From Stellaceae bacterium (lineage in GTDB: Bacteria; Pseudomonadota; Alphaproteobacteria; ATCC43930; CGMCC-115725), in NCBI GenBank assembly GCA_045802495.1, contig JBJMQW010000497.1, forward strand, positions 1-58,901: a DNA stretch of 58,901 bases, in the 5' to 3' direction. The position numbers and the translations under genes were made by a program. The notes under the pieces were generated by a model, which was not told the origin of the DNA, did no database searches, and saw nothing but the letters and a program-made list of their open reading frames with translations. Numbering within the stretch: position 1 is the stretch's first letter; each line of letters begins with the position of its first letter. Of the stretch, positions 1 to 58,901 are shown piece after piece.

Positions 1-1051
1 CATTGGCCCGCTCGAGCAGCAGCTTCGAAAAGGCGAGGCTGCCGATTGACTTGAAGGCCGGCGGAACGGGCGCCCAGGCGAACATTGTAGCCTCGGGCGC
101 CGGCAGCTCCCAACCGGCTTGCCGCAAGCCGTCGATCAAAACATCGCGACGGGCGCGATACCGTTCGCGGGTTTCGCCGACGCAGTCTTGCGGGCCATTG
201 AGGGCCGCGGTCGCCGCCACCTGAATTGGCGTAAATGCACCGTAGTCGAGGTAAGATTTGACCCGGGCAAGCGCCGCGATCAGTCGCGCATTGCCTGCCG
301 CGAAGCCGATGCGCCACCCAGCCATCGAATAGGTCTTGCTGAGCGAGGAAAACTCCACCGCGATATCGCGCGCGCCGGGCACCTCGAGGATGGAGGGCGG
401 GGGCTTGCCATCGAAGTAGATCTCTGCATAGGCGATGTCGGACAGCACGATGATATCGTGGCGCCGGCAGAACGACACGATTTCAGCGTAAAAATCGAGG
501 TCGACGGTCTGTGCGGTCGGGTTGGCCGGAAAATTGAGGACGATCGCAAGCGGTGCCGGTACACAGTGCCGGACTGCCTTCCTCAATTCGCCGAAGAAAT
601 CAACCTCGGGTCCGACCGGCACGTGTCGCACCGAGGCCCCTGCCATGATGAATCCGAACGCATGGATGGGGTAGCAAGGATTTGGCACCATGACGATGTC
701 GCCCGGCGCGGTGATGGCCTGGGCGAGGTTGGCAAGACCTTCCTTCGAGCCGAGGGTGACGATAATCTCGCGCTCAGGGTCGAGGTCGACCCCGAATCGG
801 CGAGCGTAATAGCCGGCACAGGCTCGTCTCAATCCGGGGATGCCGCGGGATACCGAATACCCGTGCGCCTTCGGGTTCTGCACGGTCTCTATAAGCTTGG
901 CGACGATGTGCGGCGGCGTCGAACCGTCGGGATTGCCCATCCCGAGATCGATGACATCGTGTCCGGCAGCGCGCGCGCTGGCCTTCAGCGAATTGACCTC
1001 GTTGAAGACGTATGGGGGAAGGCGTTTGATCCGGTAAAAGTCCTCGGGCAT
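1..1051 (-). CDS. PLP-dependent aminotransferase, class I/II (AlaA/AspC-like); 3' end cut by window edge
   Basis: Own reverse translation from ATG 1051..1049 gives MPEDFYRIKRLPPYVFNEVNSLKASARAAGHDVIDLGMGNPDG... PLP-lysine motif SSLSKTYSMAGWRIGF lies near 300-360. The ORF is absent from the track because it runs off the edge. The listed + ORF 119..1066 is its antisense shadow. Confidence 0.85.
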   Translation of the reverse strand, partial: MPEDFYRIKRLPPYVFNEVNSLKASARAAGHDVIDLGMGNPDGSTPPHIVAKLIETVQNPKAHGYSVSRGIPGLRRACAGYYARRFGVDLDPEREIIVTLGSKEGLANLAQAITAPGDIVMVPNPCYPIHAFGFIMAGASVRHVPVGPEVDFFGELRKAVRHCVPAPLAIVLNFPANPTAQTVDLDFYAEIVSFCRRHDIIVLSDIAYAEIYFDGKPPPSILEVPGARDIAVEFSSLSKTYSMAGWRIGFAAGNARLIAALARVKSYLDYGAFTPIQVAATAALNGPQDCVGETRERYRARRDVLIDGLRQAGWELPAPEATMFAWAPVPPAFKSIGSLAFSKLLLERAN

Positions 1052-1502
1052 CGGGGCTCGGAATAAGGTGTATGACCCTCTTTTAGTTGGGAGCACTCTG
1101 TTTTGCGAGCCCAATTCGGGGCAGACCATTGAGTTGTGCGGGGCAAGCTCAGCAAATTCACCGTGCGCACACGACCATTCACCGCCCGCTTGGCCGGCGG
1201 TCAAGAGGGGTGGACCAGGTTTTGCCTTGAGACGTCGTTCTTAAGGGGGTGCAAGTGTGAGGCCTGTCGCACCTGTATCGACAAATCGCGATTTTGAAGT
1301 CTGCTGCGATGGAACTTGCGGCTGCGGAACATCACACGGCCGCGGCATAGTATCGTGCCTCGATGAGACTGGGCACTGCGCCTGACGATAACCAGAATTT
1401 GGGCCGCTAGACGGACCGGCACCCACGAGGGGCGCCACCAGTGGCGGTAGCGCCCCGTCGTCCGAAACCAGCGCTTCTACATCCCTTGAGCGAGGCGCGT
1501 CG

Positions 1503-2009
1503 TTAGCGGCCGTACCTGTCAGACGTTGTCCTGCCCCCTGCAGGCATCCGGCCAGTACTCGTCCCGGGTGCGCCTCCCACTGGGGGCGGCGAGCCCATGC
1601 CGGGAGCCGGAGGTGCGGAAGGGGGTGTAAAATTGCCTGCTTGCAGCCGAGCCAACTCTGCCTGGTTCAACTCGTTCGCAACGTTGTTGCCCTGCGGATT
1701 GGGGAAACGGCCGGCATGATGCGCCTTCTTCGAGCTGGCGCGCGCATGACGGTGCCTTGGCGGCGTCGCAGAGGTGGTATCCGACATTGCGGGCGGCGGC
1801 ATCGTGGCGGCAGGAGCAGGCGCCGTCGGCGCAGGGGCGGCCGATGGGCGAGCCGGGCCGGTGGTATACGGCGTCAATCCCGGGCCTCCGGGGTTGGGAC
1901 CCGGCATGCCCATTGGATTTCCTCCTGATGGACTGGCAGGTTGCGCCCCAACGGGTGCGCAGAACGCAAGCGCAGCGATCACCGCCACGCCGGTCAAGAG
2001 ATGTTTCAT
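1503..2009 (-). CDS. Secreted Pro/Ala/Gly-rich hypothetical protein
   Basis: Lies inside ORF 1503..2075. Start moved to ATG 2009, 5 nt after GGAGGAGGA (rc of 2015-2023). Signal peptide MKHLLTGVAVIAALAFCAPVGAQP is followed by low-complexity sequence. Confidence 0.6.
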   Translation of the reverse strand: MKHLLTGVAVIAALAFCAPVGAQPASPSGGNPMGMPGPNPGGPGLTPYTTGPARPSAAPAPTAPAPAATMPPPAMSDTTSATPPRHRHARASSKKAHHAGRFPNPQGNNVANELNQAELARLQAGNFTPPSAPPAPGMGSPPPVGGAPGTSTGRMPAGGRTTSDRYGR

Positions 2010-2539
2010 GTTGATCCTCCTCCGTGGAAATTGAAACGCCGTTTCAACGCCTGGGCGGCGATCATCATCCTCCAAAACGCCCCCTAACCGACCGACCTCC
2101 TGGCGCGAGACAGGGTGACAAAGTCATCTCTCAGAACCTCGAGGCATTTTCCTTTTTTGTGTTACCGCGATCGGCATCGCCAGCCGATCTTGCCCCGCAA
2201 TTAGCGTAAACAAACATATTTATCGTGTACGATATAGCGCTGAAAACAGGTTTTCAAGCGCCATAGTTGTGCCTCGCTGACCAGTGGCATCAACCTTGGG
2301 TTCAAAAGACCGTTGCGCATGGAGGCGTCGGAGCAGTCCGCCTTTCCTGTGTGGGTGACCTGCGCCGACGCCTGACCCCTACCGCTATCACCGCTCGGCT
2401 GGTTCAATACGATGTCCCCATCAGCCGAGCTGGCTTCAGCCGCTATTGCAGTATTCGGATGAAAACAAATCCTGCGGATATGCGGCTTTGCGCATCCGGA
2501 AGTCTGTCTTGCCTCCTTCTTTGGCAGAGACCGCGGGCT

Positions 2540-5035
2540 TTAGTAGAGCCCGCCGGTTCCACTTGCCGGGCCGCCTCCACCCCTTTCCCGCGCCAGTGAG
2601 CGCTCTTCCGCGTTTGACCAGATCGGGGTTTCAGTCGACGCACGCCGAAGGCCCAGGTTTCGATTGGTGCCCGGCTCGGTTCCCGGCTTGTAGGCTTCGT
2701 AGATGGCCGAGCCCCCCGACGCCAGCAAGCCGCTGCCTGGGTTGACGCGATAAAGCTTCATTCCGGGAGGCGTGCGGAAGGCGGTGGCCGGGGCGTCCGT
2801 CAGTGCCGCGGTCATAAAGTCACGGAAGACTGGTGCTGCGATATGTCCGCCGGTCTCGTCGTCGCCGAGGCTGTCCGGATCATCGTAGCCGACAAACACC
2901 CCGGCCGTGAGATCGGGGGTGCCTCCGACAAACCACGCGTCGCGGAAATCGTTGGTCGTTCCGGTCTTGCCCGCAATCGGCTTGCCGACAGCCCGCACGG
3001 CGGTTCCGGTGCCGCGCTCCACGACGCCTTGCATCATCGAAACAATCTGGAAGGCGGAACCGGGATCGGCTACTTGCTGGCGGGTGTCGGGGATGATCGG
3101 AACCCGCTGATGCTGCCAAACGACATCGGTACAGTCGTCGCAGGAGCGCCGGTCCGCGCGGAATATCGTCACCCCGTCGCGATCCTGGATGCGATCGATC
3201 AAGGTGGGGCTGATGCGCTTGCCGCCGTTCACCAGCATGGCGTAGGCCGCGGTCAGACGCAACGGGGTCGTCTCGCCGGTGCCGAGGGCCATCGAATATT
3301 CGCGCGGCGTGTGATCCATGATGCCGAAGCGCTCGATTGTTTGGGCGATCGGCTCCATTCCGATGATCGAGGCGATACGCGCCGTCATCGCATTCAGCGA
3401 CTGCTCCAGCCCGACACGCAGGGGTGTTGGTCCGCGGTATTTCGGCCCGTGATACCGGTTAGCGTAATTGGCCGGCGACCACATCGGCAATCCCGGGCCT
3501 TGCGGCAGCGAGATCGGGCCGTCGAGCACCAGCGTCGACGGAGTGAAACCGTGATCGAGCGCCGTCAGATAGACGAACGGTTTGATCGACGAACCGGGTT
3601 GCCGCTTGGCCTGCGTCACACGGTCGAACTGACTGGTTTCGAAACTGAAGCCGCCGCTGGCCGCGAGGATGCGGCCGGTATGCGGATCCATTGCGACCAA
3701 AGCGCCTGATATTTCCGGGACTTGGCACAGAGCGTAGGCGGCAGTCGTCTTGGCATTGACTGCCTCTGCTTTAGCGGCTGGGTTTGTTGGTTCCACCATC
3801 ACGACATCGCCCGGCTTCACGACGTCAGCCGCGGTACGCGGATAGGGTCCGAGATTGCCGTCTGCGCGGCGCGGCCGCGCCCAGCGCATTTCTGAAAAAG
3901 CGATGCGGCCGGTCTTCCCGTCCTGCAAGCCGATTGCCGCGCCATCGCTGTCGCTGCGTGTCACGACCGCGAGGAGCCAACCCACATCTCGCGCAACCGC
4001 AGGTACCGGCACCTTCGCGAGCCGCGCTTCCCAGTCCTCTTTCGGGTCGATGCGGCCCACCGGTCCGCGCCACCCGCCATGACCGCGTTCGTAGCGGATG
4101 AGCCCGGCGCGCAATGCCTTGTCGGCTGCTGCTTGCAGGCGTGCGTCGAGGCTGGTGCGCACCGACAGCCCCGACCCGTAAAGGACCTTCTCCCCATAGC
4201 GGGCGAGGAGTTCGCGCCTGACCTCCTCGGCGAAATAGGGGGCCCTGACCTCCTCGGTCTCCTGCCGACGTTTCAGCTCGAGCGGGAGCGCCTCAGCCAG
4301 CCTCACTTCCTCGCGGGTCGCCAACCCGTCCTCGACCATGCGGTCGAGGACCCAATCACGGCGAGCCTTTGCGGTTTGCGGATGGCGCGTCGGGTTATAG
4401 CGGTTTGGCGCTTTGGGCAGACCCGCGAGGAAGGCCGCCTCGCCGATTGTCAACTCGTCGAGCGACTTGTTGAAATAGGTCAGGGCAGCGGCGGTGACGC
4501 CATAGGCTCCGGCGCCTAGATAAATCTCGTTCAAGTATAGTTCGAGTATGCGGTCCTTGGGCAGAGCCACTTCGATGCGGCTTGCCAGCAGCATTTCTTT
4601 GAGCTTGCGCTTGACCGAGATTTCGTTCGTCAGCAGCATATTTTTGGCAACTTGCTGCGTGATCGTCGAGGCCCCCACTGGCCGCCTGCTGGCGTGCAAC
4701 CTGCCGACATTGGTGAGCGCTGCCCGCACCATCGACGCCAGATCGATCCCGTGGTGACCGAAAAAGTTTTTGTCTTCGGCGGAGAGGAAGGCGTTGACCA
4801 CCCGCTGAGGTATGGCCTCGATCGGCACAAAAACGCGCCGCTCGGTAGCGTATTCAGCCAGCAGCCGACCATCCCCCGCATGAACGCGGGTCATGGTCGC
4901 GGGCTGATAATGCGCGAGCTGCTGATAGTCAGGCAGCTCGCGGTCAAAATGCTCGATCGCTATGCCGAGCAGTACGCACGCCGCGACGGCGAGCAGTATC
5001 GCGCAGACAAACAGGAATCTGCAGAAGGTAACCAT
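2540..5035 (-). CDS. mrcA: Penicillin-binding protein 1A (bifunctional GT51 transglycosylase / transpeptidase)
   Basis: 831-aa ORF with an N-terminal TM segment. GT51 motifs are FLSAEDKNFFGHHGIDL and RKLKE. Transpeptidase motifs are SSIK (SxxK), SLN (SxN) and KTGTTND (KTG). Confidence 0.95.
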   Translation of the reverse strand: MVTFCRFLFVCAILLAVAACVLLGIAIEHFDRELPDYQQLAHYQPATMTRVHAGDGRLLAEYATERRVFVPIEAIPQRVVNAFLSAEDKNFFGHHGIDLASMVRAALTNVGRLHASRRPVGASTITQQVAKNMLLTNEISVKRKLKEMLLASRIEVALPKDRILELYLNEIYLGAGAYGVTAAALTYFNKSLDELTIGEAAFLAGLPKAPNRYNPTRHPQTAKARRDWVLDRMVEDGLATREEVRLAEALPLELKRRQETEEVRAPYFAEEVRRELLARYGEKVLYGSGLSVRTSLDARLQAAADKALRAGLIRYERGHGGWRGPVGRIDPKEDWEARLAKVPVPAVARDVGWLLAVVTRSDSDGAAIGLQDGKTGRIAFSEMRWARPRRADGNLGPYPRTAADVVKPGDVVMVEPTNPAAKAEAVNAKTTAAYALCQVPEISGALVAMDPHTGRILAASGGFSFETSQFDRVTQAKRQPGSSIKPFVYLTALDHGFTPSTLVLDGPISLPQGPGLPMWSPANYANRYHGPKYRGPTPLRVGLEQSLNAMTARIASIIGMEPIAQTIERFGIMDHTPREYSMALGTGETTPLRLTAAYAMLVNGGKRISPTLIDRIQDRDGVTIFRADRRSCDDCTDVVWQHQRVPIIPDTRQQVADPGSAFQIVSMMQGVVERGTGTAVRAVGKPIAGKTGTTNDFRDAWFVGGTPDLTAGVFVGYDDPDSLGDDETGGHIAAPVFRDFMTAALTDAPATAFRTPPGMKLYRVNPGSGLLASGGSAIYEAYKPGTEPGTNRNLGLRRASTETPIWSNAEERSLARERGGGGPASGTGGLY

Positions 5036-5089
5036 TATAGACGCGGCGGGGAGCCGCGCTGCCTTCGCAGATTACCCGTGCATGATCGC

Positions 5090-5857
5090 TTAACGTGCCC
5101 TCAGCGCTGCCAACCGGTCGCTCAAACTCTGCGGCGCGGGCGGCTTGCCGGCCGCCGCGTTCATTGCCGCGGCAATGTTGGGATCGTCCTGCTCTGGCCT
5201 GGTCGGTCGCAGCAGCCGTGCCTTGCTCATCTGGGCGTCGGCCGAAGCTAAATCCTTGGCCGCTGCTTCCTGCATCGCCTTGAGGGCAACGGTCAGGCTG
5301 CTCGTCTGACTGGCGAGCCCGGCTGTCCGACGGGCTGCTTCGGCTTGGCGATCGGCCTGCTCGCGCTGCTGTGCCGCACGCGCCATGTCGCGCTGCGCCC
5401 GCTCGAGATCGGAGCGCGCCGTCTTGAGCTTGCCGCCCGCCTCGGCATAAGTCTGCTCCAGCATCGCAAGGTAGTCCCTAGCGTCGACCTCGTCCCTCTT
5501 TTCGCGGTCGACTTCAGGAGCCATCTGCTCGAGCATTCCGACCAGCGTTGCGAGGCTCTTTTCCAATGCTGCCTTGCGCGTGGGATCGGTCTCGGCATTC
5601 ATTTGACCTTGCAGCTGCTCCGCGGCTGCCATCCGCTGGTGCGACAAGGCTTGGATCGTGTCGGACTCCCGCTTCTCCTTATTGTAACTTTGCCGCGCCA
5701 ATGCAACTTCGCGGCCAAGCTCGTCGAGATGCTGCTCCATCGTGCGCAACTCCGCCTCGCTGGCGGATTTGGGGTCCCAACGCACCAGTGCCTCGACCGC
5801 AGCATCCGCAACTCTATCCATTTTCACGCCCGCCAGATTCTTCATGAATGCCAACAT
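5090..5857 (-). CDS. PspA/IM30-like (YjfJ-like) coiled-coil protein
   Basis: 255 aa, almost entirely Ala/Glu/Arg/Gln-rich predicted coiled coil. GGAGGAG SD sits upstream of ATG 5857. The gene lies immediately downstream of DUF350 and DUF2491 genes, as in the E. coli yjfIJKLMC neighbourhood. The family call is from architecture and context, not a strict motif. Confidence 0.55.
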   Translation of the reverse strand: MLAFMKNLAGVKMDRVADAAVEALVRWDPKSASEAELRTMEQHLDELGREVALARQSYNKEKRESDTIQALSHQRMAAAEQLQGQMNAETDPTRKAALEKSLATLVGMLEQMAPEVDREKRDEVDARDYLAMLEQTYAEAGGKLKTARSDLERAQRDMARAAQQREQADRQAEAARRTAGLASQTSSLTVALKAMQEAAAKDLASADAQMSKARLLRPTRPEQDDPNIAAAMNAAAGKPPAPQSLSDRLAALRAR

Positions 5858-5881
5858 GTCGCTCTCTCCTCCTCTGCTAAA

Positions 5882-6322
5882 TCATTGAGGCACCATCGCC
5901 GCCGCATTTAGTAGCGCGACGGCGATTTGTGCGCCAGCCAAAGTAATCGCCGCGGCGACATTGCCGGCCTCGATCATCCCGCGGAAGTTTCGCATCGTGT
6001 GCGATACGATCAAAAGCGTGAGAAGCTGCAACACCAATGCCACGATACCCCAGACGAGAATGTCAATCAGCGTGACGCTGGTCGCCAGCATCGCGGCCAA
6101 TGGGATCGCCAGCGCCAGGATGGCGCCCGCCAGCATGGTGCCGGCCGCAGTATTTCCACTCGCCACCATTTCGCGCTCTCGGAACGGCGTCAGTCTTATG
6201 TAAATCGTGACGCCGATCGCCAGCAGGACCACGCAGGCAATGACCTGTACGACCAACAGCGGAAGTCCATGGCCGACGGCGTCGACAATGGCGGCGAAAG
6301 ATCCGGGCTCTGCAGGATTCAT
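5882..6322 (-). CDS. DUF350 (YjfL-like) small integral membrane protein
   Basis: 146 aa with about four hydrophobic helices (LLVVQVIACVVLLAIGVTIYI, AGAILALAIPLAAMLA, VWGIVALVLQLLTLLIV, AAAITLAGAQIAVALL). Size and pattern are typical of DUF350. Confidence 0.7.
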   Translation of the reverse strand: MNPAEPGSFAAIVDAVGHGLPLLVVQVIACVVLLAIGVTIYIRLTPFREREMVASGNTAAGTMLAGAILALAIPLAAMLATSVTLIDILVWGIVALVLQLLTLLIVSHTMRNFRGMIEAGNVAAAITLAGAQIAVALLNAAAMVPQ

Positions 6323-6338
6323 GGTTTTCTTTCTTCGT

Positions 6339-7868
6339 TCAGCTGTCGAGCGGCACCGCTGGAAGGGTCAGCGACGCCGGATTGATGTCGATGCCGGCAT
6401 ATACCTCAATCCATGCCTCGCCACCCTGCTCGACGGCGCAGACAAGCACATATTCGACATCCGGCGCCGGCGACGCTGCGCCGGTCCGGGCGCCGTACAG
6501 CATCGCTTGAATCTTTCGTTGGATTGTGCCGCTCGCATCCTGCAGCGTCTCAACCTGCTGGCGCGGCGGCACACGGCCGCTTCCCGATGCCCAGACCCGG
6601 TCGTACAGCTTGCCGTCTTTGGTCTGGAACTGCGGCCAGCCGATCATTCCCTGAGCCGGGTCAAGCCAAAATCCCCATTCATCTCGGGTCGCCGGGGTGA
6701 TCTGATCGAGCAGCGAGAAATACCGGCACTCGTCGGGCGTGCCGGCCGCCCCGAGATGCAACATGAAGAAGGCTTCTCGCGCCGGCAGATAAAGCCGGTG
6801 CAGCGAGACTGCGCCATCGGTGATCAGACCCACCGCTTCGACGCTGATCATCCCGCCTGCCTCGGGCGCTTTTACCTTGGTCGCGCCGGCGGCGAGGAGG
6901 AAGGGCGAAGGGTCGGCCGGAAACGTCATGCCGACACGGAAGCGGCTCGCCGCGCTGCCCGATAGTCCCCGCGGTGCCGGCCCGCCTGATAGGCCGCCCC
7001 CCATGGCTGTGGCGCCGGAGCCGGCGAGCCCGGCCGTGCGACGGCGGAGCAGCCATAGCCCGATCAAGACGGCGCCGCCAAAAAAGACGACGACCAATAG
7101 CATCCCCGTCCCGCCGGAGCCGGATGGCGTTGCCCGTCCTGTGTCAGCCTTGCTCTGGGCCATCAAATTGTCGAGATCGGCCAGCTTCTGCGCCACCGCA
7201 GGATCGCTCTGCGCCTTGCGGTCCGCCTCGGCGCGCCACTGCGCATAGCGGGGGTCGTCGCGATTGTCCTGGAAATAGGTCACGCTTTGCGGACGCGATA
7301 GCGAGTTCAGCAGAGACCATGCCAGCACCGCGTCCCACGCGCCAAAGCGAGACGATCCGGCATAGCCTGGCGCATAAGCACCGCCGCCCCACCCCGCCGG
7401 CGGCGAACGCCGTGGCAATGTGGCCGTGCCCCAGGAGTTCTCGTTCCAACCGGTCGACGGACGGCGGGTTGTCGCCCACGGGTCCGGCACAGGGCGCGCC
7501 TGCGACGCCCGATAGTCCCGCAATGCTTGGCTCGAGAGCTGCCGTGAGATGGCGCGATCACCACCGCGCGAATAGTCCAGACCAAAACCGCTGCGCGGAG
7601 CCCCCGACAGCCCGCCATAGCCTCCGCTGCCGACCGAGGGACGGCGCGCGGACCCGCCATAGCCTCCGAATGAGCCTCCCCCGCCAGGCCGCGTGTAGCC
7701 TCCGCTGCTTTGTGCGATCGCCGGCGAGGAAATCGCCAGCATTTCTCCGAGCAGCGGCAGCCCGGGCTGCACCGAGCTGCAAGCCAACCGTCCCGCCTCC
7801 AGTGTGAGGCAGACCAGAACAAGGCGAAGCACGCGTTTCAGCTTTGGCGGTCGCACAAGCGGTTCCAT
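6339..7868 (-). CDS. Membrane protein: Gly/Ser/Tyr-rich N-terminal region, one TM segment, C-terminal DUF2491 (YjfK-like) domain
   Basis: 509-aa ORF. Low-complexity stretch SSGGYTRPGGGGSFGGYGGS..., TM segment MLLVVVFFGGAVLIGLWLL, and a C-terminal ~230 aa (FRVGMTF...VSLHRLYL...ECRYFSLLD...WGFWLDP...) that resembles YjfK/DUF2491 from memory. Confidence 0.6.
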   Translation of the reverse strand: MEPLVRPPKLKRVLRLVLVCLTLEAGRLACSSVQPGLPLLGEMLAISSPAIAQSSGGYTRPGGGGSFGGYGGSARRPSVGSGGYGGLSGAPRSGFGLDYSRGGDRAISRQLSSQALRDYRASQARPVPDPWATTRRPSTGWNENSWGTATLPRRSPPAGWGGGAYAPGYAGSSRFGAWDAVLAWSLLNSLSRPQSVTYFQDNRDDPRYAQWRAEADRKAQSDPAVAQKLADLDNLMAQSKADTGRATPSGSGGTGMLLVVVFFGGAVLIGLWLLRRRTAGLAGSGATAMGGGLSGGPAPRGLSGSAASRFRVGMTFPADPSPFLLAAGATKVKAPEAGGMISVEAVGLITDGAVSLHRLYLPAREAFFMLHLGAAGTPDECRYFSLLDQITPATRDEWGFWLDPAQGMIGWPQFQTKDGKLYDRVWASGSGRVPPRQQVETLQDASGTIQRKIQAMLYGARTGAASPAPDVEYVLVCAVEQGGEAWIEVYAGIDINPASLTLPAVPLDS

Positions 7869-8423
7869 CCTGTTTTGCTCCGGAGGACGGCGGTCCTTGC
7901 AGCGTGGAATCCGACTCCGATCGGCATAGCCCGCGAAAGCCGGTGCCGGCTCAGCGTTCGGCCCTCCACCAAGAACGGAGCCACCCGAACTCGTCGATTA
8001 ATTCGCCCGTCAGATTGCGGAGACGACCGGGACCATGCTTCTCTCGTAGCGTGCGCGGCGGCTCGCTCGCGAGGGCCGGTTCGTCTCCTTCCGAGGCGGC
8101 GCGACGCCCGCCTTGCCCGACAGCGTGGGCACGTTCGATCGGCGCGAGGCCATAGCGGGTGAGACGATCGAGCTCTCGGGGGTCCTTCTGACGAGCGGCA
8201 TTCCGCAAGACCTCTACAGCAGCGCTGCCGGTTCTTCCTCGCGTGCCTGCTCGGGTTCGGGCATGATGGTCGCCCGCGTGATTGCAGCGTCGTCCATAAG
8301 AGGCTGCGGCGGGTCGTGATTGGAACGGCTTGCGGTTCCGTTGCGCGACCCTTACGAAATTGTTGACTGCCCGGGTCGCTCTCCGCACCGTCGCAGCAAG
8401 GGCGCCCCAGGAGAACATTTGCG

Positions 8424-8573
8424 CTAGCGCATGAGTTGGCGGAGGTGTTTCGCGGCGACCGCCAACAGGCTGGCGATGATCGCGATGACAAGCAACAACT
8501 TAACAGCGTGAAGCAGCCATGAGAGCACCGCGAACAGGATCCAGATGATGACGAGCGCGATAACGATCTGCAT
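8424..8573 (-). CDS. Small hydrophobic protein (49 aa), hypothetical
   Basis: Own translation gives MQIVIALVIIWILFAVLSWLLHAVKLLLVIAIIASLLAVAAKHLRQLMR*, which reads as two TM helices. It is below the ORF-track size cutoff. Confidence 0.4.
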   Translation of the reverse strand: MQIVIALVIIWILFAVLSWLLHAVKLLLVIAIIASLLAVAAKHLRQLMR

Positions 8574-8686
8574 CGCGCGATGCTACCATGTTCGGCTAAT
8601 TCAGCCGGAAAAATCAATGATGCGAGACCCCGTCTGCGGACAGTGAGGTCGCCGATCGAAATGGCCCATCATCGTCAGCAGATCCG

Positions 8687-8953
8687 TCAGCAGAGAGAGC
8701 TCACGCCAGCGCGGCTCGATATCGGCCTGCCACCCCGCGCCAAGTCCGCGCTGATATTTTCGTAGGTGTCGCGACCTTGCAGGACCTGGATAAATCTGAC
8801 CGGCCCTTCCACGGTTCTCTCCAGCGTCACACCACTCGGGCGAAACGAGAAATTGTCACGCTGTAGCGGACAGTTCTCTAGCGGGGCCACTATCTTCCGG
8901 GTAGTGACCGCGAGCGGGGCGGAGATCGGCCGCCGGCATGCATCTACCTCCAC
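8687..8953 (-). CDS. Hypothetical protein (88 aa), no recognisable family
   Basis: ORF-track entry. A strong GGAGG lies 3-4 nt upstream of the ATG (rc of 8957-8961). An unusually AT-rich ~150-bp region lies directly upstream (8954-9100). Confidence 0.4.
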   Translation of the reverse strand: MEVDACRRPISAPLAVTTRKIVAPLENCPLQRDNFSFRPSGVTLERTVEGPVRFIQVLQGRDTYENISADLARGGRPISSRAGVSSLC

Positions 8954-9203
8954 GCCAAGGCGAAAAACACCAGTTACGATAGAGTTTCGGTTACGGCTTC
9001 ATGGCAGTTCTCGGACTTATTGTAAATTATGTAATTATTCGGTTACGAAAAGTCACAATCCACGCCACCTCACCGATTATTGACAATCCGCCGGTAGCCG
9101 TCGGATCGAGCAAACGATATCCTGGCGTTGCCGGATCGAGCCCGCATCAGCGGCCTTGGATCAGCCTCGCCACACCGGTCGGCACCAGGATGAGCGGAAT
9201 ACC

Positions 9204-9716
9204 TCAGCCCTGCGTCGGAGCAGCAGACTGCGTCACCCCCGCCAGGGCTGTCCGCAATGCTTCTTCCTTGGTGTGGTCGAAAGAGGTGCGTAATACCGTA
9301 CCGCCTTCGCCCTGCAAAGCCGCCAGGACCTTGTCGGTCGTCATCTTGCGGATCAATAGGAAGAGCGCGGCATTGCCGGATTGCAGCGTCTGCGCGGCTT
9401 CCTTCATGAACCCGTCATTGATCCCGACATCGGAAAGGGCGCCGCCGATGGCACCCGAGGCTGCTCCGATGGCGGCGCCGGGTAGGGGCATTAAAAAAAT
9501 CATGCCGATAAGCGTGCCCCAGAATGCGCCGGAGACAGCGCCGACCGCAGTCGGGTGAAAGAGCTGATTGAGTTTGACGTGCCCATTGGGTTGCTTGACC
9601 GCAATAACCGCGTCACCCAGCTCTATAAGGTACTCCTTCTGCATATCGAGCAGTTTCTGGCGAACCTCCTCGGCTTTCTGCTCTGATGGAAATGCGATTT
9701 CGACGAGATCGGCCAT
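9204..9716 (-). CDS. DUF1269 domain-containing membrane protein
   Basis: 170 aa. N-terminal soluble domain (MADLVEIAFPSEQKAEEVRQKLLDMQKEYLIELGDAVIAVK), Gly-rich TM pair (GAVSGAFWGTLIGMIFLMPLPGAAIGAASGAIGGAL) and a C-terminal domain (ALFLLIRKMTTDKVL) give the typical DUF1269 layout. Confidence 0.75.
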   Translation of the reverse strand: MADLVEIAFPSEQKAEEVRQKLLDMQKEYLIELGDAVIAVKQPNGHVKLNQLFHPTAVGAVSGAFWGTLIGMIFLMPLPGAAIGAASGAIGGALSDVGINDGFMKEAAQTLQSGNAALFLLIRKMTTDKVLAALQGEGGTVLRTSFDHTKEEALRTALAGVTQSAAPTQG

Positions 9717-9765
9717 TTGTGTTCACTCCGTACGGTTTTGGGGTTGCCCATAGGGCTGCAGTTGG

Positions 9766-9987
9766 TCAGTTGGGGCGAAGGCTTGAAACCGCTGCCCTTA
9801 TGTGTGACAGCAAGTCTTCTGAGATGCCGAGTGCGGCGCCGAGGCTGGAGAGAAATTCCTGCTCGTTTGGGATCGCCGGATTGGCGACGAGCGTAGCCGC
9901 CGCCACGATTTGCGTCCCGAGTTCGGATTTACCGGCAACTGTCTGGCCACCCAAAATCGCGTCGAGCAAAGACTTCGCGTCGAACAT
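9766..9987 (-). CDS. Small hypothetical protein (73 aa)
   Basis: Lies inside ORF 9766..10206. Start moved to ATG 9987, preceded by GGAAGGAAGG. Sequence begins MFDAKSLLDAILGGQTVAGK... It resembles only the tail of DUF533/TerB-like proteins, so the family is uncertain. Confidence 0.45.
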   Translation of the reverse strand: MFDAKSLLDAILGGQTVAGKSELGTQIVAAATLVANPAIPNEQEFLSSLGAALGISEDLLSHIRAAVSSLRPN

Positions 9988-10151
9988 GGACGACCTTCCT
10001 TCCACTAGCTCAGCTTCAGTCGTTACGCTCGGTATATCCCCCTGCCAGCATTTTATCGCCGAACGCGGAGACGGTGGTAGTGCAAAGGCTCTGATAAGAT
10101 CTGCCCGCACCATCGCGTGCAGGCATCGCAAAATATAATAGCCGATGCTGG

Positions 10152-10766
10152 TCAACAGAGCATCGCTGTCTTCGGATACGTGGTTCCCTGGGCTGATGGG
10201 TAACACGCAAAGCCGACCAGTGCTACGACCATCACGCGACCCCGGCGCGGAAGGTGTTGGTTGGCGGCACTTGTAACACTCCGGTTGAGGCTACGCTTAC
10301 TCCAATAGTCCAGCGCGTTGTAGGCTTCGGCGGCACCCGGATGCAAAGGTCGCCGGCTCTTAGGCTCAATGTAGCGCCGATTACTTGCAACCGGTGCTCG
10401 CCGCCTTCCGGCGCGATCCCTCGCCGATGAGCCGGGCAGTCCTTGTCGATGACGTAATGCGCATGGTCGCGCAGCTCCGCTTTCAGTCCGCTGCGAAGCG
10501 GCGCCGGATAGAGGTCAGTGCTTGCGGTAAATGGCCGAGAGGCTCGAAGCTGCGCGGCTGATATTGTCGCCCAAGCTCTTGGTGTTCTCGAAGGCGGCGA
10601 CCCTCAATAGCCCGAGCGGGACCGCGAAGAATAGTCCGAAATTACCGGCAATGTGAATGATGGGCTCATTGGTCGGTTCGTCCCGATGCAACCTGGGCCG
10701 CATCACGGGATGAATGATCACGATGCCCAGCCACGCTATGGCGATGAAAAAAATGCAAAAAGCCAA
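10152..10766 (-). pseudogene. Decayed DUF4239-like membrane protein gene (premature stop plus two frame changes)
   Basis: ORF 10515..10766 encodes only an N-terminal TM fragment (…FGLFFAVPLGLLRVAAFENTKSLGDNISRAASSLSAIY). Coding-like sequence continues in another frame (LYPAPLRSGLKAELRDHAHYVIDKDCPAHRRG, 10514 downward). It then returns to the first frame (ORF 10152..10346). Confidence 0.4.
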
Positions 10767-10929
10767 TGCCAGTTGTCAAAGATGTCAACGCCGTGAAAGC
10801 CGCCGGCCTCGAGCGCGTCGACCGCTGGACGAAAGCTCGCTGGGTTGTGCGGGACCTTACCTGCGCCATGACCCTTCTTTAGGCCGATCAGAGCAGCCTA
10901 TAGTTTCTCGCCCACAGAAAGGAGACACC

Positions 10930-11793
10930 ATGCGTCCGCCAGCTGCCGCCATGAAGGCGCTTCTCGACCAACCCGCGCTTCAGATCATGCCCGGCTGCGG
11001 CGACGGCATGGGTGCCCGGCTGATCGAGGAGGCCGGCTTTCGCACCGGGTTCGTCTCCGGCTCCAGCATCGCCGCGATGCGTCTGGCGATGCCCGATATG
11101 GACCTTTTGACCTTTCCCGAGATGGCCGATGCGGTCGAGACCGTCATTGCCGCGGCGCCCAATGTGCTGTGGCTGGCCGACGGCGACACCGGCTACGGCA
11201 ACGCGCTCGCCGTCCAGAAGACGATCCGCGCTTACGCTCGACGCGGCGCCGCTGCAGTGCTGGTCGAGGACAAGGTGTGGCCGCGTCCGCTCGGGCATAA
11301 CGGCGCCAAGCTGGTGATCGAGCGGGACGCCGCCATCCTGCGTTGCCGCGCCGCTGCCGAGGCATGCCGCGAGGAGGGCATCCTGTTGCTCGCCCGCACC
11401 GATGCGCGCACCTCGCGCGGCTTTGACGAGGCGCTGGCGCGGCTGAAATCGTTCGTGACCGAGGGCGCTGATATCCTGTTTCTCGACTCGCCGCAGTCGG
11501 AGGCGGAGATCCACGAGACCGTGGCGGCCTGCGACGGCAAGCCGGCGCTCGCCGTAACCTCGCCCGGCGGGCGGCACTTCATGCCGGGCAATGCAGAACT
11601 CGAACGCCTCGGCATCAAGCTCGTCGTCTTTCCGCAGGACGTTCTGGCGGCGAGCGTGCATGCCGTGCGCGCGGCCCTCGCCGGGCTCAAGGGCGGCGTC
11701 AAGCCACCGCTGGCGAGCCCGCCTGAGCTGGCGACGGCGATCCGCTCGGCCGACTACCTCGCCCGCGACGCCCGCTGGCCCGACCCGCGGTGA
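10930..11793 (+). CDS. Isocitrate lyase / PEP mutase superfamily protein (atypical active-site loop)
   Basis: Lies inside ORF 10714..11793. ATG 10930 follows AAAGGAGA. Motifs are [28 protein letters not shown] and [16 protein letters not shown]. The lyase KRCGH loop is replaced by RPLGH. Confidence 0.8.
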
Positions 11794-12812
11794 GCCGCTC
11801 GATGGTCCCGCTCTCCGTTCTCGATCTTTCGCCGATCACCGAAGGGAGCGACGCCGGTCAGGCGCTGCGCAATTCGCTCGACCTGGCGCGGCATGTCGAG
11901 GCGCTCGGCTACCAACGCTTCTGGATGGCCGAGCATCACAATCTGCCCGGCATCGCCAGTGCGGCGACGGCGGTGGCACTCGCCCATGTCGCGGCGGGTA
12001 CCGACCATATCCGGATCGGCGCCGGCGGCATCATGCTGCCGAACCACGCGCCGCTCTTGATCGCCGAGCAGTTCGGCACGCTCGCCGCCTTGCATCCCGG
12101 CCGGGTCGAATTGGGTCTCGGGCGCGCTCCCGGCTCCGACCAAGTCACCGCACGGGCGGTGCGCCGCGCCTTGCTTGGCGGCGAGGAAAGCTTTCCCCAG
12201 GAAGTCGTCGAGCTGATGGGCTATTTCCGAGCGGCCGAACCCGGTCAGGCGGTCGTGGCAGTGCCCGGCGCCGGGCTCGACGTGCCGATCTGGATCCTTG
12301 GGTCCAGCCTCTACGGCGCGCAGGTCGCGGCCTATCTCGGATTGCCCTTCGCCTTCGCGTCGCATTTCGCGCCGGCGATGATGATGGACGCGATGAGGAT
12401 CTACCGCGCGCGGTTCCGTCCGTCCGCGCAGCTCTCCTCCCCCCATGTCATGCTGGGGGTCGTTGTCGTCGCTGCGGAATCCCACGAGGAGGCGCGGTAC
12501 CTGTATTCGTCATTGCAGCAATCGTCGCTTAACAACCGGACGGGGCGCCGCGGCCGGGTGCCGCCGCCGGTCGAGAATTTCGAGGCGCGGCTCGATCCTT
12601 ACGCCCGCGCCATACTCGACGATGCGCTCGGTTGCGCCATTGTCGGCGCCCCCGACACCGTGCGCCGCGGCCTCGAGGATTTCATCGGTCGTACCGGCGC
12701 CGACGAGCTGATGGTGACCGCGAACATTTTCGACCACGCCAGGCGGAAACGCTCGTTCGAGATTGTCGCCGAACTGCACGGCGCGATGGAAACCGGCAAA
12801 TCAGGCCTTTGA
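11790..12812 (+). CDS. LLM-class (luciferase-like) flavin-dependent oxidoreductase, YhbW-like
   Basis: 340 aa. Motifs [29 protein letters not shown] and [10 protein letters not shown]. The GTGA start/stop overlap with the upstream gene suggests an operon. Confidence 0.85.
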
Positions 12813-12969
12813 CCGGTTCCAGCTAGACCCGCGCGAATGTGTCGCCCGTCAGAATGGCGCGCTCGCTGTCGGACATCCGGTCGGTGACCCAAAACGCGTC
12901 CACACCCTGTGACCTCCAATCCTCCCGAGAACTGGCTGATCCCGCCGCCGGTGGCGGGCGACGCTGGAC

Positions 12970-13731
12970 TTACAGGTACTTCGCGGGGCGGATCATGGCC
13001 CGCCACATATGCGCGACCGGGCTGTTGTCATAGCCGAGCCCCTGCTCCGGCTGCCGGAAGTTGCGGCCGATGACGTCGGTGAATTCCTCGAGCTCGACAT
13101 GCACGGTGGGATCGAATGAGTAGATGTCGTGTACGGTAATCTGTCGGCCCGACATGTACCATTTATGGTTCCGCATCCGCTTGTAGTCTTCCTCGATATA
13201 GGGGTCGGGGCGGTACTCCTGACCGAACGAAGTAATGTAGGATTGCGGGTATTCATAGCCGACCGACTCGTCGGGGTAGAAGCGCAACACCTGGTGGGCG
13301 CGGATTGCCCAGGTTACTTCCTCGTCGACATAGGGCTCGACCAGCTGCGCGCCCCAATAGCCGTGATCGCCGCGAATAAAGCCGATCGTCGAGATGTCGT
13401 GCAACAGGCAGGCGAGCACCATTTTCTCGGGCAGATCGGCCTTCACCGCATGCCGGGCGCTCTGCAATAGGTGCATGCAGGGGCCAAAGCGGTACTTGAA
13501 GAAATCCATCAGGGTCGGCTTTTCCGGCATTGCCGGCAGACGCGGATCGTCACCCATCAAGACGCGTGCGTTGGGATTGTCCTTCATCAGCGCGCCGGCG
13601 TTTGGCGCCGGGCTCATATCACCCTCGGCCATGCTGTAGAGGCGCGACTTGATGACGATATAGTCGAGCTCGCGGGACATCTTCTCTTCGAGCGCATCGG
13701 CACGCTGTGACAGGGTCATCGTGTCATTCAC
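12970..13731 (-). CDS. HD-domain protein, myo-inositol-oxygenase-like (MIOX/PhnZ-type diiron oxygenase superfamily)
   Basis: 253 aa. Motifs CMHLLQSARH, ACLLHDIS (HD), IRAHQVLRFYP and VHDIYSFD echo the MIOX motifs HLLQTAE / LIHDLGK / RYHSFYPWH / YDLYSK as I remember them. Confidence 0.55.
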   Translation of the reverse strand: MNDTMTLSQRADALEEKMSRELDYIVIKSRLYSMAEGDMSPAPNAGALMKDNPNARVLMGDDPRLPAMPEKPTLMDFFKYRFGPCMHLLQSARHAVKADLPEKMVLACLLHDISTIGFIRGDHGYWGAQLVEPYVDEEVTWAIRAHQVLRFYPDESVGYEYPQSYITSFGQEYRPDPYIEEDYKRMRNHKWYMSGRQITVHDIYSFDPTVHVELEEFTDVIGRNFRQPEQGLGYDNSPVAHMWRAMIRPAKYL

Positions 13732-13893
13732 GGCGTCTCTCCTCTATCCCTGGTTTCCATAAACTTAACAGATCGTTTGCGGTGGAGGATGTTCTTTCGA
13801 CATGGCCGCTCGTCGCGATCGCATGACAGACGGCCGGCTCCCCCGGGCAATGGCTGCGCATCTGCACAACGTCCGCCAAGTTTTTTGTTGCCC

Positions 13894-14286
13894 TTATACC
13901 AGGTCGATCCTCGCACGATGCCCGGACGTGGCGGCCAGGCGACGGTCGCGAGTCAACAGCGTCGCATCCAGGGCTTCCGCAAGCGCGACATAAGCGGCGT
14001 CGTAGGCTGTCAGGTTGTGCCGCAACTCCCAGACCCGCGGCAGCAACACGTCGTGCGGGTAGCGATCCAGGGGAAACCCGACCAAATAGTCCAGAGCCAT
14101 GCGGCCGCGCGCGGGATCGATCTGCCCGATCGCCGCATACCGCCGCAACACCTGCGTCACTTCAAGATCGATCAGGTGCGGCGCATGCAGCGTTTGCTCA
14201 GTACCAAACAAACGCTCCCGCACAGCGGCAGCGGCAGGCGTCTGCAACAACGCTTCGACGAGCGCCGAGGCGTCGACCACGATCAC
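13894..14286 (-). CDS. vapC: Type II toxin VapC (PIN-domain ribonuclease)
   Basis: GTG 14286. Sequence VIVVDASALVEALL...LTAYDAAYVALAEALDATLLTRD carries the PIN acidic residues. It overlaps the upstream antitoxin gene by 4 nt. Confidence 0.85.
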   Translation of the reverse strand: MIVVDASALVEALLQTPAAAAVRERLFGTEQTLHAPHLIDLEVTQVLRRYAAIGQIDPARGRMALDYLVGFPLDRYPHDVLLPRVWELRHNLTAYDAAYVALAEALDATLLTRDRRLAATSGHRARIDLV

Positions 14287-14513
14287 CTGGAGTCGCGCTC
14301 GGTGCGGACCGCGTCCTCCGGTGACGGGATGGGGTTGGTTGCGGGAAGCTTCTCCAAGCGCTCGCGCAATTCTGCGAGAGTGGGTTTCTCGGCCGACCGG
14401 CGGAGCTCGGCGAGAAGATAATCCGAGAGGGACATGCCCGCGAGTGCGGCGCGCGACTTCAGCTTGCGATGGAGCGCTTCCGGAACATTGCGGATCTGAA
14501 TCATCGTGGACAT
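14283..14513 (-). CDS. vapB: Type II antitoxin VapB (FitA/ribbon-helix-helix-like)
   Basis: 76 aa. MSTMIQIRNVPEALHRKLKSRAALAGMSLSDYLL is the typical N-terminal DNA-binding motif. It is translationally coupled to vapC. Confidence 0.8.
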   Translation of the reverse strand: MSTMIQIRNVPEALHRKLKSRAALAGMSLSDYLLAELRRSAEKPTLAELRERLEKLPATNPIPSPEDAVRTERDSR

Positions 14514-14545
14514 GTGGAAAACATGAAGTCATGTGAGACACATGT
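14510..14545. promoter_or_regulatory. Nested inverted repeats overlapping the vapB start; probable VapBC autoregulatory operator
   Basis: Sequence ACATGTG-gaaa-ACATGA-ag-TCATGT-gaga-CACATGT. An outer 7-bp and an inner 6-bp inverted repeat share one dyad centre. Confidence 0.5.
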
Positions 14546-14617
14546 AAAGGCCGGAGGTTGTTATTCCCGACCCTGCGTGAAAGACTGCCCGATACGCGCG
14601 GCATAGTGAGGGACCCA

Positions 14618-15802
14618 ATGATCACAAAATTCGACAGCTCCTATTACGGCACCGCCGACATGGAAAACCTCGGCTACAAGGGCACGCCGATCAACGACCG
14701 CTGCTATTCGAAAGAGGAGCTGGCGAAGGCGATGCACAAGGTCGTGGCCTATGCCAAATGCATGGACGAGCGCGGCTACGACACCTTCTGGATGGCCGAG
14801 CATCATTTCCAGCCCGAAGGCACGGAACTGATCCCGAACCTGTTGATGATGGCGATGCACCTATGCGGCATCACCAAGAACCTCAACATCGGGTGCGGCT
14901 TCAACATCGTGCCGATGTGGCATCCGCTGCGGCTGGCCGAGGATTACGCGATGGCCGACATCCTGACCGGCGGCCGGGTCATTTTCGGCGTCGGGCGTGG
15001 TTATCACACCCGCGAAGTCGAGACCTTTGGTTCGCCGCTCCTCGACCAGAACGCCAACCGCGAAATGTTCGAGGAGGGCGTCGAGGTCCTGTTCAAGGCC
15101 TTCGAGGGGAAGCCCTTCTCACACAAGGGCAAGTACTACACGATCCCGCCCGAGGTGCCGTATCGCGGCTACACGCTCAAAGAGATCACGCTGGTGCCGG
15201 CGCCGGAGCGGCTGCCGGTCGAATGCTGGCAGCCGATCCAATCGGGCTCCGAGCGCGCCTTCGACTTCATGGCGAAATACGGGATCAGCGGCGTGATCGG
15301 CGGCGGCTCGGCCGAAGGCGGGGCGGTCGAGCGGCACATGCTCGGGTTCCAGGCGGCCTATAAGCGCCGCGGCATCGAGCTCGAACTCGGCGAGCGGCTG
15401 GCGCTCGGCTACCAGTTCCACATCGCGTCCTCCCGCGAGCAGGCGATCCGCGAGGCGGCACCCCATTACGAAGAGAACATGAAAATGTTCGGCGAATTGC
15501 GCCTGGTGCGGGCCCTGACCGACGAGCAGATCGCAGCGATGCGCGACCCGCGCCTCGTCGGCACGGTCAAATTGCCGGCGATCGAGGATGCGGTGAAGGC
15601 CGGCGGCTTTCTCGCCGGCCGGCCGGAGGACATCATCGAGCAATTGAAGGCCGTCGAGAAGCGCTATCCCGGCCTCGACCGCGTCATCTGCGCCACGCCG
15701 CTCGGCACCCCGCTCGACATCCAGCTCGCAGACCTCGACCGCTTCGCAAAGGAGGTGATCCCCGCCTTCCGGGACACCCGAACCGCCGCCGCGGCGCAGT
15801 AG
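14618..15802 (+). CDS. LLM-class flavin-dependent oxidoreductase (intact copy)
   Basis: Lies inside ORF 14558..15802; ATG 14618. Motifs GYDTFWMAEHHFQPEG and GGRVIFGVGRGYH. This is the full-length parent of the two downstream fragments. Confidence 0.85.
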   Translation: MITKFDSSYYGTADMENLGYKGTPINDRCYSKEELAKAMHKVVAYAKCMDERGYDTFWMAEHHFQPEGTELIPNLLMMAMHLCGITKNLNIGCGFNIVPMWHPLRLAEDYAMADILTGGRVIFGVGRGYHTREVETFGSPLLDQNANREMFEEGVEVLFKAFEGKPFSHKGKYYTIPPEVPYRGYTLKEITLVPAPERLPVECWQPIQSGSERAFDFMAKYGISGVIGGGSAEGGAVERHMLGFQAAYKRRGIELELGERLALGYQFHIASSREQAIREAAPHYEENMKMFGELRLVRALTDEQIAAMRDPRLVGTVKLPAIEDAVKAGGFLAGRPEDIIEQLKAVEKRYPGLDRVICATPLGTPLDIQLADLDRFAKEVIPAFRDTRTAAAAQ

Positions 15803-16153
15803 GCCCGAGGCTCAGCCGCCCGGGCGCCGGCTCGCTATCAAAGCGCGACGTTTAACGCAAATCAGGCTTTTTTTGTCGAGCATAACGGTCGCGCCATAAC
15901 TGGCCTTCGGTTTATCAGCGGCCGAACGGCCTGGACCCACGCCGGCGATCGATGTCGCCTCTAGTGGCTCCCTGTAACCAGCGGATAGCCAGCGGATAGC
16001 AGGTTGGCGAAGCTCTGAAGCTCTCGGGTCTTTGCAGTTAAGCTGAGGAACCACTCTGGGAGCGCAGCAGCCGCGATCCGAGAAGGTTTAAATGCGGTAG
16101 CTATCGCGGCGGCGGTAAACAGCCCGACTGCTCCGCGCAAGCGAGAATGAGTG

Positions 16154-17920
16154 TTAATTAAAACGTAGCCCGAAAAGTCCGCCCGTTTCGGTTGCGTCTG
16201 TGAGTCTGATTGGAAGAACGAATTGATTCACATCGAACCCGGGACCGAAGCCATCTCTCGGAAGCGCGTCTGAATTCAGCGTGACGATATATTGGTAACC
16301 AATTGAGGAGGAGTGGTCGGCACCTAGCTGGAGCGCTTTTGCTACTTGGCGCTCGTCAACGCCGTCAAACAAATGACTATCATGGATAAGGAACCCGGGA
16401 CCAAACCCACGGCGGGTTGTCAAATCCGCCAGCATCAGATCAAAGCAGAAAATTTGCATATTCGTAATACCCTTGCTGCGCTGCGCGTCGATTCGGATCT
16501 CGACGCTCGGTCCATTTGGGGTCGCGCTGACAGTTAAGCGGCCGGCTCTCTCGTATAGAGCATTGGAAAGCTCCTCGAAAACTAAGATGGCTTCCGCGAG
16601 AATTTCTTGTCGTTCGTGATGATCATTCTGAAGCGCCTTGAAGAGACGCGCTCGTTCTATGTCGAGCTCGGCTTTTGTGCTTTCGATCCGCTCCGCAGTA
16701 CCTAGCCGCTGGCGAAGTCCTTCAGCCTCCGCCTCTGCCCGCCCGGCCTCTTCCTGGAGTCGGGCATAATGCTCAAGCGCGCCCCCGGACTGCAGGATCT
16801 CCATGAGCTGGCGTCGGCGGTTGTCCAGGCTTAGGCGCCGACGGTCTCTGTCGGAAATTCGTCTTTCCGTCGCCTGAATCTCGGAGGTTAGATGTGATCG
16901 CCGGTTCCGTAGGATGGCCAAATGGAACTCCTCTACCTCCTCAAAACGGCGGGCGACTGTGCCCGGCAGAACGATCCCGGCTTCGCCATAAAGCCGCTCG
17001 AGGTTGGAGGCAGCTGGGGCCCGCTCGGTTGCGAGCGCGTCTTCGAGTTGCAGAACCAACTCCCGGTCAGCAGTATTCGCATCATTTAGAACAGAAATCT
17101 CGCGAGTAATCTCTGAGGCTTCGCGCTCGAACTCCGTGTACTCCGGGACCACGTTGAAGTTCGCGAGCTGCTCACGAAGCCGCCGTGCTCGTGCCTTGGC
17201 TATTGTTACGCGGCTCCGAAGATCAGCGGCCGTCCCAAAGTATCGCCCGAGACCACCTTCCCTCGCAGCCTTGCGCAGTTCTGCCATCGCTTTCTCTTGG
17301 GTGCGTATCTCCTGGAACTCCGAAGAAATACGGGCATCGAGCCCAAGGAGGTAGGAGACGCATACCTGTTGGTCCCAAGGTTGCTGGTTCGTCGATTGGT
17401 GCGTTGGCGAAACGAAGCCGCCACTGTTCTGGCCGCGGGCAAAGTACGAGAACAACGACCGGAATGTCGGGCGAAACCGAGTGCGCTCATTTTCGTCCGG
17501 ATCGGTGCGCAGGCCGAAGAATTCAGCGCCCAGCAGCGCGCGCCATTGTTCATTGGTGAATACCAGTTCGCCGGTTCTCGCTTCAAGCGACGGCTGAATA
17601 GGCCATGAGGATGTGTCTCCACGCAGACGAATGCGTGATGGCTTGGTGCCAGAGCGGGTCACATCGATTATCGCGCCTCCGATATCTACCCGGGCCTCGA
17701 AAGACCAAGGCGCGAGCGCGTCCGAGCGGAAGATACTCTCCTTTTCGACATTGCCGCGGAAGACGAAATGGACCAGTTCGACGAAGCTCGTTTTGCCGGC
17801 GCCGTTGCGCGACTGGCGATCGGTCGCCCCTTCGCTCTTATCTGCAAGGAGGATGTTGAGGCCGGGACCGAACGCCAAGCCCTTAAAGCTCGGGAGATCA
17901 CTGGTCACACAGTGGATCAT
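16154..17920 (-). CDS. YydD/DUF2326-type SMC-like ABC ATPase (the ATPase class of ABC-three-component systems), without partner genes
   Basis: 588 aa. N-terminus MIHCVTSDLPSFKGLAFGPGLNILLADK, Walker A NGAGKTSFVELV, a ~300-aa Arg/Glu/Leu coiled-coil middle, and a C-terminal block GFLIHDSHLFDGVDERQVAKAL...YIVTLNSD. G+C is visibly lower than in the flanks. Confidence 0.7.
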   Translation of the reverse strand: MIHCVTSDLPSFKGLAFGPGLNILLADKSEGATDRQSRNGAGKTSFVELVHFVFRGNVEKESIFRSDALAPWSFEARVDIGGAIIDVTRSGTKPSRIRLRGDTSSWPIQPSLEARTGELVFTNEQWRALLGAEFFGLRTDPDENERTRFRPTFRSLFSYFARGQNSGGFVSPTHQSTNQQPWDQQVCVSYLLGLDARISSEFQEIRTQEKAMAELRKAAREGGLGRYFGTAADLRSRVTIAKARARRLREQLANFNVVPEYTEFEREASEITREISVLNDANTADRELVLQLEDALATERAPAASNLERLYGEAGIVLPGTVARRFEEVEEFHLAILRNRRSHLTSEIQATERRISDRDRRRLSLDNRRRQLMEILQSGGALEHYARLQEEAGRAEAEAEGLRQRLGTAERIESTKAELDIERARLFKALQNDHHERQEILAEAILVFEELSNALYERAGRLTVSATPNGPSVEIRIDAQRSKGITNMQIFCFDLMLADLTTRRGFGPGFLIHDSHLFDGVDERQVAKALQLGADHSSSIGYQYIVTLNSDALPRDGFGPGFDVNQFVLPIRLTDATETGGLFGLRFN

Positions 17921-17931
17921 TATTGGGCCTT

Positions 17932-17945
17932 GCGGATTAATCCGC
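17932..17945. promoter_or_regulatory. Perfect 14-bp palindrome GCGGATTAATCCGC, 12-25 nt upstream of the ATPase start codon
   Basis: Read directly from the sequence. No Shine-Dalgarno lies between it and the ATG. It could be an operator or a 5'-UTR hairpin. Confidence 0.3.
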
Positions 17946-17979
17946 GCTCAAACTCTACCGCGCCTACGATGAAGAGGAG

Positions 17980-18744
17980 GTCGAGCGCCGCTCCTCGACC
18001 AGAACGCCAACCGCGAGATGTTCGAGGAGGGTGTCGAGGTCCTGTTCACGGCGTTCGAGGGCAAGCCGTTCTCGCACCAGGGCAAGTACTACACGATCCC
18101 GCCCGAGGTGCCGTATCGCGGCTACACCTTGAAGGAGATCACCTTGGTGCCGGCGCGGGAGCGGCTACCGGTCGAATGCTGGCAGCCGATCCAGAGCGGC
18201 TCGGAGCGCGCCTTCGACTTCATGGCCAAATACGGCATCGGCGGCGGTTCGGCCGAGGGGGGCGCGGTCGAGCGGCACATGATCGGGTTCCAGCAGGTCT
18301 ATAAGTGCCGCGGCATCGATCTCGAACTCGGCGAGCGGCTGGCGCTCGGCTACCAGTTCCACATCGCGCCCTCCCGCGAGCAGGCGATCCGCGAGGCCGC
18401 CCCGCATTACGAAGAAAACATGAAGATGTTCGGCGAACTGCGCCTGGTGCGGGCCTTGACCGACGAACAGATCGCGGCGATGCGCGACCCGAAACTGGTC
18501 GGCACGGTCAGGCTGCCGACGATCGAGGATGCGGTGAAGGCGGGCGGCTTCCCTCGCCGGCCGCCCCGAGGACATCATCGAGCAATTGAAGGCCGTCGAG
18601 AAGCGCTATCCCGGCCTCGACCGCGTCATCTGCGCCACACCCCTCGGCACCCCGCTCGACATCCAGCTCGCCGACCTCGACCGCTTCGCAAGGGAGGTGA
18701 CCCCCGCCTTCCGCGACACCCGAACCGCCGCCGCAGCGCAGTAG
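17980..18744 (+). pseudogene. Truncated, frameshifted copy of the 3' ~770 nt of the LLM gene (equivalent to 15033..15802)
   Basis: By-eye alignment shows about 24 mismatches in the first ~255 aligned nt, mostly at third codon positions. There is a 12-nt in-frame deletion (ISGVIGGGS -> IGGGS) and a frameshift near 18550-18570. No 5' half is present. Confidence 0.85.
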
Positions 18745-18827
18745 ACCTGGATTAGCGGCCGGTCGCTCCCTCGGCGATATCAGCGCCGCCCGCGGCGGTC
18801 ATGCCTCCCGTGTCGCGGCAGCGGACG

Positions 18828-20786
18828 TCAGATTTCGACTTCGGCGCCGAGTTCGATGACCTGATCGGCGGGGATCCGGAAGAACTCGGTCGGATGTGTC
18901 GCGATGCGGGTCAAACCCGCATAGAGACGCTCACGCCATCGCGCCATCCCCGGGCGCGCGGTCGATTTGACATTGGTCCGTCCGACAAAGAAGGACATTT
19001 GATGGAGATCATGATCGAGCCCCGGGATATGAGCACGGGCAAGTTCGCGCGGAACGTTCGGCGTCTGCGCAAAGCCGAAATGGATGTCGATCTGCCAGAA
19101 GCCTGGGCCGAGCTGATGCGCACGTATTCGATCTTGTCGCGCCACCCGCGGGATATTCTCGGTGACGATGCGGACAAACAGCACCGTCTTGTGCAACACT
19201 TTGTTGTGCTTGAAGTTGTTCAGCAATGTTACCGGCACGTTGTCGGTCTGGTTCGTCAGATAGACGGCAATGCCCGACACGCGGGCCTCGCAGGCGCTGT
19301 CTGCGGTCGCGAGAAATGAGGAGAGGGGAACGGGCCGCGCCGACAGTTGCGCGAAGATAAGCTGGCGCCCCTCGCGCCACGTCGACATCACGATGAACAC
19401 AACCAACCCGATCGCCAACGGAAACCAGCCACCGCTCGGTATCTTCAGCGCATTGGAAGAAAACAGCGCGAGATCGACGAGCCCCAGCGGCAGGAAGGCC
19501 GCCGCTACGGCCGGCCATCGCCATCCCCAAACGCGGTGCGCCACTGCTACGGCGAGCACGGTCGTGATCACCATCGTCCCGGTAACGGCAAAGCCGTAAG
19601 CCGCAGCAAGCGCGCTCGAGCTTTGGAAGCCGAGGACCAGCGTCAGGACAGCGATGAGAAGCAGCCAATTGAGCTGCGGGATGTAAATCTGCCCGGATAT
19701 ATGGGCCGAGGTTTGCAGCACGTCGAGCCGCGGCATCAGGTCGAGCTGCATCGCTTGCCGGGTCAGCGAGAAGGCACCCGAGATTACGGCTTGGGACGCG
19801 ATGACGGTTGCCGCCGTGGCCAACACCACGAGGGGCAATATCGCCCAATCGGCCGTCATGCGAAAAAACGGGTTTTCGATAGCGCTGGCGTCGGCGAGAA
19901 CCAAGGCGCCCTGGCCGAGATAATTGAGCACGAGCGCCGGCAGAACCACCGCGAACCACGCGGCCCTGATCGGAAAGCGGCCGAAATGACCCATATCCGC
20001 GTAGAGCGCTTCGCCGCCGGTGATCGCCAGTGCGACGGCGCCGAGCACGACAAAGCTGATCGCCGGGTGGGCGGTGAAAAAACCCACGGCGTGGGTCGGA
20101 CTAACCGCCGCGAGGATGCTAGGGGAAGCGCCGATTTGGATCAGCCCGAAGATGCCCAGCACAGCGAACCACAGCGCCATGACGGGGCCGAAATATTGGC
20201 CAACGCGTTCCGTGCCGCGCTTTTGCACGATAAAGAGCGCGAGCAGCACGACTACAGTCAGTGGCAGGATGAAGGGTTTGAGGGCGGGTATCGCCACCTC
20301 GAGACCCTCGACGGCGCTCAGCACGGAAATCGCCGGCGTGATCATGCTGTCGCCATAAAACAACGCCGCTCCCGCCAGGCCGAGCATGGTCAGGACCCAG
20401 GGTAGGTGCTTACTGGGAGCGCCCCAGAGCGCCAGCGCGAGGAGGGCAAATATTCCCCCTTCGCCATGGTTGTCGGCGCGCATGATCAGGAGGACGTATT
20501 TGACGGCGACCACGAGCAGGAGGGCCCAAATCAAGCAGGACAAAACGCCGAGAACGTTTTCCTGCGTTAACGCCAGGCCGTGCTCAGGGTTGAAGCACTC
20601 GCGAAACGTGTAGACGGGGCTTGTCCCGATATCGCCGAAGACAACGCCGAGTGCCGCGACAACAAGGCCACCGCGGCCTGGCGGGGTCTCCTGGTCATCC
20701 TCTGCCAGCTGTTCGGTCGGGCGGCTTGTCGCGAGCGCTTGTTGCCTTGCTTCGCCAGAGACGACCTCGCCGGAATGATCCCCCAT
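18828..20786 (-). CDS. kup: KUP/HAK/KT-family potassium uptake transporter
   Basis: Lies inside ORF 18828..21185. Start moved to ATG 20786, preceded by AGGAG. Motif VVFGDIGTSPVYTF and ~12 TM segments. The longer ORF prefix is antisense of LLM fragment 3. Confidence 0.9.
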   Translation of the reverse strand: MGDHSGEVVSGEARQQALATSRPTEQLAEDDQETPPGRGGLVVAALGVVFGDIGTSPVYTFRECFNPEHGLALTQENVLGVLSCLIWALLLVVAVKYVLLIMRADNHGEGGIFALLALALWGAPSKHLPWVLTMLGLAGAALFYGDSMITPAISVLSAVEGLEVAIPALKPFILPLTVVVLLALFIVQKRGTERVGQYFGPVMALWFAVLGIFGLIQIGASPSILAAVSPTHAVGFFTAHPAISFVVLGAVALAITGGEALYADMGHFGRFPIRAAWFAVVLPALVLNYLGQGALVLADASAIENPFFRMTADWAILPLVVLATAATVIASQAVISGAFSLTRQAMQLDLMPRLDVLQTSAHISGQIYIPQLNWLLLIAVLTLVLGFQSSSALAAAYGFAVTGTMVITTVLAVAVAHRVWGWRWPAVAAAFLPLGLVDLALFSSNALKIPSGGWFPLAIGLVVFIVMSTWREGRQLIFAQLSARPVPLSSFLATADSACEARVSGIAVYLTNQTDNVPVTLLNNFKHNKVLHKTVLFVRIVTENIPRVARQDRIRAHQLGPGFWQIDIHFGFAQTPNVPRELARAHIPGLDHDLHQMSFFVGRTNVKSTARPGMARWRERLYAGLTRIATHPTEFFRIPADQVIELGAEVEI

Positions 20787-20940
20787 GCCCCGCTCCTGTT
20801 TTCCGCCGATCGGTTCACAACTTTTGGGATTGTTAAGGCGAACGCGAGCCCACGACCAGAGAACCCTAATACGGCTGTAGCGAAACCGGCACCAGATGAC
20901 GTCCAAGGAAGCGGATGACGGACGGCCTATGCCCGCCCGG

Positions 20941-21317
20941 ATCGTCAACTCGAACTGGGCGAGCGGCTGGCGCTCGGCTACCGGTTCCACATCGCCTCGA
21001 GTCGCGAGCAGGCGATCCGCGAGGCCGCCGCGCATTACGAAGAAAACATGAAGATGTTCGATGAATTGCGCCTCGTGCGGGCCTTGACCGACGAGCAGAT
21101 CGCGGGCGACCAGCGGCTGGTCGGCACGTCGAGGACGCGTCAAAGGGCCGGCGGTTTTTCTCGCCGGCCGCCCGGAGGACATCATCGAGCCAGCAGAAGG
21201 CGGTCGAGAAGCGCCATCCCGGTCTCGACCGCGTCATTTCCGCCGCGCCGCTCGGCATCCCAGCTCGAAGACCTTGACCGGTTTGCGAAGGAGGTGATAC
21301 CGGCCTTCCGCGGTTGA
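20941..21317 (+). pseudogene. Second, more decayed copy of the LLM gene 3' end (equivalent to ~15374..15802)
   Basis: Sequence ELGERLALGYRFHIASSREQAIREAAAHYEENMKMFDELRLVRALTDEQIA is followed by several indels or frameshifts. The terminal motif LDRFAKEVIPAFR is retained. It ends 43 nt before the amidohydrolase start. Confidence 0.8.
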
Positions 21318-21360
21318 GAGCCGGCCGAGGCGCGCGGCCGCGGAATAAAAGGAGACCGTG

Positions 21361-22428
21361 ATGGCCGAAGACGCGAAGGGCGAATACCGGGGCCTTGCTT
21401 ATCGTGAAGATCCTGCCCTGAAAGCGTGGCTCGCTAAGCGGCCATGCGAGGCGGCGCTGGAGCCGGCGCTGCCGATCATCGACCCGCACCATCACTTCTG
21501 GGACACGCCGCAGCGCGGGCACTATCTACTGCCGGAGTTGCTCGACGACATAAGCGGCGGACACAACATCGTCTCGACCGTCTTTCTCGAATGCCGCTCG
21601 ATGTACCGCAAGGACGGTCCCGCCGAGACGGCGCCGGTCGGCGAGGTCGAGTTCGTCAACGGCATCGCGGCGATGAGCGCATCGGGCGGCTATGGTCCCT
21701 GCCGCGTCGCCGAGGCGATCGTCGGCCATGCCGATCTGACCCTGGGCGCACGCGTACGCGAAGTGTTGGAGACCGAGATCCGAGTGGGTGGCGGGCGCTT
21801 CCGCGGGATCCGCCACGGTGTGTCGTGGGACGAGCACGAGGCGATCCAGAAATTCGCTACACGCGTCGTGCCGCCGCATCTGGTGCGCGACCCCAAATTC
21901 CGCGAAGGCTTTTCCCAGCTCGCTCCGCTGGGGCTCAGCTTCGAATCCTGGCAGTACCATCCGCAATTGCCCGACGCGATAGACCTTGCCCGCGCCTTCC
22001 CGAATACGACGATCATCCTCAACCATGTCGGCGGCGTGCTCGGCGTCGGCCCTTATCGCGGCCGTCGCCAGGAAATCCTCGCCGGATGGAAGAAGGACAT
22101 CACCGAACTGGCCAAATGCCCGAACGTCAACGTCAAGCTCGGCGGTGTCGGCATGACCTCCTTCGGTTTCGACTTTCATGAGCGCGACGTGCCCCCCTCC
22201 TCCGAAGACCTCGCCGCGGCTTGGCGGCAGTATATCGAGCCCTGCATCGAAGCCTTCGGCCCCAACCGGTGCATGTTCGAGAGCAATTTCCCGCCGGACA
22301 AGCAGTCGGGCGGCTACACCGAGCTGTGGAACGCGTTCAAGCGCATCACTTCGGGCGCGTCGGCGGCCGAAAAGACGGCACTCTACAGCGGGACTGCGGC
22401 GCGGGTTTACCGCATTACGGTTCCCTGA
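21361..22428 (+). CDS. Amidohydrolase-2 family metal-dependent hydrolase
   Basis: ATG 21361 follows AAAGGAGA. Motif IIDPHHHFWD (HxH) and a TIM-barrel hydrolase pattern. 355 aa. Confidence 0.8.
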   Translation: MAEDAKGEYRGLAYREDPALKAWLAKRPCEAALEPALPIIDPHHHFWDTPQRGHYLLPELLDDISGGHNIVSTVFLECRSMYRKDGPAETAPVGEVEFVNGIAAMSASGGYGPCRVAEAIVGHADLTLGARVREVLETEIRVGGGRFRGIRHGVSWDEHEAIQKFATRVVPPHLVRDPKFREGFSQLAPLGLSFESWQYHPQLPDAIDLARAFPNTTIILNHVGGVLGVGPYRGRRQEILAGWKKDITELAKCPNVNVKLGGVGMTSFGFDFHERDVPPSSEDLAAAWRQYIEPCIEAFGPNRCMFESNFPPDKQSGGYTELWNAFKRITSGASAAEKTALYSGTAARVYRITVP

Positions 22429-22456
22429 TCCGGTGCGACCCGGCCGAGCTTTGGCC

Positions 22457-23554
22457 ATGTCTCTTTTTCGATCCGCCATCGCCGCCGTCGTGTTCGGGGT
22501 CGGCGCGCCCGCGCTCGCCGACCCCGAAAACACCGCTTGGCCCAATTACCGGGAGGGCGATTTCACGATCGCGGATTACAAATTCGCCAGCGGCGAGACT
22601 CTTCCCCAGCTGAAGCTGCACTACCGTACGCTCGGCACGGCGCAGCTCAATGCCGCCGGCGAGATCGTCAATGGCGTATTGCTGTTGCAAGGCAATACCG
22701 GCACCGGCGCCAACTGGCTGCGGCCGACCCTGGCCGACGAGCTGTTCAGGGACGGACAGTCTCTGGATGCGAGCCGATATTTCATCATCATTCCCGACGC
22801 GCTCGGCCGCGGCGGCTCGAGCAAGCCCTCGGACGGGCTCAAGGGCAAATTTCCGCATTACCGCTACCACGACATGGTCGACAGCACACACCGGCTGGTC
22901 ACCGAGGGGCTCAAGGTGGCCCATCTGAACCTCGTCCTCGGCAGTTCGCTGGGCTGCATGCACAGTTTCATGTGGGCCGAGACGTACCCCGAGCTGATGG
23001 ATGCGATTGTCGGGCTCTCCTGCCAGCCGGTCGAGATCAGCGGCCGCAACCGGATTATGCGCCGCGCCGCGGCCGAGGCAATCCGTCACGACCCGGACTG
23101 GAACAACGGCAATTACGACAAGAACCCGACCCATTACATCTACAGCGCGGCGGCGGGATCATTCATGCCCGAGAGCGCTGCACGCGTCCAGGAGATGGCG
23201 CCGACCCGCGCCGCCGCCGACAAGCTTTATGACGAGCGAGTCGCGCGCATTGCCAAGGGCGATGCCAACGACTCGCTGTGGGCGATCGAGTCGATCGAGG
23301 ACTACAGCCCCGAGGGCGACCTTCCCAAGATCAAGGCCAAGGTGCTGCTGATCAACACGGTCGAGGACGAGGCCAACCCGCCGGAGCTCGGCACGGTCGA
23401 GCGGGCGATGAAGCGGATCCCTGACGGCCGCTATGTGCTGATCCCCTACAGCGACAAGACGCACGGGCATTTCACCCATTATTACGCCGCGCTCTGGAAG
23501 CCCTACTTGATCGATTTTATGCGGACGCTGCATCCCGCTGCCGCGGTTCGGTAA
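22457..23554 (+). CDS. Secreted alpha/beta hydrolase (homoserine-O-acetyltransferase-like fold)
   Basis: Lies inside ORF 22178..23554; ATG 22457. Signal peptide MSLFRSAIAAVVFGVGAPALA and nucleophile elbow GSSLG. Confidence 0.75.
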   Translation: MSLFRSAIAAVVFGVGAPALADPENTAWPNYREGDFTIADYKFASGETLPQLKLHYRTLGTAQLNAAGEIVNGVLLLQGNTGTGANWLRPTLADELFRDGQSLDASRYFIIIPDALGRGGSSKPSDGLKGKFPHYRYHDMVDSTHRLVTEGLKVAHLNLVLGSSLGCMHSFMWAETYPELMDAIVGLSCQPVEISGRNRIMRRAAAEAIRHDPDWNNGNYDKNPTHYIYSAAAGSFMPESAARVQEMAPTRAAADKLYDERVARIAKGDANDSLWAIESIEDYSPEGDLPKIKAKVLLINTVEDEANPPELGTVERAMKRIPDGRYVLIPYSDKTHGHFTHYYAALWKPYLIDFMRTLHPAAAVR

Positions 23555-23565
23555 GGGCGTCGCCA

Positions 23566-24477
23566 TTGTCCAGAGGCAAACCGATATTCCTCGACTACGA
23601 CCAGGCTGCGCTCGACGCTGCTTATGACCAGTCGGCCTACGCGGCGAACCGGGAGCAGTTGATCAAGCGCCGCATCAGGGACAGTGAGCTCGCAGGTCGA
23701 CGCGTCGGCGAGCCACAGCGCGTTGCCTATGGACCCACCGAAATCGAGCGGCTCGACATCTACCGCAGCGGATCCGTCGCGGCGCCGGTCTTTGTCTTTA
23801 TTCATGGCGGGGCCTGGCGCAGCGGCCGCTCGAAGGAGTTCGCGACACCGGCCGAGATGTTCCTCACCGCCGGGGCGCATTACATCGTGCCCGACTTTGC
23901 CTGGGTCCAGGATGTCGGTGGCAGCCTGATGGTGCTCGCCGAGCAGGTGTGCCGCGCCATCGCGTGGGTGTGCGAGAATGCCGCCCGTATCGGCATTGAC
24001 GCCACCCGGCTCTATGTCGGCGGCCAGTCCTCGGGCGGGCATCTCGCTGCAGTCGCCTTAACGACCGACTGGCAGCGCGACTTTGGTCTGCCCGCGGACA
24101 TCATCAAAGGCGGCATGTGCATCAGCGGCATGTATGATCTGACGCCAGTGCGGCTTTCAGCGCGCAACGCCTATGTCGCCTTCGATGATGCGACAGTCGC
24201 GGCACTGAGCCCGATACGACATCTCGACCAATTGCGAGCGCCGTTGATTGTCGCCTATGGAACTTGCGAGACTCCCGAATTCCAGCGCCAAAACCGCGAA
24301 TTCGCCGCCGTGGTGGAAGCTGCGGGCAAGCAGGTGCGGCTGCTGGTCGGAGATCACTACAACCACTTCGAATTGCCGGAAACCTTAGGCAATCCCTACG
24401 GTCTTCTCGGACGCGCAGCGCTCGAGCTGATGGACCTGACATCGGGGTCGCACGGATACGCGCACCGAAGCGAGTGA
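23566..24477 (+). CDS. Alpha/beta hydrolase (esterase / arylformamidase-like)
   Basis: 303 aa with a TTG start. Motifs FIHGGAWRSG and GGQSSGGHLA. Confidence 0.75.
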   Translation: MSRGKPIFLDYDQAALDAAYDQSAYAANREQLIKRRIRDSELAGRRVGEPQRVAYGPTEIERLDIYRSGSVAAPVFVFIHGGAWRSGRSKEFATPAEMFLTAGAHYIVPDFAWVQDVGGSLMVLAEQVCRAIAWVCENAARIGIDATRLYVGGQSSGGHLAAVALTTDWQRDFGLPADIIKGGMCISGMYDLTPVRLSARNAYVAFDDATVAALSPIRHLDQLRAPLIVAYGTCETPEFQRQNREFAAVVEAAGKQVRLLVGDHYNHFELPETLGNPYGLLGRAALELMDLTSGSHGYAHRSE

Positions 24478-24480
24478 GAG

Positions 24481-25347
24481 ATGAGCGAGCAGCGGACGAG
24501 CCAACCATTGCGGACATTGTCCTTTGCCCAGCCGACCCATTGCCGGCGCTACGAGGGACGCGTCGCGATCGTGACCGGCGCGGCGCAGGGGCTCGGCCGC
24601 GTCATTGCCAAACGGCTCGCAGAGGAGGGGGCGAAACTCGTCGTCTGCGACATCCAGGAGGACCGGCTCACAACGGCTGCGCGCGAATCGCAAGAAGAGA
24701 CCGGCATGCCGTTTTTGGCGGTCGGCGGCGACCTGAGCGAACCGGGTGTCGCCGATCATATGGTCGAGCGCGCGCTCGGCGCCTACGGGCAGATCGACAC
24801 CTTGGTCAACAACGCCGCCGCGCTAATCCGCCTGCGGCTCATCGATTTCACCGAGGAGCTGATGCAGAAGGCGGTGCGCTGGAATGTGTGGAACACATTG
24901 CGCTGCTGCAAGGCGGTGTTGCCGCATATGATGGAGCGCCGCTACGGCCGCATCGTCAATATCGGCGGCGAGGCGTGGCGCACCGGCGCGCCTTATCACA
25001 CGTTGCTTGCCGGTATCGGCAAAGGCTCGATGATTGGGCTTACGATTACCTTGGCGGGCGAGACCGTGCGGCACGGCATCACGGTCAACTGCGTCTCGCC
25101 GGGTGCGATTGAAACCGAGGCCGATGGCGCCCACAACTCGACCCCGCCCGGCTTTCGTGAGCCCGGCTGGACCGACCCCGAGTTTTTCGCGGAGATGGCG
25201 AAGATGGCCGCTGGCCGGGTAGTGGGCATGGGCCGCCCCGCGCATCCCACCGAAGTCGCCGCGGCGGTCGCTTTTTTCGGCTCGCCCGAGGCCGCATTCG
25301 TCACCGGCCAGCATCTCGGGGCAAGCGGCGGCGTCGCGATGCTGTGA
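24481..25347 (+). CDS. SDR-family oxidoreductase
   Basis: Cofactor motif VAIVTGAAQGLGRVIA, NNAA, and a classical SDR length of 288 aa. Confidence 0.85.
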   Translation: MSEQRTSQPLRTLSFAQPTHCRRYEGRVAIVTGAAQGLGRVIAKRLAEEGAKLVVCDIQEDRLTTAARESQEETGMPFLAVGGDLSEPGVADHMVERALGAYGQIDTLVNNAAALIRLRLIDFTEELMQKAVRWNVWNTLRCCKAVLPHMMERRYGRIVNIGGEAWRTGAPYHTLLAGIGKGSMIGLTITLAGETVRHGITVNCVSPGAIETEADGAHNSTPPGFREPGWTDPEFFAEMAKMAAGRVVGMGRPAHPTEVAAAVAFFGSPEAAFVTGQHLGASGGVAML

Positions 25348-25362
25348 TTGGGAGGAAGGCTG

Positions 25363-26661
25363 ATGGATATGGCGGAAATGCAAGACCTGATCGTCGACGA
25401 TCGCGCGCGCGGCGTCTTTCGCGTCAACCGGCGAGTGTTCACGGACCCGAAAATCCTGGAAGAGGAGCGGCGCGAGGTCTTCGATCGCTCTTGGCTCTAT
25501 GCAGGCCATGAATCGGAGATCGCCAAACCGGGCGACTTCGTCACCCGAAAGGTCGGCGGGCGTCCGCTGATCCTGGTGCGTGACGGCGCCGGCGCAGCGC
25601 GCGCGTTCCTCAACACCTGCCCGCATCGCGGCAATATCGTCTGCCGCGAGCCCGCCGGCTCGACTCGGCTCTTTCGCTGCTTTTATCACGCCTGGGCCTT
25701 CGACCTCGGGGGGCGGCTGGCCGCGGTTCCGGGCGACGACGCGTATACGCCGGCCTTCGACCGTGGGGCCCTCGGCCTCCAGCCGGTGCCACGCCTCGAG
25801 AATTATCGCGGGATGATGTTCGTCAGCTTCGACCGGACGATCGAAAGCCTGGTCTCCTATCTCGGCAACGCCCGTGAATATCTCGACCTGATGCTCGAAT
25901 TCGGCGGCGAGGAGGTTGAGATCGTCCCCGGCTCGCAAGCCTACAGCATGAAAGCGAACTGGAAGCTGCTGGTCGAAAACAGCATGGACGGCTACCACGC
26001 GATGCCGACCCACCAGCGCTTCTTCAACCAATATCTCGCCGATATCGGCATGGACACATCGAGCTGGGCCGGCCCCAACCGCATCCAGGGCATCGGTCTC
26101 GCGCTCGGCGGCGGCCACGCCGTGATCGAAAACCGCGCCCGGGCATTGCCGATAACCGGCACCGCCAAGCAGGAGCTCGACCAGATCCGCGCTCGTCTCG
26201 TGGAACGGGTCGGTCCCGAGCAGGCACACCGCATCGCCGACTACAGCCGCAACCTGTTCATCTTCCCCAATCTGATCCTGATCTCGTCGTGGCACACGAT
26301 CCGCACCTGGTACCCGCTGGCGCCCGACTACATTGAGATCGACGCTTGGGCCAACCTGCCGCGTGGCGAGTCGCCGGAATTGCGGCAGCGACGGTTCGAG
26401 AACTTCATCTCGTTCCTGGGGCCCGCGGGGTTTGGCACGCCGGACGATGTTTACGCGCTGGAAGGCTGCCAGCGCGGGTTTGCGGCGTGGCGCGAATTGT
26501 CGTGGTCGGACATCTCGCGCGGCATGGGGCGCGCGCAGCCGTCGAGCCAGGACGAGTTGCAGATGCGCGCCTTCTGGCGGCGCTGGCACGCGCTGATCCA
26601 GGGCATGCGCGGTCCGACCGACTGCTCCGACCGGCCGGAGCAGTTCGCCGCGGCCGAGTAA
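25363..26661 (+). CDS. Rieske non-haem iron aromatic-ring-hydroxylating oxygenase, alpha subunit
   Basis: ATG 25363 follows GGGAGGAAGG. Rieske motif CPHRG...CFYHAW and a mononuclear-iron region DGYHAMPTH. Confidence 0.9.
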   Translation: MDMAEMQDLIVDDRARGVFRVNRRVFTDPKILEEERREVFDRSWLYAGHESEIAKPGDFVTRKVGGRPLILVRDGAGAARAFLNTCPHRGNIVCREPAGSTRLFRCFYHAWAFDLGGRLAAVPGDDAYTPAFDRGALGLQPVPRLENYRGMMFVSFDRTIESLVSYLGNAREYLDLMLEFGGEEVEIVPGSQAYSMKANWKLLVENSMDGYHAMPTHQRFFNQYLADIGMDTSSWAGPNRIQGIGLALGGGHAVIENRARALPITGTAKQELDQIRARLVERVGPEQAHRIADYSRNLFIFPNLILISSWHTIRTWYPLAPDYIEIDAWANLPRGESPELRQRRFENFISFLGPAGFGTPDDVYALEGCQRGFAAWRELSWSDISRGMGRAQPSSQDELQMRAFWRRWHALIQGMRGPTDCSDRPEQFAAAE

Positions 26662-26670
26662 GGCCGGCCC

Positions 26671-27156
26671 ATGGCTGCCGCGTTCACAGTCGACGAGATC
26701 GAGCGCTTCTTGATCGACGAAGCCGCACTCCTCGACGAGTGGCGGCTCGAGGAATGGCTGGCATTGATAGCGCCGGATGGCCGCTATCTGGTGCCGCCGC
26801 TCGATGCGCCCGACGCTAATCACCGCGATACCCTGTTCCTGATTGCCGACGACCGGCGCACGCTCTCCTCGCGCGTCCGGCAGCTTTTGAGCGGCACCAC
26901 CTGGGCCGAGAACCCGCGCTCGCGCACCCGCCGGCTGATCACGAATGTGCGGCTGCTCGCGGCCGAGGGCGGCGAGGCGCGCGCCACCGCCAATTTCGCC
27001 GTCTGGCGCTTCCAGCACGAGCAGGCCGACGTCTATGTCGGGCAATATCGGCACCTGCTGGTGCGCGGCCCCTCCGGCCTCTTGTTCCGCGAGCGCCGCG
27101 CCGTGCTCGACCTCGAAACGCTGCGCCCACACGGCAAACTGAGCTTCATCCTCTAA
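26671..27156 (+). CDS. Ring-hydroxylating dioxygenase beta subunit (SnoaL/NTF2-like)
   Basis: 161 aa, immediately downstream of the alpha subunit. EWRLEEWLALIAPDGRYLVP pattern. Confidence 0.8.
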   Translation: MAAAFTVDEIERFLIDEAALLDEWRLEEWLALIAPDGRYLVPPLDAPDANHRDTLFLIADDRRTLSSRVRQLLSGTTWAENPRSRTRRLITNVRLLAAEGGEARATANFAVWRFQHEQADVYVGQYRHLLVRGPSGLLFRERRAVLDLETLRPHGKLSFIL

Positions 27157-27181
27157 CCCCCCGCGCTGGGGAGATCTAGGC

Positions 27182-27826
27182 TCAGGCCGCCTGGGCGAAT
27201 GCGGTCTGCACCTCCTGCTCGTAAGCCAGCAATTTGCGCACGCTCGGCCGCTGCTGCATCCGCTCGAAATGCGCCATGCAGTTCTTGAATTGCGAGAGAT
27301 CGAGGTTGAACTGGGTGCCTCGCCGGAAGCACCAGAAGAAATGGGCATCGACTGCGGTGAAATGGTCGAAGAACCATTCGCGATCGGCGAGCTTGTCCTC
27401 GGCGATCTGGTAGTTCTCGAACAGCTGCTGGGCGGCGAGCCGCCGCACCGACTCTTCCGCGCCCGGCAGGTCGCAGACGCGTGGGGGTGAATTGATGCGG
27501 GACAGGAACGGGTGGATGCCGGAGGCGCACCAGGCCAACAACGAGATCGCGTGCAATTCCTGCATTGGATCCGCGGGAAGTAGCTTCGCCGCCGGGAAAT
27601 TCCGGGCGATCCAAATTTGGATGGCAACATTTTCGGTCAGCGGCTCGCCGTCAATCACCAGCACCGGCACCTTGTGCTTGGGATTGAGCTGCAAATACTC
27701 GTGCGACATGTGCTGCGATTTACGGAAATTCAGTGGGCGCACCTCGAAAGGCGCGCCGGCCTCGGTTAACGTCACATAGGGTACCAACGAACAGGCGTTG
27801 GGGGCGTAGTAAAGGATCAGCGGCAT
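27182..27826 (-). CDS. Glutathione S-transferase
   Basis: 214 aa. N-terminal thioredoxin-like region MPLILYYAPNACSLVPYVTL...KVPVLVIDGEPLTENVAI. Confidence 0.85.
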   Translation of the reverse strand: MPLILYYAPNACSLVPYVTLTEAGAPFEVRPLNFRKSQHMSHEYLQLNPKHKVPVLVIDGEPLTENVAIQIWIARNFPAAKLLPADPMQELHAISLLAWCASGIHPFLSRINSPPRVCDLPGAEESVRRLAAQQLFENYQIAEDKLADREWFFDHFTAVDAHFFWCFRRGTQFNLDLSQFKNCMAHFERMQQRPSVRKLLAYEQEVQTAFAQAA

Positions 27827-27884
27827 CCCAAATCTCCTAAGCGATCGGTCAAACGACCGCGGCTACGGTTAGGAACCATCCCTC

Positions 27885-28856
27885 TCACGGTCGGTCGAGG
27901 ACGCGGTTCAAGAACGCGTCCATCCTCTCTGTCGCCGATCTCGACAGATCGTTTGGGAACAGCGTAAAGCCGTGCGCGCCGCCCGGATAGATCGCCAGCT
28001 CCGCCTCGTTGCCCGCCGCGACCCAGCGCGCATGCATGAACAGCGTATCGTCCAGCAGCGCATCCTTTGTTCCGACGGTGAACAGCGCCGGACACAAATT
28101 CTTCAAATCCGCATATAAGGGCGAGATGTCGGGCACTTGCCGGTCCGTGACGGTCGGCAAGAACGCATTGTAGAATTGCTGCATGTCGATTGTCCGCAAT
28201 ACCAGCCGCGTATCGCCGAACTGACGCTGGCTCGGCGTCATGCTGAGATCGAACGCGCCATACACGATATTGGCGCCGCGAAACCCGGTATAGCCATGAC
28301 GATCGCGCATCCGCAGGATTGTTACCGCGGTCAGGTGTCCGCCTGCGGATTCACCGCCAATCGTCAGTGTGTCGGCGCCAAACTCTTTCTTGCCGTTCCG
28401 CACCAGCCAAACAGCGGCGGCTTCGCAATCGTCCGGGCCAGCCGGATAGGGGTGTTCCGGCGCCAGCCGATATTCGACGCCGACGACGGCTTGGCCCGTG
28501 TTGTCGGCGATCCGTTCCAGCATCGGGTCTTGCATGTCGGCGCCGCCGAGCACCCAGCCGCCCCCATGCAGGTGCAGGTAGATTCCGCGCGGCTGTGCCG
28601 GTGCGATCACCCGCAATGGGATCTCGTTGCCGTCCTTGCCGGTGATGGTAAAGGTTCGCGCCCGGCTCGACATCACCGGGGCGGGAAACGGCCCCTCGCC
28701 GCGCCGGCGGGCCGCGCGGGAGGCCTCGGCGCCGGTGATCCACCAATCGGGCTGCCCGGTCATCAGCGCGATCATCTCTGCGTTCAGCTTTGCGGTGTCG
28801 GGGGCGATCGCCGCATCCCTGAATAGAGCGGGATCGAACGGGCGTGTATCGGTCAT
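27885..28856 (-). CDS. Alpha/beta hydrolase fold-3 esterase/lipase (HSL family)
   Basis: Lies inside ORF 27885..29282. ATG 28856 is preceded by GAGGAG. Motifs [11 protein letters not shown] and GGESAGGHL. Confidence 0.8.
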
Positions 28857-28950
28857 GGCATTCTCCTCAGCGCGCGAGGCCAGTACGATATCGAAAGCTG
28901 AACCGCCGGCCTCCGGCAGTTTTCGCATCCCTATTGGGAAGGAAGGATCG

Positions 28951-29697
28951 ATGCAACGGCTCGCAGGGAAAGTAGCCTTTATCACCGGCGCCGGCACCGG
29001 GATCGGCCGCGCTACCGCCATCCTGTTTGCGCGCGAGGGCGCCAAGGTGGCTATTGCCGAAATCGATGCCCGGGCCGGCGAGGAAACGGCGCATCTCGCA
29101 GGCAGCGAAGCGATCGCGATCCACGCCGACGTGACCGACTCGGACAGCCTCCAATCGGCAATCCGCGCGACCGTCGACAAGTTCGGCCGCCTCGACGTGC
29201 TCCACAACAATGCGGGCGGCTCGACCGCGCGGGACGACACCGCGGTCGACGCGCCGCTCGACGAATTCTGGCGGGCGATCAAGCTCGATCTCTACGGTAC
29301 GTTTCTCGGCTGCAAATTCGGCATTCCTGAACTGATCAGGGCGGGCGGCGGATCGGTCATCAATATGAGCTCGAACGTCGCGCTGATGGGGGTCCCCGGC
29401 CGCGATTGCTATACTGCGGCAAAGGGCGGCATCGCCGCGATCACCCGTTCGCTCGCTGTCGCTTATGCGCCCCGGAAAGTTCGCGTCAATGCGATCGCTC
29501 CCTCGGCGACGATGACCGAGCGGGTCAAGAAACTGGTGGCGGGCAATGCTGCCCTGACGCGCCTTGCCGACTCGCATCTGCTCGGCCTGATCGAGCCCGA
29601 CGACATCGCCCTGACAGCCCTCTATCTCGCGAGTGATGAATCCCGCATGGTGACCGGGCAGGTCCTGCCGGTCGACAGCGGGGTGACCATCTCGTGA
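28951..29697 (+). CDS. SDR-family oxidoreductase
   Basis: Lies inside ORF 28627..29697. ATG 28951 follows GGGAAGGAAGG. Motifs [15 protein letters not shown] and YTAAK. Confidence 0.85.
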
Positions 29698-29783
29698 TGA
29701 AGACGCGGGCCGACAGACGAGGCTTTGGCGGCGGGCCCGGCGCGGGTTACGCTGCCGCTCGAGATCAGCAGAAAGGGATGACC

Positions 29784-30077
29784 ATGGCCAAGGCGTATTG
29801 GGTGGCAACGTACCGATCGATTTCGGATCCGGAGGCACTGGCCGGTTACGCCAAGCTCGCCGGCCCGGCGATTGAGGCCGCCGGCGGGCGGTTTCTGGCG
29901 CGCGGAACGGCGGCCAAGGCCTATGAGGCCGGTGTCGTCCAGCGCGTCGTGATCATCGAATTCGACAGCGTCGCGAAGGCAACGGCCGCTCACGACAGTC
30001 CGGCATACCAGGAAGCGCTCAAGGTCCTCGGCAAAGGCGCCGATCGCGACTTGCGGATCGTCGAGGGCGTCGAGTAG
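29784..30077 (+). CDS. DUF1330 domain-containing protein
   Basis: MAKAYWVATYRSISDPEALAGYAKLAGPAIEAAGGRFLARG...VVIIEFDS is the typical ~97-aa DUF1330. Confidence 0.75.
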   Translation: MAKAYWVATYRSISDPEALAGYAKLAGPAIEAAGGRFLARGTAAKAYEAGVVQRVVIIEFDSVAKATAAHDSPAYQEALKVLGKGADRDLRIVEGVE

Positions 30078-30169
30078 CGCCCCCAACGATGCCGCCTTAG
30101 CTTCAACGCCTCCTCGCGCCGAACCATCCGCTCGGCTCGTATCCGCTATTCTTCCGGGAAAAGGCGCGA

Positions 30170-30714
30170 TCAGTGGCGGTCTCGATCGAGCCCATCCAAC
30201 AACGTGGTGGCGTCGTGAGCAATGGCTTGGCGAGGCGCAAGGGATGCCGCCCTGCGGAGCCACACCCGAGCACCGGTCTTCTCGCCTTGCGCGCCGGCGC
30301 TGCGTCCGGCGCGCAAAAAGAGATCGGCGGCAGCGGCTTTGTCGCCTGTGCGCTCGGCCGCCGCTCCTTCAATCGCCAAAGCGCGCGCAAGCCCCCGATA
30401 ATCGAGGGTTGTCTGGCGAGTTCCGCGGCGCGGGCAGCCTGCTGTCGGGCTTGTGCCGGATCGCCTAGCCACAGTGCGAGCCGCGCTGCGATCTCCGACG
30501 AATCGGCTTCAAACCGCGGTGTCTTCTCTCCGCTGAGGGCCTGTGCGGACCCGGCGAGCCCAACCTCGTCGCCCTTATCATCCGCGATCAGACCGCGCAG
30601 AAAGGCGGCCCCTGCTACGGCATCGGCATTGTCGCCACGTTGGACGAGTTGCGCTGTCCGATCGGCTTCAGCCGTCGCCCCGGTGCGATAGAGCGCGGTC
30701 GCCTCGGCCAGCAA
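30170..30714 (-). pseudogene. Ala-rich helical-repeat (TPR/Sel1-like) gene remnant, frameshifted, with no clear start
   Basis: Protein-like text is split between two frames. ORF 30103..30714 reads plausibly only to ~30430. ORF 30170..30472 reads plausibly from ~30440 (…LARALAIEGAAAERTGDKAAAADLFLRAG…). Confidence 0.3.
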
Positions 30715-30943
30715 TAAGGCGGGAAACGGCTTTGCACCGCGACGTTCGAGTTCGATGCGAGTCGCCCGCGCATCGTGCCCCCTACCCCGGGCTGACGTCT
30801 CGGATCGATGCTCCCGGCATCCATGTTGACCGAACCGGCTCGATCAGGATGAATGCAAATATGCGGGAGAGATCACATTCCGGGCGCGGCATTTCATGCG
30901 CCGCACTTCACTCGGTTGCGCCCGACAATCATCCAGGAGACCC

Positions 30944-32197
30944 ATGATGCCGCGTTTGAAATTCGGCGCCTTCCTTGCCCCGCACCATCCGGTCGGCGAG
31001 CACCCAATGCTGCAATTCCGTCGCGATCTCGACCTCGTCGAGCAACTCGACCATCTCGGCTATGATGAATTCTGGTGCGGCGAGCACCATTCGAGCGGCT
31101 GGGAGATGATCGGTTCGCCCGAGATGTTCCTCGCCGCCGCGGGCGAGCGGTCAAAGCGCATCAAGCTCGCCACCGGGGTCATCTCGCTGCCCTATCACCA
31201 CCCGTTCAACGTCGCGCAGCGCATGGTGCAGCTCGACTGGATGACCCGTGGGCGGGCGATCTTCGGCTCGGGCCCGGGCGCCCTCGCCTCCGACGCCCAC
31301 ACGCTCGGGATCGACCCGATGGTCCAGCGCGACCGCCAGGACGAGGCGATCGGCATCATTCGCCGGCTGTTCAATGGCGAGCGCGTCACTGCAAAAAGCG
31401 ACTGGTTCACGCTGCAGGACGCAGCCTTGCAGTTGCTGCCTCTGCAAGAGGAGATGCCGTTCGCCACTGCCTCGCAGATCAGCCCGTCGGGCATGACATT
31501 GGCCGGCAAACACGGGATCGGCGTCATTTCGATCGGCTCGATGGCGGAAGAAGGTCTCAACGCGCTGCCGACGCAATGGGGTTTTGCCGAAGCCGCCGCC
31601 AAGAAGCACGGACAAACCGTCAACCGCAAGGATTGGCGCGTGCTGCTCTCGTGGCACATCGCCGAGACCCGCGAGAAGGCGATCGCCGAGGCCCGCGAAG
31701 GCCTGCTGCGCCACCACAACCAGTACATCGTCGGCACCTTGCAGCGGCCGGGCGCAACCGCGTTCAAGGATTCGGACGAGGCGATCGAAAAGACCGCATT
31801 CGGCGCCGGCGCCGCGGCGACAATCGGCACCCCCGACGATTTGGTTGCGCGGCTCAAGCAAGTGCTCGAGATGAGTGGCGGCTTTGGCACCGTCGTCGGC
31901 TTTGTGCACGACTGGGCCAACCCGGAAAACACGACGCGCAGCTGGGACATGGTCGCGCGCTATGTCGTCCCGCAAATCAACGGCTATCTTGCCGGCTTGC
32001 AGCAATCTCAGCATTTCGTCGCCACCAACCGCGGCGTTTTTGACCGTGCGAAAGAAGCGATCATGGCCAAGATCAACGAAAACGAGGCCGCTGTCGCCGC
32101 CCTGTCGGTGACAAGGGGGTCGCGCCTGGGCGATGTGGCCTCGGCCAGCAATATCCCCGATCTCGACAAGGCCCGCACCCAGGCCGGACGGCGGTGA
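30944..32197 (+). CDS. LLM-class flavin-dependent monooxygenase (limonene-monooxygenase-like subgroup)
   Basis: ATG 30944 follows CAGGAGA. Motif MMPRLKFGAFLAPHH...GYDEFWCGEHHSSGWE. 417 aa. Confidence 0.8.
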   Translation: MMPRLKFGAFLAPHHPVGEHPMLQFRRDLDLVEQLDHLGYDEFWCGEHHSSGWEMIGSPEMFLAAAGERSKRIKLATGVISLPYHHPFNVAQRMVQLDWMTRGRAIFGSGPGALASDAHTLGIDPMVQRDRQDEAIGIIRRLFNGERVTAKSDWFTLQDAALQLLPLQEEMPFATASQISPSGMTLAGKHGIGVISIGSMAEEGLNALPTQWGFAEAAAKKHGQTVNRKDWRVLLSWHIAETREKAIAEAREGLLRHHNQYIVGTLQRPGATAFKDSDEAIEKTAFGAGAAATIGTPDDLVARLKQVLEMSGGFGTVVGFVHDWANPENTTRSWDMVARYVVPQINGYLAGLQQSQHFVATNRGVFDRAKEAIMAKINENEAAVAALSVTRGSRLGDVASASNIPDLDKARTQAGRR

Positions 32198-32218
32198 GCG
32201 GGGGGTCAGGAGAACAGC

Positions 32219-33154
32219 ATGGCGCTGCTCATCATCGAACTCGACAAGCGTATCGGTAGCGCGGCGGCGTGGCGCGACATCTTTTCGGAACAGCTTCCGG
32301 ATCTGGAGGTGCGATTTTGGCCGGAACCGGGAGAACCGGCGGATATCGAGTACCTCGCCTTCATGCATCCGGATTTCGACGCGTTGCCCGTTTTCCCGAA
32401 CCTGAAGGCGATGTTCAGCCGCTCCGCCGGGGTCGAGGCGTTTGTCAACCATCCCAAGCTGCCGAGGGTTCCGCTCGGCAAGATGGAGCCGCCCGGCGGC
32501 GACCCGATGATGACCGAATATGTCGTCATGCACGTATTGCGCTTTCATCGTGACATGCCCGCCTATCAGGCGGCCCAGGCCAATCGGGAGTGGCTGAGAA
32601 AAAGGATTGTGCGGCCCGAGGAACGGCGCGTCGGGTTTCTCGGCTATGGCATGATGGCGAAGGCGCCAGCGCTGGTGTTGAAGTCGCTAGGCTTTCCGGT
32701 CTCGGCCTGGGTTCGGTCTCCGCGAAAAAAGGAGGAGGTGCCGATCTTTCACGGCCGCGAGCGACTCGAGCCGTTTCTCAATCAGACCGACATCGCCGTC
32801 TGCCTGTTGCCGCTGACACAGGAAACCGAAGGCATCTTTTGCGCCCGCACTTTTGCGATGATGCCGAAAGGGGCGATGCTGGTGAATGTCGGGCGCGGCA
32901 AGCATGTTGTCGACGCGGATCTGATCAAGGCGCTCGATTCGGGACAGTTGTCCTACGCTGCGTTGGACGCGCTGTGGCCCGAGCCGCTGCCCGCCGAGAG
33001 CCCGCTTTGGCTGCACCCCAAAGTCACCGTGATGCCGCACGTGGCACGGCGGCCGACCGTTCGTCAGCTCGTGACCGAGATTGCCGCCAATATCCGAAGC
33101 CTCAGGGCCGGCGGCCGGCTGTTCCAGGAAATCGACAAGGCAATGGGGTACTAA
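32219..33154 (+). CDS. D-2-hydroxyacid dehydrogenase (GhrA-like glyoxylate/hydroxypyruvate reductase)
   Basis: Motifs VGFLGYGMMAKA (GxGxxG), NVGRGKHVVDADL and the MPHVA catalytic His region. Confidence 0.8.
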   Translation: MALLIIELDKRIGSAAAWRDIFSEQLPDLEVRFWPEPGEPADIEYLAFMHPDFDALPVFPNLKAMFSRSAGVEAFVNHPKLPRVPLGKMEPPGGDPMMTEYVVMHVLRFHRDMPAYQAAQANREWLRKRIVRPEERRVGFLGYGMMAKAPALVLKSLGFPVSAWVRSPRKKEEVPIFHGRERLEPFLNQTDIAVCLLPLTQETEGIFCARTFAMMPKGAMLVNVGRGKHVVDADLIKALDSGQLSYAALDALWPEPLPAESPLWLHPKVTVMPHVARRPTVRQLVTEIAANIRSLRAGGRLFQEIDKAMGY

Positions 33155-33375
33155 CTTCTAAATATTTTCTAAATTTGACCCTTGCGGTCGCTGAGACCCA
33201 TAGTGCGGGCTCATCGGGCGGCCCTATATTTCAGTAAATAAATAGCTCTTTGTGGCCTTGGTGCCGCTTGCTCAAACGGAATAACAGGATCGGTCCAGTC
33301 GCTGCCGAAGGCTATTTCGTCGTCCGTGAAGAACCTGCGGACGGCTGACGAGCGTCAACTGCCGGGTAGTGCTCG

Positions 33376-33393
33376 GCTTTTCCCGCGAAAAGC
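33376..33393. terminator. Hairpin GCTTTTC-ccgc-GAAAAGC just after the last gene of the glycan locus
   Basis: 7-bp perfect stem, 11 nt downstream of the stop of the gene ending at 33404. There is no clear U-tract. Confidence 0.35.
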
Positions 33394-33403
33394 TAAGGCT
33401 ATT

Positions 33404-35344
33404 CTAGGCCGCCGGACGCAAGACCGCTGCTTCAGCCGGACCATCGATCCACATTCGAAACCACAGCTCCAGCATCAATAAGGACCACAGCCTCGGGTGA
33501 TGGTCGCGGGCGAAACTGCAATGCTCGGCGAGCAGTCGGCGAATGTATTCCGGGCGGAACAGGCCACGCTCGCGCGCAGTGCGGTCGAGCAGAGTATCGT
33601 GGGCCAGCTCCTTGAGCTCGTTGCGCAGCCATTGATCGACTGGGCAGCTGAACCCCATTTTTCGCCGATAGAGCAGCTCGGCGGGAAGATACGGCTTCAT
33701 TGCCGATTTAAACAGCGACTTGGTCATGCCGCCCGCCATCTTTACCCGGTCGGGAAGACCGACCGCCCATTCCATCAATTCATGGTCGAGCAACGGCGAG
33801 CGGGCTTCGAGGCCATGAGCCATGCTGGCGACGTCGACCTTTACCATCAGGTCATCCGGCAGGTAGGTGTGGATGTCGGCCCAATTGGCCGCGGCGACCA
33901 GCCCCTCGGCTTTGGCGAAATACGGGTCGAGGAGATCGAATGCCGATTGCTCGAGCTGGTCGCGCATCGCACCGCCATAGCAATCCTTCCTGTCCGCATC
34001 GGTGAAGGTCACGAGAGTTGGGGCGTAGCGCCGGGCCGGCTGCTCCCGGGGGGCTCGCAGCACCTCACGGATCCGGGAAATCTTGCACCTCCGTTCCAGT
34101 GATCGGGGCGCCAGAAACAGCAGCTTCTCGAGATGCGTCCGACCCCAACCCGGCATTTTGTCGAGCGCGGCGATGTGGTGCATCGCCCTATATCGCCCGT
34201 AGCCGAGAAAGCATTCATCCCCGCCGTCGCCGTTGAGCGCGACCGTGACCCGGCGCCGCGCCAGTTCCGACACGTAATAGGTCGGGATTGCCGACGGATC
34301 GGCGAACGGCTCGCCATAATGCCATACCAGCCTAGGCAGCACCGACACGGCGTCGGGCTCCACGACCAGCTCCTCGTGATCAGTTGCGTAGCGATCCGCA
34401 ACCATCCGGGCGTAGCGCCGTTCATCGTATTTCTTTGCTGCAAAGCCGATCGAGAAGGTCTTGACCCTCCCGCCACCGGCGCGCGCCATCATTGCGACGA
34501 CAGAGGAAGAATCCACGCCGCCCGACAAAAAGGCGCCGAGCGGCACGTCTGAGACAAGTCTCAGACGCACTGCCTCTTCGAGCCGGTCGACAAGCTCGCG
34601 GCGCAGCTCTTCGATGGCCGGACGTCTTTGCGCCGAGTGCGGCTCCGGCAGGCGCCAATATTGGACGAACTCCGGGTTGCCAAGGCTGCCGTCCGAGCAG
34701 GCGTTGGCCACCAGGTAATGAGCGGCCGGCAGTTTCCGGATCCCGGTAAAGGCGGTATCCGGGGCCGGCACATAGGACAAGGCGAGATAGCGGTCGATTG
34801 CCGACAAGTCGGGCTGGCGCGAGAAACCCGGCCAGACCAACAGTGCCTTGATCTCGGAGCCGAAGAGAAACGCGTCGGGTGTGGCTGCGTAGTAGAGCGG
34901 CTTCTTGCCGAGCCGGTCGCGAGCGAGGATTAGCCGCCGCGATCGCTGGTCCCAAACAGCCAGCGCAAACATCCCGCGCAGCCGAGAAAAGATCTTGGGG
35001 CCCCAGGCATGCCAGCCGTTGACGATGACCTCGGTGTCGCTGCGGCTGCGGAAAGAATAGCCGAGGGCACCGAGCTCCCGCCGAATCTCCGCGAAATTGT
35101 AGATTTCGCCATTGTAGCTTATCCAAACCGTCCCGTCCGCGCTTGCCATCGGCTGATGGCCGGCGGGCGTCGGGTCGATGATCGACAAACGGGCGTGGGC
35201 GAGCCCGGCCTGGCCGTCGGTCCAAACGCCTTCATCGTCCGGTCCTCGATGCCGCACCGTCGCAATCATCCGCCACAACTGCGCCTCGATTTCGCCCCTC
35301 GGCCTCGGCGCGCCGGCCGTCAGAAAACCCGCAATGCCGCACAT
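33404..35344 (-). CDS. Asparagine synthase-family glutamine amidotransferase (AsnB-like) 1
   Basis: Lies inside ORF 33404..35401; ATG 35344. N-terminal MCGIAG (Cys1 Ntn amidotransferase) and PP-loop SGGVDSS. Confidence 0.9.
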   Translation of the reverse strand: MCGIAGFLTAGAPRPRGEIEAQLWRMIATVRHRGPDDEGVWTDGQAGLAHARLSIIDPTPAGHQPMASADGTVWISYNGEIYNFAEIRRELGALGYSFRSRSDTEVIVNGWHAWGPKIFSRLRGMFALAVWDQRSRRLILARDRLGKKPLYYAATPDAFLFGSEIKALLVWPGFSRQPDLSAIDRYLALSYVPAPDTAFTGIRKLPAAHYLVANACSDGSLGNPEFVQYWRLPEPHSAQRRPAIEELRRELVDRLEEAVRLRLVSDVPLGAFLSGGVDSSSVVAMMARAGGGRVKTFSIGFAAKKYDERRYARMVADRYATDHEELVVEPDAVSVLPRLVWHYGEPFADPSAIPTYYVSELARRRVTVALNGDGGDECFLGYGRYRAMHHIAALDKMPGWGRTHLEKLLFLAPRSLERRCKISRIREVLRAPREQPARRYAPTLVTFTDADRKDCYGGAMRDQLEQSAFDLLDPYFAKAEGLVAAANWADIHTYLPDDLMVKVDVASMAHGLEARSPLLDHELMEWAVGLPDRVKMAGGMTKSLFKSAMKPYLPAELLYRRKMGFSCPVDQWLRNELKELAHDTLLDRTARERGLFRPEYIRRLLAEHCSFARDHHPRLWSLLMLELWFRMWIDGPAEAAVLRPAA

Positions 35345-35366
35345 CACGAGTTTCGGAAAGATGAGG

Positions 35367-36578
35367 TCACGCCGCAGAAACCATGCTGTGAAGGGCGGCA
35401 AGCCGATGGCGATAGGTGTGGCCGTCGTGCACCATGGTGTAAGCCGCCTCGGCCACCCGCGAGCGCTCCGCCGCTTCGCGAAAGCGTTCGATCACCTCTC
35501 TCAGATTCCCGAGATCGGGATCGAGCGCGATATAGTGCCGGTCGGCTTGCATGATATCGTTATACCGGCCACGAAGCAGGATCTGGCAGGTTCCGGTCCC
35601 CGCCGCGTCGAAATGGCGCGACGAAATGCATTTGGAGTAGGCCGGACAGCGCGGCCGGCCGGCGAAAAACCGCGCCCAGATCTCCTCGAAGCTGACAACG
35701 TCCTGGTTGATCGCCTCATGCCGCAGCGGCGATCTCTTGAGCAAATGCTTCAGCGCTTCCTTCAGATGAAAGGGCAGGCGTCGGCTCGCCGTGTGGAGCA
35801 AGCCGTCGGCACGCAGGGTCCCGCGGCCGGCCTTCCCGGCGATATATTCGCGGATCTCCCGAGCGGTCCGATCGTCCCGCTCAAGATACCACGAGCCGGC
35901 CTCGTTGCCGATCGTGCCGCGGCAATCGTTGAGAAACGCCGCCCATCGCGGCCTGTCGAGCCGGCCCATCGTATCGATGTCAACGCGCAGGCCGGCCTTC
36001 GGTCCGACTTCCGCAAAGGTATCGTAGACGCGGTTGCGCTCGTCATCGCCCAGGAAAACCGGATATCGGGCGCTCCGTCCGCCGATGTCGGTGGCGCGCG
36101 CGGTGTCGGGCTTGTCGCGCCGGAATACCCGTTCGTTCAACGCATGCGGCAGAGGAAGGACAGTCGCCCCGATATCGCCGTAGAGCCAGCGTCCAGCCTC
36201 GACCGGCAGCTGGGTCCCAATAAAATCGGCGCGGACCTGCCGCAGGAATGCACGCTTTTCGGCGAGCCCGGCCCAAGGCAGGTTGTACTCGTTGCCGACC
36301 AGCATCAAGAACTTGCCGCGCCGTGAATTGAGCGCGCCGCTCAGAGGTTTGATATAGTCGAGCGTGTCGGCCGAACAGGCGTGCAGCGCGACAATCAGCT
36401 CCGCCTTTTCGATAGCCCCCGCGGCTGCCCTGCGCTCGGATCGCTTAAAGACGTTGAACGACCTTGCCTCGAACTGCGAGGCAAAGCGGAAAGCATCCAG
36501 CCAATCGATGTAATAGGAGGATCGCGTGCTGTACTGGACCGTCAAGACGACGGTCTGGATGCGGCTTTCGCGCAGCAT
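35367..36578 (-). CDS. CgeB-family / Glyco_trans_1_2-like putative glycosyltransferase
   Basis: Lies inside ORF 35367..36740. Best start is ATG 36578 (MLRESRIQTVVL), but it has no SD and overlaps the wecB 3' end by 37 nt. The C-terminal ISSRHFDAAGTGTCQILLRGRYNDIM...HTYRHR pattern is shared with the ORF at 47503..48984. Confidence 0.6.
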   Translation of the reverse strand: MLRESRIQTVVLTVQYSTRSSYYIDWLDAFRFASQFEARSFNVFKRSERRAAAGAIEKAELIVALHACSADTLDYIKPLSGALNSRRGKFLMLVGNEYNLPWAGLAEKRAFLRQVRADFIGTQLPVEAGRWLYGDIGATVLPLPHALNERVFRRDKPDTARATDIGGRSARYPVFLGDDERNRVYDTFAEVGPKAGLRVDIDTMGRLDRPRWAAFLNDCRGTIGNEAGSWYLERDDRTAREIREYIAGKAGRGTLRADGLLHTASRRLPFHLKEALKHLLKRSPLRHEAINQDVVSFEEIWARFFAGRPRCPAYSKCISSRHFDAAGTGTCQILLRGRYNDIMQADRHYIALDPDLGNLREVIERFREAAERSRVAEAAYTMVHDGHTYRHRLAALHSMVSAA

Positions 36579-37621
36579 TGGAGGTAGTCTGCCATAATTT
36601 CCACCGCCTTCACTGCGGCATGCCCATCGCCATAGTCGGTGATCTCGCGGCGCGCGGCGTAGTCCGGCCCCCTCCACAAGCGGTTCCAACCGGCAGCAAT
36701 GGTTTCCACCCATTCGGTTTCGCTGCGCAGGGTAACACATGGAACGCGGTGAAAATAAGCCTCCTTTTGCAGTCCGCCCGAATCAGTGAACACAGTGACG
36801 GCGGATTGGATCAATCGATGCATATCGAGATACCCGAGCGGGTCGCAAAGGGTCAGCCGGCCGGGATCGATATGCCATTCCGCAAGCTGCTTTCGGGTTC
36901 GAGGATGGATCGGAAAGACGATCGGATAGTCACGGGCTCGATCGTTGAGAAAGGTGAAGACTGCGTTTAATGCTTCTGGCTCGTCAGTGTTCTCGGCGCG
37001 ATGCAGTGTGGCGACAGCGTAGGTCCGCCCGTCGATCCCAAATCGTTGAAGCACCTCGGACTGGTTGAAGTTGGCCGCTGCGAAGCGGACGGCATCGTAC
37101 ATGACATCGCCGATGTCGTGCACCCCGGCGACGATCCCCTCGCGGCGGAGATTCTCGACCGCGGTTTGAGTTGGGCAGAGGAGTAGGGTGCTGACATGGT
37201 CAGTAAGCACTCGGTTTATTTCTTCCGGCATGCGTCGGTTGAAGGACCGCAGCCCCGCCTCGAGGTGGGCGATTGGTATGTGAAGCTTGCCGGCTGCGAG
37301 CGCGCCGGCCAATGTCGAATTCGTGTCGCCCGGCACCAGAACGAGGTCCGGCATTTCCGCCATCATTACGTGTTCGAGCGCCTGCAGCATTCTGCCGGTC
37401 ATCTCGCCGTGGTGGCCGCCGTGAATTCCGAGATTGATACTGGGCTCCGGGATTTGCAGTTCGTCAAAGAAGACCCGAGACAGCGCCGGATCGTGGTGCT
37501 GGCCGGTGTGAACCAGAACCTCGCTGAGGTCGTCGCGAGCGGCGATAGCTCGAGAAATGCCCGCCGCCTTGACAAATTGCGGGCGAGCACCGACGACCGT
37601 AAGAATACGTAATGCGCTCAC
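36542..37621 (-). CDS. wecB: UDP-N-acetylglucosamine (or UDP-diNAc-uronate) 2-epimerase, non-hydrolysing (WecB/WbpI-like)
   Basis: Motifs ILTVVGARPQFVKAA, HTGQHHD, GDTNSTLAGALAA and SGGLQKEA. Confidence 0.9.
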   Translation of the reverse strand: MSALRILTVVGARPQFVKAAGISRAIAARDDLSEVLVHTGQHHDPALSRVFFDELQIPEPSINLGIHGGHHGEMTGRMLQALEHVMMAEMPDLVLVPGDTNSTLAGALAAGKLHIPIAHLEAGLRSFNRRMPEEINRVLTDHVSTLLLCPTQTAVENLRREGIVAGVHDIGDVMYDAVRFAAANFNQSEVLQRFGIDGRTYAVATLHRAENTDEPEALNAVFTFLNDRARDYPIVFPIHPRTRKQLAEWHIDPGRLTLCDPLGYLDMHRLIQSAVTVFTDSGGLQKEAYFHRVPCVTLRSETEWVETIAAGWNRLWRGPDYAARREITDYGDGHAAVKAVEIMADYLQCCAKAASRPSS

Positions 37622-38679
37622 CCGTAAGCGGCGCGCAGTTCAGGCATAAAGCGCTCATGCTGCAACATGCGTGACGCGATCAGGTCGCGATTGGCTTGCG
37701 TCCACTCGATCGTGCGGACGAGGCCGTCGCGCAAGGGCGTCGTGGCGGCAAATTTCAGCTGGGCGCAGGCCTTCTCCGTAGCGCCAAAGCGCCTGCCCGA
37801 GCGGTCCCAAGAGCGCGCCGGTGCAAGCGCCAACGGCGCCGGGTTGCCGGTCAGTTCATTGACCGAATGGGCGAGATCGAGGATCGACGTCTCGATTCCA
37901 GAGGCAAGATTGTAGACTTCGCCCGATTTTCCGTGCAACGCGCAGGCGAGAAGGCCGCGCACAATGTCATCAACGAAAATAAAGTCGCGGGAGGCAATGC
38001 CGCCGTTGTCGACCGGCAGCTGCTCGCGATGCAACGCCCTCCAGATGAAGCTCGGCGTGACATTGCGCCAGACCGTATGCGGGGTGCCGCGCCATCGTCC
38101 GGCGCCGAGGATTTCGCCCGGCCCATAGACATTTTGAAATCGGGCTTTCACCAAGGGCAAGCCGTATTGCAGGAAGTAATAGTTGCCGTACATCTCGCCG
38201 ATCAGCTTCGAGATCGAATAGGGGCTGTCGTGATACAGCGAGATCGAAGCGTCCTCGGTGGTGGCTGTGGCCTCGTCAAAAGTCTTGGCCGCCGCCGCGC
38301 AACCGGCTGAAGCATAGACGACCTTGTGGAGCGAACCGAAACGCCGCAGCCGTTCGAACAGCTTTAGTGTCGTCAGCGTGTTGTTTTGATGGTCAGCGAG
38401 CGGGTCGTGGATCGAGGATTGGTTGCCATGATAGCAGGCGAGGTGAAAGACGAAATCGAGATCGCCCGGCAGCTGATCGAGCACCCTGTCATCGGCTATC
38501 GAACCGAGCACGAACTCGATTGCGGGACGTTTCGGCACATTGCCGATGTCCGCCGATAGCAGATTGTCGACGATCAACAGCCGGCGGAGGTCATACTGTA
38601 AAAGCCGGCGCACGAGATTGCCGCCGACAAATCCTGCACCGCCCACCACGAGGATCGAACGACCGTTGAAGGTCGGCAT
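37618..38679 (-). CDS. NAD-dependent epimerase/dehydratase (extended SDR)
   Basis: Lies inside ORF 37618..38754. ATG 38679 lies 2 nt after the upstream stop. Motifs VVGGAGFVGGNL and YSISK (YxxxK). Confidence 0.85.
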   Translation of the reverse strand: MPTFNGRSILVVGGAGFVGGNLVRRLLQYDLRRLLIVDNLLSADIGNVPKRPAIEFVLGSIADDRVLDQLPGDLDFVFHLACYHGNQSSIHDPLADHQNNTLTTLKLFERLRRFGSLHKVVYASAGCAAAAKTFDEATATTEDASISLYHDSPYSISKLIGEMYGNYYFLQYGLPLVKARFQNVYGPGEILGAGRWRGTPHTVWRNVTPSFIWRALHREQLPVDNGGIASRDFIFVDDIVRGLLACALHGKSGEVYNLASGIETSILDLAHSVNELTGNPAPLALAPARSWDRSGRRFGATEKACAQLKFAATTPLRDGLVRTIEWTQANRDLIASRMLQHERFMPELRAAYG

Positions 38680-38681
38680 GG

Positions 38682-39623
38682 TTATGGCCGCGCACCGGGC
38701 GCAGGGCGCAGGTGGCTGTAAGTCACGGAAACGCCGTGAGCATCGTACCAGCACAGCATCCGCCGGACCGTTTCGGAGAAATCGACCTCTGCTTCCCAGC
38801 CGAGCAGAGAGCGAGTGCGGCCGGGATCCAGCACCACGGCGGGGATGTCGTCGGCGCCGAACGGAACCACCGGGACCGGCATTGTCTGCTCGATGCCCAA
38901 ATGCGCCGTCACTGCTTCAAGGACCTCCCTGATCGAATGGCCGATACCTGTGGAGACGTTAAAAATGCCGGTCGGCGCGCCGTCATGCAGGACCTTGTCC
39001 ATGAGATCGAGAAAATCGGCCATGTCGAGGAAGTCGCGCACTGCATCGGTGCAGAAGCATTTCTGGCCAGCCTTTAGCCGCTGATAAAACGTCGGGATCG
39101 GGCCGATCGCCAGCCGTGGTCCCGAAATATTGGCGAGGCGCAGTGAGACCCAAGAAAGCTCGCTGATGGCGACATAAGCCTCTCCGGCCGTTTTGGTAAT
39201 TCCATAACTCGTGATCGGCCGGGTCGGGTGGTCGACCGGGATGGGGATCCGCTCGGGTCGCCCATAGCACAGCGCGGTCTGAAAATTGACAAAGCGTTTC
39301 ACCTCGGCGCGCCGCGCCGCATCGATAATATTGATAGTCCCGTCGATGTTGGTGGCCGCGTCCTCGCGCCAGTTACCGGGATCCTTGTAGGCAGCGGCAC
39401 TGTGGATAACATGCGTGGGAGCGAAACGCGTAAAGGCGCCGTCGACGAGATCCCGGTCGGCGATCGTACCGCAAACCACCGTGAGCCCTGGGACATCGGG
39501 CAGCACTTCGCGCCGAGCGGTCGCAAAATTGTCGATGACCAGAATTTCATGGCCTTGCGGCAGATAGGTCTCGATCAGGTTCGAACCGAGGCAGCCGGCG
39601 CCGCCGGTTATCAGGATTCTCAC
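38682..39623 (-). CDS. NAD-dependent epimerase/dehydratase (extended SDR), paralogue A
   Basis: Motifs ILITGGAGCLGSN and YGITK. It aligns along its full length with the next gene. Confidence 0.85.
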   Translation of the reverse strand: MRILITGGAGCLGSNLIETYLPQGHEILVIDNFATARREVLPDVPGLTVVCGTIADRDLVDGAFTRFAPTHVIHSAAAYKDPGNWREDAATNIDGTINIIDAARRAEVKRFVNFQTALCYGRPERIPIPVDHPTRPITSYGITKTAGEAYVAISELSWVSLRLANISGPRLAIGPIPTFYQRLKAGQKCFCTDAVRDFLDMADFLDLMDKVLHDGAPTGIFNVSTGIGHSIREVLEAVTAHLGIEQTMPVPVVPFGADDIPAVVLDPGRTRSLLGWEAEVDFSETVRRMLCWYDAHGVSVTYSHLRPAPGARP

Positions 39624-40558
39624 AAATTCCTCGCGGCGCGAAGGTGCGTATAGCCACCCTGCACCCCGTGATCCCGGTAATAGGCGACGGTGGTATCGAC
39701 GATCTCGTTGAGAGGTGTGAAGGTCATGTCGCCAAAATCGTGGAAGGTGCGCGAGGGATCCAAGAGGATAGTCGGCGCATCGTCTTCCCCGAGCGGCCGC
39801 ATCTCGGGCTGCGGATAATCGTTGAGCTTCATCGCGCGCACGACGGCGTCGTAGAGCTCCTTGATCGCGACATCGCGTCCTGAGGAGAAATGATAGGTGC
39901 CGTTCCCAATGCCGTCGGCTGCCCTCAGCACTACACGGGCGAGGTCGCGCACAAAGACGAAGTCACGCCGTGCTTCGGTAACGAAGCAGGGCTTCCCCTG
40001 CGACAGCCGTTCGAAAAATATCGGCAATGGCCCGCTGACGTTGCGCGGCCCAATGACATTGGCGAGACGGAAGGTGATCCAGTCGACGCCGCTGAGCTGA
40101 ATGTAGTTCTCACCGGCGGTCTTCGAAATCGCGTAGCTGTTTCTCGCGGGATTGACCGGGTGGTTCAGCGTAATCGGCTGCTCGGCCGGGTGAGTACCGT
40201 AGCACAGCGCAGTCTGAAAGTAGACGAGGCGGCCAACCTTGTGGTCCTTGCAGGCACGCGCCACGTTGGCGCTGCCGACGCAGTTGGTCAAAGCGTCGGC
40301 CTCCCAGGCGTCCGGATCCTTGTAGGAAGCGGCGGTGTGGACGACCACGTCGGGACGGAAATCGCCGATAAGGCCGTCTATCACCCGCGCATCCGTAATA
40401 CTGTCCTCGATGAGGCGGAGATTGGGGTGCGGCGAAAGATTGTCTCGACGGCCAGTCGCAAAATTGTCGATCGCGACGACCTCGTCGCCGCGGCCGAGCA
40501 GCAAATCGACCACGGTTGAGCCGACCAGACCCGAGCCGCCGGTTACAAGCACTTTCAT
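39620..40558 (-). CDS. NAD-dependent epimerase/dehydratase (extended SDR), paralogue B
   Basis: Motifs VLVTGGSGLVGST and YAISK. 4-nt overlap with the downstream gene. Confidence 0.85.
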   Translation of the reverse strand: MKVLVTGGSGLVGSTVVDLLLGRGDEVVAIDNFATGRRDNLSPHPNLRLIEDSITDARVIDGLIGDFRPDVVVHTAASYKDPDAWEADALTNCVGSANVARACKDHKVGRLVYFQTALCYGTHPAEQPITLNHPVNPARNSYAISKTAGENYIQLSGVDWITFRLANVIGPRNVSGPLPIFFERLSQGKPCFVTEARRDFVFVRDLARVVLRAADGIGNGTYHFSSGRDVAIKELYDAVVRAMKLNDYPQPEMRPLGEDDAPTILLDPSRTFHDFGDMTFTPLNEIVDTTVAYYRDHGVQGGYTHLRAARNL

Positions 40559-40594
40559 TCTTGACGTCTCTCCTCGTTGGATCTGCAGCGGGCG

Positions 40595-42553
40595 TCAGCG
40601 CGCTGCGCCGGCGACCAGAGGCAACTCGTCCCCGGGCATCTCGGCCAACATTTGGCGATATCGCGCAGACCGGTCGTGGAATGTCTGATGCCACAATTCG
40701 AGGCTCAACAAGCCCCAGGTCTTGCGCGAGAAGCGCCCCGCGCTTTCGAAATTGGCAAGCACCGCCTCGGCATTCAGATAAGGGCGCTGGCGAGCGTTGC
40801 GGCTGCGGAACGTGTCCTGGACAAGATCGCGCAACTCGCCCGAAAACCACTCCTTCAGCGGGACCGGAAAGCCCATCTTGTCGCGCCGCCCTGAAATCTC
40901 GGGAGGAAGGTGCTGATCGTAGGCCAGCTTGAGCAAATGCTTCATCCGGCCGCCTTTGAACTTGACATCGGCGGGTATCGTCGCGGCGAATTCGATCAGC
41001 GGATGGTCGAGCAGAGGCACCCGGCTCTCCAGCCCATGCGCCATGCTCATCCGGTCTTCGACTTGCAGCAGGGCCGGAAGCAGGCATTTGAAATCGAAAT
41101 GGGTCATCTTGTCAAAATAGGCTTCCTTGTGGACGTTGCTCTGATTGTTGAAGATTGCGAGAAAACTGTCGCGGACGCGGGCCTTGTCGAGCAGCGTCCA
41201 GTCGACCTCGTCCTCCATATCGGTTGAGCGGTCGACGAGCCGGAAATAGCGCTCATCAAGCCCGCCAAAGAGGCCCTCGCGCCAGAACTCGCTCATCAGC
41301 GGCTTGTATTCGCGCAGTAGCCCGAGGTTTGGAACAATCGATTCTATGGTGACGACAAAATTGCCGTTTTTGTAGGTCCCATCGAGCGCTGCCTTGATGC
41401 ATTGCTCGAAATAGGCAAGCAGGTAGCGCGCATAGCCGCCGAAGATCTCGTCGCCGCCTTGGCCCCCGAGCACCACTTTCAAATGTTGCGCGGCCAGTTG
41501 CGAGACAATGAATTGCGGGAACGAGCCAGGCCCGGCCACCGGAAAATCGAGGTGATAGAGCACGTCTCCGATGTGGTCGCGGAAGTGCCGAGCGGTGATG
41601 TCGACGACCTGCAGCTTGCTGCCTGCGCGCTCGGCGGCCACTGCGGCATAATTGCTTTCGTCGTAGCCCGGGAATTCAGTAAAGCGCCCGTGAAAACAGT
41701 TGCCGATGCCGTGCTCGGTCTGGCCGGCGAGAATCGCGATCAGGCTCGAATCGAGGCCGCCGGAAACATAGGAGCCGACCGGCACGTCGCTGCGCAGATG
41801 CAAGCAGACCGATTCCCCGAGCAATTCGACGAGCCGGTTTTCGAAATAGCGTGGACTGTGATCGTAGTCGATCTCGTACCGGACGTCCCAATAACGCCGC
41901 ACCTGGACCCGCCCGTTCTCGACGAGAAGCAAATGACCAGGCAGCAACTGTTTGATGCCGCGAAACAGCGTCGCTTCGCCGATCGGGTATTGGAAGGTCA
42001 AATACTCGGCGAGCGCCTCCGGGTCACTGGCAATCTCGGGCACGAACGGCAGTAGCGCCTTCGCCTCCGAGGCGAACGCGAGCAAGTTGCCGACGATGGT
42101 GTAATAGAACGGCTTTATTCCGAAACGGTCGCGCGCGCAGAACAGGCGCTTTCGCCGATCATCCCAGATTGCGAAGGCAAACATCCCGCGCAGATGACCG
42201 AGGCAGTCGATATCGTACCGATCATAGGCGGCGAGAATGCATTCGGTGTCCGAAGCCGAGAAAAACGGCCATTTTGCGGATAGAGCAGCACGCAGCTCGA
42301 GGTAGTTGTAGATTTCTCCATTGTAAGTAATGGCAGTCGGACCCGACGCAATCATCGGCTGCTTCGCCGCCGCAGTCAAATCGATGATTGCCAGACGGCG
42401 ATGCGCGAGCCCAGCCTGTCGAGATGCGGCAATCCAGGCGCCTTCGCCATCCGGCCCGCGATGCGCAATCAGCTGGCTGAGCAGCTCGAGGGAGGCGTTG
42501 AGCCGCGGGATCGGCGTCCCGCTGATCGACACGACGCCAGCTATCCCGCACAT
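40595..42553 (-). CDS. Asparagine synthase-family glutamine amidotransferase (AsnB-like) 2
   Basis: 652 aa. N-terminal MCGIAG and PP-loop SGGLDSS. Confidence 0.9.
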   Translation of the reverse strand: MCGIAGVVSISGTPIPRLNASLELLSQLIAHRGPDGEGAWIAASRQAGLAHRRLAIIDLTAAAKQPMIASGPTAITYNGEIYNYLELRAALSAKWPFFSASDTECILAAYDRYDIDCLGHLRGMFAFAIWDDRRKRLFCARDRFGIKPFYYTIVGNLLAFASEAKALLPFVPEIASDPEALAEYLTFQYPIGEATLFRGIKQLLPGHLLLVENGRVQVRRYWDVRYEIDYDHSPRYFENRLVELLGESVCLHLRSDVPVGSYVSGGLDSSLIAILAGQTEHGIGNCFHGRFTEFPGYDESNYAAVAAERAGSKLQVVDITARHFRDHIGDVLYHLDFPVAGPGSFPQFIVSQLAAQHLKVVLGGQGGDEIFGGYARYLLAYFEQCIKAALDGTYKNGNFVVTIESIVPNLGLLREYKPLMSEFWREGLFGGLDERYFRLVDRSTDMEDEVDWTLLDKARVRDSFLAIFNNQSNVHKEAYFDKMTHFDFKCLLPALLQVEDRMSMAHGLESRVPLLDHPLIEFAATIPADVKFKGGRMKHLLKLAYDQHLPPEISGRRDKMGFPVPLKEWFSGELRDLVQDTFRSRNARQRPYLNAEAVLANFESAGRFSRKTWGLLSLELWHQTFHDRSARYRQMLAEMPGDELPLVAGAAR

Positions 42554-42589
42554 GTTTTATTCTTCTCCATCGGCAGACGCCTGCGATCC

Positions 42590-43867
42590 TCACGCATTCG
42601 CCGGTATCGGCATCGCTGTCACCGGAGCATCGAGCAACCCGGCCACCAGGCTCCGCAATCGGGTTGCCTCGGTCTGCCAGCGCAGCTTTCGCGCGAGTAC
42701 AGCGGTATTAATGCGCAGTGATTCACTATCACCGGCACACAGTTCAATTGCTCGAGCCAATGCCGTCGGGTCGAGCCGTGTCAAGCAGACCCCGACCCGG
42801 AAATCACCAATGATGGCCTCGATCTCCGGAAGCGGTGCGCGAACGAACGGCAGACCTGCCGCAATGATTTGGAAGAAGCCGTTGGGCAATGCGCTGCGGT
42901 AGTTGTCAGAGTAAGGCTCGTAAATAACCAATCCGATATCGGCCGTCCCGATAACCGGGACCACCTCGTCCGGGGCAGCGAAGCGGCCGAAGTGAAGCCG
43001 CCGGCCGACAGGCGCGTTCGCCAGGATTTGCGCCGGCTTGTCGTAGCCGCGTCCCAGGAAGGCGAGGTGAAACCGCTCCGGCAAGCGAGCGAGCGCTTCC
43101 ACCGCAACCGTGAGCGCCATACCGGGCTTCCAGTTGCCGACCACGACACAAAGCTTGTCCTCCGGCATGAGCCCCAATTGCGTCCGCAGATCATGCGCAA
43201 CAGCGCGATCCAACCGCTCGTCATGGCAATTGCGGATCACGATCGGTCGTCGTCCGAAAGCGCCCGTCATCAGATCGGCGACCCCATCGCTTACCGTGAC
43301 CACCGCATCGGCATCGGCGACGAGCCGGTCTTCGAGCTTGTTCAAGAACGGACGCATCCAATTGCGGTCGAATGACGACTGCCGCTCGGCTGGCTCGATG
43401 CCTCGGTAAAAGTCGTGTGCGTCATAGATCACCTTGGCACTCAGCCGCGAGGCGGCCGGTGCGACGATCCGATGAAGCTCGAAGGAATGCAAATAATAGA
43501 GGTCAGCTGGCGGGAGCAGATGACCCGGTTGACGACAATGCCGCCACCAATCGTAGCCACGAAATCCGGAATAGAGCGCCAGTTCCCCTGCTTTGCCCAG
43601 CCTTCCGCGGCGCAAGGCGTTGAGCGTGTTCCGCAACGGCGCACCAGACCTCTTGAGTGGAGTGGTCGCGGTGCTGGAATTTGCGGTCGATCTTACCTCG
43701 ATCTCCGGCCCCCAGAACGGCCGCTCGCTCGCCCGGCCCTCGATCACCAGAGAACGGAAGCCCGCATCAGCGAGGCTGCGCGCAATGCGAAACGCGCGAC
43801 TGTCGGCATCGAGCGATACCGGTGTCAACGAGACGGCGGTTGCCTGGCCCGGCTCATCCCTCATCAT
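42590..43867 (-). CDS. GT-B fold glycosyltransferase (GT4-like)
   Basis: Lies inside ORF 42590..44533. Start is ATG 43867 in an ATGA overlap with the AsnB-3 stop. C-terminal motif ALPNGFFQIIAAGLPFV. The longer ORF prefix overlaps AsnB-3 out of frame. Confidence 0.75.
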   Translation of the reverse strand: MMRDEPGQATAVSLTPVSLDADSRAFRIARSLADAGFRSLVIEGRASERPFWGPEIEVRSTANSSTATTPLKRSGAPLRNTLNALRRGRLGKAGELALYSGFRGYDWWRHCRQPGHLLPPADLYYLHSFELHRIVAPAASRLSAKVIYDAHDFYRGIEPAERQSSFDRNWMRPFLNKLEDRLVADADAVVTVSDGVADLMTGAFGRRPIVIRNCHDERLDRAVAHDLRTQLGLMPEDKLCVVVGNWKPGMALTVAVEALARLPERFHLAFLGRGYDKPAQILANAPVGRRLHFGRFAAPDEVVPVIGTADIGLVIYEPYSDNYRSALPNGFFQIIAAGLPFVRAPLPEIEAIIGDFRVGVCLTRLDPTALARAIELCAGDSESLRINTAVLARKLRWQTEATRLRSLVAGLLDAPVTAMPIPANA

Positions 43868-45765
43868 GCCGTCACCGCGAAGACGCGGCCCCAGATGCCG
43901 AGGCTGATGATCCGCCACAGCGAGAAATCGACCGGTCGTCGTCCTTCGAGCATGTCGGCAGCGTGTGCCCGAACGCCCTTGGCGTTCAGCAGCCAGGGAT
44001 AGCGGGTGAGCGTCTGCTCGACACCGGCCAAGACCAGTTCGCGCAGCGGCCCACGAAACCATTCCTCCTCGGGTGTCGTGAAGCCGAGCTTGTCGCGCCG
44101 GTTGCAGACCATTTCCGGAAGAATGCCGCCCATCGCCCTGCGCAACACCCGCTTGGTATCGCCGCCGACGATCTTGTGCCGGTCGCCGAGCGCGATCGCG
44201 AATTCCACCAGGCGATGATCGAGAAACGGCACCCGCGCCTCGATGCCATGCGCCATGCTGTTGCGGTCTTCCCAGTGCAACAACATCGCCAGGTTTGACG
44301 ATTGGGTCAGCACCACGCAAAGATCGCCGAGATCGGCGACCGGCGGGCGGCCGATGCTTTCGCGAGCGGTTTCGAACGGGCTTCTGCCGAGATGCGGGCG
44401 GAGCGCCTCCCCATCGAGCCAATTGTGCTGCACCAAGGCCTGTCGCTCGCGCCGCAGCCAGCGGGCGAGCTTGGCGGGGAGCAGCGGCAACAGAAAAGTC
44501 CGAGCTTGTTCGGCGAGCGGGACGCCATGCCATGCTTGACGCTGCAGCATGGCGCAGAGAAGGGTCACGAACCGCCGCTGCCTGATCAGATTGGCGAAAT
44601 AATAGGAGAAACCGCCATGGTAGCCGGCGAGCTGCTCATCGGCGCCTTGTCCATCGAGCATCACCTTGAGGCCGGCCCGCCGCGCGGCTTCGAACACACA
44701 CCATTGGGCAAAGATGCTGGTGCTGCCGTAGGGCTCGTCTTGATGCCAGGTAATCCGCTCGGCCAGCGCAAAGGCGTCCTCGACGCGCGGGTAGCACCAA
44801 TGCGGGATGCACTGCGCCTGCTCGACGACCGACTCCATAAACGGGCGTTCATCGACGCTCTTTATGTCATAGCAGGCGCTGACGCTGTTCACTTTGGCGC
44901 CGTTGCCTCCATTCTCGAGCTCACGCGCCATCAGACACACGATCGACGAGCTGTCGAGTCCGCCCGAGAGGCAACTGCCCACAGGGACATCCGAACGCAG
45001 GTGAATGCGCACCGATTCAGCCAACAGCGAGCGGAATCGGGCGCCCGCCTCGCGTTCGTCGACGGCAATCGTCCCCGGCTCCAGGATACCGTACCAACGA
45101 CGCACCGGCAGCGCCGCGCCGACACGCCAGTGCTGCGGATCGACGCGCACGCATTCGCCGCCGCGCAGCTGACGCACCCCGTCAAAGAGGGTCTCGTCGG
45201 TATGCTCCATGATGCCGGAGGACAAAAAGTCGTAGGCCCGGGCGACGTTCAGACGTGCCGCGAAGCCCGGTAGATCGAGAAACTGTTTGATCTCGGAGGC
45301 AAAAGCGAGACCCACGGACGTGACAAAGAGATAGAGCGGCTTGATGCCGAAATGGTCGCGCGCGGCAAAGGCAATCCGCTCCTGCTGGTCCCACAGGACA
45401 AAAGCAAACATGCCGACCAGCCGGTCGAGCGCCGCCTCGCCCCACTCTGCGTAGGCGGCAAGCAGCACTTCCGTATCGGACTCTGTCCGAAACGGATGCC
45501 CTGCTGCCTGAAGCTCCTCGCGCAGTTCGAGGTAATTGTAGATCTCGCCGTTGTAGACCACCCAATAACGGCCGTCGGCGTAGGACATCGGCTGCAGAGC
45601 GGCGTCAGAGAGGTCGATGATGCTGAGCCGGCGGTGACCGAGCGCCACCGGCCCGACCGTGCTTTCGAACACCCTCCAGCCGCTGCCGTCCGGCCCGCGA
45701 TGCGCCACCGCATCGATGTGGGTAGGGTTGGGCGCGAAGCCGAGAGAGAACCAGATGCCGCACAT
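43864..45765 (-). CDS. Asparagine synthase-family glutamine amidotransferase (AsnB-like) 3
   Basis: 633 aa. N-terminal MCGIWF and PP-loop SGGLDSS. Confidence 0.9.
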   Translation of the reverse strand: MCGIWFSLGFAPNPTHIDAVAHRGPDGSGWRVFESTVGPVALGHRRLSIIDLSDAALQPMSYADGRYWVVYNGEIYNYLELREELQAAGHPFRTESDTEVLLAAYAEWGEAALDRLVGMFAFVLWDQQERIAFAARDHFGIKPLYLFVTSVGLAFASEIKQFLDLPGFAARLNVARAYDFLSSGIMEHTDETLFDGVRQLRGGECVRVDPQHWRVGAALPVRRWYGILEPGTIAVDEREAGARFRSLLAESVRIHLRSDVPVGSCLSGGLDSSSIVCLMARELENGGNGAKVNSVSACYDIKSVDERPFMESVVEQAQCIPHWCYPRVEDAFALAERITWHQDEPYGSTSIFAQWCVFEAARRAGLKVMLDGQGADEQLAGYHGGFSYYFANLIRQRRFVTLLCAMLQRQAWHGVPLAEQARTFLLPLLPAKLARWLRRERQALVQHNWLDGEALRPHLGRSPFETARESIGRPPVADLGDLCVVLTQSSNLAMLLHWEDRNSMAHGIEARVPFLDHRLVEFAIALGDRHKIVGGDTKRVLRRAMGGILPEMVCNRRDKLGFTTPEEEWFRGPLRELVLAGVEQTLTRYPWLLNAKGVRAHAADMLEGRRPVDFSLWRIISLGIWGRVFAVTA

Positions 45766-45769
45766 GGTC

Positions 45770-47245
45770 CTATGCAGCCTCGGGCTTCGGGCGAGCGAGC
45801 GCGGCGCCGTAGGCGGCGACGAGGCGCTCCGATTCCCGCTCCCAGCACAGCTCGCGCGCCGCCCTCAGCGCATTGCGCTTGTAGCGGTCGATGGCGGCGG
45901 GATGGAGGTCGTTGATTGCCGCCGCAATCATCTCGGGGTCGACACGCGGAAAGGTCACGCCGAGATCGTGCTCGCGCAGCAGCCTTGCCATCTCCGGCAG
46001 GTCCGTGACGCACAACGCGAGGCCGGCCATCAGATACTCAAAGAATTTATTCGGGAGTGCGAATTCATTATGCCGGGAACTCCCCGGCAATGCGAAGAAA
46101 CCGACATCATAGGCGGCCGCTTCGCGCACTAGCGCGGTCATCGGCACCGGCGGCGCTATGATGATGCGCTCTGCGAGGCCACGTTCGGCGATGCGCCGCC
46201 TCAGGCCGTCGAGATAGCCTTCATCGCCGGGGCCGCGAATCGTCAGCTCAAACGCGGGCCGCCACGCGGCGACGCTGTCGATCGTCGCCTCGAGCCCGCG
46301 GCCGGGCGTCACAATGCCGTGATAAAGCACCTTTACGCGATCATGCGCCGTCGGGCGAAACGAGACTGCTTCGAAGGGCGGAGTATTGCGGATGGTGATG
46401 CCGGGGTTTGGCAGCCGGTAAAGCGTTTGCAGCCGCTCGGCGATCTTGCTCGACACCGCAGAGACCACCGCCGCGCCGCAGATGAATTCCTGCTCGAGCG
46501 CGCAGACCATCGGGCGGTGCCACAAGCGCCACTTGCGCTGGTCGCCGTACTCCTCTGCCGCAAACTCGTGCGTATCGTAGCCGTAAACGCCGCCTCGCTC
46601 GCGCGCCAGCCGGGCCGCGAGCGGCAACATCGTCCAGTCATTGGCGAGCCACACGGCGGCAGCCTCTTGTCGCGCGACGCTGTAGATATGCTGGATGTTC
46701 TCGGAAAAGGACCAGTAGATGTCCTGCGCGAAGACTGGTCGAACGCGCACGCCAAGCAATCGGAGGGCGTAGCGGATCCGGCCATTCAACAGCTGGCGGG
46801 TGCGATAATAACAATAAACCAGTGCGTTGCGGGTGAGGCGGATCGGAAATGTCAGCAGGCGCCGCAAGCCGCAGGGCAAGCGGTCCTTTAGGCCATACAT
46901 TTCGCGAAGCGGCGCATGGCGTCCGGAGGGTGCCGAACCCGGCAGCATGGCGGCTGATGAATCGGCCGGCGCATCAACGACTGATGGCGCAGGCAAATCA
47001 TCACGCGTCAATACCCGCCACTCGGGTTCGGCCGAGCGTGCGCCCGGCAGCCCGACGGCAATCACGTTCCAGCCGGCGCGATGGAAAGCTTCCGCCTGCC
47101 GCCTTACCCGCGGGTCATCGGCGATCGGCGACAAAGCCAGAACGCAGATCGTCGGCCGCTCGTCCAACACAGCCGGCGCGAGCGCTTGGCCAGAAATGTC
47201 GCCGACCGTCGTGTCGACGAGCGTCGCATGCGCGTGAGCCTCCAT
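45770..47245 (-). CDS. GT-B fold glycosyltransferase (GT4-like)
   Basis: ORF 45770..47263. The start is ATG 47245 or TTG 47263, and neither has a good SD. C-terminal motif ALPNKFFEYLMAGLAL. Confidence 0.75.
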   Translation of the reverse strand: MEAHAHATLVDTTVGDISGQALAPAVLDERPTICVLALSPIADDPRVRRQAEAFHRAGWNVIAVGLPGARSAEPEWRVLTRDDLPAPSVVDAPADSSAAMLPGSAPSGRHAPLREMYGLKDRLPCGLRRLLTFPIRLTRNALVYCYYRTRQLLNGRIRYALRLLGVRVRPVFAQDIYWSFSENIQHIYSVARQEAAAVWLANDWTMLPLAARLARERGGVYGYDTHEFAAEEYGDQRKWRLWHRPMVCALEQEFICGAAVVSAVSSKIAERLQTLYRLPNPGITIRNTPPFEAVSFRPTAHDRVKVLYHGIVTPGRGLEATIDSVAAWRPAFELTIRGPGDEGYLDGLRRRIAERGLAERIIIAPPVPMTALVREAAAYDVGFFALPGSSRHNEFALPNKFFEYLMAGLALCVTDLPEMARLLREHDLGVTFPRVDPEMIAAAINDLHPAAIDRYKRNALRAARELCWERESERLVAAYGAALARPKPEAA

Positions 47246-47502
47246 CACAAAAACCCGACGCAATGGCGGCGCGAATTCACGCTGCCGCCATATTGGCAGG
47301 CGGCTGGAATATCATTCATGCCAATTTGAATTTCGAGCAAAGAACAGGCCGATGCTCAGACACATTCAGATGCTTCCGTTTAGATCCGAGATGGGCGCCG
47401 GCCTTCGCCGGTGTGACAAGATCGTTGTTGCGATTTAGTGGGATGGAGTCCGCCTGCCCCGTGCATCATATGATTGAAGCTGAGCACCAGCTGGTGGACA
47501 CA

Positions 47503-48984
47503 CTAGCTCTTGTGAGGCAGTTTTCTGAACTCGCGAAACTTTGCAAGGCGACGGCGGACGTTCTGGATGCGTGATAGTGACGATACCGCTTGGACGATTT
47601 GGCTGCGAAAATTACGCAGAGCACTCTTTTGTATATCGACGATTGTCGCGTTCAAGCGTGCAATCTCTTCTGTATAAATCCGATTAAGGCGAGAAATCTC
47701 TTCCGTGTAGACCTGATTCAGGCGAGCAATCTCAGTTCCATAAGTCGTATTGAGGCGCTCCAGCTGTGCACACTTGAAGAGGAGAGGGTGACGCGGCATC
47801 CGCGTCGGTACCTCCTGAAGGCCGGTAATCGCGGGAGAGATCTCGTCCTGACGCGACGACGCCCGCGGCGAGCGAAGCTCCAGCCCAATCTCCCCTGCCT
47901 TGCGGCGGATCGTACCGTCGACCAGCGCAACAAAGCGGCGGTAGCTGAAGTCATCTGATCCAACGAGTCGCTCATACGCGCGATCAGCCATGCGCTCGAG
48001 CGCCTCGAGGTCGTCGAGACGAGACAATACACCCTCAATATTCGAGAAGTCTTTCTTCAATTCGATGTAGTGCACGTCTGGTTCGATCACCCCCGAATAC
48101 CGACCCGTATATAGGATCATCGGGGTTCGCATCGCCGCAGCCTCGAAAACCCGAGGCGAAATTTGCCCCATATCGTATTTGGTTTCGATCGGGTCGGTAT
48201 AAATACGGAATTCCTCGTACGGAACCGGCCCGCCTCGGGCTGCTTCCAGTTCCTTGTACTTGGCTTCGATCGCGCCGTCGAAATCGAATACGTTCGACCC
48301 GCTCTCCGAGCCGAGATTGGCTCGGCATGATGCTATGAAATTGTACCAGTCTGGTCCGTAGAGCCGTTTGTCATCGGTCCATTCGATATCGTGGGATATC
48401 CCGCGGGCAGCGCAGATTTCACGCATGCGCCGGCCGATTTCGAGTTTCTCGAAGGCGAGCCGGCCGTAGCGCCCGCCAATATCGCGTCCGCGATAGCCGA
48501 TGCCGATCGCACGATCGCGCAACGGCCGCGCCGACTTCGCCTGTTGCGGGAGGTGTTCAGGAACGTAGCCGGTGAGGACCGTGATGAATTCGGTCTGCGG
48601 GAACATCGCTCGCGGATAGATCGTCTGCAGCATCCCCGGAGGCACGCAGGTCAAGACCACATGAAACCCGATATCCCGGATCGCGCGGCGAAGTCTGTCC
48701 GTGTGATCGTACTCATCCTGTACCGCTAGGATCTTGACGCCGCGGAATGTTTTAAGCTTGGCGAGATAGTCGGGGCCGACGTAGTCGGCGAAGGACAGGC
48801 GCGCGCAGTAGCTATGGAACACCGCATCGAACTCGGCCAAGTCGAAGGCGAGTTCCGCGCCATGTGTGACATGAACGAAACGAACGTCCAAATCGGAGTA
48901 GCGGGCGATATTCTCAAGATATTCCGCCGTCGTCGAAACAAAGTTTGATGCATTGCAATAGGCTACGAGAAGGCGTCCGTTCAT
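47503..48984 (-). CDS. CgeB-family putative glycosyltransferase with a C-terminal tandem-repeat coiled-coil tail
   Basis: Lies inside ORF 47503..49104; ATG 48984 (MNGRLLVAYCNAS). The core is paralogous to 35367..36578 (ISPRVFEAAAMRTPMILYTGRYSGVI...). The tail reads LERLNTTYGTEIARLNQVYTEEISRLNRIYTEEIARLNATIVDIQ. G+C is visibly lower. Confidence 0.65.
   Translation of the reverse strand: MNGRLLVAYCNASNFVSTTAEYLENIARYSDLDVRFVHVTHGAELAFDLAEFDAVFHSYCARLSFADYVGPDYLAKLKTFRGVKILAVQDEYDHTDRLRRAIRDIGFHVVLTCVPPGMLQTIYPRAMFPQTEFITVLTGYVPEHLPQQAKSARPLRDRAIGIGYRGRDIGGRYGRLAFEKLEIGRRMREICAARGISHDIEWTDDKRLYGPDWYNFIASCRANLGSESGSNVFDFDGAIEAKYKELEAARGGPVPYEEFRIYTDPIETKYDMGQISPRVFEAAAMRTPMILYTGRYSGVIEPDVHYIELKKDFSNIEGVLSRLDDLEALERMADRAYERLVGSDDFSYRRFVALVDGTIRRKAGEIGLELRSPRASSRQDEISPAITGLQEVPTRMPRHPLLFKCAQLERLNTTYGTEIARLNQVYTEEISRLNRIYTEEIARLNATIVDIQKSALRNFRSQIVQAVSSLSRIQNVRRRLAKFREFRKLPHKS
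47647..47778. repeat. About four tandem, imperfect 33-bp repeats (11-residue units) inside the 3' end of the CgeB-like gene
   Basis: Units start at 47647, 47680, 47713 and 47746 (e.g. ccgattaaggcgagaaatctcttccgtgtagac / ctgattcaggcgagcaatctcagttccataagt). They encode the YTEEI(A/S)RLNxx repeats. Confidence 0.7.
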
Positions 48985-49128
48985 CGCAGGGCTACCGATC
49001 GTATCCTCATGCTTGTCACAGCACCGCAGCTTCCGAGTGCACGCGCGATCGGGCGGTCCGGGTTCGGGATCAGGAGGAGGAGAAAACCGCCCGCCGGGCA
49101 GCAACGGATGGCGGTTTGCTCCCTGGAA

Positions 49129-50373
49129 CTACGTCTCTTCGCGTTTCGGTGTTGCCGGCGCCGGCATGCATGTCGGCGCTTGCCGATGTCGAGGCCTCTT
49201 GCCGACCGAGGATATCGTTCGCAGCGCCTCCCTGACGACGAGCCATTTAGACCGGCTGTTATCTCGATCCGCGCCTTTAGCTGCTTTGGAACCGATCGCC
49301 ATCAAAAAAAGCCGTCCATCGACCTTGGCGAAATGATCTTTCACGACAGCTTCAGCCTCTGCCAGCGCATTAAGGCCGGCGGCGATTTCTGTCGGATATT
49401 CCTTGATTTGCAAACCTTTCGGTACGGGTTCCTGCAGCGAAGGTATCGCGATGTCCCAATATTCACTGGTGTCGTAGTGATGCAGGAGGCTGAACGCCGG
49501 CGGCCCATATTGCGACACTTCGATATATTTGAAGGCGCCGATACGTTCGAGAATCGTCCGCAGACAATGCTCCTCGAACAGCGAGACATGGAAGGGCGGC
49601 GCTGCATTGGCAGAAGCAGCCTTCGAGACCGCCGCATTCAGGCGGGTAAATTGCGGTACAATCAGCACTAAGATGCCGTCCGGTTTGAGCAATTCGGCAT
49701 AGGAGTGCAGGAAGGAGAAAGGGTCGGGAATGTGTTCGAGCACCGCAACGGCGGAAATGACGTCGAAGCGCCTTTCCATATTTCGGAGCTGGTGCGCATC
49801 GCTGTCGATGGCATCGAGCCCATAAATCTCACGCGCCAGTTGAAGCGAACGCGGATTGAATTCGTTCAGCGTGACTGCCCATCTGGGATGGCGCCGGCGA
49901 ACCAAATCGGCAACGGTTCCAAGGCCGCCGCCGACATCGAGCCACTCCCCCGCCGCGCGTCCCCGCGTTGCGGTTTCGATCATTTTCTCGAGCAATTCGA
50001 GGGGTGCGGCCGTCATGCTGTACCCCCCGACTTCGCGCAGGTGTCGGGCCTCGTAGAATTCGCGGAAATTGGTGTAATACGATCCGGCGTAGAGCTTTTT
50101 GAGGATGTCTTCCGGCGGATATGGATCGACGCAAACAAAACCACAGTTTGTGCACTGACGGTGGCTGAATTGGTGTTTCGTAAACAAATTTTTCAGCTGC
50201 CCTATTCCGCAGCACGGGCAATTCGGGTGCTGGGGCCACTCGGCCGGGTAGCCACCATCGGTCATGCAAATTCGATATACCTCGGCATTCAGAGTAAGAA
50301 GGGAGGCCGAACTTTGTTCGGCGCATGGGCCGGGCGCCGCTACCTGATCCGCACTGCTCATACCATCAGCCAT
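49129..50373 (-). CDS. Class I SAM-dependent methyltransferase with an N-terminal Cys4 zinc-ribbon
   Basis: Zinc-ribbon CPCCG...CTNCG, SAM motif WLDVGGGLGTV, and FDVISAVAVLEHIPDP. Confidence 0.8.
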   Translation of the reverse strand: MADGMSSADQVAAPGPCAEQSSASLLTLNAEVYRICMTDGGYPAEWPQHPNCPCCGIGQLKNLFTKHQFSHRQCTNCGFVCVDPYPPEDILKKLYAGSYYTNFREFYEARHLREVGGYSMTAAPLELLEKMIETATRGRAAGEWLDVGGGLGTVADLVRRRHPRWAVTLNEFNPRSLQLAREIYGLDAIDSDAHQLRNMERRFDVISAVAVLEHIPDPFSFLHSYAELLKPDGILVLIVPQFTRLNAAVSKAASANAAPPFHVSLFEEHCLRTILERIGAFKYIEVSQYGPPAFSLLHHYDTSEYWDIAIPSLQEPVPKGLQIKEYPTEIAAGLNALAEAEAVVKDHFAKVDGRLFLMAIGSKAAKGADRDNSRSKWLVVREALRTISSVGKRPRHRQAPTCMPAPATPKREET

Positions 50374-50419
50374 CTGTCTTTAATCGGGACATCAGCAAAC
50401 ACGGGAGCGCCCGCTGAGT

Positions 50420-51238
50420 TCACTTTTTCGCCGTCGCGTAAATTTCAAGACCGAAAAAATCTGGCCACCGTGTGTTCAGGAGCTCGTCCCGGGTTCGATT
50501 TTTGAAGGGGACCTCTTGTGCGATATTGCGCAATTTCCATTCGAAGCTGGTAAACGGCCGGCACAGCTCGCGCAGTGATTTAACGGAGATGAAATCAGTG
50601 TGAGGAGCGACTGCGCCATTTTTATCGTGGTCGTAGCTCCACGTTTCGGCCTCCGATAACGGTGCGACGGTACCGCGATAGCCAAAGAGCTCCGCGCAAA
50701 GATATTTCAGGGTTTGCATCCTTGCCTGTGCCCAACGGCGATACGAATAGGCGTAATACACCATCACAGTAAGCGAACCACCCGGTCGCAGCAGTCGTCG
50801 ACACTCGTTGACCGCCCTGCCCATTTCTCCAGTGTGATGAAGGCAACCGATCGTGATTATACGGTCAAAGCTTCGCTCGGCGAATGGAGCGGCCAGGATG
50901 CTGCCCTGGACAGCAGTGCCCGACAATCCAGCTTGTCTCAGGCGATGTCGCACCATCTCGACCGGGCCTCTGGCAATATCAAGGCCGGTGTACCGCGCAC
51001 CGGTCTCGGCAATTTTCTGCGCCAGCGATCCATAGCCCAAACCGACTTCCAGAACCTCTTGTCCTGAGAGCTCCCCCAACCCTACGTGCTCGAAGAGGTA
51101 CGGGTAAAACTCGAAAAACCAATCATCGAATCTCCGGAGCGATGCCGCCGTGTTATCAGTAACGCCGATTGCTTTGGCTAGATTCGTTCCGCAAAGCTCA
51201 TCCCAAAACGCAATGTTCCTCTTGTCCACCTCCGACAT
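50420..51238 (-). CDS. Class I SAM-dependent methyltransferase
   Basis: Motifs VLEVGLGYGSLAQ, FDRIITIGCLHH and LRPGGSL. Confidence 0.8.
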   Translation of the reverse strand: MSEVDKRNIAFWDELCGTNLAKAIGVTDNTAASLRRFDDWFFEFYPYLFEHVGLGELSGQEVLEVGLGYGSLAQKIAETGARYTGLDIARGPVEMVRHRLRQAGLSGTAVQGSILAAPFAERSFDRIITIGCLHHTGEMGRAVNECRRLLRPGGSLTVMVYYAYSYRRWAQARMQTLKYLCAELFGYRGTVAPLSEAETWSYDHDKNGAVAPHTDFISVKSLRELCRPFTSFEWKLRNIAQEVPFKNRTRDELLNTRWPDFFGLEIYATAKK

Positions 51239-51374
51239 GGGACCGTCCGTTTCTAGTTCCCCCGTATCATTCGTACAGCTTCATGGGCCATCGGTTGCGA
51301 TGTCTTCAGGACATCAACGCGAATTACACCGTCACGCGCTCACCGGGGATGTTACGCGACCAGCGCAAAGCGGG

Positions 51375-51400
51375 CAGACCGCATGTGGGCTTGCGGTCTG
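51375..51400. terminator. Hairpin CAGACCGCA-tgtgggct-TGCGGTCTG, 20 nt downstream of the wzt stop
   Basis: 9-bp perfect stem in the 181-nt gap between wzt and the methyltransferase genes. The U-tract is weak. It could be a terminator, attenuator or processing site. Confidence 0.4.
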
Positions 51401-51419
51401 GGCGGCAATACTCGCATCG

Positions 51420-52913
51420 TCAGGCGCGCGCGGCGTCGCTGCTGTCTGCCGTCATCTCAAAATCGACGAATTTCACGGCGCTTGGCTCGAAGAAGATCGG
51501 CGCGCCAACTCCGAGGAATGCGTCGGCCACATGGAACGAATAGAACAAGTGCCGATATTCGTAGAATTCCCAGGTTCCTGGTACATTGGGCAGCAGGCCG
51601 ACCGACAGGATATAGTCGCCTTGCCGAAACGGCGCGTAGGCGAAGGCGAGTTCGATTGTCCCGCGGCGGGAAGGTCTCACCCGAAACGGCGCCTTCAGAT
51701 AAAGGTCCGGGCTCTCGTCGGGTCGAATGAACTGGCTGTACCACTGAAATACCGGTTCCAGATCAGCGAGCCGATTGACCGCGAGCGCAATCCCCAGTGT
51801 CTCTTCCGGGACGGCATCCTTGCAGTAATAGGCAATCTTCAATGTGAACGGGCGCATCGTCGTGAGATGAGTCGAAAGCAGCCCGCTGTGGTCCAGCATC
51901 GCGACGAAATCAATAAAGACCGGCCCGCGCCGAAAGACGTATTTGCCAGTCTCGATCTGTCGGCCCTGCTCGACTTCGGCATGCCGCGTAACGGTAAAGG
52001 CGGTAGCCGGACGTCTCGCAATAAGTGTCGAGTTGTCGCATTGACCGGCCTGCCCCCCGTTTGCCGCAGCAACATGAAGCGCAGCGACGCCGTTAGACAC
52101 CGCCGGGGCCGCGCCTTGCAAAGGCTCGACGATATCGGAAAGCGCCGCGTTTTCTACCGCCTCGATCCAGCTTTCTTCATCGGCGCCCTGATGCGCTTGG
52201 AGATCGTAAGCCTGCACGACCTGCAAAGCGGGGCCGTTCATCTTGATGCAGCCGGCTTCGATCCACATCACATCGCGACAGAGCTGGGCCAGGATACCGG
52301 TGCCATGCGATACGAGAAGCACTGTTCGCCCGCCGGCGCAGAGTTCGCGGATACGGCGCATGGATTTCTGCACGAACATCGCGTCGCCGGCCGCTAGCGC
52401 CTCGTCGATGATCAGGATGTCGGGATCGACTGCGGTGGCGATCGAAAAGGCAAGACGGGCATACATACCGCTCGAATACGTCTTGACCGGCTGTTCCATG
52501 AATGGACGCAAGCCGCTGAAATGAATGATCGATTCAAGTTTGCGATCGATCTCGTCGCGGCTCATGCCATAGAGCATTCCGCTCAGGTAGATATTGTCTC
52601 GACCGCTGTGCTCCGGGTTGAAGCCCAGTCCGAGTTCGAGGATCGCAGTGACGCGCCCCCACACATCGACCGTGCCGCCGCTGGCGTCAAGCACGCCGGT
52701 GATGATCTTGAGCAGGGTGCTCTTCCCCGCCCCGTTCGCCCCGATGATGCCGAGCACCTGCCCGCGTTCGACCTCGAAGGTCACATTGTCGAGGGCACGG
52801 AACACGCGGTGCCGCTTTTTCCGGGTCAGAATTTCGAGGGCGAGATCGAGCGGCTTGTCATAGATATGGAAGTCCTTGGTGATGTTCCGGACTCGGATTG
52901 CGATGTCCTTCAC
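51420..52913 (-). CDS. wzt: O-antigen/glycan ABC exporter ATP-binding protein Wzt with an extended C-terminal (Wzt_C-like) domain
   Basis: Lies inside ORF 51420..52940. I prefer GTG 52913, where the GAGGG SD overlaps the wzm stop. Walker A GANGAGKST, signature SSGM, Walker B ILIIDEAL. About 250 further residues follow the NBD. Confidence 0.85.
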   Translation of the reverse strand: MKDIAIRVRNITKDFHIYDKPLDLALEILTRKKRHRVFRALDNVTFEVERGQVLGIIGANGAGKSTLLKIITGVLDASGGTVDVWGRVTAILELGLGFNPEHSGRDNIYLSGMLYGMSRDEIDRKLESIIHFSGLRPFMEQPVKTYSSGMYARLAFSIATAVDPDILIIDEALAAGDAMFVQKSMRRIRELCAGGRTVLLVSHGTGILAQLCRDVMWIEAGCIKMNGPALQVVQAYDLQAHQGADEESWIEAVENAALSDIVEPLQGAAPAVSNGVAALHVAAANGGQAGQCDNSTLIARRPATAFTVTRHAEVEQGRQIETGKYVFRRGPVFIDFVAMLDHSGLLSTHLTTMRPFTLKIAYYCKDAVPEETLGIALAVNRLADLEPVFQWYSQFIRPDESPDLYLKAPFRVRPSRRGTIELAFAYAPFRQGDYILSVGLLPNVPGTWEFYEYRHLFYSFHVADAFLGVGAPIFFEPSAVKFVDFEMTADSSDAARA

Positions 52914-52923
52914 CGAACAACCC

Positions 52924-53787
52924 TCAGACGACGCTTGCAAGATGGCTGCGCAGGCGAATGAAGACGTAGGATCCCAGCAGCACGGCGCCGCCGGAGATAA
53001 AGGCGACCACGCCCCAGGACACGGGGTGCGCGATCGACTGGAAATAGATCAAATCCTGATAACACCAGATCAGATGACTGAATGGATTGACCACAAGGAC
53101 GAACCGCAATGCCTCCGGCACCATATTTGGAACGTACATCACTGGGATCAAATAGATGTTGATCACCAGAAAGATGCGCATGAACTCCGATAGATCACGG
53201 AAATACGGAGCCATCACGCTGAGAAATAGCGCCAGCCCCCACAGCAATACCACATGCTGGAGAAAAAAGACCGGCAGCAGGGCCATGGTCCATGGCACCT
53301 CCTCCCGCACTATGATGACATAAGCAATGACAATGACAAAAAGCACGCCCTGAACCTTGAGGGCGGCAAAGATCGTTTTTGCGACCAGTGCTTCAACGGG
53401 AAACATCACCTTTTTGACGATGGTTGAATTGGCGAACATGATGCCGGTGGCCCGGCTCAACACGTCCTGCGTCATCAGCCAAGGCGCCAGCCCCGCAAAA
53501 AGATAGACCATGTAATCCGACGGGCCGCGTTCCCCGATGCGGACCTTGAAAACCGTGGTGAACAGGAATGCATAGACCGCGAACAAGACGATCGGATGGA
53601 CGATCACCCACAACGCGCCGCCTGCCTGACCCACATGAACATCGGTCATCTCGCGCCGAGCCAGCTCCTTGACGAGAGCGCGATGAGCCCAAACGGAGCG
53701 CAGCAGCACTACGATGCCCGATCCCCGCACCGCCTCCGGCAGCCCGCGACGGAATGCGGGTATTGCGGGACTTTCGATTTCACTCAT
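52924..53787 (-). CDS. wzm: ABC-2 type glycan exporter permease Wzm
   Basis: Lies inside ORF 52924..53868; ATG 53787. Six hydrophobic segments. ABC-2 pattern (LVKELARREM...Y..S..G..W..I.P). Confidence 0.85.
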   Translation of the reverse strand: MSEIESPAIPAFRRGLPEAVRGSGIVVLLRSVWAHRALVKELARREMTDVHVGQAGGALWVIVHPIVLFAVYAFLFTTVFKVRIGERGPSDYMVYLFAGLAPWLMTQDVLSRATGIMFANSTIVKKVMFPVEALVAKTIFAALKVQGVLFVIVIAYVIIVREEVPWTMALLPVFFLQHVVLLWGLALFLSVMAPYFRDLSEFMRIFLVINIYLIPVMYVPNMVPEALRFVLVVNPFSHLIWCYQDLIYFQSIAHPVSWGVVAFISGGAVLLGSYVFIRLRSHLASVV

Positions 53788-53836
53788 CCTTCGGGTCGGA
53801 CCTTTCCCAGCCAGTCGCGTGCCGCGCCGGCCCCAC

Positions 53837-54994
53837 TCACTGCAGCGCCTTGCGCACCGCTTCGACAATGCGATCCTGCGTCAGATCGTCGAGATATGGA
53901 TGCATCGGCAGGCTCAGCACCTCTGCGGCCAGGCGATCCGACACCGGCAGCCCGTTTCCGGCGATGGGGTAGTCTCGATAAGCCGTCTGATGATGCAGCG
54001 GCTTTGCATAATACACAGCCGTCGGGACACCGGAGGCTTTGAGCGTCGCGGCAATCGTGTCGCGTTCGCGACCGACCAACCGCACCGTGTACTGCGCCCA
54101 GACACTGGTCGATGCCGCCGGCACGTTCGGCACCTCGGCTATATCACCAAGGAGACCACCATACCGTGCGGCGATGCGGTTGCGCGCCTCGATCTCGTCG
54201 GCAAAGATCGCCAATTTCTCGCTCAATACGGCCGCCTGGATAGTGTCGAGTCGAGCGTTCATGCCGATCCGTACATTGTCGTATTTGTCGCTGCCCTGGC
54301 CGTGCACTCGCAAGCTCTTCAAGATCCCGGCGACCGTGTCGTCGTCGGTAAAGATCGCGCCGCCGTCGCCGTAGCAGCCGAGCGGCTTGGCCGGGAAAAA
54401 GCTTGTCGTCGTGATGTCCCCGATCGTCCCGACATTTCGGCCTTTATAGGTGGCGCCAAAACTCTGCGCCGCGTCGCAAATCACCCATTGCCCGTGCGCG
54501 GCTGCGATCGCGAGGATCTCGTCGTAGGCGGCGGGGAGGCCAAAGAGGTCCACCGGAATGATGCCCACAGGCTCGAAACCAAGCCGCTCGGCGGTGGAAA
54601 TACCGGCCTCTAAGCTCGCCGGATCCATGTTGAAGGTGTCCTCGTGCACATCGACAAAGACCGGGATTGCGCCGAACCAGGCTACGACCTCGGCGGTGGC
54701 GGCAAAAGTGAAGGACGGCACCAGCACCGCCTGGCCGGCCTTGAGCTCTTTGGCCATCAGCGCGAGCCCCAGCGCATCGGTGCCGTTGGCGCAGCTCAGC
54801 ACGTGCTTTGCGCCGCAAAATTCGGCGAGCTCTTTCTCGAGCGCGCCGACCTCGGGTCCCATGATAAACCGGCCGTGCTCGACGACGCGCAGAATCGCGT
54901 CGTCGATGCGGCGGCCAAGACGCCGACGTTGCGCGCCAAGATCTATGAATTCGATCGGCGCGTCTGTGGACCGCAAGGTGGTCGGGTTGGCCAT
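53837..54994 (-). CDS. DegT/DnrJ/EryC1/StrS-family sugar aminotransferase (WbpE-like)
   Basis: Lies inside ORF 53837..55099. ATG 54994 overlaps the upstream TAA (TAATG). Motifs CANGTDAL, DAAQSFGA and SFFPAKPLG (PLP Lys). Confidence 0.9.
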   Translation of the reverse strand: MANPTTLRSTDAPIEFIDLGAQRRRLGRRIDDAILRVVEHGRFIMGPEVGALEKELAEFCGAKHVLSCANGTDALGLALMAKELKAGQAVLVPSFTFAATAEVVAWFGAIPVFVDVHEDTFNMDPASLEAGISTAERLGFEPVGIIPVDLFGLPAAYDEILAIAAAHGQWVICDAAQSFGATYKGRNVGTIGDITTTSFFPAKPLGCYGDGGAIFTDDDTVAGILKSLRVHGQGSDKYDNVRIGMNARLDTIQAAVLSEKLAIFADEIEARNRIAARYGGLLGDIAEVPNVPAASTSVWAQYTVRLVGRERDTIAATLKASGVPTAVYYAKPLHHQTAYRDYPIAGNGLPVSDRLAAEVLSLPMHPYLDDLTQDRIVEAVRKALQ

Positions 54995-56577
54995 TACAGG
55001 ATCTCCTCGATCCGATCGGCGCCAGCTTCGCGATAGCGCCGCCCTGAGCGGGGACAGACGAGATCGGCCCCCAGCCGCTCGCCGTCGTGGCTCATCCAAC
55101 CGATGCGACGCGCGGGCACGCCGGCCATCAACGCGAAGGCCGGCACATCCCTGGTTACAACCGCGCCGGCGGCAACAAAGGCATACTCACCGATGGTGTG
55201 GCCGCAGACGATCGTCGCGTTTGCGCCGATCGTAGCGCCGCGCTTTACCAAAGTGGCGTGGAACTCGTCCTTCCGTTCGATCTCGGCGCGCGGATTGTCC
55301 ACGTTGGTGAACACGCAGGAAGGACCGCAGAACACGCCGTCCTCGAGAGTGACGCCCTTGTAGATCGAGACATTGTTCTGGATCTTGCACTCATTGCCGA
55401 TGGTGACGTCGGGGCCCGCCATGACATTTTGGCCGAGCGAGCAATTCCGGCCAATGCGCGTGCGCGGCATGATGTGAACGAAATGCCAGATTTTGGTGCC
55501 CGAGCCGATTTCACAGGGCTCGTCGACATAAGCCGATTCATGGATCTGTGCATCAGAATGGGGACGCGCTTTCGGCCCTGTGCCTGGCCCGGAGCCCCCG
55601 CGCAGCGCTTCGCTGGCCCGTGCCAATACCCGCAGAACACGCAAGCCTTCGCGGCCGTCCGTCCGCGGCCTGCCGCCGCTCGCCACGCAATCCAGGAAGT
55701 GGCGGCATTCGAGGTTCAGCGGCTCCCCCTCATCGAGCGCAACCGGGTCGGCTTCTGCCTTTTGCGGCACCGGCATCGCTTCGCGCCATTCGATTTGGTG
55801 CGGATAGAGCAGCAGCTTCCGGCTCCAGGGCTGCCCGTCGTCAAAGACCACCATCCCCCGATCGCCGATGACCACCAGTTTTTGCTCCTTATAGGGGTGC
55901 AGCCAGGACACGAAGACATGCGCCTGCTCGCCGCCCGGAAAGGCGAGGAGTGTGGTCGTGACATCGGCGATCGTCTTGTGCAGGTAATACCCTCCCTGTG
56001 CGGTGACCTCCGACGGCTCCTGCCCGACGAGTGACAAAATCATCGAAAGATCATGGGGCGCGAAGGACCAGAGGATGTCCTCCTCGCGCCGTACTTTCCC
56101 CAGATTCAGGCGGGTCGAAGAAATGTATTCCAGACGCCCGAGCGCGCCGTCGCCGACCATCTCCCGCAGCTTGATGAACGCAGGATGGTATTGCATCAGA
56201 TGACCGACCATCAGCCGGCGATCCCGGCGCTCGGCCAGCGCGCATAACCGCTCCGCCTCAGCGGCGGTCAATGCCAGCGGCTTCTCGACAAAGACGTGCT
56301 TGCCGGCTTCGAGCGCGCGCGATGCGAGCTCCGCATGAAGCGCCGCGGGTGCCGCGATCGCGACGCCGGGGATGTCATCGTCACCCAGTACCTCGTCCAA
56401 TTCAGCGACCCGCGTGTGGTATCGCTCGGCAAGCTGGCGCGCCGTGTTGCGGTCGGGGTCGCAGATCGCGGCCAAGGATCCGAGTTCCGCAAAGTTGCGA
56501 ACCAGGTTCTTGCCCCAATAGCCGCAGCCGATTGCCGCCACCCGCACCGGGTGATGCACCCCACGGCCTGTCGCCAA
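54994..56577 (-). CDS. Fusion protein: Gfo/Idh/MocA oxidoreductase (WbpB-like) plus left-handed beta-helix N-acetyltransferase (WbpD-like)
   Basis: Lies inside ORF 54994..56790. The Rossmann motif [14 protein letters not shown] must sit near the N-terminus, so the start is TTG 56577 or GTG 56559. Hexapeptide repeats [49 protein letters not shown] occupy the last ~190 aa. Confidence 0.8.
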
Positions 56578-56605
56578 TGTGTCCTTCGGCAATTCCTTTA
56601 TCCCC

Positions 56606-56617
56606 CATGCTACCGCA
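56606..56617 (-). promoter_or_regulatory. ops-like element TGCGGTAGCATG (consensus GGCGGTAGnnTG) on the coding strand of the leader
   Basis: rc of catgctaccgca at 56606..56617. It matches all specified consensus positions except the first. It lies ~29-47 nt upstream of the WbpB/D start and downstream of the NusG-paralogue gene. Confidence 0.4.
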
Positions 56618-56618
56618 G

Positions 56619-56644
56619 TTCGGGTGACGGGGACGTCGCCCGAA
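56619..56644 (-). promoter_or_regulatory. Hairpin (10-bp stem with 1 mismatch, 6-nt loop) immediately 5' of the ops-like element
   Basis: Minus strand reads TTCGGGCGAC-gtcccc-GTCACCCGAA. It lies 57 nt after the NusG-paralogue stop. Confidence 0.3.
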
Positions 56645-56701
56645 CGAACTGCACCGATAGTGACGCCGCCATAATTCGCGGCGTCGATGGCCCGCCGAGG
56701 A

Positions 56702-57199
56702 TCAGGCCGCCTCGACGATCTCGGCGCGGAACTGCGCCCGTACCGTGCGACCGAGCATTTCGAGCAGCAGCACGACGCGGTCCTGATCACGCAACTCGAC
56801 CAACCTGCCGAGCATGTCCTCGAACGCGCCGGCGGTCACGCGCACCAGATCGCCGAGCCGCAGATTCTGCCGGCAATCGAACCGGTCGAAGGCTCCACTG
56901 TCCTCCCGCTCCCGAATCGCCGCGATGATCTCGGCAGGCACCGATGTCGGCTCTTCGCGCGTGCCCACGATGTGAGAAACTCCAACCGTGGACAGGATCG
57001 GGCGCCACGGCATTGTGGCCCGGTCGACCCCAGCAAAGAGATAGCGCGGGAACAGCGGCCGCAGCACCGTTTGGCGACGGCGCGCGTGGCTCACCTTGGC
57101 GCGGAAGCGCGGTAGATAGGCGCAGTATCCTTGGCGCAGCAGGTGCTCGAGCGCCTTAGGCTCGGCATGCGGCTGCGTGTAGACCGCGTACCAATTCAT
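56702..57199 (-). CDS. NusG-family specialised paralogue (RfaH-like transcription antiterminator)
   Basis: Lies inside ORF 56702..57580; ATG 57199. NGN domain [34 protein letters not shown]-like region [24 protein letters not shown]. 165 aa. Confidence 0.8.
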
Positions 57200-57882
57200 C
57201 ACGGCATTGGCTCGTCGATCGCGGCTGCCGCGGGTTGCGTGATGCGCAGCAGGCTCGGGGCCACCACCGAACAATTCGCAAAACCGCTCAATGGCGCCAA
57301 GGAAGACAGAGAATCGAAACTCGCCTGCGGCGATTGCGTGTCGGTCACGATGATGCCGTCGAGGCCGAGAGCGTCGACACGCATCAATGCCGCTGCGAGG
57401 TCCGGAACTACCGGCAGACCGCCGCAGCGCCGGCTCGCCGAGCGCGAATCGATCACACAGATCACGTCGATGGTGGTCTCGCCGGCGCTCAGAATGGCGA
57501 TCTCGGCGAGGTCTCCTGCGCCGTAAAGCGCCACTTTTCGCCACCCCAGCGCCTCGCATTGTCGGAGCAAGGCCACGCAATCACTGCGCGCGCGGCGGAA
57601 GAAATCGAGCGAGACGGTAAGGTATTCGGCGGTCAAGCGGCTCTTCTCGGCAAAACCCTGCGGGGTCAGGTAATAGGCGTAGCGATTGAGCGGCACTTGC
57701 CGCATCTTGATGAGGCCCTTGCGCACGCAGCGCCGCAGATACGCATTGGCAAGGCCGAGCGCGATGCCGAGTTCGCCTGCGAGCTTCCGTTGGGTGATCG
57801 TGCTGTCGCGCTCGATCGAGGCGAGCACGCTCAGCATGATGCCCGGATTGTCCGTCTCCTGAAGCCGACTCTCGTCCCCCAC
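57199..57882 (-). CDS. Winged-helix (MarR-like) transcriptional regulator fused to a Rossmann/CoA-binding-like C-terminal domain
   Basis: GTG 57882 is preceded by GGAAAGG. HTH region ITQRKLAGELGIALGLANAYLRRCVRKGLI. C-terminal motif KVALYGAGDLAEIA. Its stop overlaps the NusG-paralogue start (TGATG). Confidence 0.7.
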   Translation of the reverse strand: MGDESRLQETDNPGIMLSVLASIERDSTITQRKLAGELGIALGLANAYLRRCVRKGLIKMRQVPLNRYAYYLTPQGFAEKSRLTAEYLTVSLDFFRRARSDCVALLRQCEALGWRKVALYGAGDLAEIAILSAGETTIDVICVIDSRSASRRCGGLPVVPDLAAALMRVDALGLDGIIVTDTQSPQASFDSLSSLAPLSGFANCSVVAPSLLRITQPAAAAIDEPMP

Positions 57883-57910
57883 CCCGGCAGCCTTTCCCGA
57901 CGCCGAGGAT

Positions 57911-57940
57911 CAGATACCGCGTTCACGTCATGAACGTCAA
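57911..57940 (-). promoter_or_regulatory. Putative sigma70-type promoter (TTGACG-N18-TATCTG) with an embedded palindrome CGTTCA-N5-TGAACG
   Basis: On the minus strand, -35 is the rc of 57935-57940 and -10 is the rc of 57911-57916. The inverted repeat spans 57920..57936, between and overlapping the two boxes. It lies ~30 nt upstream of the regulator start. Confidence 0.35.
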
Positions 57941-57980
57941 GCCGTAGATGCGCGTGCGCGCTGCCAAGACGAACGCGTGC

Positions 57981-58784
57981 TCATCCGACCCGCACGAGCG
58001 CGCCGCCATCGACGGGAAGCGCCACGCCGGTGATGAAATTGGCCTCGTCCGAGGCGAGGAAGAGCGCGGCGTTGGCGACATCCCATGCAGTTCCCATGCG
58101 GCCGCGCAACGGCACTTTGGCGTCGCGCTCGGCGGCGACCTCGGCGCGGCTGCGGTTGCTGGCGCGAGCCCTTGTATCGACCGCCATCGGCGTGTCCATC
58201 AGCCCCGGAAGGATGCAGTTGGCGCGGATTCCGTAGGCGGCGTTCTGCAGCGCCAGCTGCTCGGTAAAGGCGATCATCGCCGCCTTCGTCGCCTTGTACG
58301 CTACGAGCGGGTAGCTGTTCTCGCGCGCCGCCACCGAGGAGATGTTGATGATCGTACCGGAGCGTTGCCGCCGCATGATCGGGAGCACGTGCTTGCACGC
58401 CATAATCGTGCCGCGCAGATTTATCGCGCAGACCAGATCGAAGGCTTCCTCGGTAAGTTCGTCGAGCGGTTTGTCACCGCCTGCGATGCTGACCCCGACA
58501 TTGTTGTGCAGAATGTCGATGCGCCCCCACCGCGCCTCGGCCGCGGTCATGGCTGCGGCGAGCGTCTCTTCCTGCGTGAAGTCTGCCATCAGCGGCACAC
58601 ATTCGCCGCCCGCCTTAGCGACCATCGCCGCAGTTTCCTCGGCCGACGCCATAAAGCGATCGACGGCCAAGATCCTCGCGCCTTCTTGCGCAAACCGAAG
58701 TGTTGTCGCTCGGCCGTTGCCGATCCCTTGCCCGGGACTTTGACCGGCGCCGATGATCACTGCGACTTTGCCTTCAAGGCGCAT
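57981..58784 (-). CDS. SDR-family oxidoreductase
   Basis: Lies inside ORF 57981..58844; ATG 58784. Motifs KVAVIIGAGQSPGQGIGNG, YKATK and PGLMDTPM. Confidence 0.85.
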   Translation of the reverse strand: MRLEGKVAVIIGAGQSPGQGIGNGRATTLRFAQEGARILAVDRFMASAEETAAMVAKAGGECVPLMADFTQEETLAAAMTAAEARWGRIDILHNNVGVSIAGGDKPLDELTEEAFDLVCAINLRGTIMACKHVLPIMRRQRSGTIINISSVAARENSYPLVAYKATKAAMIAFTEQLALQNAAYGIRANCILPGLMDTPMAVDTRARASNRSRAEVAAERDAKVPLRGRMGTAWDVANAALFLASDEANFITGVALPVDGGALVRVG

Positions 58785-58901
58785 GGCGGAGCTCCGCTGT
58801 GATTTGAGGTCACGATCTCGCTTTATTGGCCGCTCGGCAAGCATCGCTCGCGTCTGTGTCTTCTGCGTCGGCGAAGGCTGGGTTATGCTGCCTGGTAATG
58901 A

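Follow-up and report, generated by a model that had tools for sequence, protein, structure and literature searches.

Integration of foreign DNA by a single homologous crossover (insertion-duplication, or Campbell-type integration) is already known from the laboratory and is also used in insertion-duplication mutagenesis. In E. coli, an integrase inserts e14 and phage 21 into a protein-coding gene, icd, at its 3′ end, for which the incoming DNA supplies a replacement; these elements carry the integrase gene themselves, act at a fixed core site and duplicate a short segment. In Neisseria, minimal mobile elements are cassettes flanked by conserved genes and exchanged by homologous recombination, through a double crossover.

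In E. coli conjugation experiments with DNA of one-sided homology, 56 of 60 integrants arose by a single crossover of a molecule that had been trimmed and closed again into a circle, and these duplicated 109–950 bp at the end of the homologous gene (Amarir-Bouhram et al. 2011, PMC3240628). In Rhs, CDI and T6SS effector-immunity arrays (Jackson et al. 2009; Kirchberger et al. 2017, PMC5361080), diversifying selection maintains 3′ ends that encode toxin tips of distinct function, accompanied by immunity genes. Homology-facilitated illegitimate recombination (HFIR; de Vries & Wackernagel 2002; Prudhomme et al. 2002; Meier & Wackernagel 2003), as far as it is summarised in PMC3240628, pairs a single homologous interaction with an illegitimate joint of few-base microhomology, captures heterologous DNA beside a conserved anchor, and yields an insertion plus deletion with a non-reciprocal product.

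Here we describe a locus of a soil bacterium in which foreign genes were gained twice beside one LLM oxidoreductase gene, very likely in two successive, integrase-free gains by insertion-duplication. As in E. coli insertion-duplication (PMC3240628), the homologous gene end flanks the foreign DNA as a direct repeat, the duplication length is variable (about 30–1,030 nt at LLM loci), the two repeats are reciprocal hybrids with no dedicated recombinase, and the molecule was, we infer, trimmed and re-closed before integration. Unlike that system, the case is natural, with alleles diverged at the species level (~92% identity) and no engineered plasmid; the events are serial at one gene and recurrent in several species; and the stop codon is part of the target fragment, so that LLM remains intact. 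The Rhs/CDI/T6SS arrays share with the LLM locus a conserved 5′ gene part as recombination anchor, and newcomers that push older 3′ ends and companion genes downstream, giving ordered orphan fragments with no integrase. The LLM 3′ ends, however, belong to a metabolic enzyme under purifying selection and are alleles that can replace one another, the cargo is whatever adjoined downstream in the donor, and the mechanism resolves to one reciprocal crossover, whereas HFIR was proposed for the arrays. HFIR itself, as summarised in PMC3240628, resembles the LLM locus in its single homologous interaction, its microhomology joint and its capture of DNA beside an anchor, but the LLM product is a duplication and reciprocal. 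As with e14 and phage 21, a new 3′ end with mostly synonymous differences keeps the gene intact and the old end is moved downstream, but the LLM locus has no integrase, its boundaries vary, and the exchange point lies far from the boundary. Like Neisseria minimal mobile elements, it offers a variable slot between conserved genes for alternative cargos that lack mobility genes of their own, although those elements leave no duplicated fragment of a flanking gene. The locus is thus a well-resolved natural case of a laboratory mechanism, in which truncated LLM 3′ ends would serve as datable scars, one per capture event.

Anatomy of the LLM locus

The only long repeats in the window (the whole 58.9-kb stretch of DNA analysed, 58,901 nt) are copies of the LLM gene, and their similarity is far above chance level. 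We confirmed that the repeat array described in the initial annotation is real: all its elements are present in the order intact LLM, ABC-3C ATPase remnant, f1, kup, f2 and amidohydrolase, with slightly corrected coordinates, where f1 and f2 are 5′-truncated LLM copies in the same orientation as the intact gene. Both cargo genes point against LLM, as had been noted, with the ATPase and kup on the minus strand and convergent with it. The features are as follows.

13894–14557, minus strand: VapBC module with ~45 nt of promoter/operator, resident upstream context by synteny
13894–14286, minus strand: VapC (Pfam PIN)
14283–14513, minus strand: RHH antitoxin (Pfam FitA-like_RHH)
14618–15802, plus strand: intact LLM oxidoreductase, 394 aa (Pfam Bac_luciferase, E = 5.8e-41)
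15836–16089, no strand assigned: distal cargo 1, ~255 nt, GC lower (about 54–59%)
16090–17920, minus strand: ABC-3C ATPase with 64 nt of native 3′ flank, last gene of a three-gene operon
16154–17920, minus strand: ABC-3C ATPase CDS, 588 aa, intact (Pfam DUF2326 + CTD10)
17921–17985, minus strand: MC6 middle-component gene remnant, 65 nt, last ~21 codons (ALDLLFIVGAVEFERGLIRKAQ*)
17984–17989, no strand assigned: illegitimate joint 17985/17986, MC6 interior fused to LLM nt 416, both genes truncated there
17986–18744, plus strand: f1, equivalent to 15033–15802, LLM nt 416–1185 (end)
18745–18827, no strand assigned: native spacer from LLM stop to kup stop, 83 nt, probably brought in with kup by the first event
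18828–20786, minus strand: kup potassium transporter, 652 aa, intact (Pfam K_trans + K_trans_C; NCBIfam kup)
20787–20922, no strand assigned: region upstream of kup, up to its joint with LLM nt 737 (20922/20923)
20923–21345, plus strand: f2, LLM nt 737–end, start equivalent to 15354, heavily decayed
21358–22428, plus strand: amidohydrolase gene (Pfam Amidohydro_2)

The two-fragment reading of the initial annotation holds, as do the equivalence of f1 to 15033–15802 and its end at 18744, while alignment moves the start of f1 from ~17980 to 17986 and corrects 20941, ~15374 and 21317 for f2 to 20923, 15354 and ~21345. The fragment f1 is 91.8% identical to intact LLM over 797 aligned columns, and alignment recovered both lesions already recognised, one 12-nt in-frame deletion (residues SGVI lost) and one late +1 frameshift near 18551. 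Two seeming 1-nt indels near nt 624–628 were rejected as a TCG/AGC serine-codon switch. The indels reported for f2 amount to 42 gap columns, with 88% identity to intact LLM at ungapped positions. It ends at a frameshifted TAA (~21343–21345) with the resident tail ...RAAAE*, a tail type that differs from that of f1 and the intact gene, and abuts the amidohydrolase Shine-Dalgarno.

Empty LLM-amidohydrolase sites, which the initial annotation had proposed to look for, were found in 13 loci/genomes, and 12–250 nt separate the LLM stop codon from the amidohydrolase in 13 loci. Because the f2 tail, Shine-Dalgarno and amidohydrolase start are colinear with the junction of such empty sites (L095, L097), f2 is the original LLM end at the locus. 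The amidohydrolase is the ancestral operon partner of LLM, and ortholog alignment places its start probably at the ATG at 21361. On the other side, the VapBC module is conserved upstream of LLM in L172, L009 and L090. In L167, a ~665-bp VapBC module with identical ends sits between LLM remnants.

Reciprocal chimerism and the order of events

The most informative comparison was with L172, a same-species contig (a single short-read contig from sample JGI 3300061856) whose flanks are 99.35% identical to the window. Its gene order is LLM-kup-f2-amidohydrolase, with both ABC-3C and f1 absent, and it aligns to window positions 12318–15805 (98.85%) and 17986–21443 (97.98%) through one LLM gene. At none of the 59 sites that distinguish intact LLM from f1 does L172 show a third state: it equals the intact copy at all such sites in nt 447–858 and f1 at all in nt 918–1176, and a ~60-nt patchy zone (nt 859–917; pattern 867F, 880I, 898F, 909I) separates the two runs. 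Past nt 909, f1 and L172 differ by 0 substitutions. All 59 differences are allelic, between a resident and an incoming allele, which divides the two copies into the segments below.

14618–15475, plus strand: intact LLM nt 1–858, resident (pre-insertion) allele T, 1 difference (nt 366) from L172 LLM in 858 nt
15476–15534, plus strand: intact LLM exchange zone, nt 859–917, resident-type and donor-type sites alternating
15535–15835, plus strand: intact LLM nt 918–1185 and ~30 nt post-stop element, assigned to donor allele D2
17986–18416, plus strand: f1 nt 416–858, assigned to donor allele D2, in frame, 4-codon deletion
18417–18475, plus strand: f1 crossover zone, reciprocal of 15476–15534
18476–18744, plus strand: f1 nt 918–1185, assigned to the displaced resident (allele T) 3′ end

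The segment 15535–15835 is likely the “replacement” 3′ end carried by the ABC-3C DNA; its post-stop element matches a conserved element of L046-type loci, and f1 nt 416–580 is 97.6% identical to L046_int. The sole lesion of f1 nt 918–1185 is the frameshift, whose extra C is absent from L172. Incoming DNA did displace the previous 3′ end, as had been supposed, but not the whole of it: since the exchange was reciprocal, f1 is a hybrid, with nt 416 to ~858 brought in beside the cargo and the old resident end confined to the stretch from nt ~918 onwards. The alternating sites of the exchange zone need an extra assumption, either patchy heteroduplex repair or standing polymorphism. An assembly collapse in L172 is improbable, as its exchange zone holds 53 21-mers found in neither window copy and its switch avoids the 71-nt identical run (nt 1009–1079) where an assembly-graph jump is expected.

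We read the reciprocal switch as the signature of one homologous crossover that integrated a 2,953-bp circle, the size given by the repeat spacing (15033 to 17986), and L172 as the state between two capture events. From an ancestral VapBC (minus strand)–LLM–amidohydrolase order, DNA from another lineage would have arrived with the 3′ part of its LLM allele and whatever adjoined downstream, been trimmed, had its ends joined illegitimately at the level of microhomology to give a circle unable to replicate, and recombined once with resident LLM. The product would be a complete chimeric LLM followed by foreign DNA, the circle joint, a 5′-truncated LLM copy and the old downstream DNA. In the first, old event, LLM nt 737–end, the 83-nt spacer and kup would have entered, leaving f2 on the amidohydrolase. 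The second circle would have held LLM nt 416–end, ~30 nt post-stop, ~255 nt, the ABC-3C ATPase and 65 nt of MC6, crossed over at LLM nt ~859–917, and left f1 behind. The circular intermediate, a RecA-dependent exchange and the route by which DNA entered the cell are presumed parts of this scheme, and the mechanism of the first event is assigned by analogy with the second because there is no same-species pre-insertion haplotype for it.

The initial annotation's view of serial homology-driven insertions, with the oldest remnant furthest downstream, proved essentially right, and the reciprocal crossover pattern together with the illegitimate joint directly demonstrates insertion that is integrase-independent and homology-driven. 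As L172 has only kup and f2, and the kup/f2 joint is common to L172, L174 (91% identical) and L173 (83% identical), the kup event is the earlier and old one, and the ABC-3C event the later one, recent and polymorphic within the species. Capture of a linear fragment by HFIR, with a homologous exchange within the LLM 5′ part or upstream of it and an illegitimate join to resident nt 416, would likewise give one homologous end and one microhomology joint, and HFIR is the mechanism put forward for the comparable T6SS and Rhs arrays (PMC5361080). It is very unlikely here: HFIR predicts f1 to be wholly resident, yet L172 disagrees with f1 nt 416–858 at 35 of 35 intact/f1 differences, and HFIR normally deletes recipient DNA with no duplication (PMC3240628).

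A pairwise alignment and dN/dS analysis of the copies, as the initial annotation had recommended, gave dN/dS of ~0.12 (dS 0.26–0.47). Because this equals the level between orthologs of different species (0.08–0.16), it supports the earlier suggestion that the copies diverged as functional alleles and not by decay. Among about 170 loci, none had a donor allele that exceeded 98% identity over its full length. Intact LLM, including nt 1–415, is 94% identical to L046-type alleles versus ~90% to other amidohydrolase-linked LLM genes, which would imply an additional allelic exchange that the insertion model itself does not explain. In-situ tandem duplication of LLM, or a set of three tandem paralogues, with later deletion and neutral decay, has a parallel in the near full-length second LLM copy of L001 (nt 152–end), but about 0.5 is the dN/dS expected for such decay, the tail of f2 is of another type than those of f1 and the intact gene, and full-length tandem paralogues, the alternative named earlier, occurred in no genome examined. 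The window is a metagenome-derived contig, and an assembly artefact might have joined strains at a conserved gene; an assembler, however, cannot make joints on 2–4 nt of shared sequence, and the same joints recur in independent assemblies (L172, L174, L173). We give these explanations almost no credence.

Origin of the two cargos

The ATPase of cargo 1 matches PADLOC PDC-M68B over its full length (E = 3.6e-162), and its homologs (78–89% identical) sit in operons ordered CTD10 protein, MC6, ATPase; these complete operons reveal what cargo 1 misses. This cargo, earlier described as “defence-like”, is an incomplete ABC-3C/PDC-M68 defence system, with the ATPase and 21 MC6 codons and the effector gene absent. 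In alignment with MC6 of L161, L163 and L164, homology of the remnant begins exactly at the joint with LLM, where microhomology is 2–4 nt (GCG or GGCG); we propose this joint as the circle-closure point of the incoming molecule. At the other end, homology to ABC-3C loci stops 64 nt beyond the ATPase stop codon, and 15836–16089 matched nothing among all collected loci.

Kup, with homologs at 84–91% identity, is not a cassette; in a donor-like lineage it sits natively beside LLM, in convergent orientation. The 83-nt spacer is homologous to the LLM tail-kup spacer of L167 and L168 and differs from L172 at 0 of 83 sites, and upstream homology to L167 stops 33 nt before the kup start.

Recurrence at other loci

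A search for alternative cargos at the same site, also suggested in the initial annotation, found the same architecture in L001, L003, L007, L011, L037, L046 and L167–171, with LLM-fragment arrays carrying toxin-antitoxin or Septu cargos in six other species. Such modules persist and could spread, since a DUF2283 cassette with an identical LLM boundary occurs in four species and the fragment arrays of L001, L011 and L003 have one ancient joint in common. A donor may accordingly have held LLM, ABC-3C and f1 as a pre-formed module, a linear piece of which replaced resident LLM through two exchanges; in a variant, the module was excised by repeat recombination and re-integrated with its older illegitimate joint, giving a final structure equal to that of insertion-duplication. 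We consider this improbable, as the reciprocal pattern would need two independent crossovers inside one 60-nt zone, f1 nt 416–858 looks like a functional gene (its frame is kept, its deletion removes only 4 codons and its changes are of synonymous type) and not like an old pseudogene arm, and the MC6′/LLM-416 joint was found at no other locus examined.

Across loci, LLM fragment starts are scattered (nt 132, 152, 295, 416, 628, 737, ~745 and ~1160), and three different cargos have theirs within nt 737–749, a clustering that insertion-duplication does not predict. It would suit a site-specific integrase, lost or acting in trans on an attB inside LLM, with elements that bring a replacement 3′ end and leave tandem decayed islands; the topology (intact gene, island, displaced 3′ end) also fits. 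Against this stand the spread of starts from nt 132 to ~1160, a joint that cuts through the MC6 gene, and an exchange point (nt 859–917) ~450 nt from the fragment boundary where site-specific recombination expects coincidence. No integrase was found in any cargo examined and no tRNA gene at the locus, and, in agreement with the initial annotation, no ORF in 15803–21357 could encode an integrase or transposase, because two cargo genes, LLM copies and spacers of ≤350 nt fill all of this interval. An integrase origin is thus highly improbable. Besides insertion-duplication, rearrangements of other kinds occur at the LLM locus, as the LLM gene of L174 is 3′-truncated.

Layout of the locus and divergence of the LLM copies

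The layout of the locus was checked in the window with an ORF map, a repeat finder and pairwise alignments, and the alignments confirmed the arrangement proposed in the initial annotation, i.e., an intact luciferase-like oxidoreductase gene (LLM) followed by two progressively decayed copies of its 3′ part (f1, the nearer, and f2, beside an amidohydrolase gene) that bracket two cargos on the opposite strand. Positions within LLM are given as nt of the 1,185-nt gene.

Features of the LLM locus in the window
14618-15802, + strand: intact LLM, luciferase-like oxidoreductase, 394 aa
15803-15835: partial copy of a post-stop element
16154-17920, strand opposite to LLM: DUF2326/CTD10 ABC-3C ATPase, full-length PADLOC PDC-M68B match
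17986-18744, co-oriented with LLM: f1, LLM nt 416-1185 by pairwise alignment
18745-18805: partial copy of the post-stop element
18828-20786, strand opposite to LLM: kup
20923 (start): f2, LLM nt 737 onward, far more damaged than f1

As direct repeats, f1 and the corresponding part of the intact gene (15033-15802) are 91.8% identical and 2,953 bp apart, and f1 carries a 12-nt in-frame deletion and a single +1 frameshift near 18551; f2 is 88% identical to the intact gene at ungapped sites and has numerous indels. The LLM copies were the sole long repeats found by the repeat search within the window, and 15803-21357 holds no ORF that could encode a recombinase, in line with the earlier reading that integrase and transposase genes are absent from the locus. 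A family of 85-nt direct repeats (33765-33849, 40986-41070, and 44198-44282; 62-74% identical) lies at least ~12 kb downstream of the array and probably represents conserved motifs of paralogous genes. Upstream, at 11790-12812 and 12970-13731, are a second, distantly related LLM and an HD-domain gene; this second LLM belongs to the MsnO8 family (NCBIfam TIGR03558, E = 9e-130), is syntenic in amidohydrolase-linked loci, and is too divergent at the DNA level to recombine with the LLM at 14618-15802.

Pairwise dN/dS (Nei-Gojobori) was 0.12 between the intact gene and f1 (dS 0.26, 249 codons) and likewise 0.12 between the intact gene and f2 (dS 0.47), and a baseline of functional orthologs from different species gave 0.08-0.16 at dS 0.22-0.33. 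For duplication in situ with one copy decaying, a ratio of ~0.5 is expected. Because the observed values fall within the ortholog range, the LLM copies are alleles of separate lineages rather than decay products, which upholds the suggestion that they had diverged as functional alleles elsewhere. The 5′ half of f1 is in frame, its seeming small indels being a serine-codon switch and a clean 4-codon deletion. Silent-cassette variation of the pilS type was rejected, as the differences are synonymous.

From the tail of f2 (...RAAAE*, with a frameshifted TAA at ~21343-21345) through the Shine-Dalgarno sequence to the start of the amidohydrolase gene, the window is colinear with the junctions of two empty sites (L095 and L097), where LLM is followed directly by the amidohydrolase gene, and f2 is the original 3′ end of the resident LLM. 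The intact gene and f1 end in DTRTAAAAQ* followed by parts of a conserved, non-coding post-stop element of ~125 nt, a combination that typifies another context group (including L046, L001, L002, L027, L032, L081, and L084). The element holds a GCCGCCGG...CGGCGGC hairpin and then ...ACATCGTCCGCTGGGCCGAATGA..., and it occurs at 11186-11310 in L027, at 5239-5370 in L084, in L032 and L081/L082, and after fragments in L001, L007, and L046; the last LLM fragment of L046 is also followed by an inverted partial copy (~19644). Further copies elsewhere in the window were not found, and a scan of the region for promoters and terminators gave nothing above shuffled expectation.

A tRNA or other known RNA was rejected as insertion target, since the window has no tRNA gene, tRNAs near LLM elsewhere are inconsistent, and the post-stop element matches no Rfam family. 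The surroundings of LLM vary greatly, with tRNA-Gly directly after LLM in L018 (10787-10860) and genes for tRNA-Arg, -Thr, -Gln, and -Leu 0.15-2.5 kb upstream elsewhere (L002 8537, L027 8758, L037 9777, and L046 7500).

A pre-insertion haplotype and the crossover within LLM

Through P0249, a member of the 90% cluster of the window Kup, we reached a contig of the same species, L172 (JGI 3300061856, 6,184 nt). In window orientation it reads HD(−), VapC(−), RHH(−), intact LLM, an 83-nt spacer, kup(−), f2, and the start of the amidohydrolase gene; with one LLM and neither the ABC-3C gene nor f1, it represents a pre-insertion haplotype. L172 aligns without gaps to 12318-15805 of the window (98.85% identical) and at 97.98% identity to 17986-21443, the two alignments overlapping in its lone LLM, and the upstream flanks and the block past f1 are 99.35% and 99.44% identical, respectively. 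This intermediate, with kup and f2 only, bears out the proposal of serial insertions in which the oldest remnant lies furthest away. We refer to the older capture, which brought kup and left f2, as event 1, and to the younger, which brought the ABC-3C ATPase and left f1, as event 2.

The 59 positions at which the intact LLM and f1 of the window differ served as informative sites. L172 matches the intact copy at all such sites in nt 447-858 and f1 at all such sites in nt 918-1176, with four alternating sites between nt 858 and 918 and a third state at 0/59 sites. The window copies are reciprocal hybrids, the resident allele being made up of intact(1..x) and f1(x..end) and the incoming allele of f1(416..x) and intact(x..end). 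Such a complementary split of both alleles defines a single reciprocal crossover of a circle with the chromosome, a crossover that here falls within nt 859-917 (intact gene, 15476-15534; f1, 18417-18475). Another breakpoint of f1, at nt 574-587 (max-chi-square vs L046), was rejected as the integration crossover on the strength of the position given by L172, and is donor-allele mosaicism relative to L046.

Collapse of the repeats during assembly was weighed as another source of L172. The switch avoids the 71-nt stretch (nt 1009-1079) that is the longest without a difference between the copies. Its exchange zone contains 53 21-mers found in neither window copy, so that L172 could not be produced by graph traversal of window-like repeats and, judged from the assembled sequence, does not appear to be such a collapse.

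Where f1 derives from the resident allele, it is undamaged but for an extra C near 18551; L172 lacks this C, and event 2 is therefore recent. Event 2 is polymorphic within the species (strains ~99% identical). The amidohydrolase gene is frame-split in several long-read MAG loci (L012, L041, L076, L048, and L023), most likely through homopolymer sequencing error rather than as real pseudogenes, and single-base frameshifts, possibly including the one near 18551, therefore need caution. Between f2 and L172, 10/423 positions differ (kup 3/1,959; spacer 0/83), an excess greater than expected from relaxed selection alone; gene-conversion patches or mis-assignment of reads between LLM copies are possible.

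Mechanistically, genes neighbouring LLM in a donor were probably captured by one homologous crossover in this conserved gene together with one illegitimate end join. The incoming DNA would have been a circle of 2,953 bp, a putative intermediate, which a single homologous crossover in LLM would integrate through host recombination, putatively dependent on RecA.

Origin of the cargos and other occupants of the site

The ATPase has close homologs, 78-89% identical, and these are invariably the last gene of a three-gene operon, in the order 302-aa CTD10 protein (PADLOC PDC-M68A), 81-aa MC6 middle component, and ATPase (PDC-M68B). The 65 nt from the ATPase start to f1 in the window encode the last ~21 MC6 residues; the complete ABC-3C/PDC-M68 operon is absent, only the ATPase and these codons being present, and the captured defence system is incomplete. 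MC6 homology starts exactly at the joint 17985/17986, where MC6 and LLM nt 416 share just 2-4 nt. Because both MC6 and LLM are cut there, the joint is illegitimate, a breakpoint rather than a cassette end. On the other side of this cargo, ABC-3C homology stops 64 nt beyond the ATPase stop. Counted with one repeat, the insert has a single novel joint only, and its other end runs on from the LLM stop and the post-stop element. The reciprocal hybrids at the 59 informative sites and the illegitimate joint together support the integrase-independent, homology-driven insertion that had been suggested for the locus.

A boundary at nt 416/419 seemingly common with a fragment of L046 (L046_fC) proved spurious, as homology extends upstream in diverged form. 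Naming a donor by nearest neighbour was abandoned, since the ~170 loci include no full-length donor and LLM alleles are mosaic across species, and a tie between the 3′ part of f1 and the kup-linked LLM remnant of L167 was rejected for want of specific grouping. A plasmid origin was likewise rejected: megablast of 14000-23600 against PLSDB returned just a 52-nt kup match.

For kup, five contigs with an 89% identical Kup (L167-L171) show the order LLM remnant, VapC(−), RHH(−), short LLM tail remnant with spacer, and kup(−), their spacer between the LLM and kup stops being homologous to 18745-18827 of the window; one further contig (JGI 3300047160, 11.9 kb) has full LLM, VapBC, and then kup. This native LLM-kup neighbourhood in L167-L171 marks kup as a donor's native neighbour, so that event 1 brought an LLM allele plus a gene natively adjoining LLM in another lineage. 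L172 (~99% identical), L174 (91%), and L173 (83%) likewise carry the kup/f2 joint at LLM nt 737, so event 1 predates the splits of those lineages, an age that agrees with the heavy decay of f2.

VapBC is a discrete unit of ~665 bp with the same ends at different places (PIN stop, RHH antitoxin, and ~45 nt of palindromic operator), found at 13894-14557 in the window and, in reverse complement, at ~7244-7905 in L167 and 258-891 in L174. In the window, L172, and two empty sites (L009 and L090, with the same pair), the unit precedes LLM, and in L167-L171 it sits between two LLM remnants beside kup. In L174 (kup region 91% identical; reverse complement 2-212), the LLM upstream of kup ends at nt ~646 and VapBC replaces its 3′ part, a 3′ truncation that is an exception to an otherwise strict pattern of 5′-truncated downstream copies; other types of rearrangement also happen at the locus.

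With the LLM protein as query, two collection scans yielded 160 loci, mainly from Stellaceae and other uncultured soil Alphaproteobacteria. The amidohydrolase gene lay 12-250 nt past the LLM stop in 13 loci (empty sites) and 0.27-3.2 kb downstream, with intervening genes and without an LLM fragment, in 8; additional LLM fragments were present in 6 (L001, L003, L007, L011, L037, and L046, all long-read MAGs), another downstream context in 97, and a contig end too near for a context call in 35. Truncated tandem paralogues, the alternative raised against serial insertion, thus found no support: full-length tandem LLM genes were seen in no genome surveyed, empty LLM-amidohydrolase sites exist, and other cargos occupy the same place. 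All extra copies in the fragment-bearing loci (6/6) are 3′ of the intact gene, co-oriented and 5′-truncated. Cargos between the copies include a DUF2283 cassette common to four species, a HigA-like HTH gene, a ParE/antitoxin pair, and DUF433. L046 carries between two LLM fragments (12300-17950; low GC, 56%) a full Septu pair (PtuA 16377-17804, E = 2.6e-133; PtuB 15613-16380, E = 1.2e-78) with radical-SAM and 2OG-Fe(II) oxygenase genes, and the slot therefore houses an intact defence system in another species. A single fragment joint is common to L001, L011, and L003, indicating that some arrays are old and inherited.

Known systems and a possible shared landing pad

The locus shows the hallmarks of Campbell-type insertion-duplication, i.e., flanking direct repeats, a single-copy pre-insertion haplotype, reciprocal hybrids, and a single novel joint. 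In E. coli conjugation with one-sided homology, DNA mostly integrates by a single crossover after trimming and re-circularisation, so that 109-950 bp at the end of the homologous gene are duplicated, and true homology-facilitated illegitimate recombination (HFIR) with deletion is rare (4/60 integrants) (PMC3240628). HFIR is expected to give a non-reciprocal product in which recipient DNA is replaced or deleted, whereas here DNA was duplicated and f1 owes its 5′ part to the donor. A site-specific element would bring a recombinase and a short fixed core, whereas the locus and the other cargos examined lack a recombinase; fragment boundaries are scattered from LLM nt 132 to 1160, and 450 nt separate the crossover from the f1 boundary. 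An integron cassette was rejected in view of the missing integrase, the opposite orientation of the cargo, and a joint inside a gene.

Rhs, CDI, and T6SS loci contain displaced 3′ ends in ordered arrays, for which HFIR was proposed (PMC5361080). Common to both is an intact gene followed, in order, by orphan 3′ fragments (f1 and f2 in the window; up to 3 or 4 fragments each in L001, L011, and L046). Those loci have variable toxin 3′ ends and immunity genes, whereas the ends here are homologs constrained by purifying selection (dN/dS 0.12); the LLM locus also differs in its ordinary enzyme gene, its arbitrary cargo, and a mechanism resolved as a reciprocal crossover.

How accessory genes such as defence and toxin-antitoxin genes move without a nearby mobile element is an open question, to which this locus offers an unusually complete natural answer, with before-state, after-state, crossover interval, and joint preserved together. 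Its truncated LLM copies form an ordered record of successive transfers, the older in lineages 83-91% identical and the younger polymorphic at ~99%, and capture is blind to function, the defence operon having arrived truncated. Integrase-free acquisition of this kind can be searched for by its signature, a co-oriented, 5′-truncated gene copy a few kb downstream of the intact one.

Three unrelated cargos have an LLM fragment starting in nt 737-749, i.e., kup (window, 20922/20923), the HigA-like HTH gene (L001, ~11885), and DUF2283 (four species), with boundaries at ~11309 in L007, ~11853 in L011, ~11837 in L037, and ~11855 in L046. Sequences just outside these boundaries are unrelated to one another, and a rough post-hoc estimate by hand puts the chance probability of the clustering at ~0.006. 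Random breakage fails to explain it; one idea is a processing hotspot, e.g., a Chi-like stop.

One reading, doubtful when taken as a whole, is that a guild of soil Alphaproteobacteria (Stellaceae and relatives) has in the conserved LLM a common landing pad. If true, an LLM 3′ arm with neighbouring genes would circularise, integrate via host recombination, excise through its own repeats and move on, so that defence systems, toxin-antitoxin modules, and transporters would spread as recombination-dependent cassettes without mobility genes. The region nt 737-749 could then mark a Chi-like halt of end degradation that makes the arm boundary semi-specific, and, as the scars break short-read assemblies, the process could occur often and mostly escape notice.

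Short-read assemblies do appear to break at LLM-fragment scars, and such structures are probably under-detected. Exact-protein look-up returned no record for the 588-aa ATPase and a single match for the intact LLM, on a 1,358-nt contig of JGI 3300067032. The same assembly holds an at least 90% identical ATPase on a 2,805-nt contig; both contigs end at the repeats, and the ATPase contig carries a 201-aa antisense ORF 97 nt upstream, matching the spacing of f1 in the window.

Follow-up and report, generated by a model that had tools for sequence, protein, structure and literature searches.

Why does an apparently complete SMC/Rad50-type ABC ATPase gene stand without partner genes in this DNA? 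ABC-three-component (ABC-3C) systems, to which such ATPases belong, were reportedly described by Krishnan, Burroughs, Iyer and Aravind in 2020. The preliminary description of the locus considered a minimal stand-alone variant, a copy working in trans with unlinked partners, and a remnant, and it favoured retained function as the ORF looked intact. Here we answer the question from the whole 58.9-kb stretch of DNA (the window) and from related loci in genomes, metagenomes and a plasmid. The features are collected in Table 1.

Table 1. Features of the ATPase locus and its surroundings, in window positions.
Feature	Position	Strand	Remarks
Intact luciferase-like monooxygenase (LLM) gene	14618..15802	+	Flanks remnant on the other side
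Spacer, LLM stop to foreign block, 284 nt	15806..16089	.	No credible ORF; two tandem copies of GCTATCCGCTG at 15979-16000 (minus strand)
Foreign block, 1898 nt	16090..17987	-	blastn: window 17987..16090 = L030 2089..3985 and L006 78..1974, 85.2% identity
3' flank of ATPase gene, 64 nt	16090..16153	-	Homologous to DNA 3' of ATPase in nearest intact operons; end of foreign block
LmuB-like SMC/Rad50-type ABC ATPase gene (DUF2326/YydD family; PADLOC PDC-M68B)	16154..17920	-	Intact 588-aa ORF
MC6 (LmuC-type middle component) gene remnant	17917..17987	-	Last ~22 codons, ALDLLFIVGAVEFERGLIRKAQ and stop; TGA stop overlaps ATPase ATG
Illegitimate junction, MC6 remnant to 5'-truncated LLM copy	17985..17990	.	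4-5 nt microhomology (GCGCC)
LLM', 5'-truncated frameshifted copy of LLM 3' 770 nt (equivalent 15033..15805)	17986..18747	+	Upstream boundary of remnant

The ATPase ORF begins with ATG and contains no internal stops and no frameshifts. Walker A (NGAGKTS) occupies aa 39-45, the SKG signature aa 482-484 and FLIHDSHLFDGVDERQ aa 510-525, of which FLIHDSHLFDGVD is aa 510-522; Walker A, SKG and the latter are invariant columns of the family, and every residue invariant in the family is retained, those of Walker A, SKG and the hhhhD Walker B among them. With a long helical middle (about aa 200-456 in a low-confidence AF2 model) this gives the DUF2326/YydD architecture of N-terminal Walker A, long antiparallel coiled coil and C-terminal signature with Walker B/D-loop. 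The motifs and coordinates reported earlier for this intact ORF were hence confirmed, the coiled-coil span being taken from the low-confidence model.

The profile searches proposed in the preliminary description agreed with its assignment to the YydD/DUF2326 ATPases of ABC-3C class. Pfam PF10088 (DUF2326) matched aa 452-587 with 138.3 bits (cut-off 28.7) and E 1.9e-40, PADLOC PDC-M68B matched end to end (E 3.6e-162), and PADLOC LmuB, the SMC-like component of Lamassu/ABC-3C systems, matched with E 1.9e-11. Homologues are 75-89% identical, 109 of the 119 listed are exactly 588 aa, and their source annotations read 'ABC-three component system protein / YydD'. The top Foldseek matches of the model were YydD, the Smc head, type II Lamassu LmuB and Rad50; these give qualitative support only, as the model is poor (pLDDT 63, pTM 0.32) and comes from a shallow alignment of 22 sequences, none below 75% identity. 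Judged from these comparisons, the predicted product is a genuine Lamassu/ABC-3C-type sensor ATPase. Pfam CTD10 (PF20275) also matches inside the ATPase (1.9e-14); a BLASTP comparison of the ATPase with the CTD10 region of the effector detected no pairwise similarity, and we do not claim the match as homology with the effector CTD10.

Lamassu type II, DdmABC and LmuACB (Vibrio cholerae, Salmonella enterica) are equivalent to ABC-3C systems (bioRxiv 10.1101/2025.03.14.643221; PMC10586767), and the window ATPase falls in the defined subfamily with 'smaller LmuB, CTD6-12, MC2-8' (bioRxiv 10.1101/2025.03.14.643221). Its intact relatives share with Lamassu type II the order of effector, small middle component and SMC/Rad50-like ATPase of about 600 aa, and the ATPase model matches the LmuB chains 9uxh_F and 9hqu_A in Foldseek, whereas the window holds the ATPase and 22 middle-component codons with the effector absent. 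Compared with Lamassu LmuB, a CxxC zinc-hook motif is lacking from the coiled coil (translation, aa ~200-456), and in the whole ATPase family Walker B has the form hhhhD-S instead of D-E. A HMMER search of PDB sequences with the single sequence and the family profile gave no matches, and the ATPase has accordingly no HMMER-detectable similarity to solved LmuB. The PADLOC candidate system PDC-M68 consists of components A and B; the window matches B and lacks A, which is represented in the homologous operons by their effector (PDC-M68A, 5.8e-22). We found no paper mentioning PDC-M68. Bacillus subtilis YydD (DUF2326, COG5293) shares the Pfam family at the C-terminal head, and the best structural match was the YydD-YydB integrative model 9a6c_A (E 2.4e-11, 586 aa), but with an identity of only 16% and a TM-score of 0.23, which is low because the AF2 model is poor. 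The partners of B. subtilis YydD are encoded adjacent to it.

The arrangement in the relatives is uniform. Each of the 27 related loci whose upstream DNA is long enough (L001, L002, L005, L007, 15 further species genomes, 7 further metagenome loci and plasmid pBAR4) has the order effector (about 302 aa, CTD10), MC6 (81 aa, PF20293) and ATPase, which bears out the earlier statement that a small middle component and an effector normally accompany the family. None of these 27 is solo, and the comparison of neighbourhoods proposed in the preliminary description, to see whether solo copies recur, turned up no example among them. MC6 is still visible in two contig-cut loci (L006, L038), and the loci with called or annotated genes (L001, L002, L005, L007, pBAR4) have a 4-nt overlap at each of the two gene junctions. 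The ATPase normally closes the operon, its partners sit upstream, and relatives reside on ICEs or plasmids. On Sphingomonas bisphenolicum plasmid pBAR4 (NZ_AP018822.1) the operon aligns with 84% of the query at 71% nucleotide identity, adjoins AbiE and relaxase genes and carries the annotations ABC-three component system protein, middle component 6 and ABC-three component system protein; it is complete, while the window copy is cut inside MC6.

For the window itself, the reported lack of partners beside the ATPase held: tblastn with four effectors over the 58.9 kb found no CTD10 effector, and the ORFs adjoining the ATPase had no PADLOC match. Neither is there an adjacent 81-aa MC6 gene. The roughly 60 nt that the preliminary description placed between the ATPase start and an LLM fragment are correct as a distance, as homology to the LLM fragment starts at 17986, 65-67 nt from the ATG, but wrong as a spacer, since they are the 3' end of MC6. 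About 67 nt 5' of the ATG align at the DNA level with the MC6 3' ends of L001, L002 and L005, tblastn with MC6 gives a match of 3e-07 at the remnant, and homology to L030 and L006 starts at window position 17987, corresponding to about MC6 codon 59. As this 67-nt remnant abuts an illegitimate junction, we conclude that the operon was cut and is not a minimal stand-alone design. The ATPase is thus very probably the surviving last gene of a recently truncated Lamassu-type operon (LmuACB/ABC-3C, CTD10/MC6 class), that is, a decaying remnant and not a new stand-alone system. The locus is of an already known kind.

A minimal ABC-3C ATPase variant with a new, partner-independent role, for example in DNA-end binding or repair or as a decoy, appears very unlikely. 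An intact ORF and the absence of LmuC from some Lamassu systems (PMC10586767) speak for it, but the remnant and the junction record an origin by cutting of a three-gene operon, solo copies recur in no other lineage, and the ATPase is an ordinary family member, with 89% identity to operon-borne copies.

One might further ask whether assembly produced the solo arrangement as an artefact, through a chimeric MAG contig made from repeated LLM segments, as the window is apparently a whole metagenome-assembled contig and holds 770-nt repeats of 90% identity. We regard this as exceedingly improbable, since the same MC6/LLM' junction recurs at 99.6% identity to the window in two independently assembled metagenome contigs from other samples (L009, L041), and a third metagenome contig repeats the 97-nt spacing to a gene on the opposite strand. 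An exact 26-nt pattern across the junction, present in L009 and the window, had no matches in a metagenome contig collection without the samples of L009 and L041.

On the other side of the junction, LLM' is 90.2% identical to LLM with 2 gaps. Because dS between them is 0.27 and omega 0.13, with 13:9:39 differences by codon position, LLM' is, by its substitution pattern, derived from a divergent functional LLM allele. We also considered whether the 10% LLM/LLM' divergence could date an old insertion, which would imply that selection has kept the ORF open. This was rejected, as the divergence is mostly synonymous and hence pre-dates the fragmentation. The best 120 LLM homologues listed are 84-91% identical (one 81%), all with PF00296 and several named Stellaceae; the closest LLM-bearing contigs with DNA (L026-L029) share only LLM with the window, and the pre-insertion state is thus not shown by them.

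The DNA of the ATPase is foreign and lower in G+C than its surroundings, in line with the earlier observation. The gene has 57.4% G+C and a GC3 of 62%, against 64.2% and 88% for LLM and 64.7% and 80% for the amidohydrolase gene; GC3 of the adjoining genes is 76-88%, and the whole window has 62.5% G+C. The 350 nt 3' of the ATPase (15803-16153) contain only two minus-strand ORFs (80 and 59 aa), unconvincing and without Pfam or PADLOC match, and Rfam gave no match in the region. The earlier remark that no convincing ORF lies there therefore stands, but this was the wrong side to inspect, as the partners lie upstream.

The truncated allele was sampled in four copies, of which the window genome and one metagenome copy (P0123) have the ORF intact, and two are frameshifted. 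The latter (L009 and L041, each from a JGI sample of its own) have in common a 1-nt deletion, GAGAAAGCG to GAGAAGCG, that shifts the frame at about codon 211 and splits the ORF into 237 and 332 aa; the deletion removes one A of the 3-nt A run at window 17290-17292 and is known only from metagenome assemblies, of samples that are apparently related. Between the window and L009 there are 4 non-synonymous and 4 synonymous substitutions, with omega about 0.33 compared to 0.02-0.11 in the family. On these 8 substitutions omega of at most 0.05 is rejected (p ~0.013), and neutrality and an omega of about 0.1 are not. Two private replacements of the window ATPase, R163G and E242K, hit columns at least 97% conserved; its 6 deviations at conserved columns do not leave the family range, with 5 counted in the intact-operon sister P0002. 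Unique residues number 34 in the truncated lineage versus 16 in the sister (p = 0.015), and its amino-acid NJ branch is about 1.7 times as long (0.066 versus 0.038). It seems that selection on the truncated lineage is relaxed, although this evidence is statistically weak. At 0.5-1% neutral divergence an ORF would stay intact by chance with a probability of 0.04-0.5.

The preliminary description had stated what would mark the gene as a dead remnant, namely homologues always in three-gene operons and relaxed selection or lesions in this copy, and this is what we observe. Its preference for retained function is not upheld: the MC6 remnant lies at an illegitimate junction, 27 of 27 relatives are intact operons, two of four copies are frameshifted, and the substitution pattern points to relaxed constraint. 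As the truncation event is young, the intact ORF is not evidence of function.

An ATPase acting in trans, with unlinked LmuA and LmuC (CTD10/MC6), with another Lamassu system or as a spare sensor subunit, we consider unlikely. Such a role would fit the intact ORF with all its invariant motifs, and expression by read-through from kup is possible: no terminator-like site was found between the ATPase and kup, which lies upstream on the same strand, and the ATG still has a Shine-Dalgarno-like AAGG motif ahead of it. A scan for sigma-70-like promoters found no site, though the sigma-70 model says little for an alphaproteobacterium. Against it, the three genes are contiguous in all 27 relatives with 4-nt overlaps in the gene-called ones, which argues for co-translated, stoichiometric assembly; the window has no effector gene; the population still carries frameshifted alleles of this locus; and constraint shows signs of relaxation. 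It is similarly quite improbable that the orphan SMC-like sensor is kept in part of the population for its own use, for instance to bind DNA ends, to act as a dominant-negative modulator or to supply a subunit to another Lamassu-type system of the same cell, expressed by kup read-through.

For the truncated operon, the sequestration and release mechanism described for Lamassu (bioRxiv 10.1101/2025.03.14.643221) suggests what may have been lost. In an intact system two LmuB together with LmuC (MC6) would hold the LmuA effector inactive through its C-terminal domain (CTD10). On sensing DNA ends or aberrant phage or plasmid DNA the effector would be released and oligomerise, and the freed effector would then attack cellular targets, aborting the infection. 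The foreign block is most probably a 1.9-kb piece of such a mobile-element-borne LmuA-LmuC-LmuB operon (CTD10/MC6 class, PADLOC PDC-M68). We propose that microhomology-mediated illegitimate recombination fused MC6 at about codon 59 to the middle of an LLM gene copy. The surrounding islet is prone to recombination and includes further LLM fragments, a kup gene and a VapBC-like module; over 14.5-21.5 kb the assembled order is LLM - ATPase - LLM' - kup - LLM''. With this event the effector gene and two thirds of MC6 would have been lost, presumably along with the promoter of the operon, and the sensor ATPase left without an output module would probably be unable to execute defence. The event is recent, which explains why the ORF is still open in the window genome, with a frameshift already present in sister copies.

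A functional solo LmuB, if true, would be of interest, as all Lamassu components are essential wherever tested (PMC10586767), but the evidence points the other way. For annotation, partners of DUF2326/ABC-3C family ATPases should be sought upstream, because the ATPase ends the operon, and after a young event an intact ORF with all motifs is no proof of function. The locus offers a clean, datable case in which illegitimate recombination at a hot spot has cost a defence operon its effector, with intact and frameshifted alleles of the truncated locus co-existing in soil populations.

The Pfam search placed DUF2326 at aa 452-587 of the ATPase (E 1.9e-40) and the CTD10 domain of ABC-3C systems at aa 291-410 (E 1.9e-14), while PADLOC matched the protein over its full length to PDC-M68B (E 3.6e-162) and more weakly to LmuB (1.9e-11). 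Among the matches listed, the homologues were 75-89% identical and almost all exactly 588 aa long; they came from Alphaproteobacteria, e.g. Bosea, Methylocella, Roseiarcus, Novosphingobium, Sphingomonas and Lichenibacterium, and were named 'YydD (DUF2326 family)' or 'ABC-three component system protein' by their sources. Foldseek returned the B. subtilis YydD-YydB model on top, followed by an Smc head, type II Lamassu LmuB, Rad50 and JetC; it should be noted that the AlphaFold2 model used was poor (pLDDT 63), and that these matches are qualitative only. ABC-3C, DdmABC and Lamassu LmuACB are several names for one superfamily (bioRxiv 10.1101/2025.03.14.643221; PMC10586767). At the protein level the ATPase belongs to the DUF2326/YydD (LmuB-like) family, in line with the YydD/DUF2326 (ABC-3C-class) identity given in the preliminary description, and it is a small LmuB of the CTD10/MC6 class, MC6 being an LmuC-type middle component. 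CTD10 is by definition a domain from the C-termini of effectors; its model also matched the ATPase, at the apex of the coiled coil, both for the window copy and for all 119 homologues listed; BLASTP of the CTD10 region from the effectors in L001, L002 and L005 against the ATPase found no pairwise similarity.

The 588-aa ORF described earlier was found again, with its Walker A motif (NGAGKTS, aa 39-45) and C-terminal block (FLIHDSHLFDGVDERQ, aa 510-525). At aa 510-516 the Walker B aspartate is followed by a serine (FLIHDSH / FLMHDST), where canonical ABC ATPases have their catalytic glutamate. This serine is invariant in the 22-sequence family alignment, hence family-wide and not specific to the window, and a 35% identical homologue (L039) likewise carries it. 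In line with the lower G+C content already reported, the gene is foreign by composition, since its G+C of 57.4% and GC3 of 62% lie below those of the flanking LLM gene (64.2%, GC3 88%) and the amidohydrolase gene (64.7%, GC3 80%), and its G+C below that of the full 58.9-kb window (62.5%). The 350 nt downstream (15803-16153), said to contain no convincing ORF, held just two unconvincing minus-strand ORFs and gave no Pfam, PADLOC or Rfam match.

In every related locus with complete upstream DNA the ATPase came last in an operon of three genes: first the effector (PADLOC PDC-M68A), ~302-314 aa long with CTD10 at its C-terminus, then an 81-aa MC6 and then the ATPase. Each gene overlapped the next by 4 nt in those loci whose genes were called or annotated. 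The full operon was present in four of four gene-context look-ups (L001 from Bosea sp. RAC05, L002 from a Methylocella MAG, L005 and L007), in 15 further loci from species genomes and in 7 from metagenome contigs. On the Sphingomonas bisphenolicum conjugative plasmid pBAR4 it is annotated as such and adjoins AbiE and relaxase genes, and several of the loci lie within ICE or plasmid backbones that encode a T4SS coupling protein, a relaxase or an integrase. The middle component and effector named beforehand as normal partners were thus found in all 27 distinct loci whose upstream DNA was complete; none of these had a solo ATPase. MC6 was still present in the contig-cut loci L006 and L038. The closest relatives of the window ATPase (L006 and L030, 89-90% identity) both carry MC6, and L030 also the effector. 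The N-terminal ~170 aa of the effector (L002 6854-7762; L001 6818-7762) has no Pfam domain, and its sole match was a weak one to PADLOC LmuA (E 0.0024); a conserved GDLKCDG stretch in this region may be a PD-(D/E)xK-like nuclease motif.

In the window, LLM homology starts ~65-67 nt upstream of the ATPase ATG, close to the ~60 nt previously estimated. The 67 nt in between align to the 3' ends of MC6 genes and translate to ALDLLFIVGAVEFERGLIRKAQ*, with the TGA stop overlapping the ATPase ATG as in the intact operons. The stretch 17987..16090 (1898 nt), which begins near MC6 codon 59, contains the ATPase gene and ends ~63 nt beyond its stop, aligned to L030 2089..3985 and to L006 at 85.2% nucleotide identity. 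At 17985-17990 MC6 homology switches to LLM homology (LLM gene position 15033) with a 4-5-nt microhomology, and tblastn searches of the 58.9-kb window, using four effector and four MC6 queries, found nothing beyond the MC6 remnant. The MC6 3' remnant, the microhomology switch and the lack of an effector in the window show that an illegitimate join cut the operon within MC6, with loss of the effector gene, of two thirds of MC6 and of anything further upstream. The stand-alone variant suggested in the preliminary description does not agree with this junction or with the absence of solo ATPases from the 27 loci.

Near-identical metagenome copies were taken from the 90% protein cluster of the ATPase. 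An assembly artefact as source of the junction was rejected, as L009 (JGI 3300067513) and L041 (JGI 3300061856) span it at 99.6% identity to window 15867-18166 and 17096-18389, respectively. A further protein copy, P0123 (JGI 3300067032), has an intact ORF; a gene on the opposite strand lies exactly 97 nt upstream of it, same as in the window. L009 and L041 share a 1-nt deletion (GAGAAAGCG to GAGAAGCG) that shifts the ATPase reading frame near codon 211, leaving ORFs of 237 and 332 aa; the truncated allele is therefore broken in two of the four sampled copies, and it is probably decaying.

Against a family background omega of 0.02-0.11, omega was 0.089 for window versus L006. The window and L009, the two truncated copies with whole-gene DNA, differ by 4 non-synonymous and 4 synonymous changes (omega ~0.33), a ratio that rejects omega <= 0.05 (p ~0.013) and is compatible with omega ~0.1 and with neutrality. 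R163G and E242K, private to the window, fall in columns at least 97% conserved among the 119 homologues listed. The truncated lineage has 34 lineage-specific residues; its sister clade, whose genes lie in operons, has 16 (p = 0.015). The neighbour-joining branches from the common node are 0.066 and 0.038 long, respectively; the excess of ~18 replacements corresponds to ~1-1.5% neutral divergence. These tests are individually weak and all point the same way, to relaxed constraint. At 0.5-1% neutral divergence the probability that an ORF this long remains open is 0.04-0.5, so the intact window copy is unremarkable and, with two copies frameshifted, the earlier argument from an intact ORF to retained function is not supported.

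Features around the ATPase gene (window positions; LLM' and LLM'' are 5'-truncated copies of the luciferase-like monooxygenase gene LLM)
Feature	Position	Strand	Remarks
HD-domain protein	12970-13731		
FitA-like RHH antitoxin (76 aa) and PIN-domain protein	13894-14513	minus	VapBC-type toxin-antitoxin-like pair, directly upstream of LLM
LLM gene	14618-15802		intact
Spacer	15806-16089		284 nt, between LLM and ATPase fragment
ATPase fragment		minus	between spacer and LLM'
ATPase ORF	16154..17920	minus	588 aa, ATG start
LLM'	17986-18747		3' 770 nt of LLM, 90% identity, frameshifted
kup	within 18828-21185	minus	intact, between LLM' and LLM''
LLM''	20923-21310		3' ~390 nt of LLM, 79% identical, ~10 indels
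Amidohydrolase gene			beyond LLM''

The 3' part of LLM is present three times in direct orientation, once intact and twice truncated, and the two truncated copies each face one minus-strand gene at its 5' end, LLM' the ATPase and LLM'' kup. The ~10% divergence of LLM' from LLM could date the insertion as old, in which case the open 1767-nt ORF would have needed selection. We rejected this reading, as the divergence is mostly synonymous (dS 0.27, dN 0.036, omega 0.13; codon-position differences 13:9:39) and, with only two indels in LLM', had built up between functional alleles. LLM' is a young piece of an allele that had already diverged, which fits a recent mosaic event, and with omega at 0.13-0.14 across the copies both fragments derive from divergent functional alleles. 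The stack suggests either repeated insertion-duplication at a recombination hot spot or illegitimate recombination, anchored by homology, with related-strain DNA. Judged by its LLM homologues, the host belongs with Stellaceae-like soil Alphaproteobacteria; the closest LLM-bearing contigs compared (L026-L029) had no synteny with the window. The 785-aa ORF overlapping LLM'' (18828-21185, minus strand) is a normal Kup K+ transporter of ~653 aa (Pfam K_trans 1.8e-183 and K_trans_C), probably starting near 20789, and its apparent N-terminal 130-aa extension is an antisense reading through LLM''. The spacer had no Rfam, Pfam or PADLOC match and nothing alike among the loci compared; at 15979-16000 (minus strand) the 11-mer GCTATCCGCTG occurs twice in tandem, which could be chance.

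The C-terminal domain of LmuA is sequestered, in the Lamassu complexes solved to date, by two LmuB protomers together with LmuC, and DNA-end sensing frees LmuA to form an oligomer, the active nuclease (bioRxiv 10.1101/2025.03.14.643221); the components were all essential wherever tested (PMC10586767). By analogy, an intact CTD10/MC6 operon would work by the same sequestration and release. Residual expression of the window ATPase is conceivable, with no terminator-like site between kup and the ATPase on the same strand and an AAGG motif ahead of the ATG; that an orphan sensor is kept for a role of its own seems highly improbable. The findings agree with the dead remnant that the preliminary description had also considered: homologues always in three-gene operons, signs of relaxed selection, and lesions in L009 and L041. 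Everything at the locus is within known kinds, the family being named by NCBI and both components modelled by PADLOC, and the locus falls outside the definitions of Lamassu/ABC-3C and of PDC-M68 because middle component and effector are missing. Only the sensor is left in the window, and as there would be no output without the other two components, we consider the ATPase most probably a defence-incompetent remnant.
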